Source of the DNA: a virus
Taxonomy: Duplodnaviria > Heunggongvirae > Uroviricota > Caudoviricetes
Length of the DNA stretch: 31,774 nucleotides
Virus record (IMG/VR): IMGVR_UViG_2579779052_000011
Reading direction: 5' to 3' (one strand)
Shown: piece by piece, positions 1 to 31,774 of the stretch
Layout: each line of letters opens with the position of its first letter
Position numbering within the stretch: the stretch's first letter is position 1
Program-made: the position numbers and the translations under genes
The notes under the pieces: model-generated
Told to the model about the DNA's origin: nothing
The model's input: only the letters and a program-made list of their open reading frames with translations
Databases searched by the model: none

Positions 1-1011
1 TTATAACGTCACTCCGCCTTTTAGTGGATTCAGAGCGACGGCATTTTGCAGATAGTCAGGCGCAAGGTGCGCATAGGCCATCGTCTGCTGAATGCTCGCA
101 TGTCCCAGAATCTGTTGCAGTGCGATTATATTGCCCCCATTCATCATGAAATGGCTTGCGAATGTATGCCGCAGGATGTGGGTTGCCTGATTGGGTGGTA
201 TATCAGGTTTCACTCTGCGTAAAATCCCGCAAAATTTCTCATAATCAACTTTGAATAATTTGGCGCTGGCCTCCTCTTTAACTTTTTTCTCCAGTTCCTC
301 AGAAATCGGCACGGTTCGCTTTTTACCGTTTTTGGTTTTCAGGAAGGTAACCCTGCAATTTGTAATCTGTGCTGGTTTTAGCGTGGCAACTTCCGTCCAT
401 CTTCCTCCGGTGCTCAGACATAAAAGCGCGACAAGTAAGTCATCACCAGCCAAAACATTTAACAGTTTTTCGATTTCTGCTGTTTCCAGGAACGTCATTT
501 CAGGGTTGGCCTCCGCCAGTGGCGGCAGTCCGTGAATTGGGTGTTGCCCGGAAAATTCATCCAATTGAATTAATTTTGTGAACATGCCGGATAATCGGTA
601 CATGTCACGGTTTATCGTTGCGGCACTGATACCATCACGTAGTCGCATGGAACGATAATCCATCAAAGCCCTTTTGCTCATCCTGCTCACTGGTATATCA
701 CCTATGCCGCTGATGGTTTTGAGTAGATGATTAAACTCTTTTGTTCCATGCTCGTGGTTTTGCCCGTGATATTTCCACCAGATGTCCAGCAACTCACTCA
801 AAGTCCGGCGGTCTGCTCGCTGGCCTCCCCATTCGTTCTGACTGGCATTGGCGATTGTGTATCGCTCAAATGCTAGTGCTTCAGCTTTTCTTTCGAATTT
901 CCTGCGGATGCGTTTTCCGTCGCGACCGCGAGGTCTAATGTCCACTTCATAGCGACCATCATCGAGCTTCTTAATTGCCATAAGAAAGCCCTCCGGCGCT
1001 GTATTCACCAT
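1..1011 (-). CDS. int: Tyrosine integrase, P2 Int-like
   Basis: 336-aa ORF with the C-terminal tyrosine-recombinase region (HxLRHTFA...GH...YAH); sits at prophage end next to C. An internal ATG at 981 has a GGAGG RBS and may be the true start. Confidence 0.9.
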   Translation of the reverse strand: MVNTAPEGFLMAIKKLDDGRYEVDIRPRGRDGKRIRRKFERKAEALAFERYTIANASQNEWGGQRADRRTLSELLDIWWKYHGQNHEHGTKEFNHLLKTISGIGDIPVSRMSKRALMDYRSMRLRDGISAATINRDMYRLSGMFTKLIQLDEFSGQHPIHGLPPLAEANPEMTFLETAEIEKLLNVLAGDDLLVALLCLSTGGRWTEVATLKPAQITNCRVTFLKTKNGKKRTVPISEELEKKVKEEASAKLFKVDYEKFCGILRRVKPDIPPNQATHILRHTFASHFMMNGGNIIALQQILGHASIQQTMAYAHLAPDYLQNAVALNPLKGGVTL

Positions 1012-1050
1012 CTTGGTAGCAAATGGTGAAAATGTAATCTTTATATAGAG

Positions 1051-1344
1051 TTAGCCAATCCTTTTCGCGGAGTGGTTGGACTCTGTTGACTCTGGCCCAA
1101 TGTGCGCGAGAGCCGGTGCGATTTGTCCTGCGTCCGGCGCGGTTTTATCTGTCATAAGCCATAGAGCATATTTTTGGAATGTGGGATGCATAGTGATTTT
1201 TAGCAAAGCTGTGCCACCGGGTTCAAAGTTTCCTCCTTCATATTTTTTAAGTGTGCTTAGCGGTAACTCTATGATTTCACAGAATTTTGATTGGCTTAGC
1301 CCTTCAGCCTCACGCAAGGCCTTAATCTTTTCGCTTAATTTCAT
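1051..1344 (-). CDS. C: Immunity repressor, P2 C-like (HTH)
   Basis: 97-aa ORF; N-terminal HTH and the C-terminal ...GQIAPALAH... motif resemble P2 C; divergent from cox. Confidence 0.85.
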   Translation of the reverse strand: MKLSEKIKALREAEGLSQSKFCEIIELPLSTLKKYEGGNFEPGGTALLKITMHPTFQKYALWLMTDKTAPDAGQIAPALAHIGPESTESNHSAKRIG

Positions 1345-1355
1345 TTGACATGGTG

Positions 1356-1399
1356 CCTATATAGGGACTAAATTCCCTCAAAACTGGAACCTATATAGG
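1356..1399. promoter_or_regulatory. Putative operator/promoter repeats of the C-cox lysis-lysogeny switch
   Basis: Two copies of the palindromic decamer CCTATATAGG (1356-1365 and 1390-1399), 34 bp apart, between divergent C and cox. Confidence 0.5.
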
Positions 1400-1465
1400 T
1401 TCCATTGCTTTGAGAATAAACCAGCATCTAAACGGTTTTGAGTGGTTTAGAAAGGGCTGGATCCT

Positions 1466-1753
1466 ATGAGGGTACCATATATGGACGCTGAAAATTATGT
1501 GATTCAGTATCCGCTTGATGCGGTTCATGTGGATAAATTTGCTGATTTATTAGGGAAGCCAAAGACAGCCGTCAGTGAAATGGTGAAGGCAAATAAATTA
1601 CCAATTATTGAATTGCGTGATCCTTGCAAACCGAAGGCTCGTGCCGGTGAAAAATGGGTTTTCATTCCTGAGTTTAATCGCGCTGTACGTGAGGCGTTTT
1701 ATAACCGACCGGTTGAACAGCGTGATGCATGGCTTTTGTGGATGGGGTTGTGA
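1466..1753 (+). CDS. cox: Cox-like excisionase / early-promoter repressor
   Basis: 95-aa ORF, first gene of the rightward early operon opposite C; resembles P2 Cox. Alternative start at 1481. Confidence 0.8.
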   Translation: MRVPYMDAENYVIQYPLDAVHVDKFADLLGKPKTAVSEMVKANKLPIIELRDPCKPKARAGEKWVFIPEFNRAVREAFYNRPVEQRDAWLLWMGL

Positions 1754-1755
1754 TT

Positions 1756-1926
1756 ATGAATGAGCCGCGTTGTATTGCTCAGTTATTGCGTAACGAAAGC
1801 CCCAGGGCGATTGACTTCACCATCACCCACGGTAAGGGGCGTAAGGGAATCATTATCCGCACCAAAAAACAGAGTCCGTTAAAAAAGGCTCTGACCTTTC
1901 TGAAAAGCCGGAGGGTATGGAAATGA
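1756..1926 (+). CDS. Small hypothetical early protein (P2 orf78 position)
   Basis: ORF between cox and B; ATG at 1756 chosen over the overlapping upstream start; weak RBS. Confidence 0.4.
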   Translation: MNEPRCIAQLLRNESPRAIDFTITHGKGRKGIIIRTKKQSPLKKALTFLKSRRVWK

Positions 1927-2423
1927 CAGTGATGACGCTCAATCTCGTTGAAAAACAGCCAGCAGCTATGCGCCGGATAATTGGTAAGCATCTGGCCGTC
2001 CCTCGCTGGCAGGAGACATGCGATTATTATAATCAGATGATGGAACGCGAACGGCTAACGGTTTGCTTCCATGCGCAGTTAAAACAGCGTCACGCAACGA
2101 TGCGTTTTGAAGAAATGAACGACGTCGAACGTGAACGACTGGTTTGTGCAATTGATGAATTGCGTGGCGCATTCTCAAAACGCCGTCAGGTCGGCGCAAG
2201 TGAGTATGCATATATTAGTTTTTTAACAGTCAGTCAGCGTCGTACTTTATTTATGCATGCGGGATTGACAGAAAAAGAATTCAATCAGCCGTACTGGCGA
2301 ATTAATGAAGAATCATGTTACTGGCGTGATGCTTTATTCCGTGCATTACGTGAATTATTCAGTCTGTTTGAGTATGCACCGACAATTCTGACGTCGGTAA
2401 AACCAGAGCAATATCTGCATTAA
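1917..2423 (+). CDS. B: Replication protein B-like (helicase loader)
   Basis: 168-aa ORF with GGAGGG RBS; position and length match P2 gpB. Confidence 0.8.
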   Translation: MEMTVMTLNLVEKQPAAMRRIIGKHLAVPRWQETCDYYNQMMERERLTVCFHAQLKQRHATMRFEEMNDVERERLVCAIDELRGAFSKRRQVGASEYAYISFLTVSQRRTLFMHAGLTEKEFNQPYWRINEESCYWRDALFRALRELFSLFEYAPTILTSVKPEQYLH

Positions 2424-2486
2424 ATAATTAACCAGAGTTTTTAACGCACTTAATCGTGCGGGGCTTCTTTTTGCCTGGAGAAAGTC

Positions 2487-2711
2487 ATGCATACAGTTTC
2501 TGAAAATCAGTGCGGTAAATACGCATTACTGCTGCAACAGGCCAGAACCGAAGCACAGGCCGACGCTGCGACGCGCTTTTCTTCTCATCTTGACGCCATG
2601 ATTCGCCACATCACAAAGGCGGAGTTATCCCGCGTGGAGATAGTTGAGCTGCTCAGTCAGGAGTCGGAAAAATTTCACAATATCGGATTGTCTCGCGGGG
2701 AGGTGCTTTGA
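2487..2711 (+). CDS. Hypothetical early protein (P2 orf80 position)
   Basis: 74-aa ORF in the early operon between B and A. Confidence 0.6.
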
Positions 2712-3013
2712 TGTCCTGTTCTCGTTCGGTTGTATTACTGAATAACGCCTTAAAAATCGCCGTTATGGAAAATGGTGATTTGTCTCTTATTCAACTTGGT
2801 ATTGATAAAGAGAAGCGCGAAATAACTGAATCTGTTATCGCGATTTATCAGAGTGAATTAAACCTCCTGTCTGATGTGGTCAATTTACTTGTTAAACGCG
2901 CTGTATTCCACAAGCAAATTTCCTCAGTGGATGAACTGACAAAATTAACGACAGAACTCGCCAGTTATTGCGCTGATGAATTTAAGAAGCTGAACGACAA
3001 AAGGAGCTGGTAA
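2708..3013 (+). CDS. Hypothetical early protein (P2 orf81 position)
   Basis: 101-aa ORF; start overlaps upstream stop (ATGA). Confidence 0.6.
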
Positions 3014-3237
3014 TGCCGGACAACGTGGATTTTATTCAGGAACAACAGGCTGAATTACTGGAGCGCCAGATTAACGCGGCAAGGGTAAAACATTGCGGTG
3101 TTTCTGCGCTGGTTTGCGAAGAGTGTGACGCGCCAATACCTGCTGCCCGTCGTGCGGCTTATCCGTCAGCCACGCGTTGTGTTTCCTGTCAGTCAGTCTT
3201 TGAAGCAAAAAACAAACATTACCGGAGAACGGCATGA
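3013..3237 (+). CDS. TraR/DksA-type C4 zinc-finger protein (P2 orf82 position)
   Basis: 74-aa ORF with a CxxC...CxxC motif (CEECDAP...CVSCQ). Confidence 0.7.
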   Translation: MPDNVDFIQEQQAELLERQINAARVKHCGVSALVCEECDAPIPAARRAAYPSATRCVSCQSVFEAKNKHYRRTA

Positions 3238-3509
3238 GTATTCGTGTTGAAATTGGCGAACGTTATGTCGTTACCAGTGACAGCTTTCAGTTTATTCTCC
3301 ACGAGAAAAAGAGAGCGGAAAGCGGTAAAAACGCCGGTCAGGAATGGCTGGCGGTGGTTGGTTATTACCCGAAATTAGGCCAGCTCGTTTCCGGCCTGAT
3401 GCATCACGATATTCTGACCGGAAGCGCAAAATCTTTTGCTGATTTAAACGCGCAGGTTGAGCAACTCAGCAAGCGTTGTTCAGAGGCTTTTGGCTCATAT
3501 GGCCGTTAA
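3234..3509 (+). CDS. Hypothetical early protein (P2 orf83 position)
   Basis: 91-aa ORF; overlaps the start of A. Confidence 0.6.
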   Translation: MSIRVEIGERYVVTSDSFQFILHEKKRAESGKNAGQEWLAVVGYYPKLGQLVSGLMHHDILTGSAKSFADLNAQVEQLSKRCSEAFGSYGR

Positions 3510-5775
3510 AGCCTCCGGGCGTTTTGTCCCTCCGTCAGCATTTACCGCAGGCACCGGTAAGGCGTTTACCGGTGCTTATGCATGGAACGCGCCACGCGAG
3601 GCTGTCGGGCGCGAAAGACCTCTTACACGTGACGAGATGCGTCAGGTGCAAGGTGTTTTATCCACGATTAACCGCCTGCCTTACTTTTTGCGCTCGCTGT
3701 TTACTTCACGCTATGACTACATCCGGCGCAATAAAAGCCCGGTGCACGGGTTTTATTTCCTCACATCTACTTTTCAGCGTCGTTTATGGCCGCGCATTGA
3801 GCGTGTGAATCAGCGCCATGAAATGAACACCGACGCGTCGTTGCTGTTTCTGGCAGAGCGTGACCACTATGCGCGCCTGCCGGGAATGAATGACAAGGAG
3901 CTGAAAAAGTTTGCCGCCCGTATCTCATCGCAGCTTTTCATGATGTATGAGGAACTCTGCGATGCATGGGTTGATGCGCATGGTGAAAAAGAATCGCTGT
4001 TTACGGATGAGGCGCAGGCTCACCTGTATGGTCATGTTGCTGGCGCTGCACGTGCTTTCAATATTTCCCCGCTCTACTGGAAAAAATACCGTAAAGGACA
4101 GATGACCACGAGGCAGGCATATTCTGCCATTGCCCGCCTGTTTAACGATGAGTGGTGGACTCATCAGCTTAAAGGCCAGCGTATGCGCTGGCATGAGGCG
4201 TTACTGATAGCTGTCGGGGAGGTCAATAAAGACCGTTCTCCTTATGCCAGTAAACACGCCATTCGTGATGTGCGTGCGCGCCGCCAGGCAAATCTGGAAT
4301 TTCTTAAATCGTGTGACCTTGAAAACAGGGAAACCGGCGAGCGCATCGACCTTATCAGTAAGGTGATGGGCAGTATTTCTAATCCTGAAATTCGCCGGAT
4401 GGAGCTGATGAACACCATTGCCGGTATTGAGCGTTACGCCGCCGCAGAGGGTGATGTGGGGATGTTTATCACGCTGACCGCGCCGTCAAAGTATCACCCG
4501 ACACGTCAGGTCGGAAAAGGCGAAAGTAAAACCGTTCAGCTTAATCACGGCTGGAACGATGAGGCATTTAATCCAAAGGATGCGCAGCGTTATCTCTGCC
4601 GTATCTGGAGCCTGATGCGCACGGCATTCAAGGATAATGATTTACAGGTCTACGGTTTGCGAGTCGTCGAGCCACACCACGACGGAACGCCGCACTGGCA
4701 TATGATGCTTTTTTGTCATCCACGCCAGCGTAACCAGATTATCGAAATCATGCGTCGCTATGCGCTCAAAGAGGATGGCGACGAAAGAGGAGCCGCGCGA
4801 AACCGTTTTCAGGCAAAACACCTTAACCGGGGCGGTGCTGCGGGATATATCGCGAAATACATTTCAAAAAACATCGACGGCTATGCACTGGATGGTCAGC
4901 TCGATAACGACACCGGCAGGCCGCTGAAAGACACTGCAGCGGCTGTTACCGCATGGGCGTCAACGTGGCGCATTCCGCAATTTAAAACGGTTGGCCTGCC
5001 GACAATGGGGGCTTACCGTGAACTACGCAAATTGCCTCGCGGCGTCAGCATTGCTGATGAGTTTGACGAGCGCGTCGAGGCTGCACGCGCCGCCGCAGAC
5101 AGTGGTGATTTTGCGCTGTATATCAGCGCGCAGGGCGGGGCAAATGTCCCGCGCGATTGTCAGACTGTCAGGGTCGCCCGTAGTCTGTCGGATGACGTTA
5201 ACGAGTACGAGGAAGAAGTCGAGAGAGTGGTCGGCATTTACGCGCCGCATCTCGGCGCGCGTCATATTCATATCACCAGAACGACGGACTGGCGCATTGT
5301 GCCGAAAGTTCCGGTCGTTGAGCCTTTGACTTTAAAAAGCGGCATCGCCGCGCCTCGGAGTCCTGTCAATAACTGTGGAAAGCTCACCGGTGGTGATACT
5401 TCGTTACCGGCTCCCACACCTTCTGAGCACGCCGCAGCAGTGCTTAATCTGGTTGATGACGATGTTATCGAATGGAATGACCCGGAGGTCGTGAGGGCGC
5501 TCAGGGGCGCATTAAAACACGACCGGAGAACGCCAAACCGTCAGCAAAGAAACGGAAGCCCGTTAAAACCGCATGAAATTGCACCATCGGCCAGACTGAC
5601 CCGGTCGGAACGATTGCAAATTACCCGTATCCGCGTTGATCTCGCTCAGAACGGTATCAGGCCGCAACGATGGGAGCTTGAGGCGCTGGCGCGTGGCGCG
5701 ACCGTAAATTATGACGGGAAACCTTTCACTTATCAGGTCGCTGATGATTGGCCGGGGTTTTTGTTACCCATTTGA
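3499..5775 (+). CDS. A: Rolling-circle replication initiator/endonuclease, P2 gpA-like
   Basis: Large ORF; true start taken as the ATG at 3499 (MAVKASGRF...), which I recognise as the P2 A N-terminus; the listed ORF start at 3457 overlaps the upstream gene. Confidence 0.9.
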   Translation: MAVKASGRFVPPSAFTAGTGKAFTGAYAWNAPREAVGRERPLTRDEMRQVQGVLSTINRLPYFLRSLFTSRYDYIRRNKSPVHGFYFLTSTFQRRLWPRIERVNQRHEMNTDASLLFLAERDHYARLPGMNDKELKKFAARISSQLFMMYEELCDAWVDAHGEKESLFTDEAQAHLYGHVAGAARAFNISPLYWKKYRKGQMTTRQAYSAIARLFNDEWWTHQLKGQRMRWHEALLIAVGEVNKDRSPYASKHAIRDVRARRQANLEFLKSCDLENRETGERIDLISKVMGSISNPEIRRMELMNTIAGIERYAAAEGDVGMFITLTAPSKYHPTRQVGKGESKTVQLNHGWNDEAFNPKDAQRYLCRIWSLMRTAFKDNDLQVYGLRVVEPHHDGTPHWHMMLFCHPRQRNQIIEIMRRYALKEDGDERGAARNRFQAKHLNRGGAAGYIAKYISKNIDGYALDGQLDNDTGRPLKDTAAAVTAWASTWRIPQFKTVGLPTMGAYRELRKLPRGVSIADEFDERVEAARAAADSGDFALYISAQGGANVPRDCQTVRVARSLSDDVNEYEEEVERVVGIYAPHLGARHIHITRTTDWRIVPKVPVVEPLTLKSGIAAPRSPVNNCGKLTGGDTSLPAPTPSEHAAAVLNLVDDDVIEWNDPEVVRALRGALKHDRRTPNRQQRNGSPLKPHEIAPSARLTRSERLQITRIRVDLAQNGIRPQRWELEALARGATVNYDGKPFTYQVADDWPGFLLPI

Positions 5776-5960
5776 GTAAAAATACAGCGTGATTTTATAT
5801 GTCTTTGAATGGATTATGCGAAGCACCTCTAAGGTAGATGAGGAGCAATAGCGTGTTGAATCAGAAGGCTAAATTGTATTGAATCGTTAGCATGTAATTG
5901 AAGGCAGCTATTTGATTCGAGTCATAAAAGAGCATCTATTTCGGTTAATAAAACCATTGC

Positions 5961-6005
5961 GAGTGACTTTATGTCGAAGCATAATTCATCTCGAGCGAAG
6001 TCTTG
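5961..6005. repeat. Direct repeat copy 1 (GAGTGACT...GAGCGAAGTCTTGC)
   Basis: Shares the GAGTGACT start and the 14-bp GAGCGAAGTCTTGC end with 6246-6270, with about 20 extra bp in between. Confidence 0.6.
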
Positions 6006-6037
6006 CTAGTCTTTCATCGGATTGATGACGGGCGCAA

Positions 6038-6069
6038 AAAAACCACCCTGGCAGGTGGTTTTTTTGTTT
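6038..6069. terminator. Bidirectional rho-independent terminator after the early operon
   Basis: AAAAAAA-CCACCCTGGCAGGTGG-TTTTTTT: GC-rich hairpin flanked by an A-tract and a T-tract. Confidence 0.8.
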
Positions 6070-6077
6070 GAAGCATA

Positions 6078-6191
6078 CTAAAGAAAAATACTTACATGGA
6101 TATTACTGACGTTTACTGACAAACCACTCGGACTACCATATGGATAGCCAAAGAGGGCCAGAACGAGAATGCAGTAATAGCACTTCTTCAT
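6078..6191 (-). CDS. Small hydrophobic peptide (37 aa), function unknown
   Basis: ATG with a consensus GGAGG Shine-Dalgarno 5 nt upstream; hand-translated as MKKCYYCILVLALFGYPYGSPSGLSVNVSNIHVSIFL; ends just before the bidirectional terminator. Below the ORF-track size cutoff. Confidence 0.3.
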   Translation of the reverse strand: MKKCYYCILVLALFGYPYGSPSGLSVNVSNIHVSIFL

Positions 6192-6245
6192 ATCGCCTCC
6201 TGTAAGCAGAGGGCAATTTCCGCCGATATATGCGCTTCTAAGGCG

Positions 6246-6270
6246 GAGTGACTATTGAGCGAAGTCTTGC
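6246..6270. repeat. Direct repeat copy 2 (GAGTGACTATTGAGCGAAGTCTTGC)
   Basis: Shares the terminal 14-bp GAGCGAAGTCTTGC and the GAGTGACT start with 5961-6005. Confidence 0.6.
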
Positions 6271-6848
6271 CCTGAAATAATGCTCTGTTTAAACGCAAAG
6301 TGATCTGGCATATCACCGAACAGAGGACCTGAACAACACAACATATAGTATGTCGTTGTTTCTGGTTGCATTTTATGTTGTGTAATACTGGTTTTGCATC
6401 AAGGATGTTTGAGCTTTTTTTGATATAGCTCAAAGTAAAAAGCAGAGACTACGGATGATAAGGTCTTGAAAGCAATGTAAATTTTTTAAAGTTGTGAGTG
6501 GCTAGAAATGCACAGTTTCAATATGGCGGATTTAAACAAGTAATTAAAAATAGCGACATAAATTCCAATAAAATCATTAAGTTGCGTTTTCTGTGGAAAC
6601 TTCGGTGACTCTGAAATTTTCTTTTAGTGTCGCTGAGGTTTAACAACGCGCTGCGCAAGTAGTTAGTGTTTTTTTAACTCAATATTCTGATTTATAAGGT
6701 TTTTTATAAATCGTGGGCTGGTTGCGCGTATTCATCTCGTGTTATCAGCAAAGATAAGCTCTATATGCAGAACGGAATGCATATATGATGTCGAAAATGT
6801 TATGGGAAAACGTGGATTAGTGTTATAGTAATGGCTGAAAAACAGCCT

Positions 6849-6877
6849 TGACATAAAATAACAACTGTGATATGGCT
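6849..6877 (+). promoter_or_regulatory. Putative sigma70 promoter for the cargo peptidase gene
   Basis: TTGACA at 6849-6854, 17-bp spacer, TATGGC -10-like hexamer; TAGGAGG RBS at 6901-6907. Confidence 0.4.
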
Positions 6878-6912
6878 GTGCATACTTAACTTTTTTAACG
6901 TAGGAGGCAACC

Positions 6913-7398
6913 ATGAGCTATGCAGCTAAAAAACTGCTTGACCGCTATTGGGATCGCCGACTACCTGTCGATCCGTTTAAGCTTGCTAAAGCGTGGGGTG
7001 CTCGTGTTGAAGCACTTGAGGAATCGGCTTATAACAACGATGGGTTAAGCGGTCTGGCTGTCATCAAAAAGGGTGTCCATAGGATTTATTTTGATTCTAG
7101 TGAACATTCTAATCGTCAACGTTTTACTGTTGCACACGAGTTAGGTCATCATGTGCTGGGGCATACCCAGGACGGAGAGTACCATCGGGATAATGTCGGG
7201 AATTATTCAACAGGTGCTCGTGATTACCGTGAGGTTGAAGCAAACAAGTTTGCTGCTGAGTTGTTAATGCCTGAGTCTGCTATACGTCAATTGGTATCCA
7301 GAGAAGGTATTGATAGCACTTTGAGATTAGCAAGCATCTTTAATGTATCAGAAGCCGCTATGCATTGGCGCTTAAAGAGCTTAGGAATGGCTTATTAA
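6913..7398 (+). CDS. ImmA/IrrE-family (DUF955) zinc metallopeptidase
   Basis: 161-aa ORF with HEXXH (HELGHH) and the downstream family motif EANKFAAELLMPE; strong RBS; AT-rich. Confidence 0.8.
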   Translation: MSYAAKKLLDRYWDRRLPVDPFKLAKAWGARVEALEESAYNNDGLSGLAVIKKGVHRIYFDSSEHSNRQRFTVAHELGHHVLGHTQDGEYHRDNVGNYSTGARDYREVEANKFAAELLMPESAIRQLVSREGIDSTLRLASIFNVSEAAMHWRLKSLGMAY

Positions 7399-7426
7399 TT
7401 AGCCTTTAACTTTTAACCTGTTTAAA

Positions 7427-7465
7427 ATCACCTTTACGTTTGTACATGTAAGGGTGATTTTTTTA
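7427..7465 (+). terminator. Rho-independent terminator or attenuator after the peptidase gene
   Basis: 10-bp stem (AUCACCUUUA / UAAGGGUGAU, one G-U pair) followed by a run of 7 T; ends at the start codon of the next ORF. Confidence 0.6.
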
Positions 7466-8064
7466 TGGCTGATATTGATTTATCTGGACAGTCCCCAGAG
7501 CAAGGAACCACTCCTAAGGGCGATTTAGATCCTGATATCCTTATAAGGCGAGATAGACGGGATGGTATAGAGCGTAGAAGCATGCGATTAGTGCTCTCTG
7601 CCGTTGTGCTTTGTTTTGCTTGTACATTTCTATGGCAGGGGCTTAACTTTGCTTTGGCTGTTGGAAATGGCTTGCTGGAAGCGAAAAGCAGTATTGCCGC
7701 AGCGATAACACAAAAAGTAGATACACAAACTTGTGTTTCAGCAGAAAAATGTTCTGCTTTATCTTCGGATCCGAAGATGGCTGATGAGAGGATAACACCA
7801 TCTTCAGACACTAATAAAGTTAGAAAATCTATTTCTGGTTTATCCACCGATTGGTTATCGGCCAGTTCTCTAATAGCTATTGTTGCATTCATCCTTGGTG
7901 TGGGTTTAACTTTGCTTTTGACTCTTCTTAAATCAGCATTTCAACACCCGACAGATAAAGACTTTAGAACAAAGTCGACATCTAATACTATTGAGTTGGC
8001 CACGCCAATCAGTGAATTAATAATTGGTGTTCTGAATATAATTAAAGACAAACTATCTAAGTAA
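7465..8064 (+). CDS. Hypothetical membrane protein with two predicted TM helices
   Basis: 199-aa ORF; hydrophobic segments LVLSAVVLCFACTFLW and LIAIVAFILGVGLTLLLTLL; no recognisable RBS; followed by a terminator. Confidence 0.45.
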   Translation: MADIDLSGQSPEQGTTPKGDLDPDILIRRDRRDGIERRSMRLVLSAVVLCFACTFLWQGLNFALAVGNGLLEAKSSIAAAITQKVDTQTCVSAEKCSALSSDPKMADERITPSSDTNKVRKSISGLSTDWLSASSLIAIVAFILGVGLTLLLTLLKSAFQHPTDKDFRTKSTSNTIELATPISELIIGVLNIIKDKLSK

Positions 8065-8106
8065 AGCATTAGTTGTGATTTTTTATTGGTTTTAGTGATA
8101 ATACAT

Positions 8107-8139
8107 CTCCAGTACTTATTGTTACTGGAGAGTATTTTT
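8107..8139 (+). terminator. Rho-independent terminator between convergent cargo genes
   Basis: Perfect 8-bp stem CTCCAGTA...TACTGGAG followed by AGTATTTTTA. Confidence 0.6.
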
Positions 8140-8146
8140 AGTCGTT

Positions 8147-9088
8147 TTATATTTTTAATGTTAGTGAATGATATTCACGAGAGTTCACGTTCGATGTGAT
8201 GTAATCGGGGGCGTTAACACCAAGAATCGCAACGAGTAATCGGCAAATTAAAGCCTGCATTTGTTGTAATATGTCATCTCCATATTGATAATTGTTAATA
8301 GTGGTAAAGCCAAGTGGTTGACCATGAAACATAGCTTCATGAAAGTTTTCATTGCGGATGTTTGTAATGTTTTTTTTGCCTGTAACCCATGATGGTCGTG
8401 GTATTCCATAAGTTTTGCAGATCCACTTCAAGCGCCTGGAGTGATTTAGAGTCTTTTCTGTACACTTGTTCTTTTCTGCCCATGTTAAAGCAAAGCAACT
8501 ATCCAGTGCCATATAAAGATACTGGAATTTTTCGAAGCTAAGGTATTGTGGGTTTTGGGATAAAAATAGTGCATGCACTATTGCTGCTATATTTATTGGT
8601 GCGTGTTTGGTTTTTGTCTCGCTAGACATGTATTTGAGTGCTAATTCTATAACCTCTTTTTCAGAGCACTTGACCAGAATAAAGTCAGTTAATTTGCTAG
8701 GTTTTATTGGGGTTGCGTCTAAAAAACCGGCATCAGTAGTTGTTAATCTTATCCCTTTGAAAAAAGACAGACACCACACAGCAAAATTGAGAGTTTCTAG
8801 TGAAGATGTATTTTTTAATTTTAGTGAGTGTGTTTTGGGTAAGCCAAATACTCGTTGGCTAAAAGGCATTGTGGATATGCCTCCATTGAGGTTATATACT
8901 TCTTGGTTTCCTGGGTATATCCAACCGTTAATAACATTTCTGTGATTGTTTATAAGATTTGTTTTTTCCGCTAGACCGGGTAAAGTAAGTAAAGAAAAAT
9001 CATCAGTTTCAACGTTAACTTCTACTGGATAGTATCCAAACTCAGCTTCAATATCATTGGATTGCTGTTCGTCAACTTTACCTTGCAT
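8147..9088 (-). CDS. Hypothetical 313-aa protein in the old/tin hotspot; possible HEPN-like Rx4H motif; candidate defence effector
   Basis: AT-rich ORF with GGAG RBS 8 nt upstream; occupies the cos-proximal slot where P2 has old; C-terminal IRNENFHEAMFHG motif. Confidence 0.6.
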   Translation of the reverse strand: MQGKVDEQQSNDIEAEFGYYPVEVNVETDDFSLLTLPGLAEKTNLINNHRNVINGWIYPGNQEVYNLNGGISTMPFSQRVFGLPKTHSLKLKNTSSLETLNFAVWCLSFFKGIRLTTTDAGFLDATPIKPSKLTDFILVKCSEKEVIELALKYMSSETKTKHAPINIAAIVHALFLSQNPQYLSFEKFQYLYMALDSCFALTWAEKNKCTEKTLNHSRRLKWICKTYGIPRPSWVTGKKNITNIRNENFHEAMFHGQPLGFTTINNYQYGDDILQQMQALICRLLVAILGVNAPDYITSNVNSREYHSLTLKI

Positions 9089-9200
9089 ACATTGCTCCGG
9101 TCAAAAATAGGCTCGATAATTCTCGTAAGCCTATCATGTTCGCAAAGTATCCATACCTGTGGATTTTGTAAATTTAAGTTGATTTGTCATTAAATAAGCC

Positions 9201-9212
9201 GTTGCATGCAAC
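9201..9212. repeat. Perfect 12-bp palindrome GTTGCATGCAAC upstream of the 313-aa gene
   Basis: Direct reading; lies in the promoter region of the minus-strand cargo gene. Confidence 0.5.
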
Positions 9213-9326
9213 AAGTGAATGTTTTTGCATGCGTCGGGGATGTCCGTTCAGGCTGCGTGCGGTCAGGACTGGTGCGGATCCATAGTATCTATGCAACTGC
9301 ATTAAAACTGCCCCATGAAGCGGGCG

Positions 9327-9345
9327 GGCGAGGCGGGGAAAGCAC
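9327..9345. other. cos: cos site (19-nt cohesive end GGCGAGGCGGGGAAAGCAC)
   Basis: Exact match to the P2 cohesive-end sequence as I recall it; located immediately upstream of Q as in P2. Confidence 0.8.
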
Positions 9346-9488
9346 TGCGCGCTGGCGGTGGTGCTGATTTTATTTTTTCAGCGTCTGAGCGCGTCTTGAT
9401 GGCGTTTAGATTGTGCGCCGGGGCGTTGGTGTGTCTGCGGGGTATTTTGTGCGGTGGTGAGCGTGTGAGGGCGTGATGACGGGGTGTA

Positions 9489-9512
9489 AAAAAGCCGCCC
9501 GCAGGCGGCGAT
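9489..9512 (-). terminator. Terminator downstream of Q (minus strand)
   Basis: GCCGCC-CGCA-GGCGGC hairpin followed by a T6 run on the minus strand, just past the Q stop. Confidence 0.6.
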
Positions 9513-9514
9513 GT

Positions 9515-10549
9515 TCAGCCGTTGTCAGTGTCCAGTGAGTAGTTTTTAAAGCGGATGACCTCCTGGCCGAGCCAGCCGTTTATTTCCCGAATCCTGTCCT
9601 GTAACGGGATAAGTTCATTGCGGACAAAGACCTTTGCCACTTTCTCAATATCACCCAGCGACCCGACGTTCTCCGGCTTGCCGCCCATCAACTGAAAGGG
9701 GATGCGGTGCGCGTCCAGCAGGTCAGCGGCGCTGGCTTTTTTGATATTAAAAAAATCGTCCTTCGTTGCCACTTCACTGAGCGGGATAATTTTAATACCG
9801 TCGGCTTTCCCCTGCGGGGCATAGAGAAACAGATTTTTAAAGTTGTTGCGGCCTTTCGACTTGACCATGTTTTCGCGAAGCATTTCGATATCGTTGCGAT
9901 CCTGCACGGCATCAGTGACGTACATGATGTATCCGGCATGTGCGCCATTTTCGTAATACTTGCGGCGGAACAGCGTGGCCGACTCATTCAGCCAGGCAGA
10001 GTTAAGGGCGCTGAGATATTCCGGCAGGCCGTACAGCTCCTGATTAATATCCGGCTCCAGCAGGTGAAACACGGAGCCGGGCGCGAAGGCTGTCGGCTCG
10101 TTGAAGGACGGCGCCCACCAGTAAACATCCTCTTCCACACCACGGCGGGGATATTTTGCCGGTGAGGTTTCCAGTCTGATGACCTTACCGGTGGTGCTGT
10201 AACGCTTTTCCAGAAACGCATTACCGAACACCAGAAAATCCAGCACAAAGCGGCTGAAATCCTGCTGGGAAAGCCACGGATGCGGGATAAATGTTGAGGC
10301 CAGAATATTACGTTTGACGTAAATCGGTGAGCTGTGATGCACGGCAGCACGCAGGCTTTTTGCCAGACCGGTAAAGCTGACCGGTGGTTCATACCATCTG
10401 CCGTTACTGATGCACTCGACGTAATCCAGAATGTCACGGCGGTCGAGTACCGGTACCGGCTCGCCAAAGGTGAATGCCTCCATTTTCGGGGTGCTGGCGG
10501 TCATTTTTTTTGCCGCAGGTTGCGGTGTTTTCCCTTTTTTCTTGCTCAT
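9515..10549 (-). CDS. Q: Portal protein, P2 gpQ-like
   Basis: 344-aa ORF, same length as P2 Q; N-terminal lysine-rich region; adjacent to cos. Confidence 0.9.
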   Translation of the reverse strand: MSKKKGKTPQPAAKKMTASTPKMEAFTFGEPVPVLDRRDILDYVECISNGRWYEPPVSFTGLAKSLRAAVHHSSPIYVKRNILASTFIPHPWLSQQDFSRFVLDFLVFGNAFLEKRYSTTGKVIRLETSPAKYPRRGVEEDVYWWAPSFNEPTAFAPGSVFHLLEPDINQELYGLPEYLSALNSAWLNESATLFRRKYYENGAHAGYIMYVTDAVQDRNDIEMLRENMVKSKGRNNFKNLFLYAPQGKADGIKIIPLSEVATKDDFFNIKKASAADLLDAHRIPFQLMGGKPENVGSLGDIEKVAKVFVRNELIPLQDRIREINGWLGQEVIRFKNYSLDTDNG

Positions 10550-12321
10550 CAGTAAAACTCCAGAATGGTGGATGTCAGCGGAGTGCTGATACCCGCGGTG
10601 AGTGGCTCATTTAACAGGGCGTGCATGGTCGCCCAGGCGAGGTCGGCGTGGCTGGCTTCCTCGCTGCGGCTGGCCTCATAGGTGGCGCTGCGTCCGCTGC
10701 TGGTCATGGTCTTGCGGATAGCCATAAACGAGCTGGTGATGTCGGTGGCGCTGACGTCATATTCCAGACAGCCACGGCGAATAACGTCTTTTGCCTTGAG
10801 CACCATTGCGGTTTTCATTTCCGGCGTGTAGCGGATATCGCGCGCGGCGGGATAGAACGAGCGAACGAGCTGGAACACGCCGACACCGAGGCCGGTGGCA
10901 TCAATTCCGATGTATTCGACGTTGTATTTTTCGGTGAGTTTGCGGATGGATTCAGCCTGGGTGGCAAAGTCCATGCCTTTCCACTGGTGACGCTCAAGTA
11001 TTCTGAATTTGCCACCGGCCACCACCGGCGGTGCCAGCACCACGCATCCGGCACTGTCGCCACGGTGTGACGGGTCGTAACCAATCCAGACCGGGCGGGA
11101 GCCGAACGGATTGGCGGCAAACGGCGCATAGTCTTCCCATTCTTCCAGCGTGTCGACCATGCAGCGTTGCAGCTCCTCGAACGGGAATACCGACGCCTTG
11201 TCGTCAACAAATTCACACATGAACAGGTTTTTAAAATCGTCGGCGCTGTTTTCGCGTTTAAGCTGCTCAATGTCGAACAGCGTGCAGCCACCTTTCAGGG
11301 CGTCCTCAATGGTGACAATCTGCCGCCACTGGCCGTCCGCACAGAGAAACCCACCGGCAAGGGCGTTATGACTGACGTCGATTTCCACGCGTTCGGCGGC
11401 GCTGGCGCGTCCCCGGTTGAACAGTTCACCCGACCAGAACGGGTAGGCGTCGTGCGCCAGCGTGGACGGGGTGGAGAAATAGGTCGAGCGCAGGTGACTC
11501 TGTGAGGCCATACCTGATGCCACCTTACGCAGTACCTGAAAATTCGGGATCCAGAAAATCTCGTCGACGTACAGGTCGCCGTTATGGCTCTGTGCGGTGT
11601 TGGAGTTGGTGCCGAGAAAAATCAGTTTTGCGCCGTTATTGCCCAGGACAATCGGGTCACCGGTCAGGTCAACGTCAACCAGACGGGCAAAGGCGATGAT
11701 GTATTCGCGGAACACATACGCCTGCGTTTTACTGGCCGACAGAAAAATCTGGTTATGACCGGTTTTCAGGGCGCGCAGCAGCGCCTCGCGGGAAAAATAA
11801 AACGTCGCGCCAATCTGGCGGGATTTCAGGATATCGCGGATGCGGTGCTCAAGCCCGGCGCGATACCAGTGCAACTGATATTCGAAAGACTGCTCAAAGA
11901 AAATCTGCTCCAGCTTTTCGATGGCCTCGTCGCTGAAAAAATTCTTTTTCGGTTTGCGTCGCCCGCCTTTGTTGCGGTTAGCGACGTTCGGATTAAGGTC
12001 TGCCTCGTTGCCGGTCTGACTGTAGCGGTTTACCCGTGCCAGTCGTTCAATCTGGCGTCCCAGCAGGTCAATTTCCTTGAAGTCACCGCCGGTTTTCTGC
12101 GGTTTGATGATGAGCTGGGTCAGTCGCGCTTCCAGACTCATTTCGACACGGCTGATGGGGGCAACGCTGTCCCAGCCGTCGCGCTGTTTCCAGCTCTGCA
12201 CCGTCGGACGTTTCATCTGCAACATGGCGGCAATCTGCGGCACGGAAAACCCCTGCCAGTACAGCAGCGCCGCCTGACGACGCGGGTCGTGTAAAAGAGT
12301 GGTGTCTGTGGTGATGGTCAT
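10549..12321 (-). CDS. P: Terminase large (ATPase) subunit, P2 gpP-like
   Basis: Start taken at the internal ATG at 12321 (MTITTD..., GAGG RBS), giving 590 aa; stop overlaps the Q start. Confidence 0.9.
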   Translation of the reverse strand: MTITTDTTLLHDPRRQAALLYWQGFSVPQIAAMLQMKRPTVQSWKQRDGWDSVAPISRVEMSLEARLTQLIIKPQKTGGDFKEIDLLGRQIERLARVNRYSQTGNEADLNPNVANRNKGGRRKPKKNFFSDEAIEKLEQIFFEQSFEYQLHWYRAGLEHRIRDILKSRQIGATFYFSREALLRALKTGHNQIFLSASKTQAYVFREYIIAFARLVDVDLTGDPIVLGNNGAKLIFLGTNSNTAQSHNGDLYVDEIFWIPNFQVLRKVASGMASQSHLRSTYFSTPSTLAHDAYPFWSGELFNRGRASAAERVEIDVSHNALAGGFLCADGQWRQIVTIEDALKGGCTLFDIEQLKRENSADDFKNLFMCEFVDDKASVFPFEELQRCMVDTLEEWEDYAPFAANPFGSRPVWIGYDPSHRGDSAGCVVLAPPVVAGGKFRILERHQWKGMDFATQAESIRKLTEKYNVEYIGIDATGLGVGVFQLVRSFYPAARDIRYTPEMKTAMVLKAKDVIRRGCLEYDVSATDITSSFMAIRKTMTSSGRSATYEASRSEEASHADLAWATMHALLNEPLTAGISTPLTSTILEFY

Positions 12322-12494
12322 GAATACCTCGCCGTGATGAATACACGGCAAGGCTACTGAGTCGCGCCCCGCGATTCGCTAAGGTGCTGTTGTGTCAGTG
12401 ATAAGCCATCCGGGACTGATGGCGGAGGATGCGCATCGTCGGGAAACTGATGCCGACATGTGACTCCTCTAATCACTATTCAGGACTCCTGACA
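12322..12494. promoter_or_regulatory. Divergent late promoter region between P and O (Ogr-dependent in P2)
   Basis: Intergenic region between divergently transcribed P and O; no motif confirmed. Confidence 0.5.
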
Positions 12495-13349
12495 ATGGCA
12501 AAAAAAGTCTCAAAATTCTTTCGTATCGGCGTTGAGGGTGACACCTGTGACGGGCGTGTCATCAGTGCGCAGGATATTCAGGAAATGGCCGAAACCTTTG
12601 ACCCGCGAGTCTATGGTTGCCGCATTAACCTGGAACATCTGCGCGGCATCCTGCCTGACGGTATTTTTAAGCGTTATGGCGATGTGGCCGAACTGAAGGC
12701 CGAAAAGATTGACGATGATTCGGCGCTGAAAGGCAAATGGGCGCTGTTTGCGAAAATCACCCCGACCGATGACCTTATCGCGATGAACAAGGCCGCGCAG
12801 AAGGTCTACACCTCAATGGAAATTCAGCCGAACTTTGCCAACACCGGCAAATGTTATCTGGTGGGTCTGGCCGTCACCGATGACCCGGCAAGCCTCGGCA
12901 CGGAATACCTGGAATTCTGCCGCACGGCAAAACACAACCCCCTGAACCGCTTCAAATTAAGCCCTGAAAACCTGATTTCAGTGGCAACGCCTGTTGAGCT
13001 GGAATTTGAAGACCTGCCTGAAACCGTGTTCACCGCCCTGACCGAAAAGGTGAAATCCATTTTTGGCCGCAAACAGGCCAGCGATGACGCCCGTCTGAAT
13101 GACGTGCATGAAGCGGTGACCGCTGTTGCTGAACATGTGCAGGAAAAACTGAGCGCCACTGAGCAGCGCCTCTCTGAGATGGAAACCGCCTTTTCTGCAC
13201 TTAAGCAGGAGGTGACTGACAGGGCGGATGAAACCAGCCAGGCATTCACCCGCCTGAAAAACAGTCTCGACCACACCGAAAGTCTGACCCAGCAGCGCCG
13301 CAGCAAGGCCACCGGCGGTGGCGGTGACGCCCTGATGACGAACTGCTGA
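12495..13349 (+). CDS. O: Capsid scaffolding protein, P2 gpO-like
   Basis: Start at ATG 12495 (MAKKVSKFF...), 284 aa as in P2 O. Confidence 0.9.
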   Translation: MAKKVSKFFRIGVEGDTCDGRVISAQDIQEMAETFDPRVYGCRINLEHLRGILPDGIFKRYGDVAELKAEKIDDDSALKGKWALFAKITPTDDLIAMNKAAQKVYTSMEIQPNFANTGKCYLVGLAVTDDPASLGTEYLEFCRTAKHNPLNRFKLSPENLISVATPVELEFEDLPETVFTALTEKVKSIFGRKQASDDARLNDVHEAVTAVAEHVQEKLSATEQRLSEMETAFSALKQEVTDRADETSQAFTRLKNSLDHTESLTQQRRSKATGGGGDALMTNC

Positions 13350-13407
13350 CCGGCGTCAGCCAGTCCGGGAAAACCTTCACGATTAACCCTTAATTTCAGG
13401 AAAAACT

Positions 13408-14481
13408 ATGCGCCAGGAAACCCGCTTTAAATTTAATGCTTACCTGTCCCGTGTTGCCGAACTGAACGGCATCGACGCCGGTGATGTGTCGAAAAAATTC
13501 ACCGTTGAACCGTCGGTCACCCAGACCCTGATGAACACCATGCAGGAGTCCTCTGACTTTCTGACCCGCATCAACATTGTGCCGGTCAGCGAAATGAAAG
13601 GGGAAAAAATTGGCATCGGTGTCACCGGCTCCATCGCCAGCACCACCGACACCGCCGGTGGCACCGAGCGTCAGCCGAAGGACTTCTCGAAGCTGGCGTC
13701 AAACAAGTACGAATGCGACCAGATTAACTTCGATTTTTATATCCGCTACAAAACGCTGGACCTGTGGGCGCGTTATCAGGATTTCCAGCTCCGTGTCCGT
13801 AACGCCATTATCAAACGCCAGTCCCTTGATTTAATCATGGCCGGTTTTAACGGCGTGAGGCGTGCCGAAACCTCTGACCGCAGCAGTAACCCGATGCTGC
13901 AGGATGTGGCGGTCGGCTGGCTGCAGAAATACCGCAATGAAGCACCGGCGCGCGTGATGAGCAAGGTCACTGACGAGGAAGGGCACACCACCTCTGAGGT
14001 TATCCGCGTGGGTAAGGGCGGTGATTATGCCAGCCTTGACGCACTGGTGATGGATGCGACCAACAACCTGATTGAGCCGTGGTATCAGGAAGACCCTGAC
14101 CTTGTGGTGATTGTGGGACGTCAGCTACTGGCGGACAAGTATTTTCCCATCGTCAACAAGGAGCAGGACAACAGCGAAATGCTGGCCGCTGACGTCATCA
14201 TCAGCCAGAAACGCATCGGTAACCTGCCGGCGGTACGCGTCCCGTACTTCCCGGCGGATGCGATGCTCATCACAAAGCTGGAAAACCTGTCCATCTACTA
14301 CATGGATGACAGCCATCGCCGCGTGATTGAGGAAAACCCGAAACTCGACCGCGTGGAGAACTACGAGTCAATGAACATTGATTACGTGGTGGAAGACTAC
14401 GCCGCCGGTTGTCTGGTGGAAAAAATTAAGGTCGGTGATTTCTCCACGCTGGCTAAAGCGACCGCAGAGCCGGGAGCGTAA
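13408..14481 (+). CDS. N: Major capsid protein, P2 gpN-like
   Basis: 357-aa ORF at the P2 N position. Confidence 0.9.
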   Translation: MRQETRFKFNAYLSRVAELNGIDAGDVSKKFTVEPSVTQTLMNTMQESSDFLTRINIVPVSEMKGEKIGIGVTGSIASTTDTAGGTERQPKDFSKLASNKYECDQINFDFYIRYKTLDLWARYQDFQLRVRNAIIKRQSLDLIMAGFNGVRRAETSDRSSNPMLQDVAVGWLQKYRNEAPARVMSKVTDEEGHTTSEVIRVGKGGDYASLDALVMDATNNLIEPWYQEDPDLVVIVGRQLLADKYFPIVNKEQDNSEMLAADVIISQKRIGNLPAVRVPYFPADAMLITKLENLSIYYMDDSHRRVIEENPKLDRVENYESMNIDYVVEDYAAGCLVEKIKVGDFSTLAKATAEPGA

Positions 14482-14484
14482 CCG

Positions 14485-15228
14485 ATGACGAGTCCCGCAC
14501 AGCGCCACATGATGCGGGTCTCGGCAGCGATGACCGCGCAGCGGGAAGCCGCCCCGCTGCGACATGCAACTGTCTATGAGCAGATGCTGGTCAAGCTGGC
14601 CGCAGACCAGCGCACACTGAAAGCGATTTATTCAAAAGAGCTGAAGGCCGCGAAAAAGCGCGAGTTGCTGCCGTTCTGGTTGCCGTGGGTGAACGGCGTG
14701 CTGGAGCAGGGCAAAGGTGCACAGGATGACATTCTGATGACGGTCATGCTGTGGCGTCTGGATACCGGCGATATTGCCGGTGCGCTGGAGATTGCCCGTT
14801 ATGCCCTGAAGTATGGTCTGACCATGCCGGGGAAACACCGCCGCACTCCGCCGTACATGTTCACCGAGGAGGTGGCGCTTGCGGCCATGCGCGCTCACGC
14901 TGCCGGTGAGTCTGTGGATACCCGCCTGCTGACGGAGACCCTTGAACTGACCGCCACGGCTGACATGCCTGATGAAGTGCGCGCAAAGCTGCACAAAATT
15001 ACCGGTCTGTTTCTGCGTGACGGTGGTGATGCCGCCGGTGCGCTGGCTCACCTGCAACGTGCGACACAGCTCGACTGTCAGGCAGGCGTCAAAAAAGAGA
15101 TTGAACGACTGGAGCGGGAGCTGAAACCGAAGCCGGAGCCGCAGCCCAAAGCGGCCACCCGCGCCCCGCGTAAGACCCGGAGCGTGACACCGGCAAAACG
15201 TGGACGCCCGAAAAAGAAAGCCAGTTAA
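14485..15228 (+). CDS. M: Terminase small (endonuclease) subunit, P2 gpM-like
   Basis: 247-aa ORF with basic C-terminal tail. Confidence 0.9.
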   Translation: MTSPAQRHMMRVSAAMTAQREAAPLRHATVYEQMLVKLAADQRTLKAIYSKELKAAKKRELLPFWLPWVNGVLEQGKGAQDDILMTVMLWRLDTGDIAGALEIARYALKYGLTMPGKHRRTPPYMFTEEVALAAMRAHAAGESVDTRLLTETLELTATADMPDEVRAKLHKITGLFLRDGGDAAGALAHLQRATQLDCQAGVKKEIERLERELKPKPEPQPKAATRAPRKTRSVTPAKRGRPKKKAS

Positions 15229-15327
15229 CAACCGAATGCGCCCCGCGCCAGGGCGGCACGCCGGTCAGTGAGGGTGAATCACCTGACACTGCACCGGAGT
15301 CCACCGCCCGACTTTTCAGAGGTAGTC

Positions 15328-15837
15328 ATGATGACGCTGATTATTCCGCGAAAGGAGGCTCCCGTGTCCGGTGAGGGTACGGTGGTCATCCCGCAACCGG
15401 CAGGCGACGAGCCGGTGATTAAAAACACGTTCTTTTTTCCCGATATCGACCCGAAGCGCGTCCGGGAACGTATGCGCCTTGAGCAGACCGTCGCCCCCGC
15501 CCGTCTGCGTGAGGCCATCAAGTCAGGCATGGCGGAGACGAATGCGGAGCTGTACGAGTACCGCGAACAGAAAATTGCCGCCGGTTTTACGCGTCTGGCG
15601 GAAGTCCCGGCGGACGACATCGACGGTGAAAGCATCAAAGTTTTTTACTACGAGCGCGCCGTGTGTGCGATGGCGACCGCATCGCTTTATGAGCGTTATC
15701 GCGGCGTGGATGCCAGTGCCAAAGGCGACAAGAAGGCCGACAGCATTGACAGCACCATTGATGAGCTGTGGCGGGATATGCGCTGGGCAGTGGCGCGAAT
15801 CCAGGACAAGCCGCGCTGCATTGTGAGTCAAATCTGA
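15328..15837 (+). CDS. L: Head completion protein, P2 gpL-like
   Basis: Start at ATG 15328 with GAGG RBS, 169 aa. Confidence 0.85.
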   Translation: MMTLIIPRKEAPVSGEGTVVIPQPAGDEPVIKNTFFFPDIDPKRVRERMRLEQTVAPARLREAIKSGMAETNAELYEYREQKIAAGFTRLAEVPADDIDGESIKVFYYERAVCAMATASLYERYRGVDASAKGDKKADSIDSTIDELWRDMRWAVARIQDKPRCIVSQI

Positions 15838-16040
15838 TGAAGACCTTTGCGCTACAGGGCGACACGCTCGACGCCATCTGTGTCCGGTATTACGGGCGCA
15901 CTGAGGGCGTGGTCGAGGCCGTGCTCGCCGCAAATCCGGGACTGGCTGAACTGGGTGCGGTGCTGCCGCACGGCACCGCCGTCGAACTGCCCGACGTTCA
16001 GACCGCGCCCGTGGCTGAAACTGTCAATCTGTGGGAGTAA
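15837..16040 (+). CDS. X: Tail protein X, P2 gpX-like
   Basis: 67-aa ORF from the ATG overlapping the L stop (ATGA). Confidence 0.8.
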   Translation: MKTFALQGDTLDAICVRYYGRTEGVVEAVLAANPGLAELGAVLPHGTAVELPDVQTAPVAETVNLWE

Positions 16041-16043
16041 CGC

Positions 16044-16325
16044 ATGACAGCAGAAGAAAAAAGCGTCCTGTCGCTTTTCATGATTGGGGTGCTGATTGTT
16101 GTCGGCAAGGTGCTTGCCGGTGGTGAACCCATCACCCCGCGTCTGTTTATCGGGCGCATGTTGCTTGGTGGTTTTGTCTCGATGGTTGCCGGTGTTGTTC
16201 TGGTGCAGTTTCCTGACCTGTCACTGCCTGCGGTGTGCGGCATCGGCTCCATGCTGGGTATCGCCGGTTATCAGGTGATTGAGATTGCCATTCAGCGCCG
16301 CTTTAAGGGCAGGGGGAAACAGTAA
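16044..16325 (+). CDS. Y: Holin, P2 gpY-like
   Basis: 93-aa ORF with hydrophobic TM segments and a charged C-terminus. Confidence 0.85.
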   Translation: MTAEEKSVLSLFMIGVLIVVGKVLAGGEPITPRLFIGRMLLGGFVSMVAGVVLVQFPDLSLPAVCGIGSMLGIAGYQVIEIAIQRRFKGRGKQ

Positions 16326-16822
16326 TGCCGGTAATTAACACGCATCAGAATATCGCTGCCTTTCTCGACATGCTGGCCGTGTCCGAAGGGACGGCGAATC
16401 ACCCGCTGACGAAAAACCGGGGCTATGACGTGATAGTCACCGGACTGGACGGGAAGCCGGAAATTTTCACCGACTACAGTGACCACCCGTTCGCACATGG
16501 CCGACCGGCGAAGGTGTTTAACCGTCGCGGTGAAAAATCCACGGCCTCAGGTCGCTATCAGCAGCTTTACCTGTTCTGGCCGCATTACCGCAAACAGCTT
16601 GCCCTGCCGGATTTCAGTCCGTTGTCACAGGACAGACTTGCCATTCAGTTGATCCGCGAACGCGGTGCACTGGATGACATCCGGGCGGGACGCATTGAGC
16701 GCGCCATTTCACGCTGTCGCAATATCTGGGCGTCCCTGCCGGGTGCCGGTTACGGTCAGCGTGAGCATTCACTGGAAAAACTGGTCACCGTCTGGCGTAC
16801 CGCTGGCGGCGTACCGGCTTAA
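16325..16822 (+). CDS. K: Endolysin (lysozyme), P2 gpK-like
   Basis: 165-aa ORF immediately after the holin. Confidence 0.9.
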   Translation: MPVINTHQNIAAFLDMLAVSEGTANHPLTKNRGYDVIVTGLDGKPEIFTDYSDHPFAHGRPAKVFNRRGEKSTASGRYQQLYLFWPHYRKQLALPDFSPLSQDRLAIQLIRERGALDDIRAGRIERAISRCRNIWASLPGAGYGQREHSLEKLVTVWRTAGGVPA

Positions 16823-16836
16823 ACGGAGTAAACACC

Positions 16837-17262
16837 ATGAAGAAATTATCCCTTTCACTGATGCTGAACGTGTTGCTGGCGCTGATGCTGGCACTGTCCC
16901 TGATTTACCCGCAGAGCGTGGCCGTCAGTTTTGTCGCTGCCTGGGCGATTCTGGCGACGGTTATCTGTGTGGTTGCCGGCGGTGTCGGCGTGTATGCCAC
17001 AGAGTATGTACTGGAACGCTACGGGCGGGAGCTGCCGCCGGAATCGCTGGCCGTGAAGATTGTCACGTCGCTGTTTTTGCAGCCGGTGCCGTGGCGCAGA
17101 CGGGCGGTGGCTCTGGTAGTGATGGTGGCGACGTTTATCTCGCTGGTCGCTGCCGGGTGGATTTTTACCGCGCTGATTTATCTCGTGGTATCGGTGTTCT
17201 TCCGGCTGATACGTACGGCCTGCCGTCAGCGTTTTGAGGGGCGGGAACCATGTCAAGGCTGA
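16837..17262 (+). CDS. lysA: Lysis accessory membrane protein LysA
   Basis: 141-aa hydrophobic ORF with GGAG RBS. Confidence 0.85.
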   Translation: MKKLSLSLMLNVLLALMLALSLIYPQSVAVSFVAAWAILATVICVVAGGVGVYATEYVLERYGRELPPESLAVKIVTSLFLQPVPWRRRAVALVVMVATFISLVAAGWIFTALIYLVVSVFFRLIRTACRQRFEGREPCQG

Positions 17263-17675
17263 TGATTGTGCTGGTTGTGTTGTTATCGCTGGCGGTGGCG
17301 GGTCTGTTTCTGGCGAAGCATAAAAACGCCAGCCTGCGCACCTCACTGGACAGGGTAAACAACGTAGCCAGCGAGCAGCAGGCGACCATCACCATGCTGA
17401 AAAATCAGCTTCATGTTGCGCTCACCAGGGCAGACAAAAACGAGCTGGCGCAGGTGGCACTGCGTCAGGAACTGGAGAACGCCGCGAAGCGTGAAGCACA
17501 GCGCGAGAAAACCATCACGAGGTTACTTAATGAAAACGAAGATTTTCGCCGCTGGTATGGTGCTGACCTGCCTGATGCTGTGCGCCGGTTGCACCAGCGC
17601 CCCGCCTGCACTGACGCCAGTGATTGTCCACAACGCCTGCCCGAAAGTGAGCCTTTGCCCGATGCCGGGCAGTGA
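17250..17675 (+). CDS. lysB: Rz-like inner-membrane spanin LysB
   Basis: 141-aa ORF with N-terminal TM helix. Confidence 0.85.
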   Translation: MSRLMIVLVVLLSLAVAGLFLAKHKNASLRTSLDRVNNVASEQQATITMLKNQLHVALTRADKNELAQVALRQELENAAKREAQREKTITRLLNENEDFRRWYGADLPDAVRRLHQRPACTDASDCPQRLPESEPLPDAGQ

Positions 17676-17820
17676 CCCGGAGACGAACGGTGATTTAAGT
17701 GCCGATATCCGGCAGCTTGAGAACGCGCTGGCGCGCTGTGCCAGCCAGGTAAAAATGATTAAACACTGTCAGGACGAAAACGATGCTCAAACCCGACAGC
17801 CTGCGCAGGGCGCTGACTGA
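17530..17820 (+). CDS. lysC: Rz1-like outer-membrane lipoprotein spanin LysC
   Basis: 96-aa ORF in the +1 frame overlapping the 3' end of lysB; signal peptide with lipobox LCAGC. Confidence 0.8.
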   Translation: MKTKIFAAGMVLTCLMLCAGCTSAPPALTPVIVHNACPKVSLCPMPGSDPETNGDLSADIRQLENALARCASQVKMIKHCQDENDAQTRQPAQGAD

Positions 17821-18250
17821 TGCCGTCACGGTGCTGAAAACTAACCCCGATATGCTGCGGATATTCGTGGATAACGGGAGTATTGCCTCCACACTGGCGA
17901 CGTCGCTGTCATTCGAAAAGCGTTACACGCTCAATGTGATTGTGACCGACTTTACCGGTGATTTTGACCTGCTCATCGTGCCGGTGCTGGCGTGGCTGCG
18001 GGAAAATCAGCCCGACATCATGACCACCGACGCAGGCCAGAAAAAGGGCTTCACGTTTTATGCAGACATCAACAATGACAGCAGCTTTGATATCAGCATC
18101 AGCCTGATGCTGACCGAGCGCACGCTGGTCAGTGAGGTGGACGGCGCACTGCATGTGAAGAATATCCCGGAACCCACGCCGCCGGAGCCGGTCACCCGCC
18201 CGGTGGAGCTTTATATCAATGGCGAACTGGTGAGCCAGTGGGATGAATGA
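17783..18250 (+). CDS. R: Tail completion protein, P2 gpR-like
   Basis: 155-aa ORF. Confidence 0.85.
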   Translation: MLKPDSLRRALTDAVTVLKTNPDMLRIFVDNGSIASTLATSLSFEKRYTLNVIVTDFTGDFDLLIVPVLAWLRENQPDIMTTDAGQKKGFTFYADINNDSSFDISISLMLTERTLVSEVDGALHVKNIPEPTPPEPVTRPVELYINGELVSQWDE

Positions 18251-18695
18251 GTTTAAGCGTTTTGAAGACCGGCTGACCGGACTGATTGATTCGCTGTCAC
18301 CGTCAGGGCGTCGGCGACTGAGCGCCGAACTGGCGAAACGTCTGCGGCAGAGTCAGCAGCGTCGGGTGATGGCTCAGAAAGCCCCGGACGGCACACCCTA
18401 CGCGCCACGCCAGCAGCAGAGCGCCAGAAAAAAGACTGGTCGTGTTAAGCGAAAAATGTTTGCGAAACTTATCACCAGTCGTTTTTTGCATATCCGCGCC
18501 AGCCCGGAACAGGCATCAATGGAGTTTTACGGCGGGGAGTCACCGAAAAACGCCAGTGTGCATCAGTTCGGTCTGTCGGAAGAAAACCGGAAAGACGGTA
18601 AGAAAATTGATTATCCGGCGCGCCCTCTGCTCGGCTTCACCGGTGAGGATGTACAGATGATTGAAGAGATTATCCTGGCTCACCTCGACCGTTAG
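18243..18695 (+). CDS. S: Tail completion protein, P2 gpS-like
   Basis: 150-aa ORF. Confidence 0.85.
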   Translation: MNEFKRFEDRLTGLIDSLSPSGRRRLSAELAKRLRQSQQRRVMAQKAPDGTPYAPRQQQSARKKTGRVKRKMFAKLITSRFLHIRASPEQASMEFYGGESPKNASVHQFGLSEENRKDGKKIDYPARPLLGFTGEDVQMIEEIILAHLDR

Positions 18696-18761
18696 TTGTG
18701 CCATTCCCGACACCTCATCGTCACATTGCCGCCGGTATGACCCGGCGGCATCCTTCCCGTT

Positions 18762-19397
18762 ATGAACACTCTCGCAAATATTCAGGAAATCGCGCGCGCA
18801 CTGCGCAACATGATCCGCACCGGCCTTGTCGTCGAAACCGACCTTAACGCCGGTCGCTGCCGTGTGCAGACCGGCGGCATGTGCACTGACTGGCTTCAGT
18901 GGCTGACCCATCGTGCCGGTCGTTCGCGCACATGGTGGGCACCTTCCGTGGGGGAGCAGGTGCTGATTCTGGCCGTGGGCGGTGAACTCGACACGGCGTT
19001 CGTTCTGCCGGGGATTTATTCCGGCGATAACCCCGCGCCGTCTGCGTCGGCGGATGCCCTGCATATCCGTTTCCCTGACGGGGCGGTGATTGAATATGAA
19101 CCCGAAACCAGTGCACTCACGGTAAGCGGAATTAAAACGGCCAGCGTGACGGCTTCTGATTCTGTTACTGCCACGGTACCGGTGGTCACGGTGAAAGCGT
19201 CAACCCGTGTCACCCTGGACACACCGGAAGTGGTCTGCACTAACAAACTGACTACCGGCACGCTGGAAGTGCAGAAGGGCGGGACGATGCGCGGCAACAT
19301 TGAACATACCGGCGGTGAACTCTCATCAAACGGTAAGGTACTGCATACCCACAAACACCACGGCGACAGCGGCGGCACAACCGGGAGTCCTTTATGA
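18762..19397 (+). CDS. V: Baseplate spike protein, P2 gpV-like
   Basis: 211-aa ORF. Confidence 0.85.
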   Translation: MNTLANIQEIARALRNMIRTGLVVETDLNAGRCRVQTGGMCTDWLQWLTHRAGRSRTWWAPSVGEQVLILAVGGELDTAFVLPGIYSGDNPAPSASADALHIRFPDGAVIEYEPETSALTVSGIKTASVTASDSVTATVPVVTVKASTRVTLDTPEVVCTNKLTTGTLEVQKGGTMRGNIEHTGGELSSNGKVLHTHKHHGDSGGTTGSPL

Positions 19398-19741
19398 CAG
19401 CGCGTTATCTCGGAATGAATCGCAGTGATGGCCTGACTGTCACTGACCTTGAGCATATCAGCCAGAGTATCGGCGATATCCTGCGCACACCGGTCGGCTC
19501 ACGGGTGATGCGTCGTGATTACGGCTCGTTGCTGGCGTCAATGATTGACCAGCCGCAGACCCCGGCGCTTGAGTTGCAGATTAAAGTCGCCTGTTACATG
19601 GCAGTGCTGAAATGGGAACCCCGCGTCACCCTGTCATCCGTCACCACGGCGCGCAGTTTTGACGGGCGAATGACGGTCACGTTAACCGGCCAGCACAACG
19701 ACACCGGCCAGCCACTTTCGTTAACCATCCCTGTGAGTTGA
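19394..19741 (+). CDS. W: Baseplate wedge protein, P2 gpW-like
   Basis: 115-aa ORF overlapping the V stop. Confidence 0.85.
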   Translation: MTARYLGMNRSDGLTVTDLEHISQSIGDILRTPVGSRVMRRDYGSLLASMIDQPQTPALELQIKVACYMAVLKWEPRVTLSSVTTARSFDGRMTVTLTGQHNDTGQPLSLTIPVS

Positions 19742-19745
19742 AACC

Positions 19746-20654
19746 ATGCCGATTATCGACCTGAACCAGCTACCCGCACCGGATGTGGTCGAGGAGCTGG
19801 ACTTTGAAACCATTCTTGCCGAACGCAAGGCGACACTGATTTCCCTTTACCCGGAAGACCAGCAGGAGGCGGTCGCCCGTACCCTGACGCTGGAATCTGA
19901 GCCTCTCGTCAAACTGCTGGAGGAAAATGCTTATCGTGAGCTTATCTGGCGTCAGCGTGTGAATGAGGCCGCACGGGCGGTGATGCTGGCCTGTGCTGCC
20001 GGTAATGACCTTGATGTAATTGGTGCCAATTACAACACCACGCGCCTGATTATCACCCCGGCAGATGATTCGACCATTCCGCCGACACCGGCAGTGATGG
20101 AATCTGACACCGATTATCGTCTGCGTATTCAGCAGGCATTTGAGGGCTTAAGCGTCGCCGGGTCGGTGGGAGCCTATCAGTATCATGGCCGCAGTGCCGA
20201 CGGGCGTGTCGCGGATATCTCTGTCACCAGTCCGTCTCCGGCCTGCGTCACTATCTCTGTGCTGTCACGTGAAAATAACGGCGTCGCATCCGAAGACCTG
20301 CTGGCCGTGGTGCGTAACGCCCTTAATGGCGAGGACGTCAGGCCGGTGGCCGACCGCGTGACCGTGCAGTCTGCCGCCATCGTTGAATACCAGATAAACG
20401 CCACGCTTTACCTTTACCCTGGTCCCGAAAGCGAACCCATCCGCGCTGCTGCCGTGAAAAAGCTGGAAGCGTACATCACGGCACAGCACCGGCTGGGGCG
20501 CGACATCCGTCTGTCTGCCATTTATGCCGCGTTGCATGTGGAAGGCGTGCAGCGTGTCGAGCTGGCCGCACCTCTGGCTGACATTGTGCTCAACAGTACG
20601 CAGGCGTCTTTCTGCACCGAATACAGCGTCGTGACCGGAGGCTCGGATGAGTGA
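19746..20654 (+). CDS. J: Baseplate protein, P2 gpJ-like
   Basis: 302-aa ORF. Confidence 0.85.
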   Translation: MPIIDLNQLPAPDVVEELDFETILAERKATLISLYPEDQQEAVARTLTLESEPLVKLLEENAYRELIWRQRVNEAARAVMLACAAGNDLDVIGANYNTTRLIITPADDSTIPPTPAVMESDTDYRLRIQQAFEGLSVAGSVGAYQYHGRSADGRVADISVTSPSPACVTISVLSRENNGVASEDLLAVVRNALNGEDVRPVADRVTVQSAAIVEYQINATLYLYPGPESEPIRAAAVKKLEAYITAQHRLGRDIRLSAIYAALHVEGVQRVELAAPLADIVLNSTQASFCTEYSVVTGGSDE

Positions 20655-21258
20655 TTCGCGCCTGCTGCCGACCGGCTCATCACCGCTTGAAGTTGCCGCC
20701 GCAAAAGCCTGTGCGGAAATTGAAAAAACGCCGGTCAGTATTCGTGAGCTGTGGAACCCGGATACCTGTCCGGCAAATCTGCTGCCGTGGCTGGCGTGGT
20801 CATTTTCGGTTGACCGCTGGGATGATAAGTGGCCGGAAGCGACAAAACGCGCTGTTATCCGCGATGCGTATTTCATTCACTGCCATAAGGGCACTATTGG
20901 TGCGATTCGCCGTGTGGTGGAGCCGCTCGGCTATCTGATTGAGGTGAGGGAGTGGTGGCAGCTCAACGAGGAGCCGGGGACGTTCCGCATCGTTGTTGGC
21001 GTGCTTGAGCAGGGTATTACCGAGGAAATGTATCAGGAGCTGGAGCGTCTCGTTGCTGATGCAAAACCTGCAAGCCGCCATCTGACGGGACTGGCTATCA
21101 GTTTAAGTACAACCGGCAACATTTTTGCCGGTGCGGGATGCTATCACGGCGACGCCCTGACGGTTTATCCCTACACCCCGGAGGCCATTATTGTCGGAGG
21201 GGATTATTTCCCGGCCTCGGCCATTCATTTAATTGATAACCTGAGAGTAAACGCATGA
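20647..21258 (+). CDS. I: Baseplate protein, P2 gpI-like
   Basis: 203-aa ORF overlapping the J stop; longer than the length I recall for P2 I. Confidence 0.8.
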
Positions 21259-22454
21259 CAGTGAAATACTACGCCATTCTGACTAATCAGGGCGCGGCAC
21301 GGCTGGCTAACGCGACGATGCTCGGCAGTAAGCTGAATCTGACGCAAATGGCCGTTGGTGATGCAAATGGTGTCTTGCCGACACCAGACCCGGCACAGAC
21401 AAAACTTATTAACCAGAAACGCATCGCGCCGCTGAATCTTCTGAGTGTTGACCCGAACAACCAGAGCCAGATTATTGCGGAGCAAATCATCCCTGAGAAC
21501 GAGGGCGGATTCTGGATCCGTGAGATTGGGCTTTATGATGATGAAGGCGTACTCATTGCGGTGGCGAACTGCCCGGAAACGTACAAACCGCAGTTGCAGG
21601 AAGGCAGTGGTCGTACCCAGACTATCCGCATGATTCTGGTTGTCACGAATACCGAAGCTATCACGCTGAAAATCGACCCGTCGGTGGTACTGGCGACCCG
21701 TAAATACGTGGATGATGAAGTCCTGGAATTAAGGCTGTATGTGGATGACCAAATGAGAAACCACATTGCCGCACAGGACCCTCATACCCAGTATGCACAG
21801 AAACATAATCCGACATTTACCGGAGAACCAAAAGCGCCGACGCCTGCCGCAGGAAATAACACCACGCGGATTGCGACCACTGAGTTTGTTCAGGCCGCTA
21901 TTACCGCTCTGATTAACGGTGCGCCAGCCACGCTGGACACACTGAAAGAAATTGCCGCAGCCATTAACAATGACCCGAAATTCAGTACCACCATTAACAA
22001 TGCGCTGTCAGGTAAGCAGCCACGGGACAATACGCTGACTAATTTGAGTGGAAAGGATGTAGCTGGTCTTCTCGCATACCTTGGTTTGGGAGAAGCGGCA
22101 AAACGGGGGGTGGGAACAGGGGAAAATCAGATACCGGACATGGCTTCATTTAGTGGGGTGAGGGATTATTACGGAAAACAACTTTTGCCAGGAGGGTTGA
22201 TACTTCAGTGGCTGACGATTCCATCAAGTGCAGCAGCCAAAGCTGTAACACTGAATAATGGTAATTATCAGCTGTCAGGCTATAAATGGCCCCAGTCATT
22301 TGGTGTCCTGTTTGCTGTGTTTGCTACAAAAGTTTCTGGCTCGACTAACGAAGCATATGCAATCTCAGTTAATCGTCACTCTACCGATGTAATTGTCACC
22401 TGGAATGCCCGTAAGGCTGATGATGTCCACATTTTAGGAATTGGGAAATTATGA
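21255..22454 (+). CDS. H: Tail fibre protein (H-like conserved N-terminus plus a variable C-terminal domain encoded inside the invertible segment)
   Basis: 399-aa ORF; the part after about 22082 lies inside the invertible segment. Confidence 0.85.
22069..22094. other. Putative invertase crossover site, left (gix/hix-like)
   Basis: TTCTCGCATACC-TT-GGTTTGGGAGAA inside the H coding sequence; inverted partner at 23655-23680. Confidence 0.5.
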
Positions 22455-22870
22455 AAATGAAATGGTCCCCATCTGTTCAGGGATTTTTCTCTGAAAATAA
22501 CAGCGATATTCCCGATGATGCTTTCGATATTGAAGATGCTCTTTATTATGAACTTATGAATGGTCAGAGTACGGGGAAAATTATTATCAATAACCCGGAT
22601 AACTACCCTGTACTTACTGAATATCCAGCGAAGACACAGGAACAGGAAATAGCTGAAGCGGAGGGAATGAAAAGTATACTTATTGAACAGGCCAACGAAT
22701 ACATGAACAGTAAGCAATGGCCTGGTAAAGCCGCTATTGGTCGTCTGAAAGGTGAGGAACTGGCGCAATATAATTTGTGGCTGGATTATCTGGACGCACT
22801 GGAACTGGTTGATACCTCCAGTGCTCCAGATATTGAATGGCCTACGCCTCCGGCAGTTCAGGCCAGATGA
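22451..22870 (+). CDS. Tail fibre assembly chaperone (currently expressed orientation)
   Basis: 139-aa ORF immediately after H; C-terminus ...[11 protein letters not shown] resembles the Tfa family. Confidence 0.8.
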
Positions 22871-23273
22871 CATCCGGCGCAGGGGAAGTATCTACCGCTT
22901 CCAATTTCTTGGCATAACTCCGCCAGGCTATGAGCCTGGCTTTATCTGCATCGCTGATAATTCCGAGCAGTAAATCAGTCTGCCATTCACGAACAGCTTC
23001 CGCAGATTCGGCCATTAGCTGCGCTTTTTGGTTTTCTGCCTCCTGCACTGCGATAGCGTGAAGCTCATCATCTGTTGGAGGCGGAATATCTTCCCACGCA
23101 GGCAAACCATCAGCACCCGGCACACGTCGCTTCCCGTCGTTTTCTCCGATAAAAAATTCTGCAAAAATCTCGTTCGAAACAGGGACGGCATCAGTAAATG
23201 CGTCTGTTTTCAGTAAAGTACTTCCTGCAGCAATGAACACATTCTTTTTTGCGCTGTAATAGTAACTGGTCAT
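22842..23273 (-). CDS. Alternative tail fibre assembly chaperone (inverted orientation)
   Basis: 143-aa ORF, convergent and overlapping the plus-strand tfa by 29 bp; similar C-terminus ...[10 protein letters not shown]. Confidence 0.75.
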   Translation of the reverse strand: MTSYYYSAKKNVFIAAGSTLLKTDAFTDAVPVSNEIFAEFFIGENDGKRRVPGADGLPAWEDIPPPTDDELHAIAVQEAENQKAQLMAESAEAVREWQTDLLLGIISDADKARLIAWRSYAKKLEAVDTSPAPDVIWPELPEA

Positions 23274-23708
23274 TTACACTCTCCCTACGGCAATCCAGTG
23301 CGCCGTTGCTGAGCCGCCCTTGAACGTTTTATCTGCTCCCTGCCACCAGATCGAGCGGAACCCGAAAGAGGTTGTTCCCAGCGATTGAGCACCATAGATC
23401 ACTAACCCTGAGTACACGTTCCCGGACGAAACCCAGTTCGACACCGCAGATTCCCCCGTCAGAACGCTATAGAAACTCATCGCAAGGCCAAGGTTCACGG
23501 TCGCAAATCCATTTGCATCTGTAGACACCTTACCGCCCTGAATAACAATGCCTCCCGGCAGTTGCATCACAAAGGCATTAACGTTGCCTGTAACTGTGAA
23601 TGATGACATATCCGGCACTTGGCCCGTTCCGGTTCCAACATCTTTTTTGGCTGCTGTTCCTAAACCAACGTTTAAGAAAATGCAGAGATTACGGCTAACT
23701 GGCATCAT
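23274..23708 (-). CDS. Alternative tail-fibre C-terminal (receptor-binding) domain, silent in this orientation
   Basis: 144-aa ORF whose N-terminal region (GLGTAAKKDVGTGTGQVPDMSSF) parallels H residues [23 protein letters not shown]; no promoter of its own. Confidence 0.7.
   Translation of the reverse strand: MMPVSRNLCIFLNVGLGTAAKKDVGTGTGQVPDMSSFTVTGNVNAFVMQLPGGIVIQGGKVSTDANGFATVNLGLAMSFYSVLTGESAVSNWVSSGNVYSGLVIYGAQSLGTTSFGFRSIWWQGADKTFKGGSATAHWIAVGRV
23655..23680. other. Putative invertase crossover site, right (gix/hix-like)
   Basis: Reverse complement reads TTTTCTTAAACG-TT-GGTTTAGGAACA, matching the left site in the core and right half. Confidence 0.5.
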
Positions 23709-23735
23709 CCCCGGTTTTTATTCAGGGGATCCATC

Positions 23736-24329
23736 ATGCTTATTGGCTATGTCCGCGTGTCAACAAATGACCAGAATACGGAATTGCAGCGTAACGCGCT
23801 GGAGTGTGCAGGATGTGAGCTGATTTTTGAGGATAAAATCAGCGGCACGAAGTCCGACAGGCCGGGACTGAAAAAACTGCTCAGGACATTATCGGAGGGG
23901 GATACACTGGTAGTCTGGAAGCTGGACCGGCTGGGGCGTAGTATGCGGCATCTGGTTATTCTGGTTGAGGAGCTGCGCGAACGCGGCATTAATTTTCGCA
24001 GCCTGACGGATGCCATTGATACCAGCACGCCGATGGGACGTTTTTTCTTTCATGTGATGGGTGCCCTGGCTGAAATGGAACGAGAACTCATTGTCGAGCG
24101 GACTCGCGCCGGACTGGAAGCGGCCAGAGCCAAAGGTCGTATTGGTGGCAGACGTCCGAAGCTCACCGCGAGTGAGTGGGAACAGGCAGGACGGTTGCTG
24201 GCTGCGGGTGAATCACGTCAACGCGTGGCGCTGATTTTTGATATTGGCCTGTCCACGCTCTATAAAAAATTCCCCTCATCAGCGACAAAGAATAAATTGT
24301 GTCATCCCTTAGCCAACCGGGACAAATAG
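23736..24329 (+). CDS. Serine recombinase / DNA invertase (Hin/Gin/Cin/Pin family)
   Basis: 197-aa ORF with the resolvase N-terminal motif (GYVRVST, catalytic Ser) and a C-terminal HTH; adjacent to the invertible fibre segment. Confidence 0.9.
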   Translation: MLIGYVRVSTNDQNTELQRNALECAGCELIFEDKISGTKSDRPGLKKLLRTLSEGDTLVVWKLDRLGRSMRHLVILVEELRERGINFRSLTDAIDTSTPMGRFFFHVMGALAEMERELIVERTRAGLEAARAKGRIGGRRPKLTASEWEQAGRLLAAGESRQRVALIFDIGLSTLYKKFPSSATKNKLCHPLANRDK

Positions 24330-24388
24330 CCTGACATCTCCGGCACAACTGAAAATACCACTCACCCATTAACCACGGAGTTAAACGG

Positions 24389-25579
24389 ATGAGTGACTAT
24401 CATCACGGCGTGCAGGTGCTGGAGATTAACGACGGCACCCGCGTCATTTCCACCGTATCCACTGCCATTGTCGGCATGGTCTGTACGGCCAGCGATGCGG
24501 ATGCGGAAACCTTCCCCCTCAATAAACCGGTGCTGATTACCAATGTGCAGAGCGCAATTGCAAAGGCCGGTAAAAAAGGCACGCTGGCGGCATCGTTGCA
24601 GGCCATCGCTGACCAGTCAAAACCGGTTACCGTTGTCGTGCGTGTTGAAGACGGCACCGGCGACGACGAAGAAACGAAACTCGCGCAGACCGTTTCCAAT
24701 ATCATCGGCACCACTGACGAAAACGGTCAGTATACCGGACTGAAAGCCCTGCTGGCGGCAGAGTCGGTAACCGGTGTTAAACCGCGTATTCTCGGCGTGC
24801 CGGGACTGGACACCAAAGAGGTGGCTGTTGCACTGGCATCAGTCTGTCAGAAGCTGCGCGCTTTCGGGTATATCAGCGCATGGGGCTGTAAAACCATTTC
24901 CGAGGTGAAAGCCTACCGCCAGAATTTCAGCCAGCGTGAGCTGATGGTCATCTGGCCGGATTTCCTCGCATGGGATACGGTCAGCAGCACCACCGCCACC
25001 GCGTATGCCACCGCCCGTGCGCTGGGTCTGCGCGCTAAAATCGACCAGGAGCAGGGCTGGCATAAAACGCTGTCCAATGTCGGGGTAAACGGTGTTACCG
25101 GCATCAGTGCCTCTGTATTCTGGGATTTGCAGGAGTCCGGCACTGATGCTGACCTGTTGAACGAGTCAGGTGTCACAACGCTGATTCGCCGTGACGGTTT
25201 CCGCTTCTGGGGTAACCGTACCTGCTCTGATGACCCGCTGTTCCTCTTTGAAAACTACACCCGCACCGCGCAGGTGCTGGCCGACACGATGGCTGAGGCG
25301 CACATGTGGGCTGTGGACAAGCCCATCACTGCAACGCTGATTCGCGACATCGTTGACGGCATCAATGCCAAATTCCGTGAGCTGAAAACAAACGGCTATA
25401 TTGTGGATGCGACCTGCTGGTTCAGCGAAGAATCCAACGATGCGGAAACCCTCAAGGCCGGAAAACTGTATATCGACTACGACTATACACCGGTGCCTCC
25501 TCTTGAAAACCTGACCCTGCGCCAGCGTATTACCGATAAATACCTGGCAAATCTGGTCACCTCGGTTAACAGCAATTAA
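24389..25579 (+). CDS. FI: Tail sheath protein, P2 gpFI-like
   Basis: 396-aa ORF. Confidence 0.9.
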   Translation: MSDYHHGVQVLEINDGTRVISTVSTAIVGMVCTASDADAETFPLNKPVLITNVQSAIAKAGKKGTLAASLQAIADQSKPVTVVVRVEDGTGDDEETKLAQTVSNIIGTTDENGQYTGLKALLAAESVTGVKPRILGVPGLDTKEVAVALASVCQKLRAFGYISAWGCKTISEVKAYRQNFSQRELMVIWPDFLAWDTVSSTTATAYATARALGLRAKIDQEQGWHKTLSNVGVNGVTGISASVFWDLQESGTDADLLNESGVTTLIRRDGFRFWGNRTCSDDPLFLFENYTRTAQVLADTMAEAHMWAVDKPITATLIRDIVDGINAKFRELKTNGYIVDATCWFSEESNDAETLKAGKLYIDYDYTPVPPLENLTLRQRITDKYLANLVTSVNSN

Positions 25580-25591
25580 GGAGCCTGACCG

Positions 25592-26110
25592 ATGGCAATG
25601 CCGCGCAAACTCAAGTTAATGAACGTCTTTCTGAACGGCTACAGCTATCAGGGCGTCGCGAAGTCCGTCACGCTGCCAAAACTGACCCGTAAGCTCGAAA
25701 ACTATCGCGGTGCGGGGATGAACGGCAGCGCACCGGTAGACCTCGGCCTTGATGACGATGCGCTGTCAATGGAGTGGTCGCTCGGTGGCTTCCCGGATTC
25801 GGTTATCTGGGAGCTTTACGCCGCAACCGGTGTGGATGCCGTACCGATTCGTTTTGCAGGCTCTTACCAGCGCGACGATACCGGCGAAACGGTGGCCGTC
25901 GAGGTGGTCATGCGTGGACGTCAGAAAGAAATCGACACCGGCGAGGGCAAACAGGGAGAAGACACCGAGTCGAAAATCTCCGTGGTCTGCACCTATTTCC
26001 GGCTGACGATGGACGGTAAGGAGCTGGTCGAAATCGACACCATCAACATGATTGAGAAGGTGAACGGCGTCGACCGGCTGGAGCAACACCGCCGCAATAT
26101 CGGCCTGTGA
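25592..26110 (+). CDS. FII: Tail tube protein, P2 gpFII-like
   Basis: 172-aa ORF. Confidence 0.9.
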   Translation: MAMPRKLKLMNVFLNGYSYQGVAKSVTLPKLTRKLENYRGAGMNGSAPVDLGLDDDALSMEWSLGGFPDSVIWELYAATGVDAVPIRFAGSYQRDDTGETVAVEVVMRGRQKEIDTGEGKQGEDTESKISVVCTYFRLTMDGKELVEIDTINMIEKVNGVDRLEQHRRNIGL

Positions 26111-26166
26111 TTTTCATCCGGTTAGCCTGGCTGACCGGTTAACCCCGATTCAGAAGTGAGAAAACC

Positions 26167-26442
26167 ATGAACAAAGAAAACGTCATTACCCTGGACAATC
26201 CGGTCAAACGTGGTGAGCAGGTTATCGAACAGATCACGCTGATGAAACCCAATGCCGGGACGCTGCGCGGTGTCAGTCTGGCTGCAGTCGCGAACTCCGA
26301 AGTCGATGCACTGATTAAAGTGCTGCCGCGCATGACGGCACCGATGCTGACCGAGCAGGAAGTCGCCGCGCTGGAACTGCCTGACCTTGTGGCGCTGGCC
26401 GGTAAGGTGGTCGGTTTTTTGTCGCCGAACTCGGTGCAGTGA
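26167..26442 (+). CDS. E: Tail assembly chaperone, P2 gpE-like
   Basis: 91-aa ORF upstream of the tape measure gene. Confidence 0.85.
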   Translation: MNKENVITLDNPVKRGEQVIEQITLMKPNAGTLRGVSLAAVANSEVDALIKVLPRMTAPMLTEQEVAALELPDLVALAGKVVGFLSPNSVQ

Positions 26443-26594
26443 CGTTTCCGAAAAATCTCTCGGTCGATGACCTGATGGCGGATGTGGCAGTGATATTTCA
26501 CTGGCCGCCATCAGAACTGTATCCCATGAGCCTGACCGAACTCATCACATGGCGCGAAAAGGCGCTCCGGCGAAGCGGAAACACGAATGAGTAA
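26167..26594 (+). CDS. Tail assembly chaperone E+E' made by programmed -1 frameshift
   Basis: Slippery GGTTTTTTG at 26413-26421; the -1 frame stays open to TAA at 26592-26594 and overlaps the T start. Confidence 0.7.
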
Positions 26595-29034
26595 CAATGT
26601 AAAATTACAGGTATTGCTCAGGGCTGTTGACCAGGCATCCCGCCCGTTTAAATCCATCCGCACAGCGAGCAAATCGCTGTCGGGGGATATCCGGGAAACA
26701 CAAAAATCACTGCGCGAGCTGAACGGTCAGGCATCCCGTATTGAGGGATTTCGCAAGACCAGTGCACAGCTCGCCGTGACTGGTCATGCACTTGAAAAGG
26801 CTCGACAGGAAGCCGAAGCCCTTGCCACACAGTTTAAAAACACCGAACGTCCGACCCGTGCTCAGGCGAAAGTGCTGGAATCCGCAAAGCGTGCGGCGGA
26901 GGACTTACAGGCGAAATATAACCGCCTGACGGATTCCGTTAAACGCCAGCAGCGGGAACTGGCCGCTGTGGGAATTAATACCCGCAATCTTGCACATGAT
27001 GAGCAGGGACTGAAAAACCGTATCAGTGAAACCACTGCCCAGCTTAACCGGCAGCGTGACGCGCTGGCGCGTGTCAGTGCGCAACAGGCAAAACTTAACG
27101 CAGTCAAACAGCGTTATCAGGCCGGCAAGGAACTGGCCGGAAATATGGCCTCAGTGGGCGCTGCCGGTGTGGGGATTGCGGCGGCGGGAACGATGGCCGG
27201 AGTTAAGCTGCTGATGCCCGGTTATGAGTTTGCGCAGAAAAACTCAGAATTACAGGCTGTGCTCGGAGTGGCAAAAGACTCCGCCGAAATGGCCGCGCTC
27301 CGCAAACAGGCGCGCCAGCTCGGCGACAACACCGCCGCCTCGGCGGATGATGCAGCCGGTGCGCAGATTATCATTGCAAAAGCCGGTGGGGATGTTGATG
27401 CCATTCAGGCGGCAACGCCGGTCACGCTGAATATGGCGCTGGCGAACCGTCGCACGATGGAAGAAAACGCCGCCCTGTTGATGGGGATGAAATCCGCCTT
27501 TCAGCTTTCAAACGATAAGGTCGCTCATATCGGGGATGTTCTCTCCATGACGATGAACAAAACCGCCGCCGATTTTGACGGCATGAGCGATGCGCTGACC
27601 TATGCCGCACCTGTGGCAAAAAATGCCGGTGTCAGCATTGAAGAAACCGCCGCAATGGTCGGGGCGCTGCATGATGCAAAAATCACAGGCTCAATGGCGG
27701 GGACGGGAAGCCGTGCCGTGTTAAGTCGCCTGCAGGCACCGACGGGAAAAGCATGGGATGCACTCAAAGAGCTTGGAGTGAAAACCTCAGACAGCAAGGG
27801 GAATACCCGACCAATATTTACCATTCTGAAAGAAATGCAGGCCAGTTTTGAGAAAAACCGGCTCGGTACTGCCCAGCAGGCTGAATACATGAAAACCATT
27901 TTCGGTGAGGAGGCCAGTTCAGCAGCCGCCGTGCTGATGACTGCCGCCTCAACCGGAAAGCTGGACAAACTGACCGCTGCGTTTAAAGCCTCAGACGGGA
28001 AGACCGCAGAGCTGGTAAATATCATGCAGGACAACCTCGGCGGTGACTTTAAGGAGTTTCAGTCCGCTTATGAGGCGGTGGGGACTGACCTGTTTGACCA
28101 GCAGGAAGGCGCACTACGTAAGCTCACGCAGACGGCCACAAAGTATGTGTTAAAACTCGACGGCTGGATCCAGAAAAACAAATCACTGGCGTCAACCATT
28201 GGCCTCATTGCCGGTGGCGCGCTGGCGCTGATTGGCATCATCGGTACAATTGGTCTTGTAGCCTGGCCGGTTATCACCGGCATCAATGCCATCATCGCGG
28301 CAGCAGGCGCAATGGGGGCAATCTTCACGACGGTTGGCAGTGCTGTTATGACCGCCATCGGGGCTATTAGCTGGCCGGTTGTGGCTGTGGTGGCTGCCAT
28401 TGTCGCCGGGGCGTTGCTTATCCGTAAATACTGGGAGCCTGTCAGCGCATTCTTTGGCGGTGTGGTTGAAGGGCTGAAAGTGGCATTTGCGCCGGTGGGG
28501 GAACTGTTCACGCCACTTAAGCCGGTGTTTGACTGGCTGGGTGAAAAGTTACAGGCCGCGTGGCAGTGGTTTAAAAACCTGATTGCCCCGGTCAAAGCCA
28601 CTCAGGACACCCTGAACCGTTGCCGTGACACGGGGGTCATGTTCGGGCAGGCACTGGCTGACGCGCTGATGCTGCCGCTTAATGCGTTCAACAAACTGCG
28701 CAGTGGTATTGACTGGGTACTGGAAAAACTCGGTGTTATCAACAAAGAGTCAGACACACTTGACCAGACCGCCACCAGAACTCAAGCCGCCACGTATGGC
28801 AGCGGTGGTTATATTCCGGCGACCAGCTCTTATGCAGGCTATCAGGCTTATCAGCCGGTCACGGCACCGGCTGGCCGCTCTTATGTGGACCAGAGTAAAA
28901 ACGAATATCACATCAGCCTGACGGGTGGCACTGCGCCGGGGACACAGCTTGACCGCCAGTTACAGGATGCGCTCGAAAAATACGAGCGGGATAAACGTGC
29001 GCGCGCTCGTGCCAGCATGATGCATGACGGTTAA
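26587..29034 (+). CDS. T: Tail tape measure protein, P2 gpT-like
   Basis: 815-aa ORF with a coiled-coil N-terminus and Gly/Ala-rich hydrophobic region. Confidence 0.9.
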   Translation: MSNNVKLQVLLRAVDQASRPFKSIRTASKSLSGDIRETQKSLRELNGQASRIEGFRKTSAQLAVTGHALEKARQEAEALATQFKNTERPTRAQAKVLESAKRAAEDLQAKYNRLTDSVKRQQRELAAVGINTRNLAHDEQGLKNRISETTAQLNRQRDALARVSAQQAKLNAVKQRYQAGKELAGNMASVGAAGVGIAAAGTMAGVKLLMPGYEFAQKNSELQAVLGVAKDSAEMAALRKQARQLGDNTAASADDAAGAQIIIAKAGGDVDAIQAATPVTLNMALANRRTMEENAALLMGMKSAFQLSNDKVAHIGDVLSMTMNKTAADFDGMSDALTYAAPVAKNAGVSIEETAAMVGALHDAKITGSMAGTGSRAVLSRLQAPTGKAWDALKELGVKTSDSKGNTRPIFTILKEMQASFEKNRLGTAQQAEYMKTIFGEEASSAAAVLMTAASTGKLDKLTAAFKASDGKTAELVNIMQDNLGGDFKEFQSAYEAVGTDLFDQQEGALRKLTQTATKYVLKLDGWIQKNKSLASTIGLIAGGALALIGIIGTIGLVAWPVITGINAIIAAAGAMGAIFTTVGSAVMTAIGAISWPVVAVVAAIVAGALLIRKYWEPVSAFFGGVVEGLKVAFAPVGELFTPLKPVFDWLGEKLQAAWQWFKNLIAPVKATQDTLNRCRDTGVMFGQALADALMLPLNAFNKLRSGIDWVLEKLGVINKESDTLDQTATRTQAATYGSGGYIPATSSYAGYQAYQPVTAPAGRSYVDQSKNEYHISLTGGTAPGTQLDRQLQDALEKYERDKRARARASMMHDG

Positions 29035-29048
29035 GGAGGTGACGAAAA

Positions 29049-29528
29049 ATGATGCTCGCGTTAGGTATGTTTGTTTTTATGCGCCAGACGCTGCCACACC
29101 AGACCATGCAGCGTGAATCAGATTATCGCTGGCCGTCAAATTCCCGTATCGGTAAACGGGACGCTTTTCAGTTTCTCGGTGTGGGTGAGGAAAACATCAC
29201 GCTGGCCGGTGTGCTTTATCCCGAACTGACCGGCGGCAAGCTGACGATGACCACGCTCAGGCTGATGGCAGAGGAGGGGCGGGCGTGGCCGTTGCTGGAT
29301 GGCACCGGCATGATTTACGGCATGTATGTCATCAGCAGGGTGAGTGAAACAGGGAGTATTTTCTTTGCAGACGGCACACCCAGGAAAATTGATTTTACGC
29401 TGTCACTCACCCGCGTTGATGAATCACTGGCCGCGCTTTATGGCGATATCGGTAAACAGGCGGAATCGCTCATCGGTAAGGCCGGCAGTATGGCGACCAG
29501 ATTCACAGGTATGACGGGGGCGGGATAA
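29049..29528 (+). CDS. U: Tail protein, P2 gpU-like
   Basis: 159-aa ORF. Confidence 0.85.
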   Translation: MMLALGMFVFMRQTLPHQTMQRESDYRWPSNSRIGKRDAFQFLGVGEENITLAGVLYPELTGGKLTMTTLRLMAEEGRAWPLLDGTGMIYGMYVISRVSETGSIFFADGTPRKIDFTLSLTRVDESLAALYGDIGKQAESLIGKAGSMATRFTGMTGAG

Positions 29529-30691
29529 TGCTGGATGCGCTGACATTTGATGCAGGCAGTACGCTGACGCCGGATTACATGCTGATGCTCGACAGCAGGG
29601 ATATTACCGGCAATATCAGCGACCGTCTGATGAGCATGACCCTGACGGATAACCGGGGCTTTGAGGCTGACCAGCTTGATATTGAACTGAACGATGCCGA
29701 CGGGCAGGTCGGGCTGCCGGTTCGTGGCGCTGTCCTGACGGTGTATATCGGCTGGAAAGGTTTTGCCCTGGTATGCAAAGGGAAATTTACCGTTGATGAG
29801 GTTGAACACCGGGGCGCACCGGATGTAGTCACCATCCGCGCCCGGAGTGCAGATTTTCGCGGGACGCTCAATTCCCGCCGGGAAGGCTCCTGGCATGACA
29901 CCACGCTCGGTGCGATTGTTAAGGCGATAGCCACCCGTAACAGGCTGGAAGCCAGTGTCGCTCCGTCACTGGCCGGAATAAAAATTCCACACATCGACCA
30001 GTCGCAGGAGTCTGATGCAAAATTCCTGACCCGCCTTGCTGAACGCAACGGCGGTGAGGTGTCGGTAAAAATGGGAAAATTGTTGTTTCTCAAAGCGGGG
30101 CAGGGGGTGACGGCCAGCGGTAAAAAAATCCCGCAGATTACCATCACCCGCAGCGACGGCGACCGTCATCATTTTGCGATTGCTGACCGTGGAGCTTACA
30201 CCGGCGTAACGGCAAAGTGGTTACATACCAAAGACCCGAAGCCGCAAAAGCAGAAGGTAAAACTGAAACGCAAAAAGAAAGAAAAACACCTGCGCGCACT
30301 GGAGCACCCGAAAGCGAAACCGGTCACGCAGAAGAAAGCGCCAAAAGTACCGGAAGCGCGCGAAGGTGAATACATGGCCGGTGAGGCTGACAACGTTTTT
30401 GCCCTGACCACGGTATATGCCACGAAAGCGCAGGCCATGCGCGCCGCTCAGGCGAAGTGGGATAAACTGCAACGGGGTGTAGCGGAGTTCTCCATCAGCC
30501 TGGCTACCGGTCGGGCAGATATTTACACGGAAACACCGGTCAAAGTGTCAGGCTTTAAGCGTGTCATAGACGAGCAGGACTGGACAATCACTAAGGTGAC
30601 ACATTTTCTGAATAATAGCGGCTTCACGACGTCCTTAGAGCTTGAGGTAAGGCTTTCTGATGTGGAGTACGAAACCGAAGATGATGAGTGA
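29528..30691 (+). CDS. D: Late control / tail protein, P2 gpD-like
   Basis: 387-aa ORF. Confidence 0.9.
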   Translation: MLDALTFDAGSTLTPDYMLMLDSRDITGNISDRLMSMTLTDNRGFEADQLDIELNDADGQVGLPVRGAVLTVYIGWKGFALVCKGKFTVDEVEHRGAPDVVTIRARSADFRGTLNSRREGSWHDTTLGAIVKAIATRNRLEASVAPSLAGIKIPHIDQSQESDAKFLTRLAERNGGEVSVKMGKLLFLKAGQGVTASGKKIPQITITRSDGDRHHFAIADRGAYTGVTAKWLHTKDPKPQKQKVKLKRKKKEKHLRALEHPKAKPVTQKKAPKVPEAREGEYMAGEADNVFALTTVYATKAQAMRAAQAKWDKLQRGVAEFSISLATGRADIYTETPVKVSGFKRVIDEQDWTITKVTHFLNNSGFTTSLELEVRLSDVEYETEDDE

Positions 30692-30773
30692 TGTGTTTTA
30701 TTTTATCTGTTTGTTTTATAAGGATAAATTAACTAAAATGGCAACATCAACAAAACCGGAAGAGGTGCTCGCG

Positions 30774-30992
30774 ATGTTTCATTGTCCTTTATGCCAGCAT
30801 GCCGCACATGCGCGTACAAGTCGCTATATCACTGACACGACAAAAGAGCGTTATCACCAGTGCCAGAACGTGAATTGCAGCGCCACGTTCATCACTTATG
30901 AGTCGGTACAGCGATACATCGTGAAGCCGGGAGAAGTCCACGCCGTGAGGCCGCACCCGTTGCCGTCAGGGCAGCAAATTATGTGGATGTAA
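30774..30992 (+). CDS. ogr: Zinc-finger late gene transcription activator Ogr
   Basis: 72 aa from the ATG at 30774 (MFHCPLCQH...CQNVNC...), GGAAGAGG RBS; the listed longer ORF starts upstream. Confidence 0.9.
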   Translation: MFHCPLCQHAAHARTSRYITDTTKERYHQCQNVNCSATFITYESVQRYIVKPGEVHAVRPHPLPSGQQIMWM

Positions 30993-31001
30993 TTACAAAC
31001 A

Positions 31002-31034
31002 GAAAGCCCCTCAGTCGAGGGGCTTTCTGTTTTG
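31002..31034 (+). terminator. Rho-independent terminator after ogr
   Basis: AAAGCCCCTC-AGTC-GAGGGGCTTT hairpin followed by CTGTTTT. Confidence 0.8.
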
Positions 31035-31132
31035 GGGAATATTCTTCATTAAAAGTAGTGGATCACGTTTAATAAACTATGTTTATCATATACTTAAAAG
31101 TAACTTTTTAAAGTTGGACAGGTTGGTGGAAA

Positions 31133-31774
31133 ATGGAAAAAGTTATAATTGAGCTTGATAATCGTTGGGAGTTAGCTGATTTCGCGGTCTTAACGAAAGA
31201 GTATTTGCAGCTATATGGTTTTTTTTATGGCCTAAAAGGAGGATCAAGAGGATATTCAACAATGCCTTGGGAGGGTGGGCACAGTGTAGTGAACTTTTTT
31301 AGAGGGGCTTACAGTGCGACTCCACCAGATTTACGTCCTGTAGTGAAAAAAATTCAGTATGCCTCTCCTGGCTTTATTGAATTGTCTGCTCTTATTGATA
31401 TCTCTTGGCAGATTGCTGAGTTAGTTACTGCTGTTGGTGGAAGTATTCTGGCTGCCAACAAAGTTTACGATCAGGTGATGCGTACATATCGACAAAGAGA
31501 ATGGGCAAAGTTGAAATCAGAGAAGCTGCGTATACAGAATCAAATTAAAGAGATTGAACTTGTTTCTGACGCAGTTAAATCACTTGAATCTGTGATGGCA
31601 CTTAGTGAAGAACAACGTAAAAACTTGGTTCAACTATCGGGGGCAGATGAACTGGTTCAGTTAAAGATACTTTTGGCTGTTTACCGACGGTTATCTCCTC
31701 TTGTTGAGTTGCAAAACAGCGGGAAAGCTAATTTTTCTGCAGGGAAAAATAAAAATTTAAAAGCGTCCGATTAA
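31133..31774 (+). CDS. Hypothetical 213-aa protein, AT-rich, beyond the ogr end of the prophage
   Basis: Complete ORF (ATG to TAA at the window end) with GGTGGA RBS; C-terminal half looks coiled-coil; no homolog recognised. Confidence 0.55.
   Translation: MEKVIIELDNRWELADFAVLTKEYLQLYGFFYGLKGGSRGYSTMPWEGGHSVVNFFRGAYSATPPDLRPVVKKIQYASPGFIELSALIDISWQIAELVTAVGGSILAANKVYDQVMRTYRQREWAKLKSEKLRIQNQIKEIELVSDAVKSLESVMALSEEQRKNLVQLSGADELVQLKILLAVYRRLSPLVELQNSGKANFSAGKNKNLKASD

Follow-up and report, generated by a model that had tools for sequence, protein, structure and literature searches.

In phage P2, the slot between gene A and cos is occupied by orf91, tin and old, and Old combines an ABC-ATPase with a TOPRIM nuclease. 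Type I loci such as tisB/istR-1, zorO/orzO, shoB/ohsC and dinQ/agrB use an sRNA with short complementarity to the toxin 5' UTR. CapP, which together with CapH regulates CBASS and other immune operons, is an ImmA-like protease stimulated by DNA damage or ssDNA. RosmerTA (RmrT/RmrA) of Gordonia phage Kita encodes a toxin shown experimentally to depolarise membranes and provides narrow-spectrum defence (PMC10440598). ApeA and DARNA (PD-T7-3) are HEPN anticodon nucleases that cut tRNA in response to nucleic-acid-derived cues (bioRxiv 10.64898/2026.01.26.701840; 10.64898/2026.02.22.705581). Among P2-hotspot systems, Rousset et al. (2022) listed a 313-aa gene as system #11 (218 occurrences) and a Peptidase_M78 gene with a 2-TM partner as system #21 (148 occurrences).

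We analysed a window of 31,774 nt (IMG/VR record IMGVR_UViG_2579779052_000011), in which blastn homology to P2 (NC_001895) ended at 5759, with 96.9% identity up to that point, and restarted only at 9298-9345. GC content was 0.33-0.44 over 5800-9200 compared to 0.51-0.59 in gene A and Q/P, and tblastn of P2 Orf91, Tin and Old against the window gave no match better than E=0.3. These three results bear out the original prediction that an AT-rich block stands in place of orf91, tin and old; by P2 homology and GC, this cargo block occupies 5760-9297 between gene A and cos. The 19-nt cos cohesive-end sequence GGCGAGGCGGGGAAAGCAC (9327-9345, plus strand) was an exact match and aligned to P2 cosR. 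Given this position and the ends of the P2 alignment, the predicted borders of 5776 and 9326 were accurate to within ~30 bp. Copies of the AT-rich block with 99.4-99.8% identity were carried by Salmonella phage MET_P1_103_31 and by 46 of the 5,426 complete E. coli genomes, which rules out an assembly artefact. The block is thus real cargo of the P2 A-Q (tin/old) hotspot (PMC9122126). Like old and tin, it fills the A-cos slot with accessory lysogen genes carried by the phage, but it shares no sequence similarity with them: none of its proteins matched Tin or Old, as predicted, and it lacks a Tin-like protein. The three protein ORFs were present as originally described (an ImmA/IrrE peptidase, a 2-TM protein of 199 aa and a convergent 313-aa ORF). 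The block is, however, three independent uncharacterised modules, A (about 5950-6400), B (6913-8064) and C (8147-9088), and not a single system.

Module C consists of ORF313 (8147-9088, minus strand), which has an N-terminal alpha/beta domain (~1-140) and a C-terminal HEPN-fold domain (~160-300). Two promoter-like sites lie upstream (9075-9190, minus strand; consensus matches only, 9/12 each). In its cos-proximal position and leftward orientation ORF313 resembles old, whereas its HEPN fold differs from the ATPase and nuclease domains of Old. The conserved motif R-N-x3-H-E was invariant, and the codons of R245-N246-x3-H250, the Rx4H of HEPN (8339-8356, minus strand), encoded residues that did not vary among 40 homologues, the most distant at 44% identity; model confidence was low right at the motif (pLDDT <50, residues 246-258). 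One homologue is named 'Apea-like HEPN' in UniRef. Similar to ApeA and DARNA, ORF313 is a single polypeptide with a non-catalytic domain and a HEPN domain with Rx4H, and its fold also matched Csm6, the AbiA HEPN domain, HepT and AbiV. However, ApeA is ~580 aa with three helical domains, compared to 313 aa and an alpha/beta N-domain in ORF313, and DARNA is 456 aa with HEPN at its N-terminus, whereas that of ORF313 is C-terminal. No PADLOC or Pfam model of the ApeA, DARNA, AbiV, AbiA, HepT or Csm6 families matched ORF313, nor did any other PADLOC, Pfam or NCBIfam model.

ORF313 is the best anti-phage candidate of the three modules and, in our reading, would act as an abortive-infection or defence effector made of a single protein. 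On sensing a cue of infection, its conserved alpha/beta domain would unleash the HEPN ribonuclease, which probably dimerises first, like other HEPN enzymes, and the freed nuclease would cut host or phage RNA; we infer both this RNase activity and any anti-phage phenotype of the block. Numerous HEPN proteins have roles other than that of a defence effector (PMC3710099), and ORF313 might instead stabilise the prophage as a toxin, serve in counter-defence, process RNA or be an inactive HEPN scaffold. Outside P2, few of its neighbours came from known defence systems (~4/127 matched PADLOC at E<=1e-10), some homologue loci lay among housekeeping genes, as in Aeromonas, and neither a cognate antitoxin nor a repeat array was seen with ORF313. 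A non-defence role nevertheless appears unlikely, as the catalytic-type motif is invariant and ORF313 holds the old position in a hotspot whose tested cargo is mostly defensive (PMC9122126, PMC13586616). Homologues elsewhere were found in mobile-element contexts (integrases, resolvases, conjugation genes, phage genes), including a Pseudomonas ICE-like island near an OLD-family ATPase, and DefensePredictor scored ORF313 highly (log-odds 9.68, 'Predicted novel defense gene').

Module B pairs a peptidase with a membrane protein. The first gene (6913-7398, plus strand) encodes a 161-aa ImmA/IrrE (M78) metallopeptidase that is a peptidase core only, without an HTH (Pfam PF06114 Peptidase_M78, E=3.8e-21). 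Its HExxH, HRD and EANxFAA motifs were invariant among orthologues at 41-88% identity. The best PADLOC match was capP (E=1.1e-30, model positions 8-153 of 242); the protein lacks the C-terminal domain of CapP (model positions 154-242), and module B has neither a CapH-like HTH partner nor an immune operon downstream, its partner being the 2-TM protein. Matches to RmrA models, with E-values down to 6e-17, were confined to the peptidase region (model positions ~146-292). Module B is similar to RosmerTA in joining an ImmA/IrrE-type peptidase to an unrelated small toxin, a putative one in module B and membrane-targeted in some cases, on a phage or mobile element. However, RmrA is ~360-400 aa with an N-terminal HTH, the 2-TM protein matched no RmrT model, and the gene order in module B is peptidase first, unlike RosmerTA. 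A complete RosmerTA was located 1.8 kb away from an ImmA and 2-TM pair in Serratia.

The second gene, ORF199 (7465-8064, plus strand), encodes the 199-aa protein, with hydrophobic segments at ~38-66 and ~126-160 by hydropathy, a variable inter-TM loop containing two Cys and, in the alignment, a near-invariant TM2, AFILGVGLTLLLTLLK. AlphaFold2 placed helices at 23-88, 116-159 and 179-198 in a poor model (pLDDT 62), and we propose an N-in/C-in topology. ORF199 matched phrog_8096, a phrog of unknown function, and, like ORF313, no PADLOC, Pfam or NCBIfam model. For these two proteins the originally noted lack of a named-system match therefore stood. Modules B and C are not new as catalogue entries, as Rousset et al. 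list both as separate P2-hotspot systems. Directly before the ORF199 ATG is a terminator-like hairpin with a T-run (7424-7464, plus strand; RNAfold -18.4 kcal/mol), and the sole SD-like sequence of the gene (GGGTGA) sits in its 3' arm. This arrangement was kept with three different stem sequences, also at the Serratia/Enterobacter/Pectobacterium loci and in Vibrio.

We propose that module B is a toxin-antitoxin or defence pair of the Rosmer kind, in which a stand-alone ImmA/IrrE zinc protease in the cytoplasm would control a small inner-membrane effector, the 2-TM protein, whose expression would be held down by the terminator/RBS-occluding hairpin. The peptidase may either remove the membrane protein, in an antitoxin role, or, once triggered, cut a cytoplasmic tail of that protein; on this reading ORF199 would be both the toxic product and the putative protease substrate. 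Prophages often prevent DNA entry by means of small inner-membrane proteins, and ORF199 could be a membrane protein of lysogenic conversion or superinfection exclusion, with the peptidase serving its maturation or turnover. The peptidase could also be an anti-repressor protease like ICEBs1 ImmA, as HTH repressors are the classical substrates of the ImmA family (PMC10440598). These roles outside defence and toxin-antitoxin function seem rather doubtful: an HTH gene adjoined the pair in none of six lineages, the conserved feature was the pairing of ImmA with the 2-TM gene, also on a plasmid and in chromosomal islands, and the putative tight translational occlusion of ORF199 is easier to reconcile with a harmful product than with an exclusion protein made constitutively. 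In their favour, no protection has been reported for a cloned variant of the pair or for a DC1 lysogen. Among the four isolated P2-like phages of Rousset et al., lysogen protection was reported for AC1 only; phage DC1 apparently carries modules A and B (record OU784750, locus L002). The original prediction envisaged phage resistance from the cloned region, and the clone of Rousset et al., pFR104, speaks against part of this. It carries a variant of the peptidase and TM pair (peptidase 88% and TM protein ~55% identical to those in the window) with the native upstream region, module A included, and appears only among the 'additional tested systems' of Table S2B, outside the validated systems tested on an 8-phage panel. 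That panel is narrow, and the 313-aa gene is absent from the clone.

Module A was previously unannotated and comprises a 37-aa hydrophobic ORF convergent with a putative ~77-nt sRNA. The ORF (ORF37, MKKCYYCILVLALFGYPYGSPSGLSVNVSNIHVSIFL; 6078-6191, minus strand), which corresponds to the small peptide cassette first noted in the block, is a candidate type I toxin gene with an AGGAGG Shine-Dalgarno sequence and had no Pfam or NCBIfam match. It was intact at 37 codons, with GGAGG upstream, in 17/17 distinct variants, at ~75% nucleotide identity between clades. A promoter-like element for its mRNA, ATGCAA-18-TAAAAT (6370-6399, minus strand), has a weak -35 and was missed by the promoter scan; its ATGCAAA and TA(A/G)AAT blocks were kept across E. 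coli and Klebsiella types, and the spacer diverges. The scan placed an sRNA promoter-like site, TTGCGA-17-CATAAT, at 5957-5985 (plus strand), and both hexamers were kept, with a diverging spacer, in Klebsiella plasmid copies. The putative antitoxin-like sRNA (5992-6068, plus strand; predicted ends) folds in RNAfold into a 5' seed, a middle hairpin and a terminator, and matched no Rfam family at threshold. Across 17 variants the middle hairpin was kept with a different sequence in each lineage, and the terminator was invariant. This bidirectional intrinsic terminator (6035-6066), common to the sRNA and the ORF37 mRNA, is a 13-bp perfect inverted repeat between A and T runs. A 14-nt exact direct repeat, GAGCGAAGTCTTGC, occurs at the putative sRNA 5' end (5993-6006, plus strand) and in the conserved, structured 5' UTR of the ORF37 mRNA (6257-6270, minus strand), where it complements the sRNA 5' end and forms the proposed pairing site. 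From lineage to lineage the flanks of the two copies co-vary, so that 14, 17 or 18 nt match.

From these sequence features, module A appears to be a candidate family of type I toxin-antitoxin loci in which the mRNA of a membrane peptide would be repressed by the convergent sRNA, whose 5' end may pair with the mRNA 5' UTR. Shared with the type I loci above are a very small hydrophobic ORF, a strong SD, a long structured 5' UTR, a separate sRNA (putative in module A) in the same locus with a 14-18-nt UTR match, and carriage on plasmids and prophages. In contrast, the module A genes are convergent with a common terminator, whereas those loci are divergent, and module A resembled none of the type I families in Rfam or Pfam. 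It is possible, if somewhat doubtful, that the cassette encodes a small peptide, secreted or membrane-bound, next to an unrelated terminator and repeats that arose by chance, or that it is purely a cis-regulatory leader of downstream cargo. The peptide is signal-sequence-like (MKK and a hydrophobic stretch), dN/dS is not low (13-14 non-synonymous and 9-11 synonymous codon changes between clades), and the A-proximal hotspot edge is a constant cassette position in P2-like phages. Against these readings, ~390 Klebsiella plasmids carried the cassette with no P2 genes nearby, the two repeat copies and the two promoter-like elements were fixed against the 75% identity background, the flanks of the repeats co-vary, and compensatory changes preserve the sRNA hairpin.

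The three protein genes are adjacent and all low in GC, the exact trio recurred in the 46 E. coli genomes and in 8 viral contigs, and Rousset Table S5A contains the arrangement 'Peptidase_M78 + hypothetical + hypothetical'. A single co-operating defence system, as originally predicted, in which ImmA might, for example, regulate the membrane protein and ORF313 alike, is nevertheless very improbable. The trio copies were >=98% identical, which points to one recent lineage and not to conserved linkage. ORF313 is convergent with ORF199, and between them lies a bidirectional terminator-like hairpin (8106-8131; 9-bp stem, both strands); this hairpin and that at 6035-6066 agree with the predicted terminators. 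Rousset et al. curated the ImmA pair and the 313-aa gene as two systems, and each part was found without the other in many lineages. ORF313 was absent where the ImmA and 2-TM genes lie next to each other, with 30-74 nt between them, in Vibrio, Acinetobacter and Serratia, on an Enterobacter plasmid and at the end of a Pectobacterium prophage. In 41 viral contigs ORF313 accompanied the ImmA pair at 8 loci and the unrelated ORF73 and ORF226 at 9, and stood alone at at least 4. It was the Q/cos-proximal gene in ~39 P2-like viral contigs, where its neighbours on the A side were of three different kinds, and had no conserved neighbour at 19 loci in alpha-, beta-, gamma- and deltaproteobacteria and Planctomycetota. 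The small cassette also occurred upstream of PD-T4-4 in KO11FL, another P2-like prophage. We therefore favour, with a probability of roughly 0.6, a mosaic in the P2 A-Q (tin/old) hotspot, built from three accessory modules that move independently, over a three-gene system.

The window has a P2-like (Peduovirus) genome, in which nucleotide identity to the P2 reference (96.9%) ended at 5759 and resumed only at 9298-9345, a stretch that includes the 19-nt cos sequence (9327-9345). Between gene A (3457-5775; Pfam Phage_GPA, E=2.8e-124) and the portal gene Q (9515-10549, minus strand), GC content dropped from 0.51-0.59 to 0.33-0.44. The intervening block encodes a 37-aa ORF preceded by AGGAGG (ORF37, 6078-6191, minus strand), an ImmA/IrrE protease (6913-7398, plus strand), a 199-aa protein (ORF199, 7465-8064, plus strand) and a 313-aa protein (ORF313, 8147-9088, minus strand). 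P2 Orf91, Tin and Old had no counterpart in the window by tblastn (best E=0.3), and the PADLOC Old models found no match there. The gap in P2 homology, the drop in GC content and the presence of all the expected ORFs support the original prediction that the block is genuine hotspot cargo, and its lack of resemblance to Tin and Old was likewise borne out. Among 5,426 complete E. coli genomes, 46 had the block at 99.4-99.8% identity, as did Salmonella phage MET_P1_103_31. The otherwise identical prophage of E. coli 1916D18 (locus L001, 8050-8557) was a remnant, with truncated pseudogenes and baseplate gene V directly after the portal gene, so this defective prophage still carries the cargo.

The view that the block matches no named system held only in part. 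No named-system PADLOC model fitted ORF199 or ORF313, and Pfam, NCBIfam and PADLOC gave no matches for ORF199, ORF313 or the 37-aa peptide, but both protein modules had already been catalogued. Rousset et al. analysed 18,150 P2 A-Q loci; in their Table S5B, system #11 is the single gene ORF313 (218 occurrences, no Pfam) and system #21 pairs a Peptidase_M78 with a 2-TM protein (148 occurrences) (PMC9122126). GenBank AM157369 (P2-EC67) also has 'ORF313'. WP_001161722.1, the RefSeq protein annotated for ORF313 in an E. coli copy of the block (99.7% identical), appears in the DefensePredictor supplement as a 'Predicted novel defense gene' with a mean log-odds of 9.68 and no remote homologue, and is not among the systems tested in that study (PMC13092281). 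A literature search returned no paper characterising either protein module or the small cassette containing ORF37. Three named candidates were rejected for the block. The three-gene system PD-Lambda-2 gave a weak partial match to its B component in the peptidase region (E=1.3e-6), with A and C absent; the validated three-gene '3 HP' system of Rousset et al. has no clear predicted domain, in contrast to the M78 peptidase found here; and DefensePredictor DS-40 was unrelated in sequence.

The original prediction treated the block as a single defence module. It is instead composed of three independent, catalogued-but-uncharacterised modules, each of which was found elsewhere without the others. 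A scan of genome contigs with the 2-TM alignment gave 52 pattern matches, none confirmed by tblastn, and loci of distant homologues were obtained by exact-protein look-ups instead. These homologues were 27-60% identical to ORF199 and had a Peptidase_M78 gene (161-164 aa) 30-74 nt upstream in Vibrio harveyi, Acinetobacter baumannii, Serratia, an Enterobacter plasmid and a Pectobacterium prophage end; no ORF313 homologue was found near the pair at any of these loci. In the IMG/VR scan, ORF313 occurred at 41 loci, nearly all P2-like, and was always the Q/cos-proximal gene. Its A side was occupied by the cassette, ImmA and the 2-TM gene in 8 loci, by the unrelated ORF73 and ORF226 of P2-EC67 in 9, and by nothing in at least 4, where the gap was only ~760 bp. 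ORF313 was also followed at 19 genome loci, in alpha-, beta-, gamma- and deltaproteobacteria and in Planctomycetota; among its neighbours there, no family recurred more than three times. The 600-bp conserved core of the cassette (5876-6475) was present in 150 E. coli genomes, 80 of which carried an 80-90% variant. In E. coli KO11FL (locus L017 from NC_017660, 4001-7051), the one such variant examined, the cassette (88.7% identical) precedes PD-T4-4 (A, E=2e-112; B, E=1e-15) and not ImmA and the 2-TM gene, so in P2-like phages the cassette forms the A-proximal edge of the hotspot, ahead of varied cargo.

The alternative A-side partner of ORF313, ORF73 with ORF226, lies at 158-1087 of the P2-EC67 locus (L003, AM157369) and also in nine IMG/VR loci among L065-L078 (including L065, L066 and L073-L078). 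ORF226 had no PADLOC match and represents another uncharacterised hotspot module.

The 161-aa ImmA protein matched Peptidase_M78 (PF06114), scoring 75.6 bits (cut-off 22). Its motifs HELGHH, HRD and EANxFAAELLMP were conserved, and HExxH, HRD and EANxFAAxLLMP were kept in orthologues at 41-88% identity. The top PADLOC match was capP (E=1.1e-30), limited to model positions 8-153 of 242, and RmrA models were likewise matched in the peptidase part only (~146-292), indicating a bare M78 core that lacks both an HTH and a C-terminal domain. CapP/CapH was rejected on the absence of the C-terminal sensor domain and of an adjacent HTH ORF in six lineages; nor was any conserved small ORF or HTH gene found ahead of ImmA in distant lineages. 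RosmerTA is the nearest experimentally studied relative in logic. Identification through RmrA was rejected because the HTH-M78 fusion (~360-400 aa) is absent, a true RmrA in the Serratia locus L008 matching its model from end to end (E=2.7e-145). Identification through RmrT was rejected because ORF199 had no PADLOC match, which excludes known RmrT families only, RmrT being diverse. As membership of Rosmer, CapP/CapH and ImmA/ImmR fails on the HTH, the pair is called Rosmer-like in working principle only. In Serratia (L008/L009, 4445-9246), an islet between phn and nrdD genes holds an ImmA and 2-TM pair and, 1.8 kb downstream of it, a complete RosmerTA (RmrT, E=8.5e-59; RmrA, E=2.7e-145).

ORF199 comprises a charged N-terminal tail (..RRDRRDGIERRSMR), TM1, an inter-TM loop, TM2 and an amphipathic C-terminal helix. 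The loop was variable and of low confidence, with two Cys conserved among enterobacterial homologues, and TM2 was near-invariant (AFILGVGLTLLLTLLK). A stable hairpin and T-run abut the start codon, and the 3' arm of the hairpin carries the only SD-like sequence. This arrangement recurred, built on three different stems, in E. coli, in Serratia, Enterobacter and Pectobacterium, and in Vibrio. The SD-bearing hairpin implies attenuated expression with an occluded RBS, as expected of a harmful product. Public annotations are split on the start, at 7465 (199 aa) or 7582 (160 aa); the 199-aa start is favoured by the order of hairpin, T-run and ATG, which is conserved, and by a conserved N-terminal extension (MAD-IDLSG...).

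A putative toxin-antitoxin or defence role for the pair is possible, at somewhat less than even odds. The direct target of the ImmA/IrrE protease, which has no repressor, may be a small inner-membrane effector whose translation would be locked by the terminator/RBS hairpin. A protease-gated membrane switch of this kind, with conservation reaching from Vibrio to Acinetobacter, would differ from the usual logic, in which the protease cleaves an HTH repressor. The TA280 variant of the pair was cloned by Rousset et al. as pFR104 'Peptidase + TM' with its native upstream region, including the small cassette; it appears only among the 'additional tested systems' of Table S2B and is absent from the systems validated on the 8-phage panel (PMC9122126). 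The pFR104 peptidase is 88% identical to that of the window and the TM protein ~55%. What is on record for the pair is a single negative result from a small panel, obtained with a variant. Activity can escape a panel of 8 phages: the RmrA protease of phage Kita, paired with a membrane-depolarising toxin, protects against just 2 BASEL phages (PMC10440598).

The small cassette was 94-100% identical to phage DC1 over 5876-6475, with flanks at 60-84%. ORF37 is convergent with a putative ~77-nt sRNA (5992-6068), which has a promoter-like site at 5957-5985 on the plus strand. A 14-nt sequence, GAGCGAAGTCTTGC, occurs at 5993 and again as an exact repeat at 6257, and a perfect bidirectional terminator spans 6035-6066. 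The cassette (5950-6400 in the window; also loci L085, L086 and L087-L106) had homologues on 388 plasmids in a distant BLAST search, full-length and ~75% identical. Most of these plasmids are large Klebsiella IncF plasmids, and the cassette is unannotated there. Further copies came from a metagenome pattern scan. The 37-codon ORF and its GGAGG SD were intact in 17 of 17 distinct variants. The N-terminal half of the peptide is hydrophobic, giving the small hydrophobic ORF of conserved frame and length expected of a type I toxin. In the same variants both promoter-like elements kept their hexamers while the spacers diverged, and the middle hairpin of the putative sRNA was kept by compensatory changes with lineage-specific sequences. 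Hairpin conservation was judged from per-sequence folds, MAFFT having placed the lineage-specific stems out of register. The two repeat copies matched over 14, 17 or 18 nt depending on lineage, with co-varying sRNA/UTR complementarity; the metagenome pattern forced a 12-13-nt repeat core, and the unforced BLAST-derived copies conserved this core too.

The intact ORF37 and SD, the kept hexamers, the lineage-specific hairpin and the lineage-dependent repeat match point to a candidate type I toxin-antitoxin locus whose sRNA would have a short seed, a reading from sequence that we place just under an even chance. A weak point is the non-synonymous/synonymous ratio of ORF37, which was not low. An 81-aa ORF at 6188-6433 (minus strand) was rejected as a gene, as its only PADLOC match was Cmr5 (E=0.006) and it lies inside the conserved 5' UTR. 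No family in Rfam, Pfam or NCBIfam fitted the cassette, and no publication came up in a literature search for its peptide and seed. The cassette was unexpected, and possibly represents a new type I toxin-antitoxin-like family common to plasmids and P2-like prophages.

Among the modules, ORF313 is the best defence candidate. AlphaFold2 with 40 homologues gave a model (pLDDT 83.6, pTM 0.84) with a beta-rich N-terminal domain (~residues 1-140) and a helical C-terminal domain. The latter is a four-helix up-down bundle containing a HEPN-type Rx4-6H motif (R245-N-E-N-F-H250-E251), and probably has a HEPN fold. R245, N246, H250 and E251 were invariant in the alignment of 40 homologues, as were many aromatic and charged residues of the N-domain. 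Among 1.84 billion proteins, the family had 675 representatives at 50% identity (E<=1e-3), ranging from Proteobacteria to Planctomycetota; members were compact and uniform, nearly all ~300 aa with end-to-end matches. The family is without a Pfam model, and a Pfam search of 40 members gave no match at E<=10.

Identity with ApeA was considered, its only pointer being the UniRef name of one homologue. ORF313 had no PADLOC match at E<=1 and none to the HEPN_Apea/ApeA profiles, and has 313 aa with an alpha/beta N-domain, compared with three domains and ~580 aa in ApeA. Membership of the DARNA family was excluded by profile and architecture. No Foldseek match in the PDB fell below E=1, and a PDB sequence profile search with the family gave only spurious matches to the ribonucleotide reductase R2 N-terminus (E ~0.02). 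The family profile ..RNDalHEalFFdePLGF.. at residues ~243-283 (~8240-8362, minus strand) weakly resembles the extreme N-terminus of E. coli R2 (KNDQLKEPMFFGQPV); despite recurring in many PDB entries, this likeness is probably due to chance. No type III toxin-antitoxin-like repeat array was found upstream of ORF313, where there is just a two-copy 15-nt tandem repeat (9248-9277, between ORF313 and cos). An imperfect inverted repeat around TTGCATGC(A) lies at 9199-9237, just upstream of the ORF313 promoter-like sites. Either repeat may serve as an operator or belong to the packaging region that flanks cos. In Pseudomonas aeruginosa (L010-L013), a 45% identical homologue occurs on many contigs; the region around it is ICE-like, includes DUF932 and ParB_N genes, and has an OLD-family ABC-ATPase/TOPRIM gene ~3 kb away from the homologue. 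ORF313 may, as ApeA and DARNA suggest by analogy, couple a sensor to a HEPN RNase acting through abortive infection; we put the probability of an anti-phage function at about 0.55.

P2-like prophages occur in ~40% of complete E. coli genomes, and the P2 A-Q hotspot is well established as a source of anti-phage systems. Splitting the block into its true units shows what to clone: ORF313 alone, ImmA and the 2-TM gene as a pair, and the 0.45-kb cassette, a possible stabiliser of plasmids and prophages. It seems rather unlikely that at least one of two proposals is true: that the pair is a protease-gated membrane switch, or that the cassette is a new type I toxin-antitoxin family, found in P2 hotspots as well as on hundreds of large Klebsiella plasmids. 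Should ORF313 prove an active HEPN nuclease, it would bring a compact architecture of sensor plus RNase. The ImmA pair, should it work in the way suggested, would take ImmA/IrrE signalling beyond repressors to membrane effectors. For its part, the cassette would bear on the stability of large Klebsiella plasmids.

Follow-up and report, generated by a model that had tools for sequence, protein, structure and literature searches.

A mobile two-gene cassette with an nrdDG-type promoter resembles type I toxin-antitoxin modules

The closest described counterparts of the locus reported here are type I toxin-antitoxin pairs. BsrG/SR4 and TxpA/RatA, from prophages of Bacillus subtilis, are convergent pairs whose 3′ ends overlap, and the overlap is the site of interaction. 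In the trans-type pairs TisB/IstR-1 and ZorO/OrzO of E. coli, a separate small RNA is complementary, over about 18–21 nt, to a site in the long leader of the toxin mRNA that lies far ahead of the ribosome binding site. The tisB promoter is under the control of the stress regulator LexA, the antitoxin looks constitutive, and the Shine-Dalgarno (SD) sequence of the primary transcript is sequestered. TimP/TimR (ryfA/ryfB; STnc2070) is found in Salmonella and E. coli, where timP is expressed constitutively from a core chromosomal locus and TimR pairs with the timP leader through 18 nt at its 5′ end (PMC7667032).

We analyzed a small hydrophobic peptide gene and its surroundings in a window of 31,774 nucleotides (the whole stretch of viral DNA under study), for which a preliminary description had proposed a module of the type I kind. 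The features of the locus are collected in Table 1. Taken together they suggest that the cassette is probably a type I toxin-antitoxin-like module consisting of a peptide mRNA and a small RNA that pairs with it. Two parts of the original proposal hold, in that the peptide gene is under selection and an antisense regulator can be identified; the suggested location of the regulator's promoter and the reading of the repeats as scars do not.

Table 1. Features of the cassette, with positions in the window.
Feature	Position	Strand	Basis
Conserved mobile cassette, ~590 bp	5905–6495	.	Conserved block recurring across contexts
FNR-like palindrome TTGATTCGAGTCAT, upstream of the small-RNA promoter, centred at about −74.5	5912–5925	plus	Conservation
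Predicted sigma-70 promoter of the small RNA: −35 TTGCGA (5957–5962), 17-bp spacer, −10 CATAAT (5980–5985)	5957–5985	plus	Promoter scan, conservation
Candidate antitoxin, a predicted small RNA of ~80 nt: seed at the 5′ end, hairpin 2 (6009–6033), terminator hairpin, U tail	5993–6073	plus	Fold, conservation
Seed GAGCGAAGUCUUGC, left repeat copy, 5′ end of the small RNA	5993–6006	plus	Exact complement of minus-strand RNA 6270–6257
Bidirectional intrinsic terminator, common to both converging transcripts	6034–6067	.	13-bp inverted repeat, 100% complementary
ORF of 37 codons plus stop, MKKCYYCILVLALFGYPYGSPSGLSVNVSNIHVSIFL, candidate toxin or small membrane protein	6078–6191	minus	Length conservation, pN/pS
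Shine-Dalgarno GGAGG	6196–6200	minus	Direct reading; 4 nt before AUG
Structured 5′ leader of the peptide mRNA, 172 nt, predicted start near 6363	6192–6363	minus	Stem-loops 6282–6325 and 6219–6247
Target of the small RNA in the leader, GCAAGACUUCGCUC, right repeat copy	6257–6270	minus	Co-varies with seed
Two NrdR-box-like 16-mers, ATACTATATGTTGTGT (6336–6351) and ACACAACATAAAATGC (6368–6383), 16-bp linker	6336–6383	minus	Consensus match
nrdDG-type predicted promoter: −10 TAAAAT (6370–6375), FNR-1 TTGATGCAAAACCA (6389–6402), FNR-2 TTGAGCTATATCAA (6420–6433)	6370–6433	minus	Homology to nrdDG

The 37 codons and stop that had been read on the minus strand are present as described. The ORF has 10 distinct homologues with identities down to 16–24%, all of which keep the start and stop codons and a length of 37–39 aa. 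The pN/pS ratio was 0.26–0.48 at pS values of 0.5–0.9, where synonymous sites are near saturation. The other reading frames of the region are broken in relatives, and amino acid replacements are conservative (I/L/V and N/D/S). Judged by this substitution pattern, the ORF is a real gene under purifying selection. The alternative is that the ORF is not translated and that the locus specifies a non-coding RNA, or a decoy with FNR and NrdR sites copied from a host promoter, such that the conservation reflects constraint at the RNA level. RefSeq has no annotation at the locus in about 150 genomes, 39 nt in the middle of the ORF do not vary among the P2-like variants, and the SD is predicted to be paired, as this alternative would have it. 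Sequestered SDs are, however, normal in type I toxin mRNAs, and the length, start, stop and SD of the ORF are kept across genera while the nucleotides diverge with an excess of synonymous changes and the replacements stay conservative. We therefore consider an untranslated ORF very improbable. An 81-codon ORF that starts with TTG (6188–6433) is also present; its earlier dismissal as non-coding is upheld because it lies across promoter and leader sequence and a close relative has a stop codon within it.

The N-terminus of the peptide is short and positively charged. Some 12 (up to about 15) hydrophobic residues come next, then a Gly-Tyr-Pro break and a C-terminal tail in which polar and hydrophobic residues alternate. 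The hydrophobic stretch resembles a Sec signal or anchor and contains a C-x-C motif, and the polar tail is conserved as GS(Q/P)SG(W/L)SV.VS.I.V.I. These features would suit a small inner-membrane protein. For a pore former that crosses the membrane, ~12–15 residues would be short, which speaks against a toxin. Searches of Pfam and NCBIfam (both at E ≤ 10) and of PHROGs with the peptide returned nothing beyond one chance match with an E-value of 0.42, and neither protein profiles nor RNA models of the named toxin families (Hok/Sok, Ldr/Rdl, Ibs/Sib, ShoB/OhsC, TisB, DinQ, ZorO, and others) gave a match.

The GGAGG upstream of the ORF was correctly noted in the preliminary description, but its spacer to the start codon is 4 nt (CGAT) and not 5 nt. 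Most of it is predicted to pair with a CCCUC-type anti-SD stretch further upstream. In the consensus fold of the leader, compensatory changes were found in 7 of 26 pairs, and the predicted fold of the whole peptide mRNA has a z-score of −3.75. At the other end of the gene, the bidirectional terminator had been placed right after the ORF, and we found that it lies 12 nt past the stop codon, with arms (6035–6047 and 6054–6066) that form a perfect 13-bp inverted repeat. Because an A7 run lies on one side of this repeat and a U7 run on the other, the terminator should be able to stop transcription in both directions; it is identical, including the loop, in 12 of 12 lineages. We also considered an RNA switch in which binding of the small RNA frees an anti-SD (UUGCCC/UGCCGCC) from the target region to close the SD. 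Partition-function folding of eight variants with the target blocked or free did not support this model, since SD accessibility did not change consistently and the SD was mostly paired either way.

The 14-mer GAGCGAAGTCTTGC occurs exactly at the seed and target positions and nowhere else in the window, where about 0.28 matches are expected by chance even if two mismatches are allowed. The two copies would form an RNA duplex of 14–17 bp in every lineage, and the target ends 64–67 nt upstream of the AUG in all of them. Two classes of seed were found, GAGCGAAGUCUUG and GAGCAAAGCCUUA. From class A to class B, the pairs at seed positions 5, 9 and 13 change from G:C to A:U, from U:A to C:G, and from G:C to A:U, respectively, and position 14 is C:G, U:G or U:A depending on the lineage. 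Changes on one side of the duplex all result in G·U, with the exception of one terminal mismatch (position 1) in one lineage; on the opposite strands the same changes would be A·C mismatches. The covariation score was 0.216 compared with 0.144 ± 0.020 in shuffles (0 of 500 reached 0.216), and it derives from few independent events, the two lineages of class B being related by descent and position 14 contributing one further event. In register, 91.5% of the cells are paired, versus 27–44% when the register is slid. The aligned lineages show that seed and target co-vary.

A small RNA beginning with the seed is predicted from its surroundings. An antisense promoter had been proposed on the plus strand within 6080–6250; the promoter scan found none there, and the candidate, which is the sole plus-strand promoter-like site in 5600–7100, lies instead downstream of the ORF. 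The TTGCGR −35 element, the 17-bp spacing and the CATAAT −10 element are kept in 12 lineages, with the −35 just partly kept in two type B plasmid copies, and the seed starts 7 nt past the −10 in every one of the 12. Transcription from this site would converge on the peptide gene and end at the common terminator. The predicted fold of the small RNA has an energy of −31.9 kcal/mol (z = −4.06); divergent copies retain hairpin 2 although its sequence differs, and the G·U pairs in it point to the plus strand. The palindrome further upstream follows the pattern TTGAT-N4-(G/A)TCAT in 12 of 12 lineages. Searching Rfam with the window gave sub-threshold, terminator-driven matches alone (RNAI, Phe_leader, P9), and searching with one plasmid copy gave nothing meaningful. 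Host nrdD mRNA was tried as a further target of the small RNA and rejected, the duplex energy being no better than that of shuffled seeds.

The repeats might instead act at the level of DNA, with no small RNA involved, either as target-site or recombination scars of a mini-insertion or as two sites for one protein. Identical repeats that change together are also expected of two sites for one protein, and the repeats do bracket the ORF plus terminator, an arrangement that the preliminary description had likened to small membrane-toxin or mini-insertion cassettes. Homology between contexts nevertheless runs ~50–90 bp past the left repeat and ~225 bp past the right one, placing both inside the conserved unit that reaches about 5905 and 6495. 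Because the conserved block extends well past both repeats, and the repeats are conserved and co-varying in prophage, filamentous-phage and plasmid contexts alike, they are not insertion junctions. The differences between the copies are always transitions giving G·U in the RNA:RNA orientation, which a DNA-binding protein would not need, and the left copy has its fixed place behind a conserved −10 and ahead of a conserved hairpin and terminator. Nor is the whole of the originally described repeat (5961–6005 and 6246–6270) conserved. Its 14-mer is real and conserved, but the 8-mer GAGTGACT, at 5961 and 6246 in the window, is not repeated in related copies, which have GGGGAACC or GAGATGCT on the left and GAATGACT or GAGCGACT on the right; we rejected it as part of the functional repeat, and it is probably incidental. 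A DNA-level explanation has very little to recommend it on this evidence, and we favour a small RNA whose seed pairs with the leader.

The nrdDG operon of E. coli encodes the class III (anaerobic) ribonucleotide reductase, and NrdR boxes and FNR dependence have been documented for it (PMC12176259, PMC2892513). By BLAST, positions 6393–6489 of the window match the treC–nrdD intergenic region in 5426 of 5426 E. coli genomes with 84–94% identity (E about 1e-21), in the orientation that would fire toward the ORF. Alignment with nrdDG gives the order FNR-2, 17 bp, FNR-1, 13 bp, −10 TAAAAT, and the spacing 14-17-14-13-6 is the same in nrdDG and in 12 of 12 cassette lineages, which shows that the promoter architecture is conserved. 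The predicted FNR sites are centred at about −64.5 and −33.5 when positions are inferred from the −10. NrdR sites are defined by two 16-bp boxes (acaCwAtATaTwGtgt) with a 15–16-bp linker that overlap the promoter, and the boxes in the window match 14 and 12 of the 16 consensus positions. Compared with those of E. coli nrdDG they are shifted by ~10 bp (about one helical turn), with a linker of 16 bp versus 15 bp. Boxes in the Leclercia, metagenome and Kluyvera copies are nrdDG-like, and those in the Klebsiella plasmid copies are weak or absent (<11/16). The two promoters have this identity across 66–97 nt, share the FNR-2/FNR-1/−10 layout, and have NrdR-box-like 16-mers flanking or following the −10. 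They differ in that the cassette copy drives the 37-codon ORF rather than nrdD, and the leader past the start is unrelated. On this homology, the cassette promoter was copied from, or shares ancestry with, the host nrdDG promoter. The preliminary description had missed the relationship.

The search of other P2-like prophages that had been suggested recovered the cassette with its ORF and 14-mer repeats conserved. Among the P2-like variants the cassette is 96–98% identical while the flanks are just 65–85% identical, and the block is found again on plasmids and next to genes of filamentous phages. In P2-like prophages it is placed between gpA and variable cargo or cos; about 150 of 5426 complete E. 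coli genomes (~3%) carry it there. Carriers include E. coli W with its derivatives KO11FL and LY180, ST131, and Klebsiella with IncFIB(K)/IncFII plasmids. In filamentous prophages (Kluyvera and one metagenome) it adjoins secretin, Zot and DUF2523 genes. Between 423 and 477 PLSDB plasmids carry the cassette, mostly conjugative Klebsiella IncF plasmids, and the plasmid hosts comprise Klebsiella, Salmonella, Citrobacter and Leclercia. Carriers are almost exclusively mobile elements (prophages, inoviruses and conjugative plasmids) and not core chromosomes; a search of GTDB species-representative genomes gave just two spurious Zixibacteria matches, so the cassette is absent from those that represent enterobacterial species. 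It hardly ever carries an annotation, matches no family in Pfam, NCBIfam or Rfam, and we found no description of it in the literature. Its distribution shows that the cassette moves between elements as a self-contained two-gene unit. In this it recalls phage morons, the autonomous promoter-gene-terminator units between phage operons: it has its own promoter and terminator, lies between replication gene A and the cos/portal region by a variable cargo hotspot, and is dispensable for phage functions. Unlike a moron, it bears a second, antisense gene and travels as a unit to plasmids and inoviruses too.

This distribution also bears on whether the peptide is a toxin. The small RNA could instead tune a benign small membrane or periplasmic protein used during anaerobic growth or nucleotide shortage, for instance in modulating the envelope, a sensor kinase or a transporter. 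Such a role would agree with a promoter built like the metabolic nrdDG promoter rather than an SOS or constitutive one, with a short hydrophobic segment and conserved polar tail that look more like an interaction surface than a pore, and with the lack of a match to toxin families; TimP itself is barely toxic at native expression. Against a benign protein, the cassette is almost confined to mobile elements, and an antisense RNA whose seed co-evolves, together with a sequestered SD and a leader that is long and structured, is the hallmark of genes with products that must be kept off, as type I toxins are. We consider a benign product unlikely, although well ahead of the two alternatives discussed above.

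Type I toxins are small (<60 aa) hydrophobic proteins made from stable, tightly controlled mRNAs, and the peptide, 37–39 aa long and under selection, is preceded by a structured leader with a paired SD. Type I antitoxins are antisense small RNAs that pair with the toxin mRNA; the computational counterpart here has a conserved promoter, seed, hairpin and terminator, and four positions of the duplex are changed on both sides. In type I systems the protein is toxic when over-expressed, and the RNA counteracts it by destabilising its mRNA or blocking translation. In the type I-like reading, the nrdDG-type promoter would give an mRNA of ~330 nt comprising the 172-nt leader, a largely sequestered SD, the ORF and the intrinsic terminator. 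A constitutive-looking sigma-70 promoter would give the ~80-nt small RNA, ending at the same bidirectional terminator, and the first 14–17 nt of this RNA would base-pair within the leader, 65 nt ahead of the AUG. On the model of TimR/timP, IstR-1/tisB and OrzO/zorO, pairing may block translation (e.g. at a standby site) and/or trigger cleavage, and the peptide would therefore be made only when the mRNA outruns the small RNA. Because of the make-up of the promoter, production is predicted under anaerobiosis (through FNR) and low dATP (through release of NrdR). The most likely role is that of an addiction or stress module, similar to type I toxin-antitoxin pairs, for the carrier prophage or plasmid. 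Against addiction, a chromosomally integrated prophage has no obvious need for such a module.

A more specific proposal is possible but doubtful as a whole. The cassette may represent a new type I family on P2-like and filamentous prophages and on more than 400 conjugative plasmids of Klebsiella, Salmonella, Citrobacter and Leclercia, whose toxin gene took over the control region of the host's anaerobic ribonucleotide reductase; the toxin would poison or arrest the carrier specifically under anoxia combined with a fall in the dATP signal that NrdR senses, and the seed classes would be orthogonal specificity groups. We know of no earlier example of such a toxin wired to the FNR/NrdR logic of ribonucleotide reductase. 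If the proposal is correct, mobile elements carry a nucleotide-status switch for addiction or for abortive defence against phages that perturb dNTP pools, and elements within one seed class would cross-protect each other. If the prediction of a toxin and small RNA holds, annotation has overlooked a 0.6-kb two-gene module in about 3% of complete E. coli genomes and on hundreds of resistance or virulence plasmids of clinical importance in Klebsiella and Salmonella, and this new small-toxin/small-RNA family would tie the upkeep or defence of mobile elements to the oxygen and dNTP status of the host. The cassette is a clean case of regulatory capture, with a promoter of host type serving a mobile element as its regulatory module. 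A compensatory-mutation test is ready to hand in the natural seed-target pairs of the two classes.

Among the known systems, BsrG/SR4 and TxpA/RatA share with the cassette the convergent genes with overlapping 3′ ends and the location on prophages. They belong to another phylum and have unrelated peptides, and the cassette overlap is limited to the shared terminator hairpin, the predicted interaction being that of the small-RNA 5′ end with the leader. TisB/IstR-1 and ZorO/OrzO are closer in that a separate small RNA has a short complementarity far upstream in the leader and the SD is sequestered; as in TisB/IstR-1, the toxin promoter appears wired to a stress regulator and the antitoxin looks constitutive. 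The peptides are again unrelated, those pairs are divergent, and the predicted regulators of the cassette are FNR plus NrdR, not LexA. Homology to TimP was considered and rejected, as hhalign gave probabilities of 5.4% and 6.6% across 10–11 N-terminal columns only; the peptide had no match in NCBIfam, which names TimP, and the RyfA family (RF00126) had no Rfam match at E ≤ 1 in the window or the plasmid copy. In organization the cassette differs from TimP/TimR in that timR is upstream and divergent whereas the small-RNA gene of the cassette is convergent with a common terminator, and in its presence on mobile elements with an FNR/NrdR-type promoter. The two are alike in an mRNA of about 300 nt with a leader of 145–170 nt and an ORF of 38–41 aa, in a Sec-signal-like N-terminal hydrophobic stretch with C-x-C followed by a polar tail, and in an intrinsic terminator after the seed-bearing RNA. 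In both, an adjacent, separately transcribed small RNA pairs through its 5′ end (14–17 nt in the cassette, with the seed at the predicted +1) with a site in the leader whose distance from the ORF is conserved. Although relatedness is not demonstrable, these parallels suggest that the cassette works like TimP/TimR or TisB/IstR-1.

The exact 14-nt repeat GAGCGAAGTCTTGC contained in the direct repeats of the preliminary description is indeed present, at 5993 and 6257, and it has no further occurrence within the window. The left copy forms the 5′ end (seed) of a predicted small RNA, the candidate antitoxin, and the right copy (6257-6270) is its predicted target in the mRNA leader of a 37-codon candidate toxin gene; since the former would be read on the plus strand and the latter on the minus strand, the two RNAs are complementary. 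An 8-mer assigned to the same repeat, GAGTGACT, was also found in the window but is not retained as a repeat in relatives. Across 12 lineages of this mobile unit, or cassette, from prophage, filamentous-phage and plasmid settings, the seed/target duplex spans 14-17 bp, and in each its end lies 64-67 nt upstream of the AUG. Class A seeds (GAGCGAAGUCUUG) occur in E. coli prophages, on Klebsiella plasmids and in the Kluyvera copy next to filamentous-phage genes, class B seeds (GAGCAAAGCCUUA) on IncF plasmids of Salmonella, Citrobacter and Leclercia. The three differences between the classes are mirrored in the targets, and duplex position 14 is C:G, U:G or U:A among lineages. Differences on one side only are all G·U, save one terminal-pair mismatch (position 1) in one lineage; on the opposite strands the same changes would be A·C. 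Overall, 91.5% of seed/target cells are paired, compared with 27-44% when the register is slid, and four pairs are changed on both sides. The covariation score was 0.216 versus 0.144±0.020 in shuffles, none of 500 of which reached it. Repeats of this kind could also be insertion scars or protein sites, but the two-sided changes, the G·U character of the one-sided changes, the covariation score and the drop upon sliding favor RNA-RNA pairing, with few independent events. The suggestion that the repeats bracket an insertion cassette was not supported: the conserved block (5915-6495) extends past both repeats, which covary as seed and target.

Transcription of the small RNA is predicted from TTGCGA-17-CATAAT at 5957-5985. 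A scan of 5600-7100 gave no other promoter-like site on the plus strand, and thus none in 6080-6250, where a search for an antisense promoter had been suggested. The −10 element and spacing are kept in all 12 lineages, the −35 element in all but two type B plasmid copies, and the 14-mer starts exactly 7 nt past the −10 element in every lineage. The predicted RNA folds with −31.9 kcal/mol (z = −4.06) and has no Rfam family. Its middle hairpin, several pairs of which are G·U on the plus strand, is predicted to form in divergent copies despite unrelated sequence. The terminator shared with the peptide gene, described previously, consists of two perfectly complementary 13-bp arms (6035-6047 and 6054-6066) flanked by runs of A and U. 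Segment 6034-6067, including the 6-nt loop (AAAAAAACCACC CUGGCA GGUGGUUUUUUU), is identical in 12/12 lineages, whereas the remainder differs by 25-30%. This conservation would seem to exceed the need of termination alone; possible reasons include constraints imposed by the two transcripts, binding of Hfq, and the 3′ overlap of the two RNAs. An FNR-like palindrome (TTGATTCGAGTCAT, 5912-5925) has its center about 74.5 bp before the predicted start, and its pattern TTGAT-N4-(G/A)TCAT is conserved in all lineages; FNR or a CRP-family factor may act on the small-RNA promoter as well.

The 37-codon minus-strand ORF was located as proposed, preceded by a GGAGG Shine-Dalgarno (SD) sequence at a spacing of 4 nt rather than 5. 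An exhaustive HMMER search with the 37-aa query against 1.84 billion representatives returned six related proteins (37-88 aa) and two long ones, the latter probably matching by chance. Ten different peptides, each 37-39 aa long, were obtained from the loci of these relatives and by plasmid BLAST; they stem from E. coli, Klebsiella, Kluyvera, Salmonella, Leclercia and metagenomes, and their length, start, stop and SD are all conserved. The ORF has a pN/pS of 0.26-0.48 at pS 0.5-0.9. Judged by sequence comparison, the peptide gene is real. The overlapping 81-codon TTG ORF is non-coding, as supposed; it overlies the promoter and leader and is interrupted in a close relative. The peptide consensus, M-(K/N)-(K/R)-x-x-x-C-I-L-V-L-(A/T)-L-F-G-Y-P-x-G-S-(Q/P)-S-G-(W/L)-S-V-x-V-S-x-I-x-V-x-I-x-L, begins with a charged N-terminus, followed by about 12 hydrophobic residues, a break at G-Y-P and a tail in which polar and hydrophobic residues alternate, and matched no family in Pfam, NCBIfam or PHROG. 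Salmonella pCFSAN048049 (4000-4560) and Leclercia p707804-3FII (3001-3565), with class B seeds, encode more divergent 39-aa peptides, MDRRDCMCLFILTLISHLITGQESWMVYLNHISLTVQFY and MNRRNCICLFVLALISQMVVGQGSWMIYIHQISLSIQVN.

In all 5426 complete E. coli genomes, the treC-nrdD spacer (the nrdDG promoter) matches positions 6393-6489 with an identity of 84-94%; the window copy is oriented so that it would fire on the minus strand, toward the ORF. In the alignment, the order FNR-2 (TTGAGCTATATCAA), 17 bp, FNR-1 (TTGATGCAAAACCA), 13 bp, TAAAAT is identical in nrdDG and 12/12 cassette lineages. FNR activates the nrdDG operon, whose two NrdR boxes are separated by a 15-bp linker (PMC12176259, PMC2892513). 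The window carries two NrdR-like 16-mers, scoring 12/16 and 14/16 and spaced by a 16-bp linker, that are offset by about one helical turn. The nrdDG-like boxes are kept in some lineages and weak in Klebsiella plasmid copies; p707804-3FII retains box 2 (ACCCAATAAGTAGTAT), and pCFSAN048049 has CCCCTACAGGTAGGGG, similar to nrdAB box 2. For the peptide promoter, control by FNR is predicted with good support and control by NrdR is plausible. With TAAAAT (6375-6370) as the −10 element, transcription would start near 6363, giving a 172-nt leader. Its consensus fold contains two stem-loops, 6282-6325 and 6219-6247, and 7 of 26 pairs show compensatory changes. In predicted folds the SD is largely base-paired to a CCCUC-type stretch lying upstream. 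Because blocking the target in predicted folds did not consistently change SD accessibility, the repression route is suggested by analogy only: pairing 65 nt upstream would repress translation by standby-site occlusion, cleavage or another route.

A search for the repeat and peptide in other P2-like prophages was successful: 152 of 5426 complete E. coli genomes carry 80% or more of the block, in every case within such a prophage. The cassette is in 31 IMG/VR contigs (the identical 31 by DNA and by protein pattern), 3 phage records, two contexts beside filamentous-prophage secretin, Zot and DUF2523 genes (Kluyvera georgiana and a metagenome), and 423-477 PLSDB plasmids (~90% Klebsiella, ~80% conjugative), with virtually no annotation beneath the plasmid matches. 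GTDB species-representative genomes gave two spurious matches only.

The window is a P2-like (Peduovirus) prophage. The 1.1 kb between gene A and the peptidase gene lacks RefSeq annotation in the ~150 E. coli genomes with the region; one phage record labels the ORF 'hypothetical protein'. Identity among P2-like variants is 96-98% over 5915-6495 versus 65-85% in the flanks. The block directly follows gene A whether an M78 peptidase and two unknown genes, an AAA ATPase and one gene, or only cos and the portal gene lie downstream, and is therefore an autonomous unit; a role as cargo control region was rejected, as its position is constant while the cargo varies.

Features of the cassette and its surroundings
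Feature	Position	Strand	Remark
Replication endonuclease gene A	end 5775		
Small RNA, predicted ~80 nt	from 5993	plus	hairpin 6009-6033, terminator, U tail
37-codon ORF	6078-6191	minus	
SD GGAGG	6196-6200	minus	4 nt upstream of ATG
ImmA/IrrE-type peptidase, next annotated gene	start 6913		
Cargo protein, M78 (ImmA/IrrE) peptidase, 161 aa			best PADLOC match CapP (1e-30)
Cargo protein, 199 aa			no Pfam or PADLOC match
Cargo protein, 313 aa		opposite	no Pfam or PADLOC match

The cargo between cassette and portal gene (6913-9088), replaced in other P2-like prophages by an AAA ATPase and a 145-aa gene or by nothing, looks like a variable anti-phage hotspot of P2-like phages. In the cargo-less prophage of NZ_AP027869.1 (~3040-3110), the P2 cohesive-end sequence GGCGAGGCGGGGAAAGCAC follows almost directly, which puts the cassette at the right end of the packaged genome. 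In E. coli S65EC (NZ_CP036245.1, 1725-4000), a cassette with 99.9% identity to the window adjoins a gene A homologue that carries a frameshift and a pseudogene annotation; a possibly defective prophage can still retain the cassette. A weak terminator-like hairpin (GGTCGCTGATGATTGGCC then GGGGTTTTTG, 5736-5763) lies within the last codons of gene A. If it leaks, early-operon transcripts would read through on the same strand into the small-RNA gene and end at the shared terminator, providing extra antitoxin-sense RNA in lytic growth.

Architecture and comparative evidence back the type I toxin-antitoxin-like reading put forward initially. The best description of the unit is a new family of cassettes that move among prophages and plasmids and in which a small-protein gene has an nrdDG-type promoter and is controlled by a small RNA; the small protein is probably a toxin, and transcription, regulation and toxicity are predictions from sequence. 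Our literature search found no paper naming the cassette. The nearest analogue is TimP/TimR, in which an mRNA of about 300 nt encodes a 38-41-aa peptide whose N-terminus is signal-like, and the 5′ end of a small RNA from the flank pairs with the leader (PMC7667032). Both peptides have an N-terminal C-x-C-hydrophobic motif. Membership in the TimP family was rejected, given no NCBIfam or RyfA match, and hhalign of the peptide against TimP gave 5-7% probability over the first 10-11 residues only. Unlike TimP/TimR, the cassette genes are convergent and share one terminator, as in the Bacillus bsrG/SR4 type. The predicted interaction of a 5′ seed with the leader, however, is that of tisB/istR-1 or zorO/orzO.

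Follow-up and report, generated by a model that had tools for sequence, protein, structure and literature searches.

The ImmA/IrrE-type metallopeptidase gene described here is the first of two genes in a cassette (~6794–8131) that is probably a self-promoted Rosmer-type TA or phage-defense moron, in which a membrane protein would be the effector and an HTH-less protease would control it directly. The cassette sits in a 31,774-nucleotide stretch of DNA (hereafter the window) that is a complete P2-like prophage, as the first-pass annotation had assumed. We infer the toxicity, neutralization, cleavage target, and defense phenotype of the cassette from a 38%-identical actinophage system.

The location of the cassette is the P2 gpA/gpQ (A/Q) defense hotspot. 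G+C content across this A-to-Q stretch (5776–9500) is 33–44%, against 52–59% in the flanking phage genes. The cos-proximal gpA/gpQ hotspot is a reservoir of anti-phage systems, and its cargo includes non-defense genes too (Rousset et al. 2022, PMC9122126). Table S5 of that study lists the exact protein, WP_000119270, in arrangements that include “Peptidase_M78 + hypothetical” and “Peptidase_M78 + hypothetical + hypothetical”, and WP_000119270 is absent from its table of evaluated systems. The cassette is mentioned in neither Vassallo 2022 nor Rousset 2021. The cassette is present in this hotspot in 50 of 5426 complete E. coli genomes (~1%), each time chromosomal and each time as the full gene pair. 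Features of the window that bear on this analysis are collected in Table 1.

Table 1 Features of the window, with strand and the evidence or remark attached to each.
Feature	Position	Strand	Evidence or remark
Integrase	1–1011	−	P2-like prophage gene
C repressor	1051–1344		HTH_3 protein (Pfam)
Cox	1466–1753		Matches Phage_Cox, E=1.2e-23
Replication protein A	3457–5775
37-aa hydrophobic ORF (MKKCYYCILVLALFG...)	6078–6191	−	AGGAGG Shine-Dalgarno; 100%-conserved stretch
Conserved block, putative promoter	6794–6876	+	Near-invariant in 7 P2-hotspot cassettes
Putative −35, TTGACA	6848–6853	+	17-nt spacer to −10
Putative extended −10, TGaTATGGC	6868–6876	+
Shine-Dalgarno, AGGAGG	6902–6907	+	5 nt before protease ATG; invariant across the 7-cassette alignment
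ImmA/IrrE-type (Peptidase_M78) zinc metallopeptidase, RmrA-like, 161 aa	6913–7398	+	ORF, Pfam, conservation, AF2/Foldseek
Stem-loop with U-run, intrinsic terminator/attenuator-like	7424–7464	+	Abuts membrane-gene ATG
Predicted inner-membrane effector/toxin, RmrT-like partner, 199 aa	7465–8064	+	Hydropathy, alignment, AF2 helical-hairpin model
Bidirectional terminator-like hairpin	8106–8131	.	Ends the cassette and the convergent 313-aa gene
Convergent 313-aa ORF	8147–9088	−	phrog_5937, function unknown
Portal Q	9515–10549	−	Late genes beyond

The protease ORF begins with ATG and runs to a stop codon. Its claimed signature, HEXXH plus EANKFAAELLMPE, is present, with HELGH at residues 75–79 and EANKFAAELLMPE at residues 107–119, and a profile search with Pfam PF06114 (Peptidase_M78) was positive above the gathering score (E=3.8e-21, 75.6 bits, cutoff 22). 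The HEXXH residues and the downstream Glu zinc ligand (H75, E76, H79, and E107) show no variation among 18 homologs. The protein is thus a member of the Peptidase_M78 family with an intact active site, for which proteolysis is predicted. Its AlphaFold2 model has a mean pLDDT of 86, and the best Foldseek matches were PprI/IrrE (8sln) and CapP (7t5t), with 3dti found as well (E ~3e-6 to 4e-6, TM-score ~0.6, or 0.38–0.43 when normalized to the target). The protein consists of the peptidase domain alone, with no HTH, no GAF domain, and zero cysteines. Among P2-hotspot alleles its dN/dS is ~0.05, indicating purifying selection, a rough value given that dS is saturated. Screening with PADLOC returned CapP as the best match (1e-30), with the profile covered only at positions 8–153 of 242, together with 14 RmrA models that match the peptidase region (best E=6e-17) and a weak match to PD-Lambda-2_B (E=1.3e-6).

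Matches to HTH families were absent among all ORFs of at least 36 aa between gene A and the portal gene (Pfam), which bears out the report of the first-pass annotation that no HTH gene flanks the protease. A search for a hidden HTH gene over the 1.1 kb that precedes the protease was negative as well. An 81-aa minus-strand ORF upstream of the protease was considered and set aside as probably non-coding; its substitutions show no third-position bias.

The description of the protease as stand-alone did not survive, since a two-TM membrane gene is its constant downstream partner, starting 66 nt after it on the same strand. A partner homolog was found downstream of the protease in every close locus, spanning E. 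coli genomes, phage MET_P1_103_31, P2DC1, and IMG/VR contigs, and hmmsearch detected the partner throughout loci L001–L030 with the sole exception of one locus truncated at the protease. At 45–51% protease identity the partner still lies directly downstream, in three unrelated prophage types. The cassette is carried between mor and the endolysin gene of an Aeromonas Mu-like prophage, just downstream of an S24 repressor gene in a Pseudomonas aeruginosa lambdoid prophage, and by a Klebsiella P2/HP1-like prophage, while in the Peduoviridae phages Burkholderia Carl1 and Pseudoalteromonas ACA1 the pair opens the genome next to cos. Hosts of the clade are Escherichia, Klebsiella, Aeromonas, Pseudomonas, Vibrio, Acinetobacter, Serratia, Burkholderia, and Pseudoalteromonas. 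The P. aeruginosa cassette (L008–L011, 3007–4934) follows directly on a Peptidase_S24 (CI/LexA-like) repressor gene on the same strand, a position we take to be equivalent to that of rexAB beside cI in lambda. This rexAB-like position suggests expression in the lysogen.

At E<=1e-5, homologs number 338 proteins among 383 candidates. We surveyed the neighborhoods of 80 loci on one-genome-per-species contigs, scoring each protease against a clade profile. For proteases at 148 bits or above, a two-TM ORF of 119–214 aa abuts or overlaps the protease stop codon in 12 of 14 loci. In most lower-scoring relatives the neighbor is instead a same-strand ORF on the upstream side, and 30 of the 33 scanned matched the XRE family HTH_3 (a Pfam aggregate count over 40 sequences). 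The membrane protein therefore takes, in this clade, the place held by the HTH repressor in canonical ImmA modules. A reciprocal check started from partner homologs of Vibrio harveyi, Acinetobacter baumannii, and Serratia nevei, and a Peptidase_M78 gene of 161–164 aa lay 30–75 nt upstream in all three. The most distant loci have mixed contexts, housekeeping flanks among them. Six loci (L065, L066, L067, L070, L084, and L086) show yet another arrangement, an upstream XRE HTH gene, next a short, distant M78 protease, and last a 450–470-aa ORF that has no TM segment. In Serratia nevei (L135/L136, 5463–6660), a 223-aa gene followed by a 371-aa gene matching HTH_3 and Peptidase_M78 lies ~2.5 kb downstream of the cassette. 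This pair has the canonical RosmerTA-like architecture, and the islet therefore contains two Rosmer-type modules.

Hydropathy analysis of the partner revealed two strong hydrophobic segments, TM1 at residues ~40–64 and TM2 at ~127–156. From N- to C-terminus the protein consists of a tail with D-L-S-G (residues 5–8) and a basic patch, TM1, a loop, TM2, and an amphipathic helix. In the alignment, the loop between the TM segments is variable and holds two conserved Cys residues, and TM2 contains an invariant GVGLTL. Because a basic juxtamembrane patch precedes TM1 and Lys/Arg residues follow TM2, the sequence argues for a topology with both termini inside. The protein belongs to phrog_8096, a family of unknown function in PHROGs, and it has no match in Pfam, NCBIfam, or PADLOC. 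Its structural model is weak (pLDDT 62), and a Foldseek search of that model against viral structures returned nothing. Partner dN/dS is 0.12 overall, 0.02 in TM2, and 0.25 in the inter-TM loop, with dS saturated; by region, both genes are under purifying selection throughout, and the saturated dS would mask any positive selection acting on the loop. An exhaustive profile search for the partner recovered 55 clusters among 1.84 billion representatives, which makes this a small family by that measure. A 152-aa ORF (7434–7892, minus strand) runs antisense to the membrane-protein gene and is most likely spurious, because the plus frame is conserved across genera and under purifying selection.

A short motif recurs in the N-terminal tails of the partners, including tails that cannot be aligned in any other part. 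D-[LF]-[SAG], usually in the form D-L-S-x-G, occurs near the N-terminus of 19 of 24 clade partners and in none of nine partners of more distant proteases, Kita gp33 included. As a background, the first 70 residues of ORFs contain an exact DLS in 4% of cases and the looser pattern in 10%. We take this motif as the best candidate for a site at which the protease would contact or cleave its partner.

The arrangement of expression signals points to unequal production of the two proteins. Seven P2-hotspot alleles are divergent upstream of ~6794 and near-invariant from there on, and their −10 elements take the form TGnTA(T/A)GGC. A second possible extended −10, TGtTATAGT, occurs further upstream in the block. 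The block was not listed by a strict consensus promoter scan, which missed it because the −10 ends in C. A LexA box was looked for by eye in the promoter and rejected, as the candidate CTGT-N8-TGTG departs from consensus. Between the two genes, the hairpin has a 16-bp stem whose 3′ arm holds AAGGGUGA, the sole SD-like sequence of the membrane gene. The intergenic fold (7396–7480) has a predicted energy of −25.1 kcal/mol (z = −5.5), and a hairpin in the matching position of P2DC1 (z = −5.3) differs in its stem sequence. Cassettes from Aeromonas and Klebsiella also have a GC-rich stem and a U-run against the ATG, with weak z values for the whole segment (−2.2 and −0.7), and the Pseudomonas cassette has no hairpin, its genes being 13 nt apart. 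A scan of 5700–9600 with Rfam gave nothing above any gathering score. This layout would provide abundant protease and scarce membrane protein, as expected if the second product is dangerous.

Evidence for a Rosmer-type assignment comes from Gordonia phage Kita. Searching phage genomes in translation, we found Kita gp32 to be 38–39% identical to the window protease over residues 4–160 (pairwise E=2e-29). Kita gp32 and gp33 are RmrA_D25 and RmrT_D5, an experimentally validated RosmerTA pair (Ernits et al. 2023, PMC10440598; accessions in the supplement). In that study the C-terminal region of RmrT_D5 was membrane-embedded and its expression rapidly depolarized and permeabilized E. coli; the protease antitoxin neutralized the toxin only partly, with no reliable model of a complex, and the RmrTA pair defended E. 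coli against phages Bas54 and Bas59 (PMC10440598). Like the window cassette, the Kita system is phage-borne, with a short HTH-less protease first and a small two-TM protein next on the same strand. Kita gp33 has two C-terminal TM helices, and the PADLOC hits of gp32 follow those of the window protease, with CapP first and then RmrA peptidase regions. The first-pass annotation had raised the possibility of a defense-system protease, and this full-length homology to the RmrA of Kita, along with the hotspot context, supports the assignment, while defense as such would be an extrapolation from Kita.

There are also clear differences from Kita. The window partner is 199 aa and Kita gp33 is 119 aa, and gp33 lacks the ~60-aa loop with its two Cys, the C-terminal amphipathic helix, and D-L-S-x-G. 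The Kita genes overlap, whereas those of the window are separated by a terminator hairpin. A profile–profile comparison (hhalign) of the window partner with RmrT_D5 and Kita-type toxins gave a probability of 3%, with no detectable homology. The resemblance to Kita lies in the protease and the architecture, not in the effector.

Canonical RosmerTA (Millman et al. 2022, bioRxiv 10.1101/2022.05.11.491447) likewise pairs a Zn-peptidase gene with a neighbor whose function is unknown, in mobile or defense contexts. The RmrA models of PADLOC span 357–400 positions, however, and the window protease covers only the peptidase part (~146–292), so that ~145 N-terminal model positions have no counterpart. 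Matches to these models begin at about position 141–215, and a protein of 161 aa has no room for an N-terminal HTH. In D25-type RmrA proteins the N-terminal region often contains an HTH (PMC10440598). No PADLOC model matches either Kita RmrT_D5 or the 199-aa protein, and because the latter matches none, the PADLOC models give no partner support for the RosmerTA call.

Other M78 systems are more distant in organization. The M78 fold and HEXXH...E active site are common to the window protease and to the peptidases of ImmA–ImmR, IrrE–DdrO, and CapP–CapH, but the neighbor in the window is a membrane protein and there is no adjacent HTH substrate gene. CapP–CapH and IrrE–DdrO proteases also combine three domains (peptidase, HTH, and GAF) with an interdomain groove for ssDNA, whereas the window protease is a peptidase only, and many CapP proteins have a cysteine-switch loop while the window protease is cysteine-free. 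With neither a GAF domain nor a cysteine, it cannot as such use the CapP mechanism of ssDNA groove and cysteine switch. PD-lambda-2, an E. coli prophage defense system of three genes (HigB-like, Xre-peptidase fusion, and P4-antitoxin-like; Vassallo et al. 2022, PMC9519451), is similarly prophage-borne with an M78 peptidase domain but has no membrane partner.

We hypothesize that the two-TM protein is a membrane-active effector or toxin and that the HTH-less M78 protease is its cognate neutralizer or regulator, acting on the cytoplasmic N-terminal tail of the partner (D-L-S-x-G) and not on a DNA-binding repressor. The strong promoter and SD would make the protease plentiful, and the intergenic terminator, which may also sequester the SD of the membrane gene, would keep the membrane protein scarce. 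On infection by a second phage this balance would be lost, and the membrane protein would be free to depolarize the cell. Depolarization would then lead to abortive infection or exclusion, protecting the lysogen population. The partner is annotated everywhere as hypothetical, and a Rosmer assignment would give it a testable function and add a new effector family to defense-detection tools. The cassette also bears on a question about Rosmer systems, namely whether the toxin is the direct target of the protease, with D-L-S-x-G as a possible handle.

A tentative and rather doubtful extension is that the M78 protease of this clade exchanged an ancestral HTH-repressor substrate for a membrane protein, and that cutting the D-L-S-x-G tail gates a pore post-translationally with no transcriptional step. 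If true, the pair would be a miniature gasdermin-like or anti-gasdermin-like prophage switch across Proteobacteria.

The protease could instead be a sensor and activator, clipping an inhibitory N-terminal tail at or near D-L-S-x-G on a phage cue to yield a pore-forming form, as in a gasdermin-like system and not a classical TA. Strict conservation of the catalytic residues implies selection on proteolysis itself and not just on binding, and the N-terminal tail presents its conserved short linear motif on what is predicted to be the cytoplasmic side. In the related CapP and IrrE, a signal activates the protease (bioRxiv 10.64898/2026.05.16.725639), but the window protease has neither the GAF domain nor the interdomain groove with which they bind ssDNA, and it has no cysteine for a cysteine switch. 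The membrane gene appears to be tightly throttled in both transcription and translation, which suits an intrinsically toxic product more than an inert precursor, and the Kita homolog acted as an antitoxin (PMC10440598). On balance we regard activation by cleavage as unlikely.

Even less probable, in our estimation, is that the cassette has no role in defense and is a superinfection-exclusion or membrane-remodeling moron whose protease matures or turns over the partner, or a plain addiction module that stabilizes the prophage. Small inner-membrane prophage proteins often function in exclusion, the inter-TM loop is the most variable part of the partner, as the dN/dS contrast with TM2 shows, and the hotspot is also home to non-defense cargo (PMC9122126). 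Against this stand the homology to a system with a measured defense phenotype (PMC10440598), the proximity of the Serratia copy to another Rosmer-like gene, and the failure to detect positive selection in the loop, where dS is saturated.

The suggestion that the protease acts in trans on the C repressor can be generalized to an anti-repressor that cleaves P2 C or the repressors of co-resident prophages and so brings about induction, with the membrane protein as sensor or anchor. ImmA, IrrE, and CapP relatives do cleave XRE-type repressors, the C protein of the window belongs to HTH_3, and the homolog in Pseudoalteromonas phage ACA1 is annotated “antirepressor”, by HHpred only. At least 16 phage records, however, share the C–cox region of the window at ≥99% identity (P2 str. 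T22, P24B2, L-413C, R18C, and P2_AC1 are examples), and of these only MET_P1_103_31 has the cassette. P2DC1 conversely pairs the cassette with a Wphi-type immunity region (70% identical), and the Mu-like and lambdoid prophages that carry it have unrelated repressors. The reading is disfavored because cassette and C–cox immunity type assort independently and a protease dedicated to one repressor is not expected to spread in this way; with clade members lacking the HTH neighbor that outgroup relatives have, and a constitutive-looking promoter that would destabilize lysogeny, we consider it very improbable. This corrects the tempting but unsupported idea of the protease as a new induction route for non-inducible P2 phages.

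Other elements of the A-to-Q stretch appear to be separate from the cassette. The convergent 313-aa gene was considered as a third component and rejected, as it is absent from P2DC1 and is found with no protease cassette in six other P2-like phage records, among them P2-EC67, vB_YpM_46, VB-YPM-4, 613R3, and 720R8. It is independent hotspot cargo. Its product has no match in Pfam, PADLOC, NCBIfam, or PDB and contains an R-N-E-N-F-H stretch, which we take to fit the HEPN Rx4H pattern.

Just after gene A, a segment of ~600 bp (5896–6493) is 90–100% identical between the window and P2DC1, and its conservation exceeds that of the adjoining 3′ end of the A gene (83%) and that of the sequence immediately preceding the protease. 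No credible long ORF is present in this segment. Because the segment also occurs in the P2-like hotspot of E. coli FDAARGOS_1250 (86% over 747 bp), with no annotated gene and no protease cassette, we regard it as a separate module. Within it, 97 bp (6393–6489) are ~85% identical to the nrdD–treC intergenic region, which is found once in each of 5426 E. coli genomes. These 97 bp contain TTGAT-N4-CTCAA, which resembles an FNR site; they lie upstream of nrdD in K-12, so that their direction in the window would be leftward (minus strand). The 37-aa hydrophobic ORF, located downstream of this nrdD-like segment, appears as a hypothetical protein in the annotation of phage MET_P1_103_31, and a strong bidirectional terminator (~6034–6067) follows it. 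This ORF could be a small membrane peptide gene.

Follow-up and report, generated by a model that had tools for sequence, protein, structure and literature searches.

RosmerTA was described as a zinc-peptidase antitoxin paired with a toxin of unknown function (Millman 2022), and ImmA-protease antitoxins have since been found to pair with diverse toxins, one of which depolarises membranes and defends against phages (Ernits 2023). RosmerTA corresponds to NetFlax node D25 in the latter study, where an Xre HTH is fused to the antitoxin "often", not always. Partners of the RmrT kind are diverse, one being the membrane-anchored depolarising toxin of Gordonia phage Kita, and the order of the Rosmer genes is variable. 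Related peptidases are found in the CapH-CapP pairs, which regulate CBASS as well as further immune operons (Lau 2022; Calloji 2026, PMC13228613). [quoted passage not shown]

The window, the whole stretch of 31,774 nucleotides that was analysed, is a P2-like prophage in which a low-GC cargo island lies between the replication gene A and the portal gene. Within this island we find a module of two genes, for a peptidase and a membrane protein, with an RNA hairpin between them. The peptidase partner, which the sequence-only reading of this locus overlooked, is the key to the identity of the locus. The features on which the comparison rests are as follows.

6848 to 6876, plus strand: putative sigma-70 promoter of the module, of the extended -10 type (TTGACA at 6848-6853, 17-nt spacer, TG at 6868-6869, TATGGC at 6871-6876)
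6902 to 6907, plus strand: strong Shine-Dalgarno sequence AGGAGG of the peptidase gene, 5 nt before its ATG
6913 to 7398, plus strand: gene for a stand-alone M78 (ImmA/IrrE-type) zinc metallopeptidase of 161 aa (Pfam PF06114, E = 3.8e-21)
7424 to 7461, plus strand: conserved, terminator-like RNA hairpin of 16 pairs (5' arm 7424-7439, loop 7440-7445, 3' arm 7446-7461)
7452 to 7458, plus strand: Shine-Dalgarno-like GGGTGAT, masked inside the 3' arm; its GGTGA ends 7 nt before the ATG
7458 to 7464, plus strand: T7 run touching the start codon (ATG at 7465)
7465 to 8064, plus strand: gene for a 199-aa two-helix inner-membrane protein with an ATG start (PHROG 8096, PGAP WP_001598737.1)
7585 to 7662, plus strand: TM1 of the membrane protein, a hydrophobic segment (about aa 41-66)
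7855 to 7929, plus strand: TM2 of the membrane protein (about aa 131-155), with the invariant AFILGVGLTLxLTLLK
7434 to 7892, minus strand: antisense ORF of 152 aa overlapping the membrane gene; not a gene, with no Pfam or PADLOC match
8106 to 8139, both strands: two-way terminator-like hairpin with a 9-bp stem and T-run at the module end, common to a convergent 313-aa gene

The peptidase of this module is a bare domain. It has no HTH, second domain or cysteine within its 161 aa, no HTH match was found in it with Pfam, and PGAP labels it "ImmA/IrrE family metallo-endopeptidase". Residues H75-E76-x-x-H79, H84 and E107 are invariant in 28 homologues. Its best profile match in PADLOC is capP (1.1e-30); sixteen RmrA profiles are matched as well (best 6.1e-17), in their C-terminal halves only, with coverage of approximately positions 146-290 of profiles that are 357-400 positions long. 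The best match in the PDB is also a CapP, 7t5t (7.6e-7), in the protease domain only.

Several of these properties are shared with RosmerTA. Both are two-gene modules of an ImmA/M78 peptidase and a small protein without a known domain, both are found on phages and defence islands, and the M78/ImmA Zn-peptidase domain that marks the RosmerTA antitoxin is present here, as judged by PF06114, the RmrA profiles and the HExxH motif. The differences concern regulation and the partner. The peptidase lacks the Xre HTH and would therefore not autoregulate by binding DNA; the membrane protein belongs to no known RmrT family (no matches in PADLOC, Pfam or NCBIfam; PHROG 8096 only); and a conserved RNA hairpin separates the two genes, an element that we did not find described for Rosmer systems. 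By analogy with RosmerTA, the membrane protein would be toxic by itself and neutralised by the peptidase, and the pair would defend against phages.

CapH-CapP likewise shares the M78 fold and a link to phage defence, and CapP is the closest match of the peptidase by profile and in the PDB. However, neither a CapH-like HTH repressor gene nor any other HTH-encoding ORF was found on either strand in 5776-9514. The matched CapP chain is 291 aa long, so that a 161-aa protein has no room for the second domain, and neither the interdomain ssDNA groove nor the cysteine is present. The downstream gene here encodes a single membrane protein, not a repressor-controlled immune operon. A resemblance also exists to ImmA of ImmA/ImmR (ICEBs1) and IrrE of IrrE/DdrO (Deinococcus), in which a small stand-alone M78 protease with HExxH is associated with a mobile element; ImmA is also of similar size. 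In those pairs the protease cleaves an adjacent XRE-family repressor, whereas no such repressor is encoded in the island of the window and the sole conserved neighbour is the membrane protein.

Comparison loci were obtained via viral, metagenome and exact-protein look-ups. In all loci examined, a stand-alone M78 (ImmA/IrrE) peptidase gene of about 161 aa lies directly 5' of the membrane gene, and the two proteins have diverged in step. The hosts are Escherichia, Salmonella, Serratia, Enterobacter, Klebsiella-type bacteria, Aeromonas, Vibrio, Acinetobacter and Pseudomonas, and the carriers of the pair, counted across six genera, are P2-like, Mu-like and other prophages, islands and plasmids. 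The pair appears to be self-sufficient, since it is the only cargo between gpA and gpQ in three loci (L002, L010 and L025). A convergent 313-aa gene was considered as a third component and rejected, as it is missing from most pair loci. Neighbours of the cassette include a canonical HTH-M78 pair in Serratia, CbtA/CbeA at L035 and a zeta toxin on one plasmid. A single relative, in P. aeruginosa, adjoins an S24 CI-like repressor. Two scans of one-genome-per-species reference contigs, with alignment-derived patterns and with a back-translated AFILGVGLTL pattern, gave 0 matches. The module is rare, mobile and missing from reference genomes, and the two genes form a self-contained, horizontally mobile cassette that is cargo of the A-Q hotspot.

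The pair itself is on record. In Table S5 of Rousset 2022 it is P2 system #21, entered as "Peptidase_M78" (count 148) and annotated "2 TM in protein 2"; neither protein sequence is present in the tested-systems table (S2) of that study. It occurs in 47 of 5426 complete E. coli genomes (approximately 0.9%). The prophage toxin-antitoxin pair E101_02645/02644 of Rousset 2020/2021 was considered as the same pair and rejected because its protein accessions differ.

The arrangement TTGACA-N17-TA(A/T)GGC with TGn in front is kept in 7 P2-type loci; a consensus promoter scan did not report the putative promoter at 6848-6876, since its -10 hexamer matches just 3/6 positions. At the peptidase Shine-Dalgarno sequence, GTAGGAGGC is kept in all Enterobacterales loci, even where the 5' DNA is unrelated, and the AGGAGG duplex with the 16S tail has a predicted energy of -10.2 kcal/mol. 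The hairpin at 8106-8139 was reported on both strands by a terminator scan (fold z = -3.3).

The sequence-only reading had described a 199-aa ORF with two hydrophobic helices and an overlapping minus-strand ORF, and had left it open whether the former was mis-called. Both ORFs exist. Kyte-Doolittle analysis places hydrophobic segments at approximately residues 41-66 and 131-155, and the AlphaFold model, of modest confidence (pLDDT 65.8), has two long helices at 23-88 and 116-159. The plus-strand frame 7465-8064 is open in 18 of 18 divergent variants, and its substitutions relative to one of the comparison loci (L023) follow the coding pattern, with 118, 65 and 43 at codon positions 3, 1 and 2, respectively. 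There are 53 homologues and 56 cluster representatives. The membrane gene is therefore real. A mis-call in favour of the minus-strand ORF at 7434-7892 would have the presence of that ORF on its side, but the antisense stretch is not conserved (the longest stop-free stretch ranges from 71 to 203 aa among the 18 variants) and the substitutions fit the plus frame. The start codon of the family has been annotated inconsistently, at Met1, at Met40 or at an ATG inside the stem; comparison of the loci fixes it at the ATG that follows the U-run.

PHROG 8096, a family of unknown function, matches the membrane protein at 1.3e-124, and its PGAP entry WP_001598737.1 is a hypothetical protein. No match was found in PADLOC (E <= 0.1), Pfam or NCBIfam, and a Foldseek search of the AlphaFold model against the PDB returned only coiled-coil noise (E > 3). 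The model itself is a plain helical hairpin. The predicted topology is N-in/C-in: a cytoplasmic N-terminal tail with a D-L-S-G motif and a variable low-complexity linker leads to TM1, which is followed by a variable periplasmic loop of about 65 residues, TM2, and a charged cytoplasmic C-terminus with an amphipathic helix. The invariant, glycine-rich TM2 suggests oligomerisation into a pore.

The earlier description of the ATG as lying at the end of a stable hairpin and a T7 tract holds good at the coordinates listed above. The hairpin has a predicted energy of -18.4 kcal/mol by itself and of -25.1 kcal/mol when folded within an 86-nt segment; z ranges from -5.4 to -5.5, and none of 200 shuffled sequences was as stable. 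The accompanying statement that the gene has no Shine-Dalgarno sequence needs correction. The GGGTGAT in the 3' arm is predicted to form a duplex of -10.2 kcal/mol with the 16S 3' tail, equal to that of the AGGAGG of the peptidase gene, and a duplex of -8 kcal/mol is reached by only about 7% of the 22-mers in the island. With its sequence AAAAUCACC, the 5' arm is a mimic of the 16S 3' tail. Given the GGTGA in the 3' arm and the strength of its predicted duplex, the ribosome-binding site of the membrane gene appears to be present and sequestered in the stem, that is, masked and not absent.

A stable stem-loop followed by a U-run, the arrangement that defines an intrinsic terminator, is found at 7424-7464 and likewise in the Vibrio, Klebsiella-type and Aeromonas forms. 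A simple terminator scan did not report the hairpin at 7424-7461, which we attribute to the 5' A-run pairing with the first four Ts, so that too few Ts remain past the maximal stem. The T7 run would act both as the U-tract of the terminator and as the spacer between the Shine-Dalgarno sequence and the AUG. Hexamers resembling a -10 element (TAAAAT, TAGAAT and TAGCAT) occur in or just before the hairpin, with -35 matches of 2-3/6. A promoter at this position was dropped as the main reading since the -35 matches are no better than that.

Our analyses indicate that the hairpin is conserved as a structure. Thirteen of its pairs are 98.6% paired in 11 distinct Enterobacterales sequences, compared with 31-71% when the partners were slid, and 3 pairs have changed on both sides in a compensatory manner. 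In Vibrio, Klebsiella-type and Aeromonas loci the corresponding position is taken by hairpins of unrelated sequence, so that the layout of hairpin, U-run and AUG is found in four unrelated sequence forms. The Shine-Dalgarno-like cores in the other lineages are GGUGA, GGUGG, AGGUGG and GAGG, and the T-run is T6-T8 in other Enterobacterales, T5 in Vibrio and T6-T7 in Klebsiella-type and Aeromonas loci. The compensatory pairs and the recurrence of one layout in four unrelated forms argue that the structure is under selection. In one locus (L059) the T-run is interrupted (TTATT), and given this interruption the masking of the Shine-Dalgarno sequence may be more important than termination. The hairpin is missing from the Acinetobacter and Pseudomonas members, where the two genes are 30 and 13 nt apart, respectively; the element is thus not essential to the module.

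The arms also form a DNA palindrome, and the inverted repeat could in principle be an operator for a dimeric regulator. This was rejected, because a loop that varies from 4 to 11 nt with free sequence is unfit for fixed spacing and the stems in other lineages are unrelated; the island also has no HTH gene. Together with the mis-called ORF considered above, we give this explanation next to no credence. The sequence-only reading had proposed an attenuator gating a membrane effector. The limit on expression is supported by the comparison of lineages, but the regulated gate is not: the best duplex of the 150 nt upstream with the 5' arm was no better than shuffled in 6 lineages, and no Rfam family was matched anywhere in the window. 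Since no competing upstream pairing was found, we set aside a terminator/antiterminator switch and read the element as a fixed damper. For the remark that membrane effectors gated by read-through are common in abortive infection, we found no backing.

Both presumed activities of the hairpin have precedents. In rpsU-dnaG-rpoD an intercistronic partial terminator is found, and the mRNAs of type I toxins fold back into structures that sequester the Shine-Dalgarno sequence. As in these cases, a stem and U-run within an operon would cut the dose of the distal gene, and pairing of the Shine-Dalgarno sequence with an anti-Shine-Dalgarno-like sequence would block initiation on a toxin mRNA. What differs is that both functions are apparently fused here, with the U-run as the spacer to the AUG, and that four lineages have built the arrangement anew, from unrelated sequences, around one protein-coding module. 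Our literature search found no description of a fused terminator and Shine-Dalgarno mask for a peptidase/membrane-protein pair.

One conventional interpretation is that the membrane protein serves superinfection exclusion or the envelope and does no harm, that the hairpin simply terminates a monocistronic peptidase transcript and that the two genes are functionally unlinked. Small membrane proteins that block DNA entry are often prophage-borne, and the hairpin resembles a standard intrinsic terminator. We nevertheless consider this quite unlikely: adjacency and order are kept at approximately 24% to 99% protein identity, in six genera and on several kinds of mobile element, the gap between hairpin and ATG is too small for a promoter, and an ATG touching the U-run in four unrelated forms is unexpected for an unrelated downstream gene.

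The combination of a stem-loop and a two-helix protein also recalls class II holins and the sdi structure of lambda S. The shared properties are two TM helices in N-in/C-in topology, a charged cytoplasmic C-terminus and an RNA stem-loop at the ribosome-binding site of a lethal (here putative) membrane protein. In lambda, the sdi stem-loop governs the dual start of S107/S105. By analogy, the hairpin could direct ribosomes to Met1, for a long inhibitory form, or Met40, for a short lethal one. In addition to the holin-like topology, most lineages have a Met right in front of TM1, Met40 is often chosen by gene callers, and in an Aeromonas Mu-like prophage an endolysin gene lies immediately 3' of the pair, the only such locus. 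The internal Met is absent, however, from the Vibrio and Acinetobacter members, the strength of the Shine-Dalgarno sequence before it is inconsistent (-0.8 to -12.2 kcal/mol), and the N-terminal tail is under coding constraint with a conserved motif. The protein has no sequence or fold similarity to class II holins and is much larger, with its periplasmic loop; its gene sits in the A-Q cargo island, outside a lysis cassette, which in this P2-like window would be expected at another place (ORFs at about 16.0-17.7 kb). A dual start is unsupported by these data and we regard such control as very unlikely.

The reading that we favour, at about even chances of being correct, is that of a RosmerTA-like toxin-antitoxin or abortive-infection cassette in which the peptidase is in excess and the membrane protein is held low by the hairpin. 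The strong AGGAGG of the peptidase gene contrasts with the core of the membrane gene, which lies inside a hairpin of -12 to -18 kcal/mol followed by a U-run, and the hairpin probably holds the membrane protein, which is likely to be toxic, at a low level. It would do so as a fixed damper with two effects: the stem and U-run would end most transcripts after the peptidase gene, and in those that read through the 3' arm would lock the Shine-Dalgarno sequence of the membrane gene. The peptidase in excess would keep the membrane protein harmless, its most likely target being the cytoplasmic N-terminal tail, and phage infection would upset the balance between the two such that the membrane protein depolarises the cell. 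We infer the toxicity, the peptidase substrate, the anti-phage function, the termination and the translational masking alike from the organisation of the locus.

The same contrast bears on whether the roles may be reversed, with the peptidase as the toxic component and the membrane protein as its antidote or anchor. In PD-lambda-2 the Xre-peptidase is toxic by itself, and some homologues are labelled "toxin" in their sources (P0083; the title of PDB 7t5t, "CapP toxin"). Here the strong promoter and Shine-Dalgarno sequence belong to the peptidase gene and the presumed antidote would be the throttled gene, the reverse of what a toxin and its antidote need, and we find the reversal highly improbable.

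The action of the peptidase on the membrane protein could be neutralising or activating. If activating, the M78 peptidase might be a sensor of infection that trims the N-terminal tail at or near D-L-S-G to release an active pore, with the hairpin serving stoichiometry only. ImmA, IrrE and CapP are signal-activated, site-specific proteases, with CapP and IrrE stimulated by ssDNA; the conserved N-terminal motif followed by a variable linker resembles a recognition or cleavage site, and many members have an internal Met immediately ahead of TM1. On the other hand, the peptidase (161 aa, no Cys) is without the second domain, interdomain ssDNA groove and cysteine switch of CapP, and a double lock on expression is hard to explain if the full-length protein is inert. 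We therefore treat a protease-activated pro-toxin, including this limited role of the hairpin, as possible and on balance rather unlikely. A bolder and still less probable reading is that the hairpin, far from being a passive damper, is itself the trigger, an RNA gate opened only upon infection that releases a holin-like suicide pore while the HTH-less peptidase acts on the D-L-S-G tail. Candidate openers would be phage-induced RNA processing, loading of S1 or ribosomes on the U-run, or a transcript that starts inside the 5' arm from a -10-like hexamer just upstream. If true, this would be the first case of an M78/ImmA-type peptidase that acts on a membrane protein in place of a repressor.

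The A-Q hotspot of P2-like prophages, in which the cassette resides, is a proven reservoir of anti-phage systems. If the favoured mechanism of peptidase excess and a damped membrane protein is true, the RosmerTA principle would reach peptidases without a DNA-binding domain, and the membrane protein would be the direct substrate or partner of an ImmA-type protease. A practical gain is that the start codon is settled for a membrane-protein family that had been annotated inconsistently. The hairpin would represent a compact, reusable design in which one stem and U-run serve as terminator, anti-Shine-Dalgarno mask and spacer to the AUG, and which appears to have been rebuilt at least four times in evolution, from different sequences, to hold down a gene that is probably lethal.

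The window is a P2-like (Peduovirus) prophage in which the interval between gpA and the portal gene forms a low-GC island (approximately 33-45% GC vs 50-60% in the flanks). This interval, with the membrane protein gene and its hairpin inside it, is the variable cargo hotspot of Rousset et al. 2022 (PMC9122126). The whole island shares 99.7% identity with prophages of 46 complete E. coli genomes and with Salmonella phage MET_P1_103_31. The features of the region are listed below.

3457-5775: gpA replication protein (Pfam Phage_GPA, 2.8e-124)
6913-7398: M78 (ImmA/IrrE) zinc peptidase, 161 aa, directly upstream of the membrane protein gene (profile matches)
7465-8064, plus strand: two-helix membrane protein, 199 aa, ATG start
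8106-8131: predicted two-way terminator common to the membrane protein gene and the 313-aa ORF
8147-9088, minus strand: 313-aa ORF, convergent with the membrane protein gene
9515-10549, minus strand: portal gene (Pfam profile search)
10549-12351, minus strand: 600-aa ORF adjoining the portal gene, at the place expected for the terminase

The two hydrophobic helices described in the sequence-only reading were recovered at residues ~41-66 and ~131-155 (Kyte-Doolittle, 19-residue scan). An AlphaFold model (44 sequences, mean pLDDT 65.8) placed one helix at 23-88 and another at 116-159, joined by a disordered loop (89-115), with a further, amphipathic helix near the C-terminus (182-198). The same reading had suggested that the gene might be mis-called in favor of an overlapping minus-strand ORF. 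That ORF is present (7434-7892, 152 aa), but among 18 distinct DNA variants its longest stop-free stretch ranged from 71 to 203 aa while the plus frame was always open from the post-U-run ATG to the stop (199-259 aa), even though the N-terminal tail has numerous indels. Substitutions between the related locus L023 and the window numbered 118/65/43 at codon positions 3/1/2, and other variants were similar. The varying antisense stretch and the coding-type substitutions in the plus frame led us to reject the minus-strand ORF; the pattern of variation indicates that the plus-strand ORF, named by PGAP as hypothetical protein WP_001598737.1, is a real gene.

Its family is small, with 56 cluster representatives out of 1.84 billion proteins; a 5.8-billion-protein collection held 53 homologues. 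From E. coli through Vibrio and Acinetobacter the second helix, AFILGVGLTLxLTLLK, does not vary, and its Gly-x-Gly suggests oligomerization into a pore. Two further elements are widespread among the homologues, the C-terminal helix and a D-[LFY]-[SA]-[GAEDQ] motif in the N-terminal part; this motif, carried on a variable linker, is the natural candidate for a peptidase recognition site. Start calls differ within the family between Met1 and Met40 (several database entries and Rousset 2022 Table S5, where protein 2 begins at Met40). A third choice, 'M(M)VIFFM...', uses an ATG inside the 3' arm of the hairpin when the T-run length keeps frame. The disagreement was seen at 7446-7467 and 7582 and in homologues P0006, P0009, P0012, P0016, P0018 and P0021.

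The peptidase matched Pfam PF06114 (3.8e-21), PADLOC capP (1.1e-30), the C-terminal halves only of the RmrA profiles (6e-17) and the CapP structure 7t5t in the PDB (7.6e-7). None of the residues H75-E76-x-x-H79, H84 and E107 varies among 28 homologues. In all loci that could be read, the membrane protein gene is immediately preceded by the gene for a peptidase of the same subfamily. Settings of the pair include P2-like prophages (gpA identity 30-99%), a Serratia island, Vibrio integrative elements with flanking serine recombinases, Acinetobacter prophage-like elements, a CP4-57-like island with CbtA/CbeA, and an Enterobacter plasmid on which it neighbors a zeta toxin. A second entry route, starting from peptidase homologues of 45-51% identity, added Klebsiella-type prophages, an Aeromonas Mu-like prophage and a 135-aa short form in P. 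aeruginosa prophages. The pair has diverged in parallel (identities, peptidase/membrane protein, of 82-90/55-63%, 63/44%, 46/~24% and 42/28%). Since the pair is the sole hotspot cargo in three related loci (L002, L010 and L025), the unit consists of two genes.

Within P2-type loci (6913-8064 vs L002, L010, L017-L019, L026 and L027) the membrane protein has changed far more quickly than the peptidase (55-63% vs 82-90% aa identity), mostly in the N-terminal linker and periplasmic loop, which could reflect diversifying selection or recombination. In the Aeromonas Mu-like prophage (L042/L043, 3001-4810) the pair sits between a Mor regulator and a GH108 endolysin gene, a position in which one might expect a holin. 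Serratia (L004/L005, 7463-9246) has a canonical Rosmer-like arrangement 1.8 kb downstream of the pair, namely a 223-aa ORF and then a 371-aa HTH_3-Peptidase_M78 protein, so that one island holds two peptidase-based modules.

The hairpin between the two genes was confirmed, with arms at 7424-7439 and 7446-7461 forming 16 pairs around a 6-nt loop (-18.4 kcal/mol folded alone, z = -5.5, 0 of 200 shuffles as stable). A T7 tract (7458-7464) follows the stem and the ATG comes immediately next. The gene had been described as having no Shine-Dalgarno (SD) sequence, but the 3' arm contains GGGTGAT (7452-7458), whose pairing to the 16S 3' tail scores -10.2 kcal/mol, equal to the AGGAGG of the peptidase gene, and GGTGA ends 7 nt before the ATG. 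The SD is present yet buried in the stem, and the 5' arm (AAAAUCACC) in effect copies the 16S tail. Every Enterobacterales locus has AAAUCACC...GGUGAUUUUUU(U)AUG, the loop being unconstrained and 4-11 nt long; across 11 distinct sequences, 13 pairs are 98.6% paired, vs 31-71% with partners slid. Both-sided changes occur at three pairs (U-G to A-U, U-A to C-G and C-G to U-A), modest evidence alone given the few independent events. Stronger evidence for selection comes from unrelated stems at the same place in other lineages (z -2.8 to -3.9):

Vibrio: AAGCCCUCA...UGAGGGCUUUUUA-AUG
Klebsiella-type: AAAGCCACC...GGUGGCUUUUUUU-AUG
Aeromonas: AAAGCCACCU...AGGUGGCUUUUUUU-AUG

Each form has an SD-like core within its 3' arm (GGUGA, GGUGG, AGGUGG or GAGG) and a U-run as the SD-AUG spacer. 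These comparisons argue that the hairpin is a selected feature. Locus L059 retains the stem and SD-like core with an interrupted U-run, so SD masking may be the more constrained function. The Acinetobacter and Pseudomonas members (gaps of 30 and 13 nt) have no such hairpin. The sequence-only reading had proposed an attenuator; pairing of the 5' arm with upstream segments is nowhere better than with shuffled sequence and the hairpin has no Rfam family match, so nothing indicates a cis-encoded switch.

The peptidase gene differs in that its AGGAGG is conserved and, in P2-type loci, so is a TTGACA-N17-TGnTA(A/T)GGC promoter-like element. We propose that the peptidase is translated efficiently, that most transcripts would end at the U-run and that the SD would be masked in those that read through, which would leave the membrane protein scarce relative to the peptidase. 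The peptidase might instead activate a pro-toxin, which we consider less likely, since a toxin-antidote pair with the membrane protein as toxin would require just such an asymmetry. The asymmetry favors the reading that the peptidase neutralizes and the membrane protein kills, presumably in defence, to which we give about an even chance overall. The analysis shows the anatomy of the pair, its conservation, the co-occurrence of the two genes and their settings; termination, masking, toxicity, the substrate and a role in defence are inferred.

The convergent 313-aa gene was rejected as part of the module, being separate cargo missing from most pair-bearing loci. Its family exceeds 600 proteins in Gammaproteobacteria, one source naming a homologue 'Apea-like HEPN domain-containing protein', and R245-N246-x3-H250-E251 (RNENFHE, a HEPN Rx4H motif) does not vary across 17 sequences. 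Pfam and PADLOC give no match. Given its absence from most pair-bearing loci, the gene is probably a single-gene HEPN RNase candidate for defence, independent of the pair. Elsewhere in the island, one E. coli genome (H1, NZ_CP182145.1, 2278-7354) carries an ISVsa5 (IS4-like) insertion. The ~1 kb from the gpA stop to the module (5776-6790) has no ORF above 81 aa and no Rfam match in a scan of the whole window; among module-bearing P2-type loci, homology starts only ~125 nt upstream of the peptidase ATG. It includes a 37-aa hydrophobic ORF (6078-6191, minus strand, MKKCYYCILVLALFGYPYG...) with AGGAGG 5 nt upstream of its ATG and a two-way terminator-like hairpin (~6040-6070) past its stop. The ORF is annotated as hypothetical in OQ383618. 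Its DNA is common to only three phage records, those with the E. coli island form, and the product could be a small peptide of the membrane or else a type I-like toxin.

Exactly these proteins are listed in Rousset 2022 Table S5 as P2-hotspot system 21 ('Peptidase_M78', count 148, note '2 TM in protein 2'); neither sequence is in the tested-systems table of that paper. RosmerTA joins a Zn-peptidase antitoxin to a toxin of unknown function (Millman 2022). ImmA-protease antitoxins form a node with many toxin partners in either gene order, carrying an HTH 'often', not always, and the Gordonia phage Kita partner depolarizes the membrane and defends against phages (Ernits 2023). The present pair appears to match the functional pattern of RosmerTA, but its peptidase lacks an HTH and its membrane protein has no PADLOC model match. 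Identity with CapP/CapH was ruled out by the lack of a CapH gene, a second domain and a cysteine for the cysteine switch. The pair is thus a catalogued but uncharacterized variant of the Rosmer-like kind with two unusual traits, a bare M78 domain whose sole conserved partner is a membrane protein and a convergently maintained hairpin as putative terminator and anti-SD. It will be no surprise to specialists, and is a good, directly testable lead.

Follow-up and report, generated by a model that had tools for sequence, protein, structure and literature searches.

The P2-like (Peduovirus) prophage described here very probably carries a site-specific inversion switch of the Pin/Cin/Gin type that exchanges the receptor-binding end of its tail fibre. 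Within the 31,774-bp stretch of DNA analysed (referred to here as the window), fibre gene H and sheath gene FI are separated by a segment that is bounded by two inverted 26-bp sites, contains two alternative fibre C-termini with a chaperone gene each, and is adjoined by a gene for a serine DNA invertase (Table 1). The evidence consists of the anatomy of the locus, the family membership of the enzyme and its sites, and the occurrence of both orientations, with precisely exchanged half-sites, in homologous loci.

Locus architecture in a P2-like backbone

The gene order of the window is that of a P2-like phage (Peduoviridae), with int, gpA, Q/P, baseplate genes V-W-J-I, H, FI-FII-E-T-U-D, and ogr. 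Pfam matches in the window are to Tail_P2_I, Phage_GPA, Ogr_Delta, and integrase, and its best phage matches belong to Peduovirus. The prophage is apparently complete. In the P2 reference, the gene that immediately precedes the pF promoter and FI is fun(Z). BLAST alignment to P2 shows homology resuming at window position 24309 (96.8% nucleotide identity), from pF and FI onward, and from ∼24300 the window is near-identical to the pF activator site and promoter of P2; this region forms the right edge of the cargo insertion. The original prediction had placed a 1.6-kb segment where P2 carries G and Z/fun, a description borne out by the 1,588-bp segment that precedes the return of P2 homology. The ORF map and Pfam likewise recover all of the elements that it had listed (H, two convergent chaperone genes, a silent fibre C-terminus on the opposite strand, and an adjacent invertase gene of the Hin/Gin family), each where it had placed them.

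Table 1. Features of the inversion locus, in window coordinates.
Feature	Coordinates	Strand	Details
Fibre gene H ORF	21255-22454	+	399 aa, PF12571
Constant N-terminal part of H, outside the segment	21255-22080	+	275 codons
Left site L (pix/cix-like)	22069-22094	+	TTCTCGCATACC-TT-GGTTTGGGAGAA; core TT 22081-22082
Invertible segment	22081-23668		1,588 bp, including both core dinucleotides
Variable fibre C-terminus A, currently fused to H	22083-22454	+	∼124 aa
Tail-fibre assembly chaperone, cassette A	22451-22870	+	139 aa, PF02413 Caudo_TAP
Tail-fibre assembly chaperone, cassette B	22842-23273	-	143 aa, PF02413 Caudo_TAP
Silent fibre C-terminus B	23274-23666	-	∼131 aa; start-less ORF 23274-23708
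Right site R	23655-23680	-	minus-strand reading TTTTCTTAAACG-TT-GGTTTAGGAACA; core 23667-23668
Pin/Gin/Cin-family serine DNA invertase	23736-24329	+	197 aa, Resolvase + HTH_7; just outside the segment
Predicted recombinational (Fis) enhancer, 5' end of invertase gene	23754-23825	+	P1 homology
P2 pF late-promoter region, right edge of cargo insertion	24300-24388	+	P2 alignment

Alternative fibre ends and their chaperones

The N-terminal 150 residues of H are covered by PF12571 (Phage_tail_fib; E = 1e-62), and up to the left site the gene is 97 to 98% identical at the nucleotide level to the H genes of three related loci (L001, L002, and L012). C-terminus A matches the C-terminal end of phrog_2557 (positions 413 to 534; E = 3e-33) and recurs in dozens of E. 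coli genomes (98 to 99.9% identity), in some attached to H and in others silent beside an invertase gene. The GC content of the A half of the segment is 0.44, compared to 0.52 for the window. C-terminus B, which has neither a fibre N-terminus nor a promoter of its own, aligns, like A, to the C-terminal region of phrog_2557 (E = 5e-11) and also matches phrog_1396; it is 51% identical to A over the first 45 amino acids and unrelated over the remainder. In two homologous loci, L003 and L004, B forms the C-terminal end of annotated full-length fibres of 480 aa, and chaperone B follows directly 3' of the H-B fusion in the expressed position.

Both chaperones belong to PF02413, with E values of 6e-24 for A (which also matches phrog_188 at 2e-51) and 4e-28 for B. 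They are 28% identical to each other, and their convergent ORFs overlap by 29 nucleotides. Cassette B is rare, occurring in 2 of 5,426 complete E. coli genomes, and among phage records none covers more than 12% of it.

Inverting positions 22081 to 23668 in silico at the central TT yields an uninterrupted H of 406 aa that ends in C-terminus B. As had been proposed, the core TT falls at codon positions 2 and 3 in both fibre frames. The locus thus has the layout of a tail-fibre switching cassette of the Mu-G/P1-C/e14-P type, in which the constant part lies outside the segment, two C-termini with their own chaperones lie convergently inside it, and the reading frame is kept upon inversion.

The invertase

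The invertase contains a Resolvase domain (PF00239; E = 3e-52) and an HTH_7 domain (PF02796; E = 1e-12) and is 86% identical to PinE, 79% to Cin, and 78.5% to Gin. It matches the Gin structure 3UJ3 with an E value of 1e-94 versus 9e-33 for gamma-delta resolvase, and the catalytic Ser9 is present in a motif, VRVSTNDQ, that aligns to Gin. Residues of Hin that contact Fis or the enhancer, which are specific to invertases and absent from resolvases, are the K47/R48/K51 basic patch and Q151, R154, and L155 (PMC3798978). With the Hin numbering offset (-1) taken from the 1HCR alignment, the window invertase has the equivalent residues K46/K47/R50 and Q150/R153/L154. In a public assembly collection, 1,859 blocks list exactly this protein.

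The C-terminal tail of the enzyme is 13 aa longer than that of e14 PinE and extends into the P2 pF promoter, the late-promoter region overlapping the last ∼30 nucleotides of the ORF. This extended 3' end also overlaps the Ogr-activator site of the late pF promoter, an arrangement that could couple transcription of the invertase gene with late gene activation. A scan for sigma-70 promoters and terminators returned nothing above the shuffle background that would help place the invertase promoter, and no sigma-70-like site directly upstream of the gene.

Recombination sites

When R is reverse-complemented, sites L and R match at 18 of 26 positions. Because an inverted match of this quality is weak by itself, not being beyond chance within a few kilobases, the window was scanned with the invertase-site family consensus, TCNNAAACCWWGGTTTNNGA, allowing up to 2 mismatches; significance was gauged from the expected count and from 100 shuffles. 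Exactly two matches, sites L and R, were found in the 31,774 bp, where 0.03 would be expected, and none of the 100 shuffled windows contained two. A general repeat search of the window did not report the pair, the longest exact seed being 7 to 8 nucleotides. We also considered a third site, as in a shufflon, and rejected it, as only two sites are present at ≤7 substitutions or by consensus.

The two sites are imperfectly palindromic and inverted, and their cores read TT in like sense, as in cix and pix; the core of gix is TC. Site L is identical in L001, L002, and L012. Its outer half stays with H, and its inner half travels with cassette A. On the invertase side, the outer half-site of R, TTTTC(A/T)TAAACG, is common to e14 pixR and all related loci. 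The left (CATACC) and right (AAACG) outer half-sites each depart by one base from the AAACC consensus. These deviations are probably tolerated, since the former also occurs in P1 cixR and the latter in e14 pixR.

Both orientations in related loci

Two E. coli prophages (L003 and L004, in 100416 and CUWW06) carry positions 22078 to 23671 of the window inverted with respect to H and the invertase gene, with 99.8% and 99.7% of positions identical. Their flanks are only 69 to 81% identical to the window, and homology stops within 3 nucleotides of each core. The composite sites of these loci, joining the H-outer to the B-inner half and the invertase-outer to the A-inner half, are exactly the predicted recombinants and place the exchange within site positions 13 to 19. 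The predicted flipped right junction occurs at full length in 26 E. coli genomes. These swapped half-sites support the original prediction that the 26-bp sites are the inversion junctions.

Other pairs of loci differ in the same manner. The right flanks of L001 and L012 are 100% identical while the 1,881-bp middle is inverted, and their invertase is identical to that of the window at 196 of 197 positions (99.5%). L016 and L019, both encoding the window-identical invertase, differ by an inversion with the inner half-sites swapped. Finally, the sole difference between two assemblies of E. coli ATCC 8739 is the inversion of the homologous segment between flanks that are 100% identical.

The only near-identical public record of the window is L009, an IMG/VR contig (99.97% identity), and the two have the same orientation. 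Exact-pattern searches of IMG/VR, GTDB species representatives, and JGI metagenomes did not recover the flipped left junction of the window lineage, and a relaxed left-junction pattern retrieved L009 only, oriented as in the window. No complete E. coli genome contains the window backbone with this A/B pair.

Predicted enhancer and proposed mechanism

A Fis-bound enhancer is predicted in cis within the 5' end of the invertase gene, the location in which the original prediction had suggested one might be found. This assignment is based on homology to the annotated P1 enhancer (cin nucleotides 19 to 90), to which the region aligns gaplessly with 56 of 72 positions identical. The Fis consensus, KNNYRNNWNNYRNNM, is matched at 23758 to 23772 and 23806 to 23820 (invertase nucleotides 23 to 37 and 71 to 85), with centres 48 bp apart, and gin, cin, and three prophage invertases share such a conserved pair with the window. 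Because these matches fall in codons for the conserved catalytic motif, the fact that they are conserved does not independently support an enhancer function. The distance between the proximal Fis site and the right core is 97.5 bp in the window, compared to 96.5 bp in Mu and e14; in hin, enhancer and site are ∼100 bp apart (PMC3798978).

By analogy with the Hin/Gin paradigm, invertase dimers would bind both inverted sites and synapse at the Fis-bound enhancer in the first ∼90 bp of the invertase gene, followed by staggered cuts at the central TT, a 180-degree rotation, and religation. We infer that the window copy flips in this way and that it requires Fis. As the segment now lies, the late operon expresses H-A (399 aa) together with chaperone A, and a flip would replace them with H-B (406 aa) and chaperone B. 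A lysate would then contain two adsorption specificities, each fibre end presumably determining the receptors recognised.

Alternative explanations

That the window and L009 are found in one orientation only could mean that the locus descends from a switch but no longer inverts, owing to poor expression of the invertase or to drift of the sites, and is locked in H-A. Consistent with such a history, degraded relatives (L017 and L021) retain an identical invertase after loss of the left site and H or insertion of an IS, and the window invertase lacks a recognizable sigma-70-like promoter directly upstream. However, its ORF is intact and encodes a protein 100% identical to that from loci in both orientations, and both sites are identical to, or 1 nucleotide off, those of loci seen in both states. 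Moreover, because an assembly records the majority orientation only, two matching records are uninformative, and we regard a frozen copy as improbable. It is somewhat harder still to credit that the main targets of the invertase are invertible loci elsewhere in the host, reached in trans, with the local segment as a secondary substrate. Gin, Cin, Pin, and Hin are known to complement each other, and several such loci are often present in one E. coli genome (median of 2 and maximum of 12 places per genome matching this kind of locus). The gene nevertheless occupies the canonical cis position, with its predicted enhancer ∼97 bp from its own site, and any action in trans would add to local inversion rather than replace it.

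A third reading concerns the loci on which the case for inversion depends, whose opposite orientations might reflect homologous recombination, cassette replacement, or assembly error instead of recombination at the proposed sites. Short inverted repeats can indeed be mis-assembled, and cassettes do get exchanged in other ways: what L001 has in common with the window is the A half only, with a breakpoint at ∼22893 in the conserved 3' overlap of the chaperone genes. Such processes fit poorly with breakpoints that lie ≤3 nucleotides from the core in independent pairs and with half-sites that are swapped precisely. The exact identity of the repeats, ∼7 to 13 bp, is too little for RecA-dependent inversion, and identity reaches 100% in the flanks of the ATCC 8739 pair and in the right flank of L001 and L012. 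In homologous systems, coexisting variants have also been confirmed by PCR or read mapping (PMC4272514). We therefore attach almost no probability to this reading and retain the site-specific inversion switch as the preferred explanation.

Implications

The minus-strand "hypothetical protein" at 23274 to 23708 can be annotated as the silent half of a tail-fibre gene, and two host-range states should be assigned to the prophage. In phage typing, phage therapy, and tailocin engineering, cassette B represents a rare receptor-binding module with its cognate chaperone. Mechanistically, the locus offers nothing new, being a textbook-type serine-invertase switch in a cargo hotspot, Z/fun, that is well known from P2-like phages.

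More tentatively, the crossover sites may double as portable module boundaries. This suggestion, which we consider possible but doubtful, derives from an A/B segment that is 99.8% identical across two peduovirus lineages, between flanks of 69 to 81% identity, with homology ending ≤3 nucleotides from the cores. If it is correct, the invertase would not only flip the segment locally but also mediate intermolecular exchange, passing complete receptor-binding cassettes horizontally from one co-resident phage to another. Discussion of intermolecular cassette exchange in the Min/Cin systems goes back to the 1990s.

Comparison with known inversion systems

The original prediction had likened the locus to the Mu G segment. 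The logic is indeed the same, in that Mu combines Sc with Sv/U or Sv'/U', gin adjoins the silent end, and the enhancer lies in the 5' end of gin, as predicted for the window; Gin structures (3UJ3 and 4M6F) are available. The G segment, however, measures 3 kb rather than 1.6 kb, its gix sites are perfect 34-bp repeats with a TC core (17 to 18 of 26 positions match the window sites), and the variable parts of its fibre and chaperone are unrelated to those of the window. "Mu-like" was therefore rejected as the best label in favor of Pin/Cin-like on the basis of core dinucleotide, half-sites, and protein identity (86% to PinE), and these sequence comparisons place e14 Pin/pix and P1 Cin/cix nearest to the window system.

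P1 cixR, TTATCCAATACC-TT-GGTTTAAGAGAA, is identical to site L at 21 of 26 positions by eye, with the ATACC deviation in both. P1 belongs to a different phage family, and its C segment is 4.2 kb long, compared to 1.6 kb in the window. Its cin gene lies on the other side, with the 3' end abutting cixL and the enhancer ∼500 bp from the site.

The e14 P-segment of E. coli K-12 (stfP/ycfK-tfaP, tfaE-stfE', and pinE) has a gene layout identical to that of the window: a constant fibre part, a C-terminus with its Tfa, a convergent Tfa with a silent C-terminus, and the invertase. The TT core is common to both, and the invertase-side half-site reads TTTTCATAAACG in e14 versus TTTTCTTAAACG in the window. 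The two differ in kind, e14 being a defective remnant of lambdoid type and the window prophage being P2-like and apparently complete. The cassettes differ as well, with only ∼180 bp of the chaperone 3' end, the sites, and the invertase being alignable.

Such switches are already known from P2-like phages, in which they are not unusual. A survey of P2-like phages noted that an invertase is common in the Z/fun hotspot (bioRxiv 10.1101/2024.10.15.618418), and a switch is annotated in the deposited genome of phage pro483, whose invertase is 97.5% identical to that of the window. Inversion with coexisting variants has been shown in two P2-like prophages of EPEC E2348/69, as well as in e14 (PMC4272514). 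One EPEC locus is a shufflon with three sites, whereas the window has two. Overall, the invertible loci of the EPEC E2348/69 prophages, pro483 (KR073661), "P2" of O157:H43 T22 (KC618326), and the ATCC 8739 prophage share with the window both the Z/fun position between H and FI and the architecture, and only the combination of cassettes differs.

Organization of the fiber locus

An essentially complete P2-like (Peduovirus) prophage makes up the window; its baseplate genes, H, FI, and the remaining tail operon were all found. Where phage P2 has the order H, G, the cargo gene fun(Z), the pF promoter, and FI, the window instead carries a set of fiber, chaperone, and recombinase genes. The original prediction had placed this set at the position of G and Z/fun, and both the open reading frame (ORF) map and the resumption of P2 homology (96.8%) at 24309, within the pF activator-binding region, confirm that placement. 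Since P2 homology is back at ~24300-24309, the cargo insertion stops exactly at the late promoter. The invertase ORF (197 aa; stop codon at 24327-24329) shares its final ~30 nt with the homologue of the P2 pF Ogr-activator binding site. In 186-like backbones (loci L003 and L005), the invertases are 188 aa long and are without the C-terminal tail seen in the window.

Features of the prophage and its fiber locus, in window coordinates
Feature	Coordinates	Strand	Description
Integrase	1-1011	-
gpA	3457-5775
Q/P	9515-12351	-
H	21255-22454	+	399 aa, PF12571
Site L	22069-22094		TTCTCGCATACC-TT-GGTTTGGGAGAA
Chaperone A	22451-22870	+	139 aa, Caudo_TAP
Chaperone B	22842-23273	-	143 aa, Caudo_TAP
Start-less fiber C-terminus	23274-23666	-	within ORF 23274-23708
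Site R	23655-23680	read on -	TTTTCTTAAACG-TT-GGTTTAGGAACA
Serine recombinase	23736-24329	+	197 aa, Resolvase + HTH_7
Fis-consensus matches	23758-23772 and 23806-23820
Sheath FI	24389-25579	+
ogr	30660-30992

The two fiber C-termini (A, currently fused to H, and B, silent) hit the C-terminal end of one and the same PHROG fiber family; they share 51% identity over the first 45 residues and are unrelated thereafter. Their chaperones are 28% identical. Cassette B is rare, occurring in 2 of 5,426 complete E. coli genomes, and was not found in the phage collection searched. The GC content of cassette A is 0.44, versus 0.52 for the window; in 300-bp windows it is 0.39-0.45 across 22100-22850 (cassette A), ~0.50 in cassette B, and 0.52-0.60 in the backbone. 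The low GC content of cassette A relative to the backbone and cassette B points to different origins for the two receptor-binding modules.

Other cargo lies between gpA and Q (6913-9088), in the hotspot equivalent to that of old/tin. There, ORF 6913-7398 (+) encodes an M78/IrrE-type peptidase (PADLOC capP match, E = 1e-30), and ORFs 7465-8064 (+) and 8147-9088 (-) had no match in Pfam or PADLOC. Past ogr, ORF 31133-31774 matches the PADLOC defense protein PD-T4-10_B (E = 1e-34; profile positions 139-346 of 353). Its stop codon is the end of the window and also of an IMG/VR contig, L009 (IMGVR_UViG_2585427760_000015), positions 1-11079 of which correspond to window 20695-31774, down to the same end base; the window probably comes from that contig's assembly or a sister one.

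Recombination sites

Sites L and R match at 18 of 26 positions, a similarity that is not significant alone, and a generic repeat search of the window missed the pair. When the 31.8 kb were scanned with the invertase-site-family consensus TCNNAAACCWWGGTTTNNGA (≤2 mismatches), the two inverted 26-bp sites put forward in the original prediction were the sole matches, against 0.03 expected; no third site was present in the window. The core TT does occupy codon positions 2-3 in both frames, as had been claimed, and in silico inversion of 22081-23668 yielded the anticipated in-frame fusion, an unbroken 406-aa H with the alternative C-terminus.

Sites for comparison were taken from the actual Mu, P1, and e14 records. 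Mu gix (TTATCCAAAACC-TC-GGTTTACAGGAA) has a TC core, whereas the window core is TT, as in P1 cixR (TTATCCAATACC-TT-GGTTTAAGAGAA), P1 cixL (CAATCCTAAACC-TT-GGTTTAAGAGAA), and the e14 pix sites (CTCTCGAAAACC-TT-GGTTTGGGAGAA and TTTTCATAAACG-TT-GGTTTGGGAGAA). An invertase-side half-site ending in ACG is common to the window's sites and e14 pixR. Judged by this comparison, the window sites are of the pix/cix type, closer to those of e14 and P1 than to Mu gix.

Orientation and exchange of the segment

Four independent comparisons among homologous loci agree that the proposed sites are the junctions and that such loci flip. In L003 (E. coli 100416) and L004 (CUWW06), the segment at window 22078-23671 is present at 99.8% and 99.7% identity, respectively, but lies in the opposite orientation with respect to H and the invertase. 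Their sites, TTCTCGCATACC-TT-GGTTTAGGAACA and TTTTCTTAAACG-TT-GGTTTGGGAGAA, are exactly the composites expected from core exchange, which places the crossover within site positions 13-19. L001 (E6474) and L012 (WP8-S18-CRE-02) share a 100% identical right flank of 2,247 bp, including an invertase matching the window's at 196 of 197 residues; between the two loci, the 1,881-bp middle portion is 99.15% identical and lies in opposite orientations. As part of this second comparison, of loci with the same or nearly the same invertase, L016 and L019, with an invertase protein 100% identical to the window's, differ by inversion, their inner half-sites being swapped. The third comparison is within a single strain, E. 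coli ATCC 8739, for which two independent assemblies (NC_010468 and NZ_CP033020) agree at 100% in the flanks and carry the homologous segment in opposite orientations; the cassettes of this segment include one with 98.4% identity to cassette A, and the junction ends overlap by 25 bp, at the 26-bp sites.

In the fourth comparison, 26 complete E. coli genomes proved to contain the entire length of the predicted postinversion right junction, with cassette A next to the invertase (best match, 96.5%). This exact prophage has a single orientation in both of its records, the window and the 99.97%-identical L009, and exact searches of IMG/VR, GTDB species representatives, and JGI metagenomes for the flipped junction of the window lineage were negative. 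Coexisting orientations have been shown experimentally for e14 and two P2-like prophages of EPEC E2348/69 (Goldberg et al. 2014, PMC4272514), and a DNA invertase with inversion of neighboring genes is frequent at the Z/fun hotspot of P2-like phages (2024 survey, bioRxiv 10.1101/2024.10.15.618418).

Because the segment is 99.7-99.8% identical to L003/L004 4080-5673 while the flanks (baseplate, H, invertase, and sheath DNA) reach just 69-81%, with homology stopping ≤3 nt from the crossover cores, the comparison suggests that the segment moved horizontally as a unit; to judge from these sequences, diverged peduoviruses have evidently exchanged it with the cores as its boundaries. Exchange of half-cassettes is seen as well: in L001 the breakpoint lies near 22893, where the 3' ends of the chaperone genes form a conserved overlap. 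Two E. coli assemblies (L017, 2394-4000; L021, 2545-4000) retain the identical invertase and the right site and have lost H and the left site; L017 also has an IS-type transposase (rve/DDE). Both are decayed and presumably locked versions of the switch.

Invertase and predicted enhancer

The recombinase adjoining the segment belongs, as anticipated, to the Hin/Gin family: it shares 86% of its residues with PinE, 79% with Cin, and 78.5% with Gin, retains the catalytic Ser9, and matches Gin crystal structures at E = 1e-94, compared with only 9e-33 for gamma-delta resolvase. In the public assembly collection, 1,859 blocks list this protein. It has the basic patch K46/K47/R50 (Hin 47/48/51) and Q150/R153/L154 (Hin 151/154/155), positions uniquely conserved in Fis-dependent invertases (McLean et al., PMC3798978).

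An enhancer had been suggested as something to look for in the 5' end of the invertase gene, and homology predicts one there. The Cin enhancer is annotated in the P1 record at cin nt 19-90, a stretch that aligns ungapped with the window gene at 56 of 72 positions (whole gene, ~69-70%). Two matches to KNNYRNNWNNYRNNM, the Hübner-Arber Fis consensus, occur with centers 48 bp apart at nt 23-37 and 71-85 of the window gene and likewise of gin, cin, and three prophage invertases. A distance of 97.5 bp separates the proximal Fis site from the right core, compared with 96.5 bp in Mu and e14 and ~100 bp for hin (PMC3798978). Since the same bases also encode a conserved catalytic motif, the enhancer stands as a prediction from homology.

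Proposed switch and relation to known systems

The locus is very probably best explained as an invertible switch of the H fiber end, driven by the invertase acting at sites L and R. Invertase dimers bound to the two sites would join the Fis-bound enhancer within the invertase gene, and the TT cores would be cut, rotated by 180 degrees, and religated. H would thus alternate between H-A with chaperone A (the present state) and H-B with chaperone B, giving mixed progeny with two adsorption specificities. We infer both the Fis dependence and the receptors recognized by A and B.

The observation is confirmed and its interpretation supported, for a switch system that is already known. Its distinctive features are minor: the rarity of cassette B, the low GC content of cassette A, exchange as a unit, and the invertase 3' end lying over the pF activator site. 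At the sequence level, the locus has every feature that marks membership in the Hin/Gin/Cin/Pin invertase systems and in the Mu-G/P1-C/e14-P type of fiber cassette. It is most closely related to e14 Pin and to the invertible loci already annotated in P2-like phages (pro483, 'P2' of O157:H43 T22, and numerous E. coli prophages).

Follow-up and report, generated by a model that had tools for sequence, protein, structure and literature searches.

A stand-alone relative of the PD-T4-10B C-terminal domain as cargo beside the attachment site of Wphi-type P2-like prophages

The AT-rich reading frame for 213 amino acids (ORF213) at the right end of the viral DNA analysed here, a stretch of 31,774 nucleotides that we call the window, lies almost certainly within the prophage, as cargo just inside attR, and its product is homologous to the C-terminal half of the toxin PD-T4-10B. 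On the basis of this homology we lean, with modest confidence, towards a prophage-borne role in defence. The coordinates of the features discussed are collected in Table 1.

The window comprises an entire P2-like prophage, of the type that integrates as Wphi does, inserted between cpxP and fieF. Its limits have been found to be two stop codons, that of the integrase gene int (position 1) and that of ORF213 (31774), and because the window has been clipped at these codons, both attachment sites are absent from it. The integrase shares 320 of 326 residues (98%) with that of phage Wphi, as befits a tyrosine integrase of Wphi specificity. Numerous complete genomes of E. coli contain the final 782 bp of the window unchanged (100% identity), and at least 80% of this segment is present in 158 genomes. 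On the left side of the prophage in NZ_CP025859.1, the order is cpxA, cpxR, cpxP and then the integrase gene, with attL after cpxP and with 99.5% identity between the int side and window 1-1400; on the right side, it is D, ogrK, a hypothetical 213-aa protein, fieF and pfkA. In the window, gene D (29528-30691) is likewise located upstream of ogr.

Table 1. Features at the two ends of the prophage (window positions unless a locus is named).
Feature	Position	Strand	Remarks
Integrase gene	1..984	-	stop codon 1-3; left-most gene; attL beyond the left edge of the window
ogr, late-gene activator	30774..30992	+	last backbone gene; annotated ogrK (WP_000468308.1) in an identical genome
ogr intrinsic terminator	30997..31032		16-bp GC-rich stem, U-rich tail
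AT-rich cargo module (38% GC, ~760 bp)	31027..31774, on to ~31786 (12 nt past the window)		between ogr terminator and Int arm repeats
Leader / presumed promoter region, 100 nt, AT-rich	31033..31132	+	GGTGG run 3 nt before ATG
ORF213	31133..31774	+	213 aa, 24 kDa, pI 9.1; stand-alone PD-T4-10B C-terminal-domain homologue
8-bp hairpin over ORF213 stop	31762..31774 in the window, left arm and loop; full 31762-31783 (L001 6770-6791)		-14.5 kcal/mol, z -5.3
47-bp att core copies	attL: L003 4133-4179; attR: L001 6865-6911		attR copy equivalent to window 31857-31903

The first-pass annotation had expected attR between the ogr terminator and ORF213, within 31035-31132. No attR core has been found in this interval, and attR lies wholly outside the window. 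The two junctions in NZ_CP025859.1 share a single long exact direct repeat, GACACCATCCCTGTCTTCCCCCACATGATGTGGGGGTTTTTTTTATC (47 bp), whose left copy is located 23 nt past cpxP and whose right copy is located 83 bp to the right of the ORF213 stop, before fieF; the window-equivalent position of the right copy has been taken from genomes that share the last 782 bp at full identity and not from the source contig. The true right end of the prophage is found ~130 bp past the window edge. The comparison of the junctions proposed at first pass has therefore had the outcome that had been named there as pointing to phage cargo, namely a core on the right-hand side of the ORF.

The occupied and the empty state of the site have been compared by matching the segment that runs from ORF213 through the 47-bp repeat into fieF against the complete E. 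coli genomes. All 5,426 of them match this query, 160 along its entire length, and in prophage-free genomes the match starts exactly at the first base of the 47-bp repeat and runs into fieF, which is the appearance of an empty attB. Because of these empty-site matches the 47-mer is identified as the att core and ORF213 is placed inside the element. Of the two origins initially considered for ORF213, cargo at the att-proximal end is the one borne out by the position of the core and by the empty sites. The other, a gene of a neighbouring island or of the host with attR lying between the ogr terminator and ORF213, could draw on the compositional break right after the terminator and on the location of attP directly after ogr in P2 and Wphi, but it has become hardly credible: the core lies to the right of ORF213, prophage-free genomes match from the core on and lack ORF213, Int arm repeats stand between ORF213 and the core, and wherever ORF213 has been found in E. 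coli, it adjoins the ogr terminator on one side and attR-fieF on the other.

The surroundings of the core agree with a P2-type attP. Between ORF213 and the core we have found GATGTGGACGCTATGTGGACAG, which contains two TGTGGAC arm repeats for Int, and between the core and the int stop GTGTGGACACTATGTGGACAC, in which the P' arm repeats adjoin the int stop. [quoted passage not shown] The P arm together with the core is 97% identical to attP of Wphi and is also present in L-413C, for which a shared Wphi attP core has been reported (PMC3448106), and in ~60 other Peduovirus records. The order of the element is ogr, terminator, the ~760-bp module with ORF213, two TGTGGAC repeats, the 47-bp core (attR) and fieF.

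The 47-bp core also coincides with the distal cpxP 3' UTR and its terminator, from which the sRNA CpxQ is made, with the exact ends of CpxQ as given by Chao and Vogel (2016). Integration restores the cpxP 3' UTR at attL, and a second copy of its 3' 47 nt ends up downstream of ORF213 at attR. Owing to this second copy, the transcript of the cargo may end in a CpxQ-like tail. Searches with Rfam at attL and around ORF213 and attR have returned nothing over the gathering score and only sub-threshold terminator-like matches. CpxQ has been located in the 145-bp intergenic region between cpxP and fieF (PMC4817254), and a literature search by gene names has found no account of an att site between these two genes.

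On its left, the cargo module is bounded by the terminator of ogr. The succession of ogr and a terminator, which had been recognised at first pass, is confirmed by the ogrK annotation in an identical genome, by the hairpin itself and by identity with P2: window 30993-31026 (34 nt) agrees at 100% with the annotated terminator stretch of P2 (AF063097). In RNA folding, the hairpin has reached -28.3 kcal/mol (z = -6.4), with 0 of 200 shuffles as good, and with its GC-rich stem and U tract it has the build of a Rho-independent terminator, albeit one missed by a simple consensus terminator scan. As it is T-rich on either side, the terminator probably works in both directions.

The module behind this terminator is variable. 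The attR P-arm side is present in 664 of the 5,426 E. coli genomes and ORF213 in only 158-160, the total of empty slots being an estimate from a junction query that is confounded by P2 remnant similarity. In four sampled genomes that lack ORF213, ogr is followed by the terminator plus 10 nt and then directly by GATGTGGACGCTATGTGGACAG; the matches of ORF213-less genomes to the attR side begin 12 nt past the ORF213 stop, from which the extent of the module as listed in Table 1 follows. The slot of phage Wphi is likewise empty, its terminator region leading straight into the arm repeats. Despite the likeness between Wphi and the present prophage in Int, in P arm and core, and in the P' arm repeats next to the int stop, only 41 bp separate ogr from the arm repeats in Wphi, against the ~760-bp module here, and the ogr terminator of Wphi is of its own type, whereas that of the window is of the P2 type.

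A different occupant of the slot has been observed in E. coli A13 (NZ_CP028761.1), namely an ORF of 133 aa that lies on the opposite strand and whose product has a hydrophobic N-terminus (L025 1591-1992), for which neither Pfam nor PADLOC has given a match. The A13 sequence occurs in 44 genomes, 27 at ≥95% identity and 17 as a ~78% variant, with the location in the slot checked in A13 only. The slot states seen are two cargo alleles and the empty form. Outside E. coli, D and ogr are followed in a P2-like prophage of Kosakonia arachidis by a 217-aa orthologue of ORF213 with 77% identity, by repeats resembling the arm sites, and by the same core. Judged by this sequence context, ORF213 appears as accessory cargo (a moron) in a variable slot directly outside a functional attP, and from the att geometry it would be packaged and move with the phage. 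A tblastn search of ORF213 against 50,697 phage records (INPHARED) has given no match. The record of Salmonella phage STYP1 (KX833211.1 / NC_073747.1) ends, at 28808-28946, with 97% identity over the 140 nt upstream of ORF213 and stops at the base before the ORF213 ATG; this 'complete genome' is probably a prophage that has been cut off at the edge of a gene, and its right end may be missing. An att-proximal gene for lysogenic conversion is exemplified by ctx of phiCTX, a P2-like phage of Pseudomonas, which lies beside attP. As in that case, ORF213 is a lone foreign gene with its own expression signals at attP, with product and host being unrelated.

Proximity to attP is also the one feature that would speak for a function of ORF213 in phage integration or excision or in late regulation. 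We consider this very improbable, given that ORF213 is absent from Wphi and from ~75% of the prophages using the same Int and att, that the family occurs in many non-P2 contexts, and that its model has no match to a DNA-binding fold.

Two hotspots for defence genes have been described in P2-like phages, #1 between the replication gene A and the portal gene Q (old, tin) and #2 at Z/fun, with the tail fibre genes on one side and the tail sheath gene on the other (Rousset et al., 2022, PMC9122126; Vassallo et al., 2022, PMC9519451). ORF213 resembles their contents in being AT-rich cargo that is present or absent within a conserved P2 backbone, but it follows D and ogr at the att end and hence occupies the location of neither #1 nor #2. 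Hotspot #1 is far more diverse than the slot between ogr and attP, with its two alleles and the empty form, and the texts of both hotspot-defining papers (PMC9122126, PMC9519451) do not mention this slot. In the window, hotspot #1 corresponds to 5776-9514, an AT-rich region (34-44% GC) that is flanked by gene A (3457-5775) and, on the minus strand, by the portal gene (9515-10549). It contains an ORF of the Peptidase_M78/ImmA-like type (6913-7398; PADLOC capP, 1e-30; RmrA-like) as well as two ORFs that match no family (7465-8064, 199 aa; 8147-9088, minus strand, 313 aa), and its content is probably another defence candidate. A further variable region, window 22076-24329, is likely an invertible segment for tail fibres and host range. 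Similar peptides mark the start of the fibre gene's C-terminal part (gene at 21255-22454) and of an ORF on the other strand (23274-23708), the second peptide being VGLGTAAKKDVGTGTGQVPDMSSF, and they lie at inverted sites located at ~22076-22087 and ~23662-23673; each version of the fibre is accompanied by its own tail-fibre assembly-like ORF, and a gene for a 197-aa serine invertase is found at 23736-24329. A general inverted-repeat search has not picked up these inversion sites.

Turning to ORF213 itself, the contrast between an AT-rich ORF and a GC-richer backbone, as pointed out at first pass, has been quantified as 39.7% GC against 55.3% in the late region. An exhaustive search has yielded homologues in 394 clusters at E≤1e-3, and the comparison with the Kosakonia orthologue has given pN 0.12 and pS 0.76, which indicates purifying selection; by these measures ORF213 qualifies as a real gene. 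For its expression, a promoter is presumed in the AT-rich leader because of the strong terminator upstream; a promoter scan of 31033-31132 has detected no convincing sigma-70 consensus. The upstream region of the Kosakonia orthologue is unrelated to that of E. coli, and no upstream non-coding sequence is conserved. The hairpin at the ORF213 stop has a T-run on the minus strand only (TTTTAAATTTTTATTTTT), and in the circular phage it would terminate transcription coming from int through attP and not that of ORF213 itself. At the corresponding place of the Kosakonia orthologue there is a hairpin that resembles a terminator in both directions.

The AF2 model of the protein (pLDDT 87) comprises helices at 88-103, 105-154, 159-169 and 173-195, and the invariant residues G48, G49, S51, S78, P79 and G80 are all found in the N-terminal subdomain; K178 and R185 are invariant as well. 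The product would be soluble and basic, with a small alpha/beta subdomain, which is conserved, ahead of the long helices. Since no segment reaches the hydrophobicity of a transmembrane helix (maximum Kyte-Doolittle value 1.35), a function in the membrane or as a holin has been rejected. Nothing above noise has been obtained for ORF213 in Pfam, PHROGs and NCBIfam, nor in Pfam for any of the 67 aligned family members; a sequence profile search of the PDB has given no match, and the model has matched no known fold. The coiled-coil-like C-terminus that the first-pass annotation had described reappears as the helical C-terminus of the model, but its verdict that there was no clue to function does not hold, as the protein is matched by the PADLOC models for PD-T4-10_B. 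All three of these models match ORF213 (PDLC04024, 1.3e-34; PDLC04025, 7e-23; PDLC04026, 3e-19), and with PDLC04024 the match covers profile positions 139-346 of 353, i.e., the C-terminal half only, along the whole of ORF213.

PD-T4-10, a TA-like system obtained by functional selection, is encoded by two overlapping ORFs, of which B is toxic when expressed alone and is neutralised by A (Vassallo et al., 2022, PMC9519451). For the system of ECOR65, B has been shown to be needed for abortive-infection defence against T-even phages, and DUF6575 is among the new defence domains of the same study (PMC9519451). The likeness of ORF213 to this system consists of the matches to the B profiles and of two conserved motifs, PW(R/E)GGxSxVNF and QYASPGxIEL, that it has in common with the long members of its family; PD-T4-10 in Pseudomonas is moreover located, as is ORF213, at that end of an integrated element where att or the integrase gene lies. 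The difference is that ORF213 is a single gene, with no A gene, no DUF6575 and no conserved neighbour. Pfam has detected no DUF6575 in ORF213, in which the alignment to the B profile starts only at position 139. PADLOC has found no PD-T4-10_A among 14 non-backbone or early ORFs of the window, and a tblastn search of the window with the A-like protein of Pseudomonas has given nothing. Directly upstream of ORF213 there are 100 non-coding nt and then ogr, with no A gene (~148 aa) that would abut or overlap. Since both the A gene and DUF6575 are lacking, the ORF213 locus is not a PD-T4-10 system but encodes a single-domain relative, and PADLOC would call no system there, the canonical partner and domain being absent.

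The family as a whole shows how the two halves of PD-T4-10B are combined. Short forms (205-243 aa) consist of the ORF213-type domain alone. Long forms (320-370 aa) have the same domain at their C-terminus behind an N-terminal domain, which Pfam identifies as DUF6575 in many of them, and they span the entire PADLOC B profile; their overlapping upstream gene encodes ~115-145 aa. There are also proteins with DUF6575 alone (~175 aa) and fusions of DUF6575 with unrelated C-domains, and these match positions 1-135 of the B profile only. The overlapping gene upstream of a DUF6575-only protein matches the PD-T4-10_A model at 1.4e-29. In a neighbourhood survey of 45 loci with one genome per species, an A-like gene has been found upstream of all 6 long forms, and ~35 intact short forms have shown no conserved neighbours. 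Because the A model matches beside a DUF6575-only protein, because every long form in the survey has A, and because the short forms have no shared neighbour, we infer that A is partnered by DUF6575, with the C-domain as an autonomous unit that can be separated from both. Different C-domains occur behind an unchanging pair of A and DUF6575, which suggests that the C-domains are the effectors; pairs of A with DUF6575-only proteins suggest the opposite.

An alignment of PD-T4-10A-like proteins (A3: L026 2568-3014, L023 4591-5001 and five others) has revealed invariant residues (C17-P-P, R31, F43, C66, S72, G112 and H122), a pattern that seems to suit a metal-binding or catalytic protein better than a simple antitoxin. 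The Pseudomonas-type A proteins have been found too divergent for the PADLOC A model.

The short forms are widely distributed. Besides the ogr-att slot of P2-like prophages in E. coli and Kosakonia, they have been found at the end of a P2/HP1-like contig, in a Pseudomonas prophage directly before a candidate defence gene (PDC-S21/DUF4917), in integron-like cassette arrays of Vibrio, and in an island with Schlafen-like and Shedu (SduA_C) genes. In Enterobacter (L004 3409-6708, L018 3749-5708), a 235-aa homologue, 59-60% identical to ORF213, lies in an island between an aldose epimerase gene and gapA. This island contains an opposite-strand gene of the ogr/delta family, variable genes with no assigned function and 0.9-1.9 kb of uncalled sequence upstream of the homologue, and it is possibly a satellite or the remnant of a prophage.

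Since its product is a stand-alone copy of one half of PD-T4-10B, ORF213 is most likely a defence gene. In a lysogen, a promoter of its own, located past the ogr terminator, would drive its transcription, and the transcript would end at the cpxP-type terminator in the attR core (CCCCCACATGATGTGGGGG followed by T8). The product would act as a single-gene anti-phage factor, by abortive infection or exclusion, against unrelated phages, and it would work through the module that PD-T4-10B has as its C-terminal half. No PD-T4-10A antitoxin would be required, because A partners the DUF6575 half, which ORF213 does not have. The toxicity of PD-T4-10B when expressed alone (PMC9519451), together with the lack of a protein partner of ORF213, could be taken to mean that ORF213 is an orphan toxin, silenced by an RNA antitoxin, by tight repression or by autoinhibition, with stabilisation of the prophage or addiction as its main role. 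We regard this as doubtful, although worth keeping in mind: neither a conserved neighbour nor a conserved upstream non-coding sequence has been found, the Kosakonia upstream region being unrelated; Rfam has given no match above threshold; A goes with DUF6575, so that the C-domain would not be the part in need of neutralisation; and three quarters of the prophages at cpxP-fieF do without ORF213.

As ORF213 is phage-borne and has kept only the helical or oligomer-like half in common with PD-T4-10B, with neither DUF6575 nor A, an anti-defence function may also be envisaged, in which a truncated, antitoxin-independent C-domain would co-assemble with host PD-T4-10-type proteins or compete against them and so shield the phage or the lysogen. 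This is unlikely in view of the location of ORF213, which is behind a strong terminator at the lysogenic-conversion end and not in an early lytic operon, and in view of the family, in which the short forms far outnumber the long ones (~35 against 6 of the 45 species loci) and occur also outside phages, in integron cassettes and chromosomal islands; the invariant residues of the N-terminal subdomain suggest, in addition, an activity of its own. An extended form of the idea, that short ORF213-type proteins in general are carried by phages as decoys for PD-T4-10-type systems, or as their partners in trans, and plug into or poison the A-DUF6575 modules of the host, strikes us as quite unlikely as well. 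If it were true, one domain would be both weapon and counter-weapon, and the slot between ogr and attP would be a third, unnoticed conflict locus of P2-like phages. A defence function of ORF213 itself is the reading we retain.

For the delimitation of prophages, the present case implies a correction, as tools that clip at gene ends conceal both att sites. For the Wphi-type P2-like phages, it adds to the two hotspots already published a further slot for cargo, located between the terminator of ogr and the arm sites for Int, which is filled in about one quarter to one third of the E. coli prophages at cpxP-fieF. For PD-T4-10, it suggests that the system splits into separable parts, A with DUF6575 on the one hand and, on the other, a C-domain that would be autonomous, widespread, encoded by a single gene and of no known fold. 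The 213-aa gene would consequently offer a simple experimental handle on which half of PD-T4-10B does what, and it is a candidate for a new single-gene defence system.
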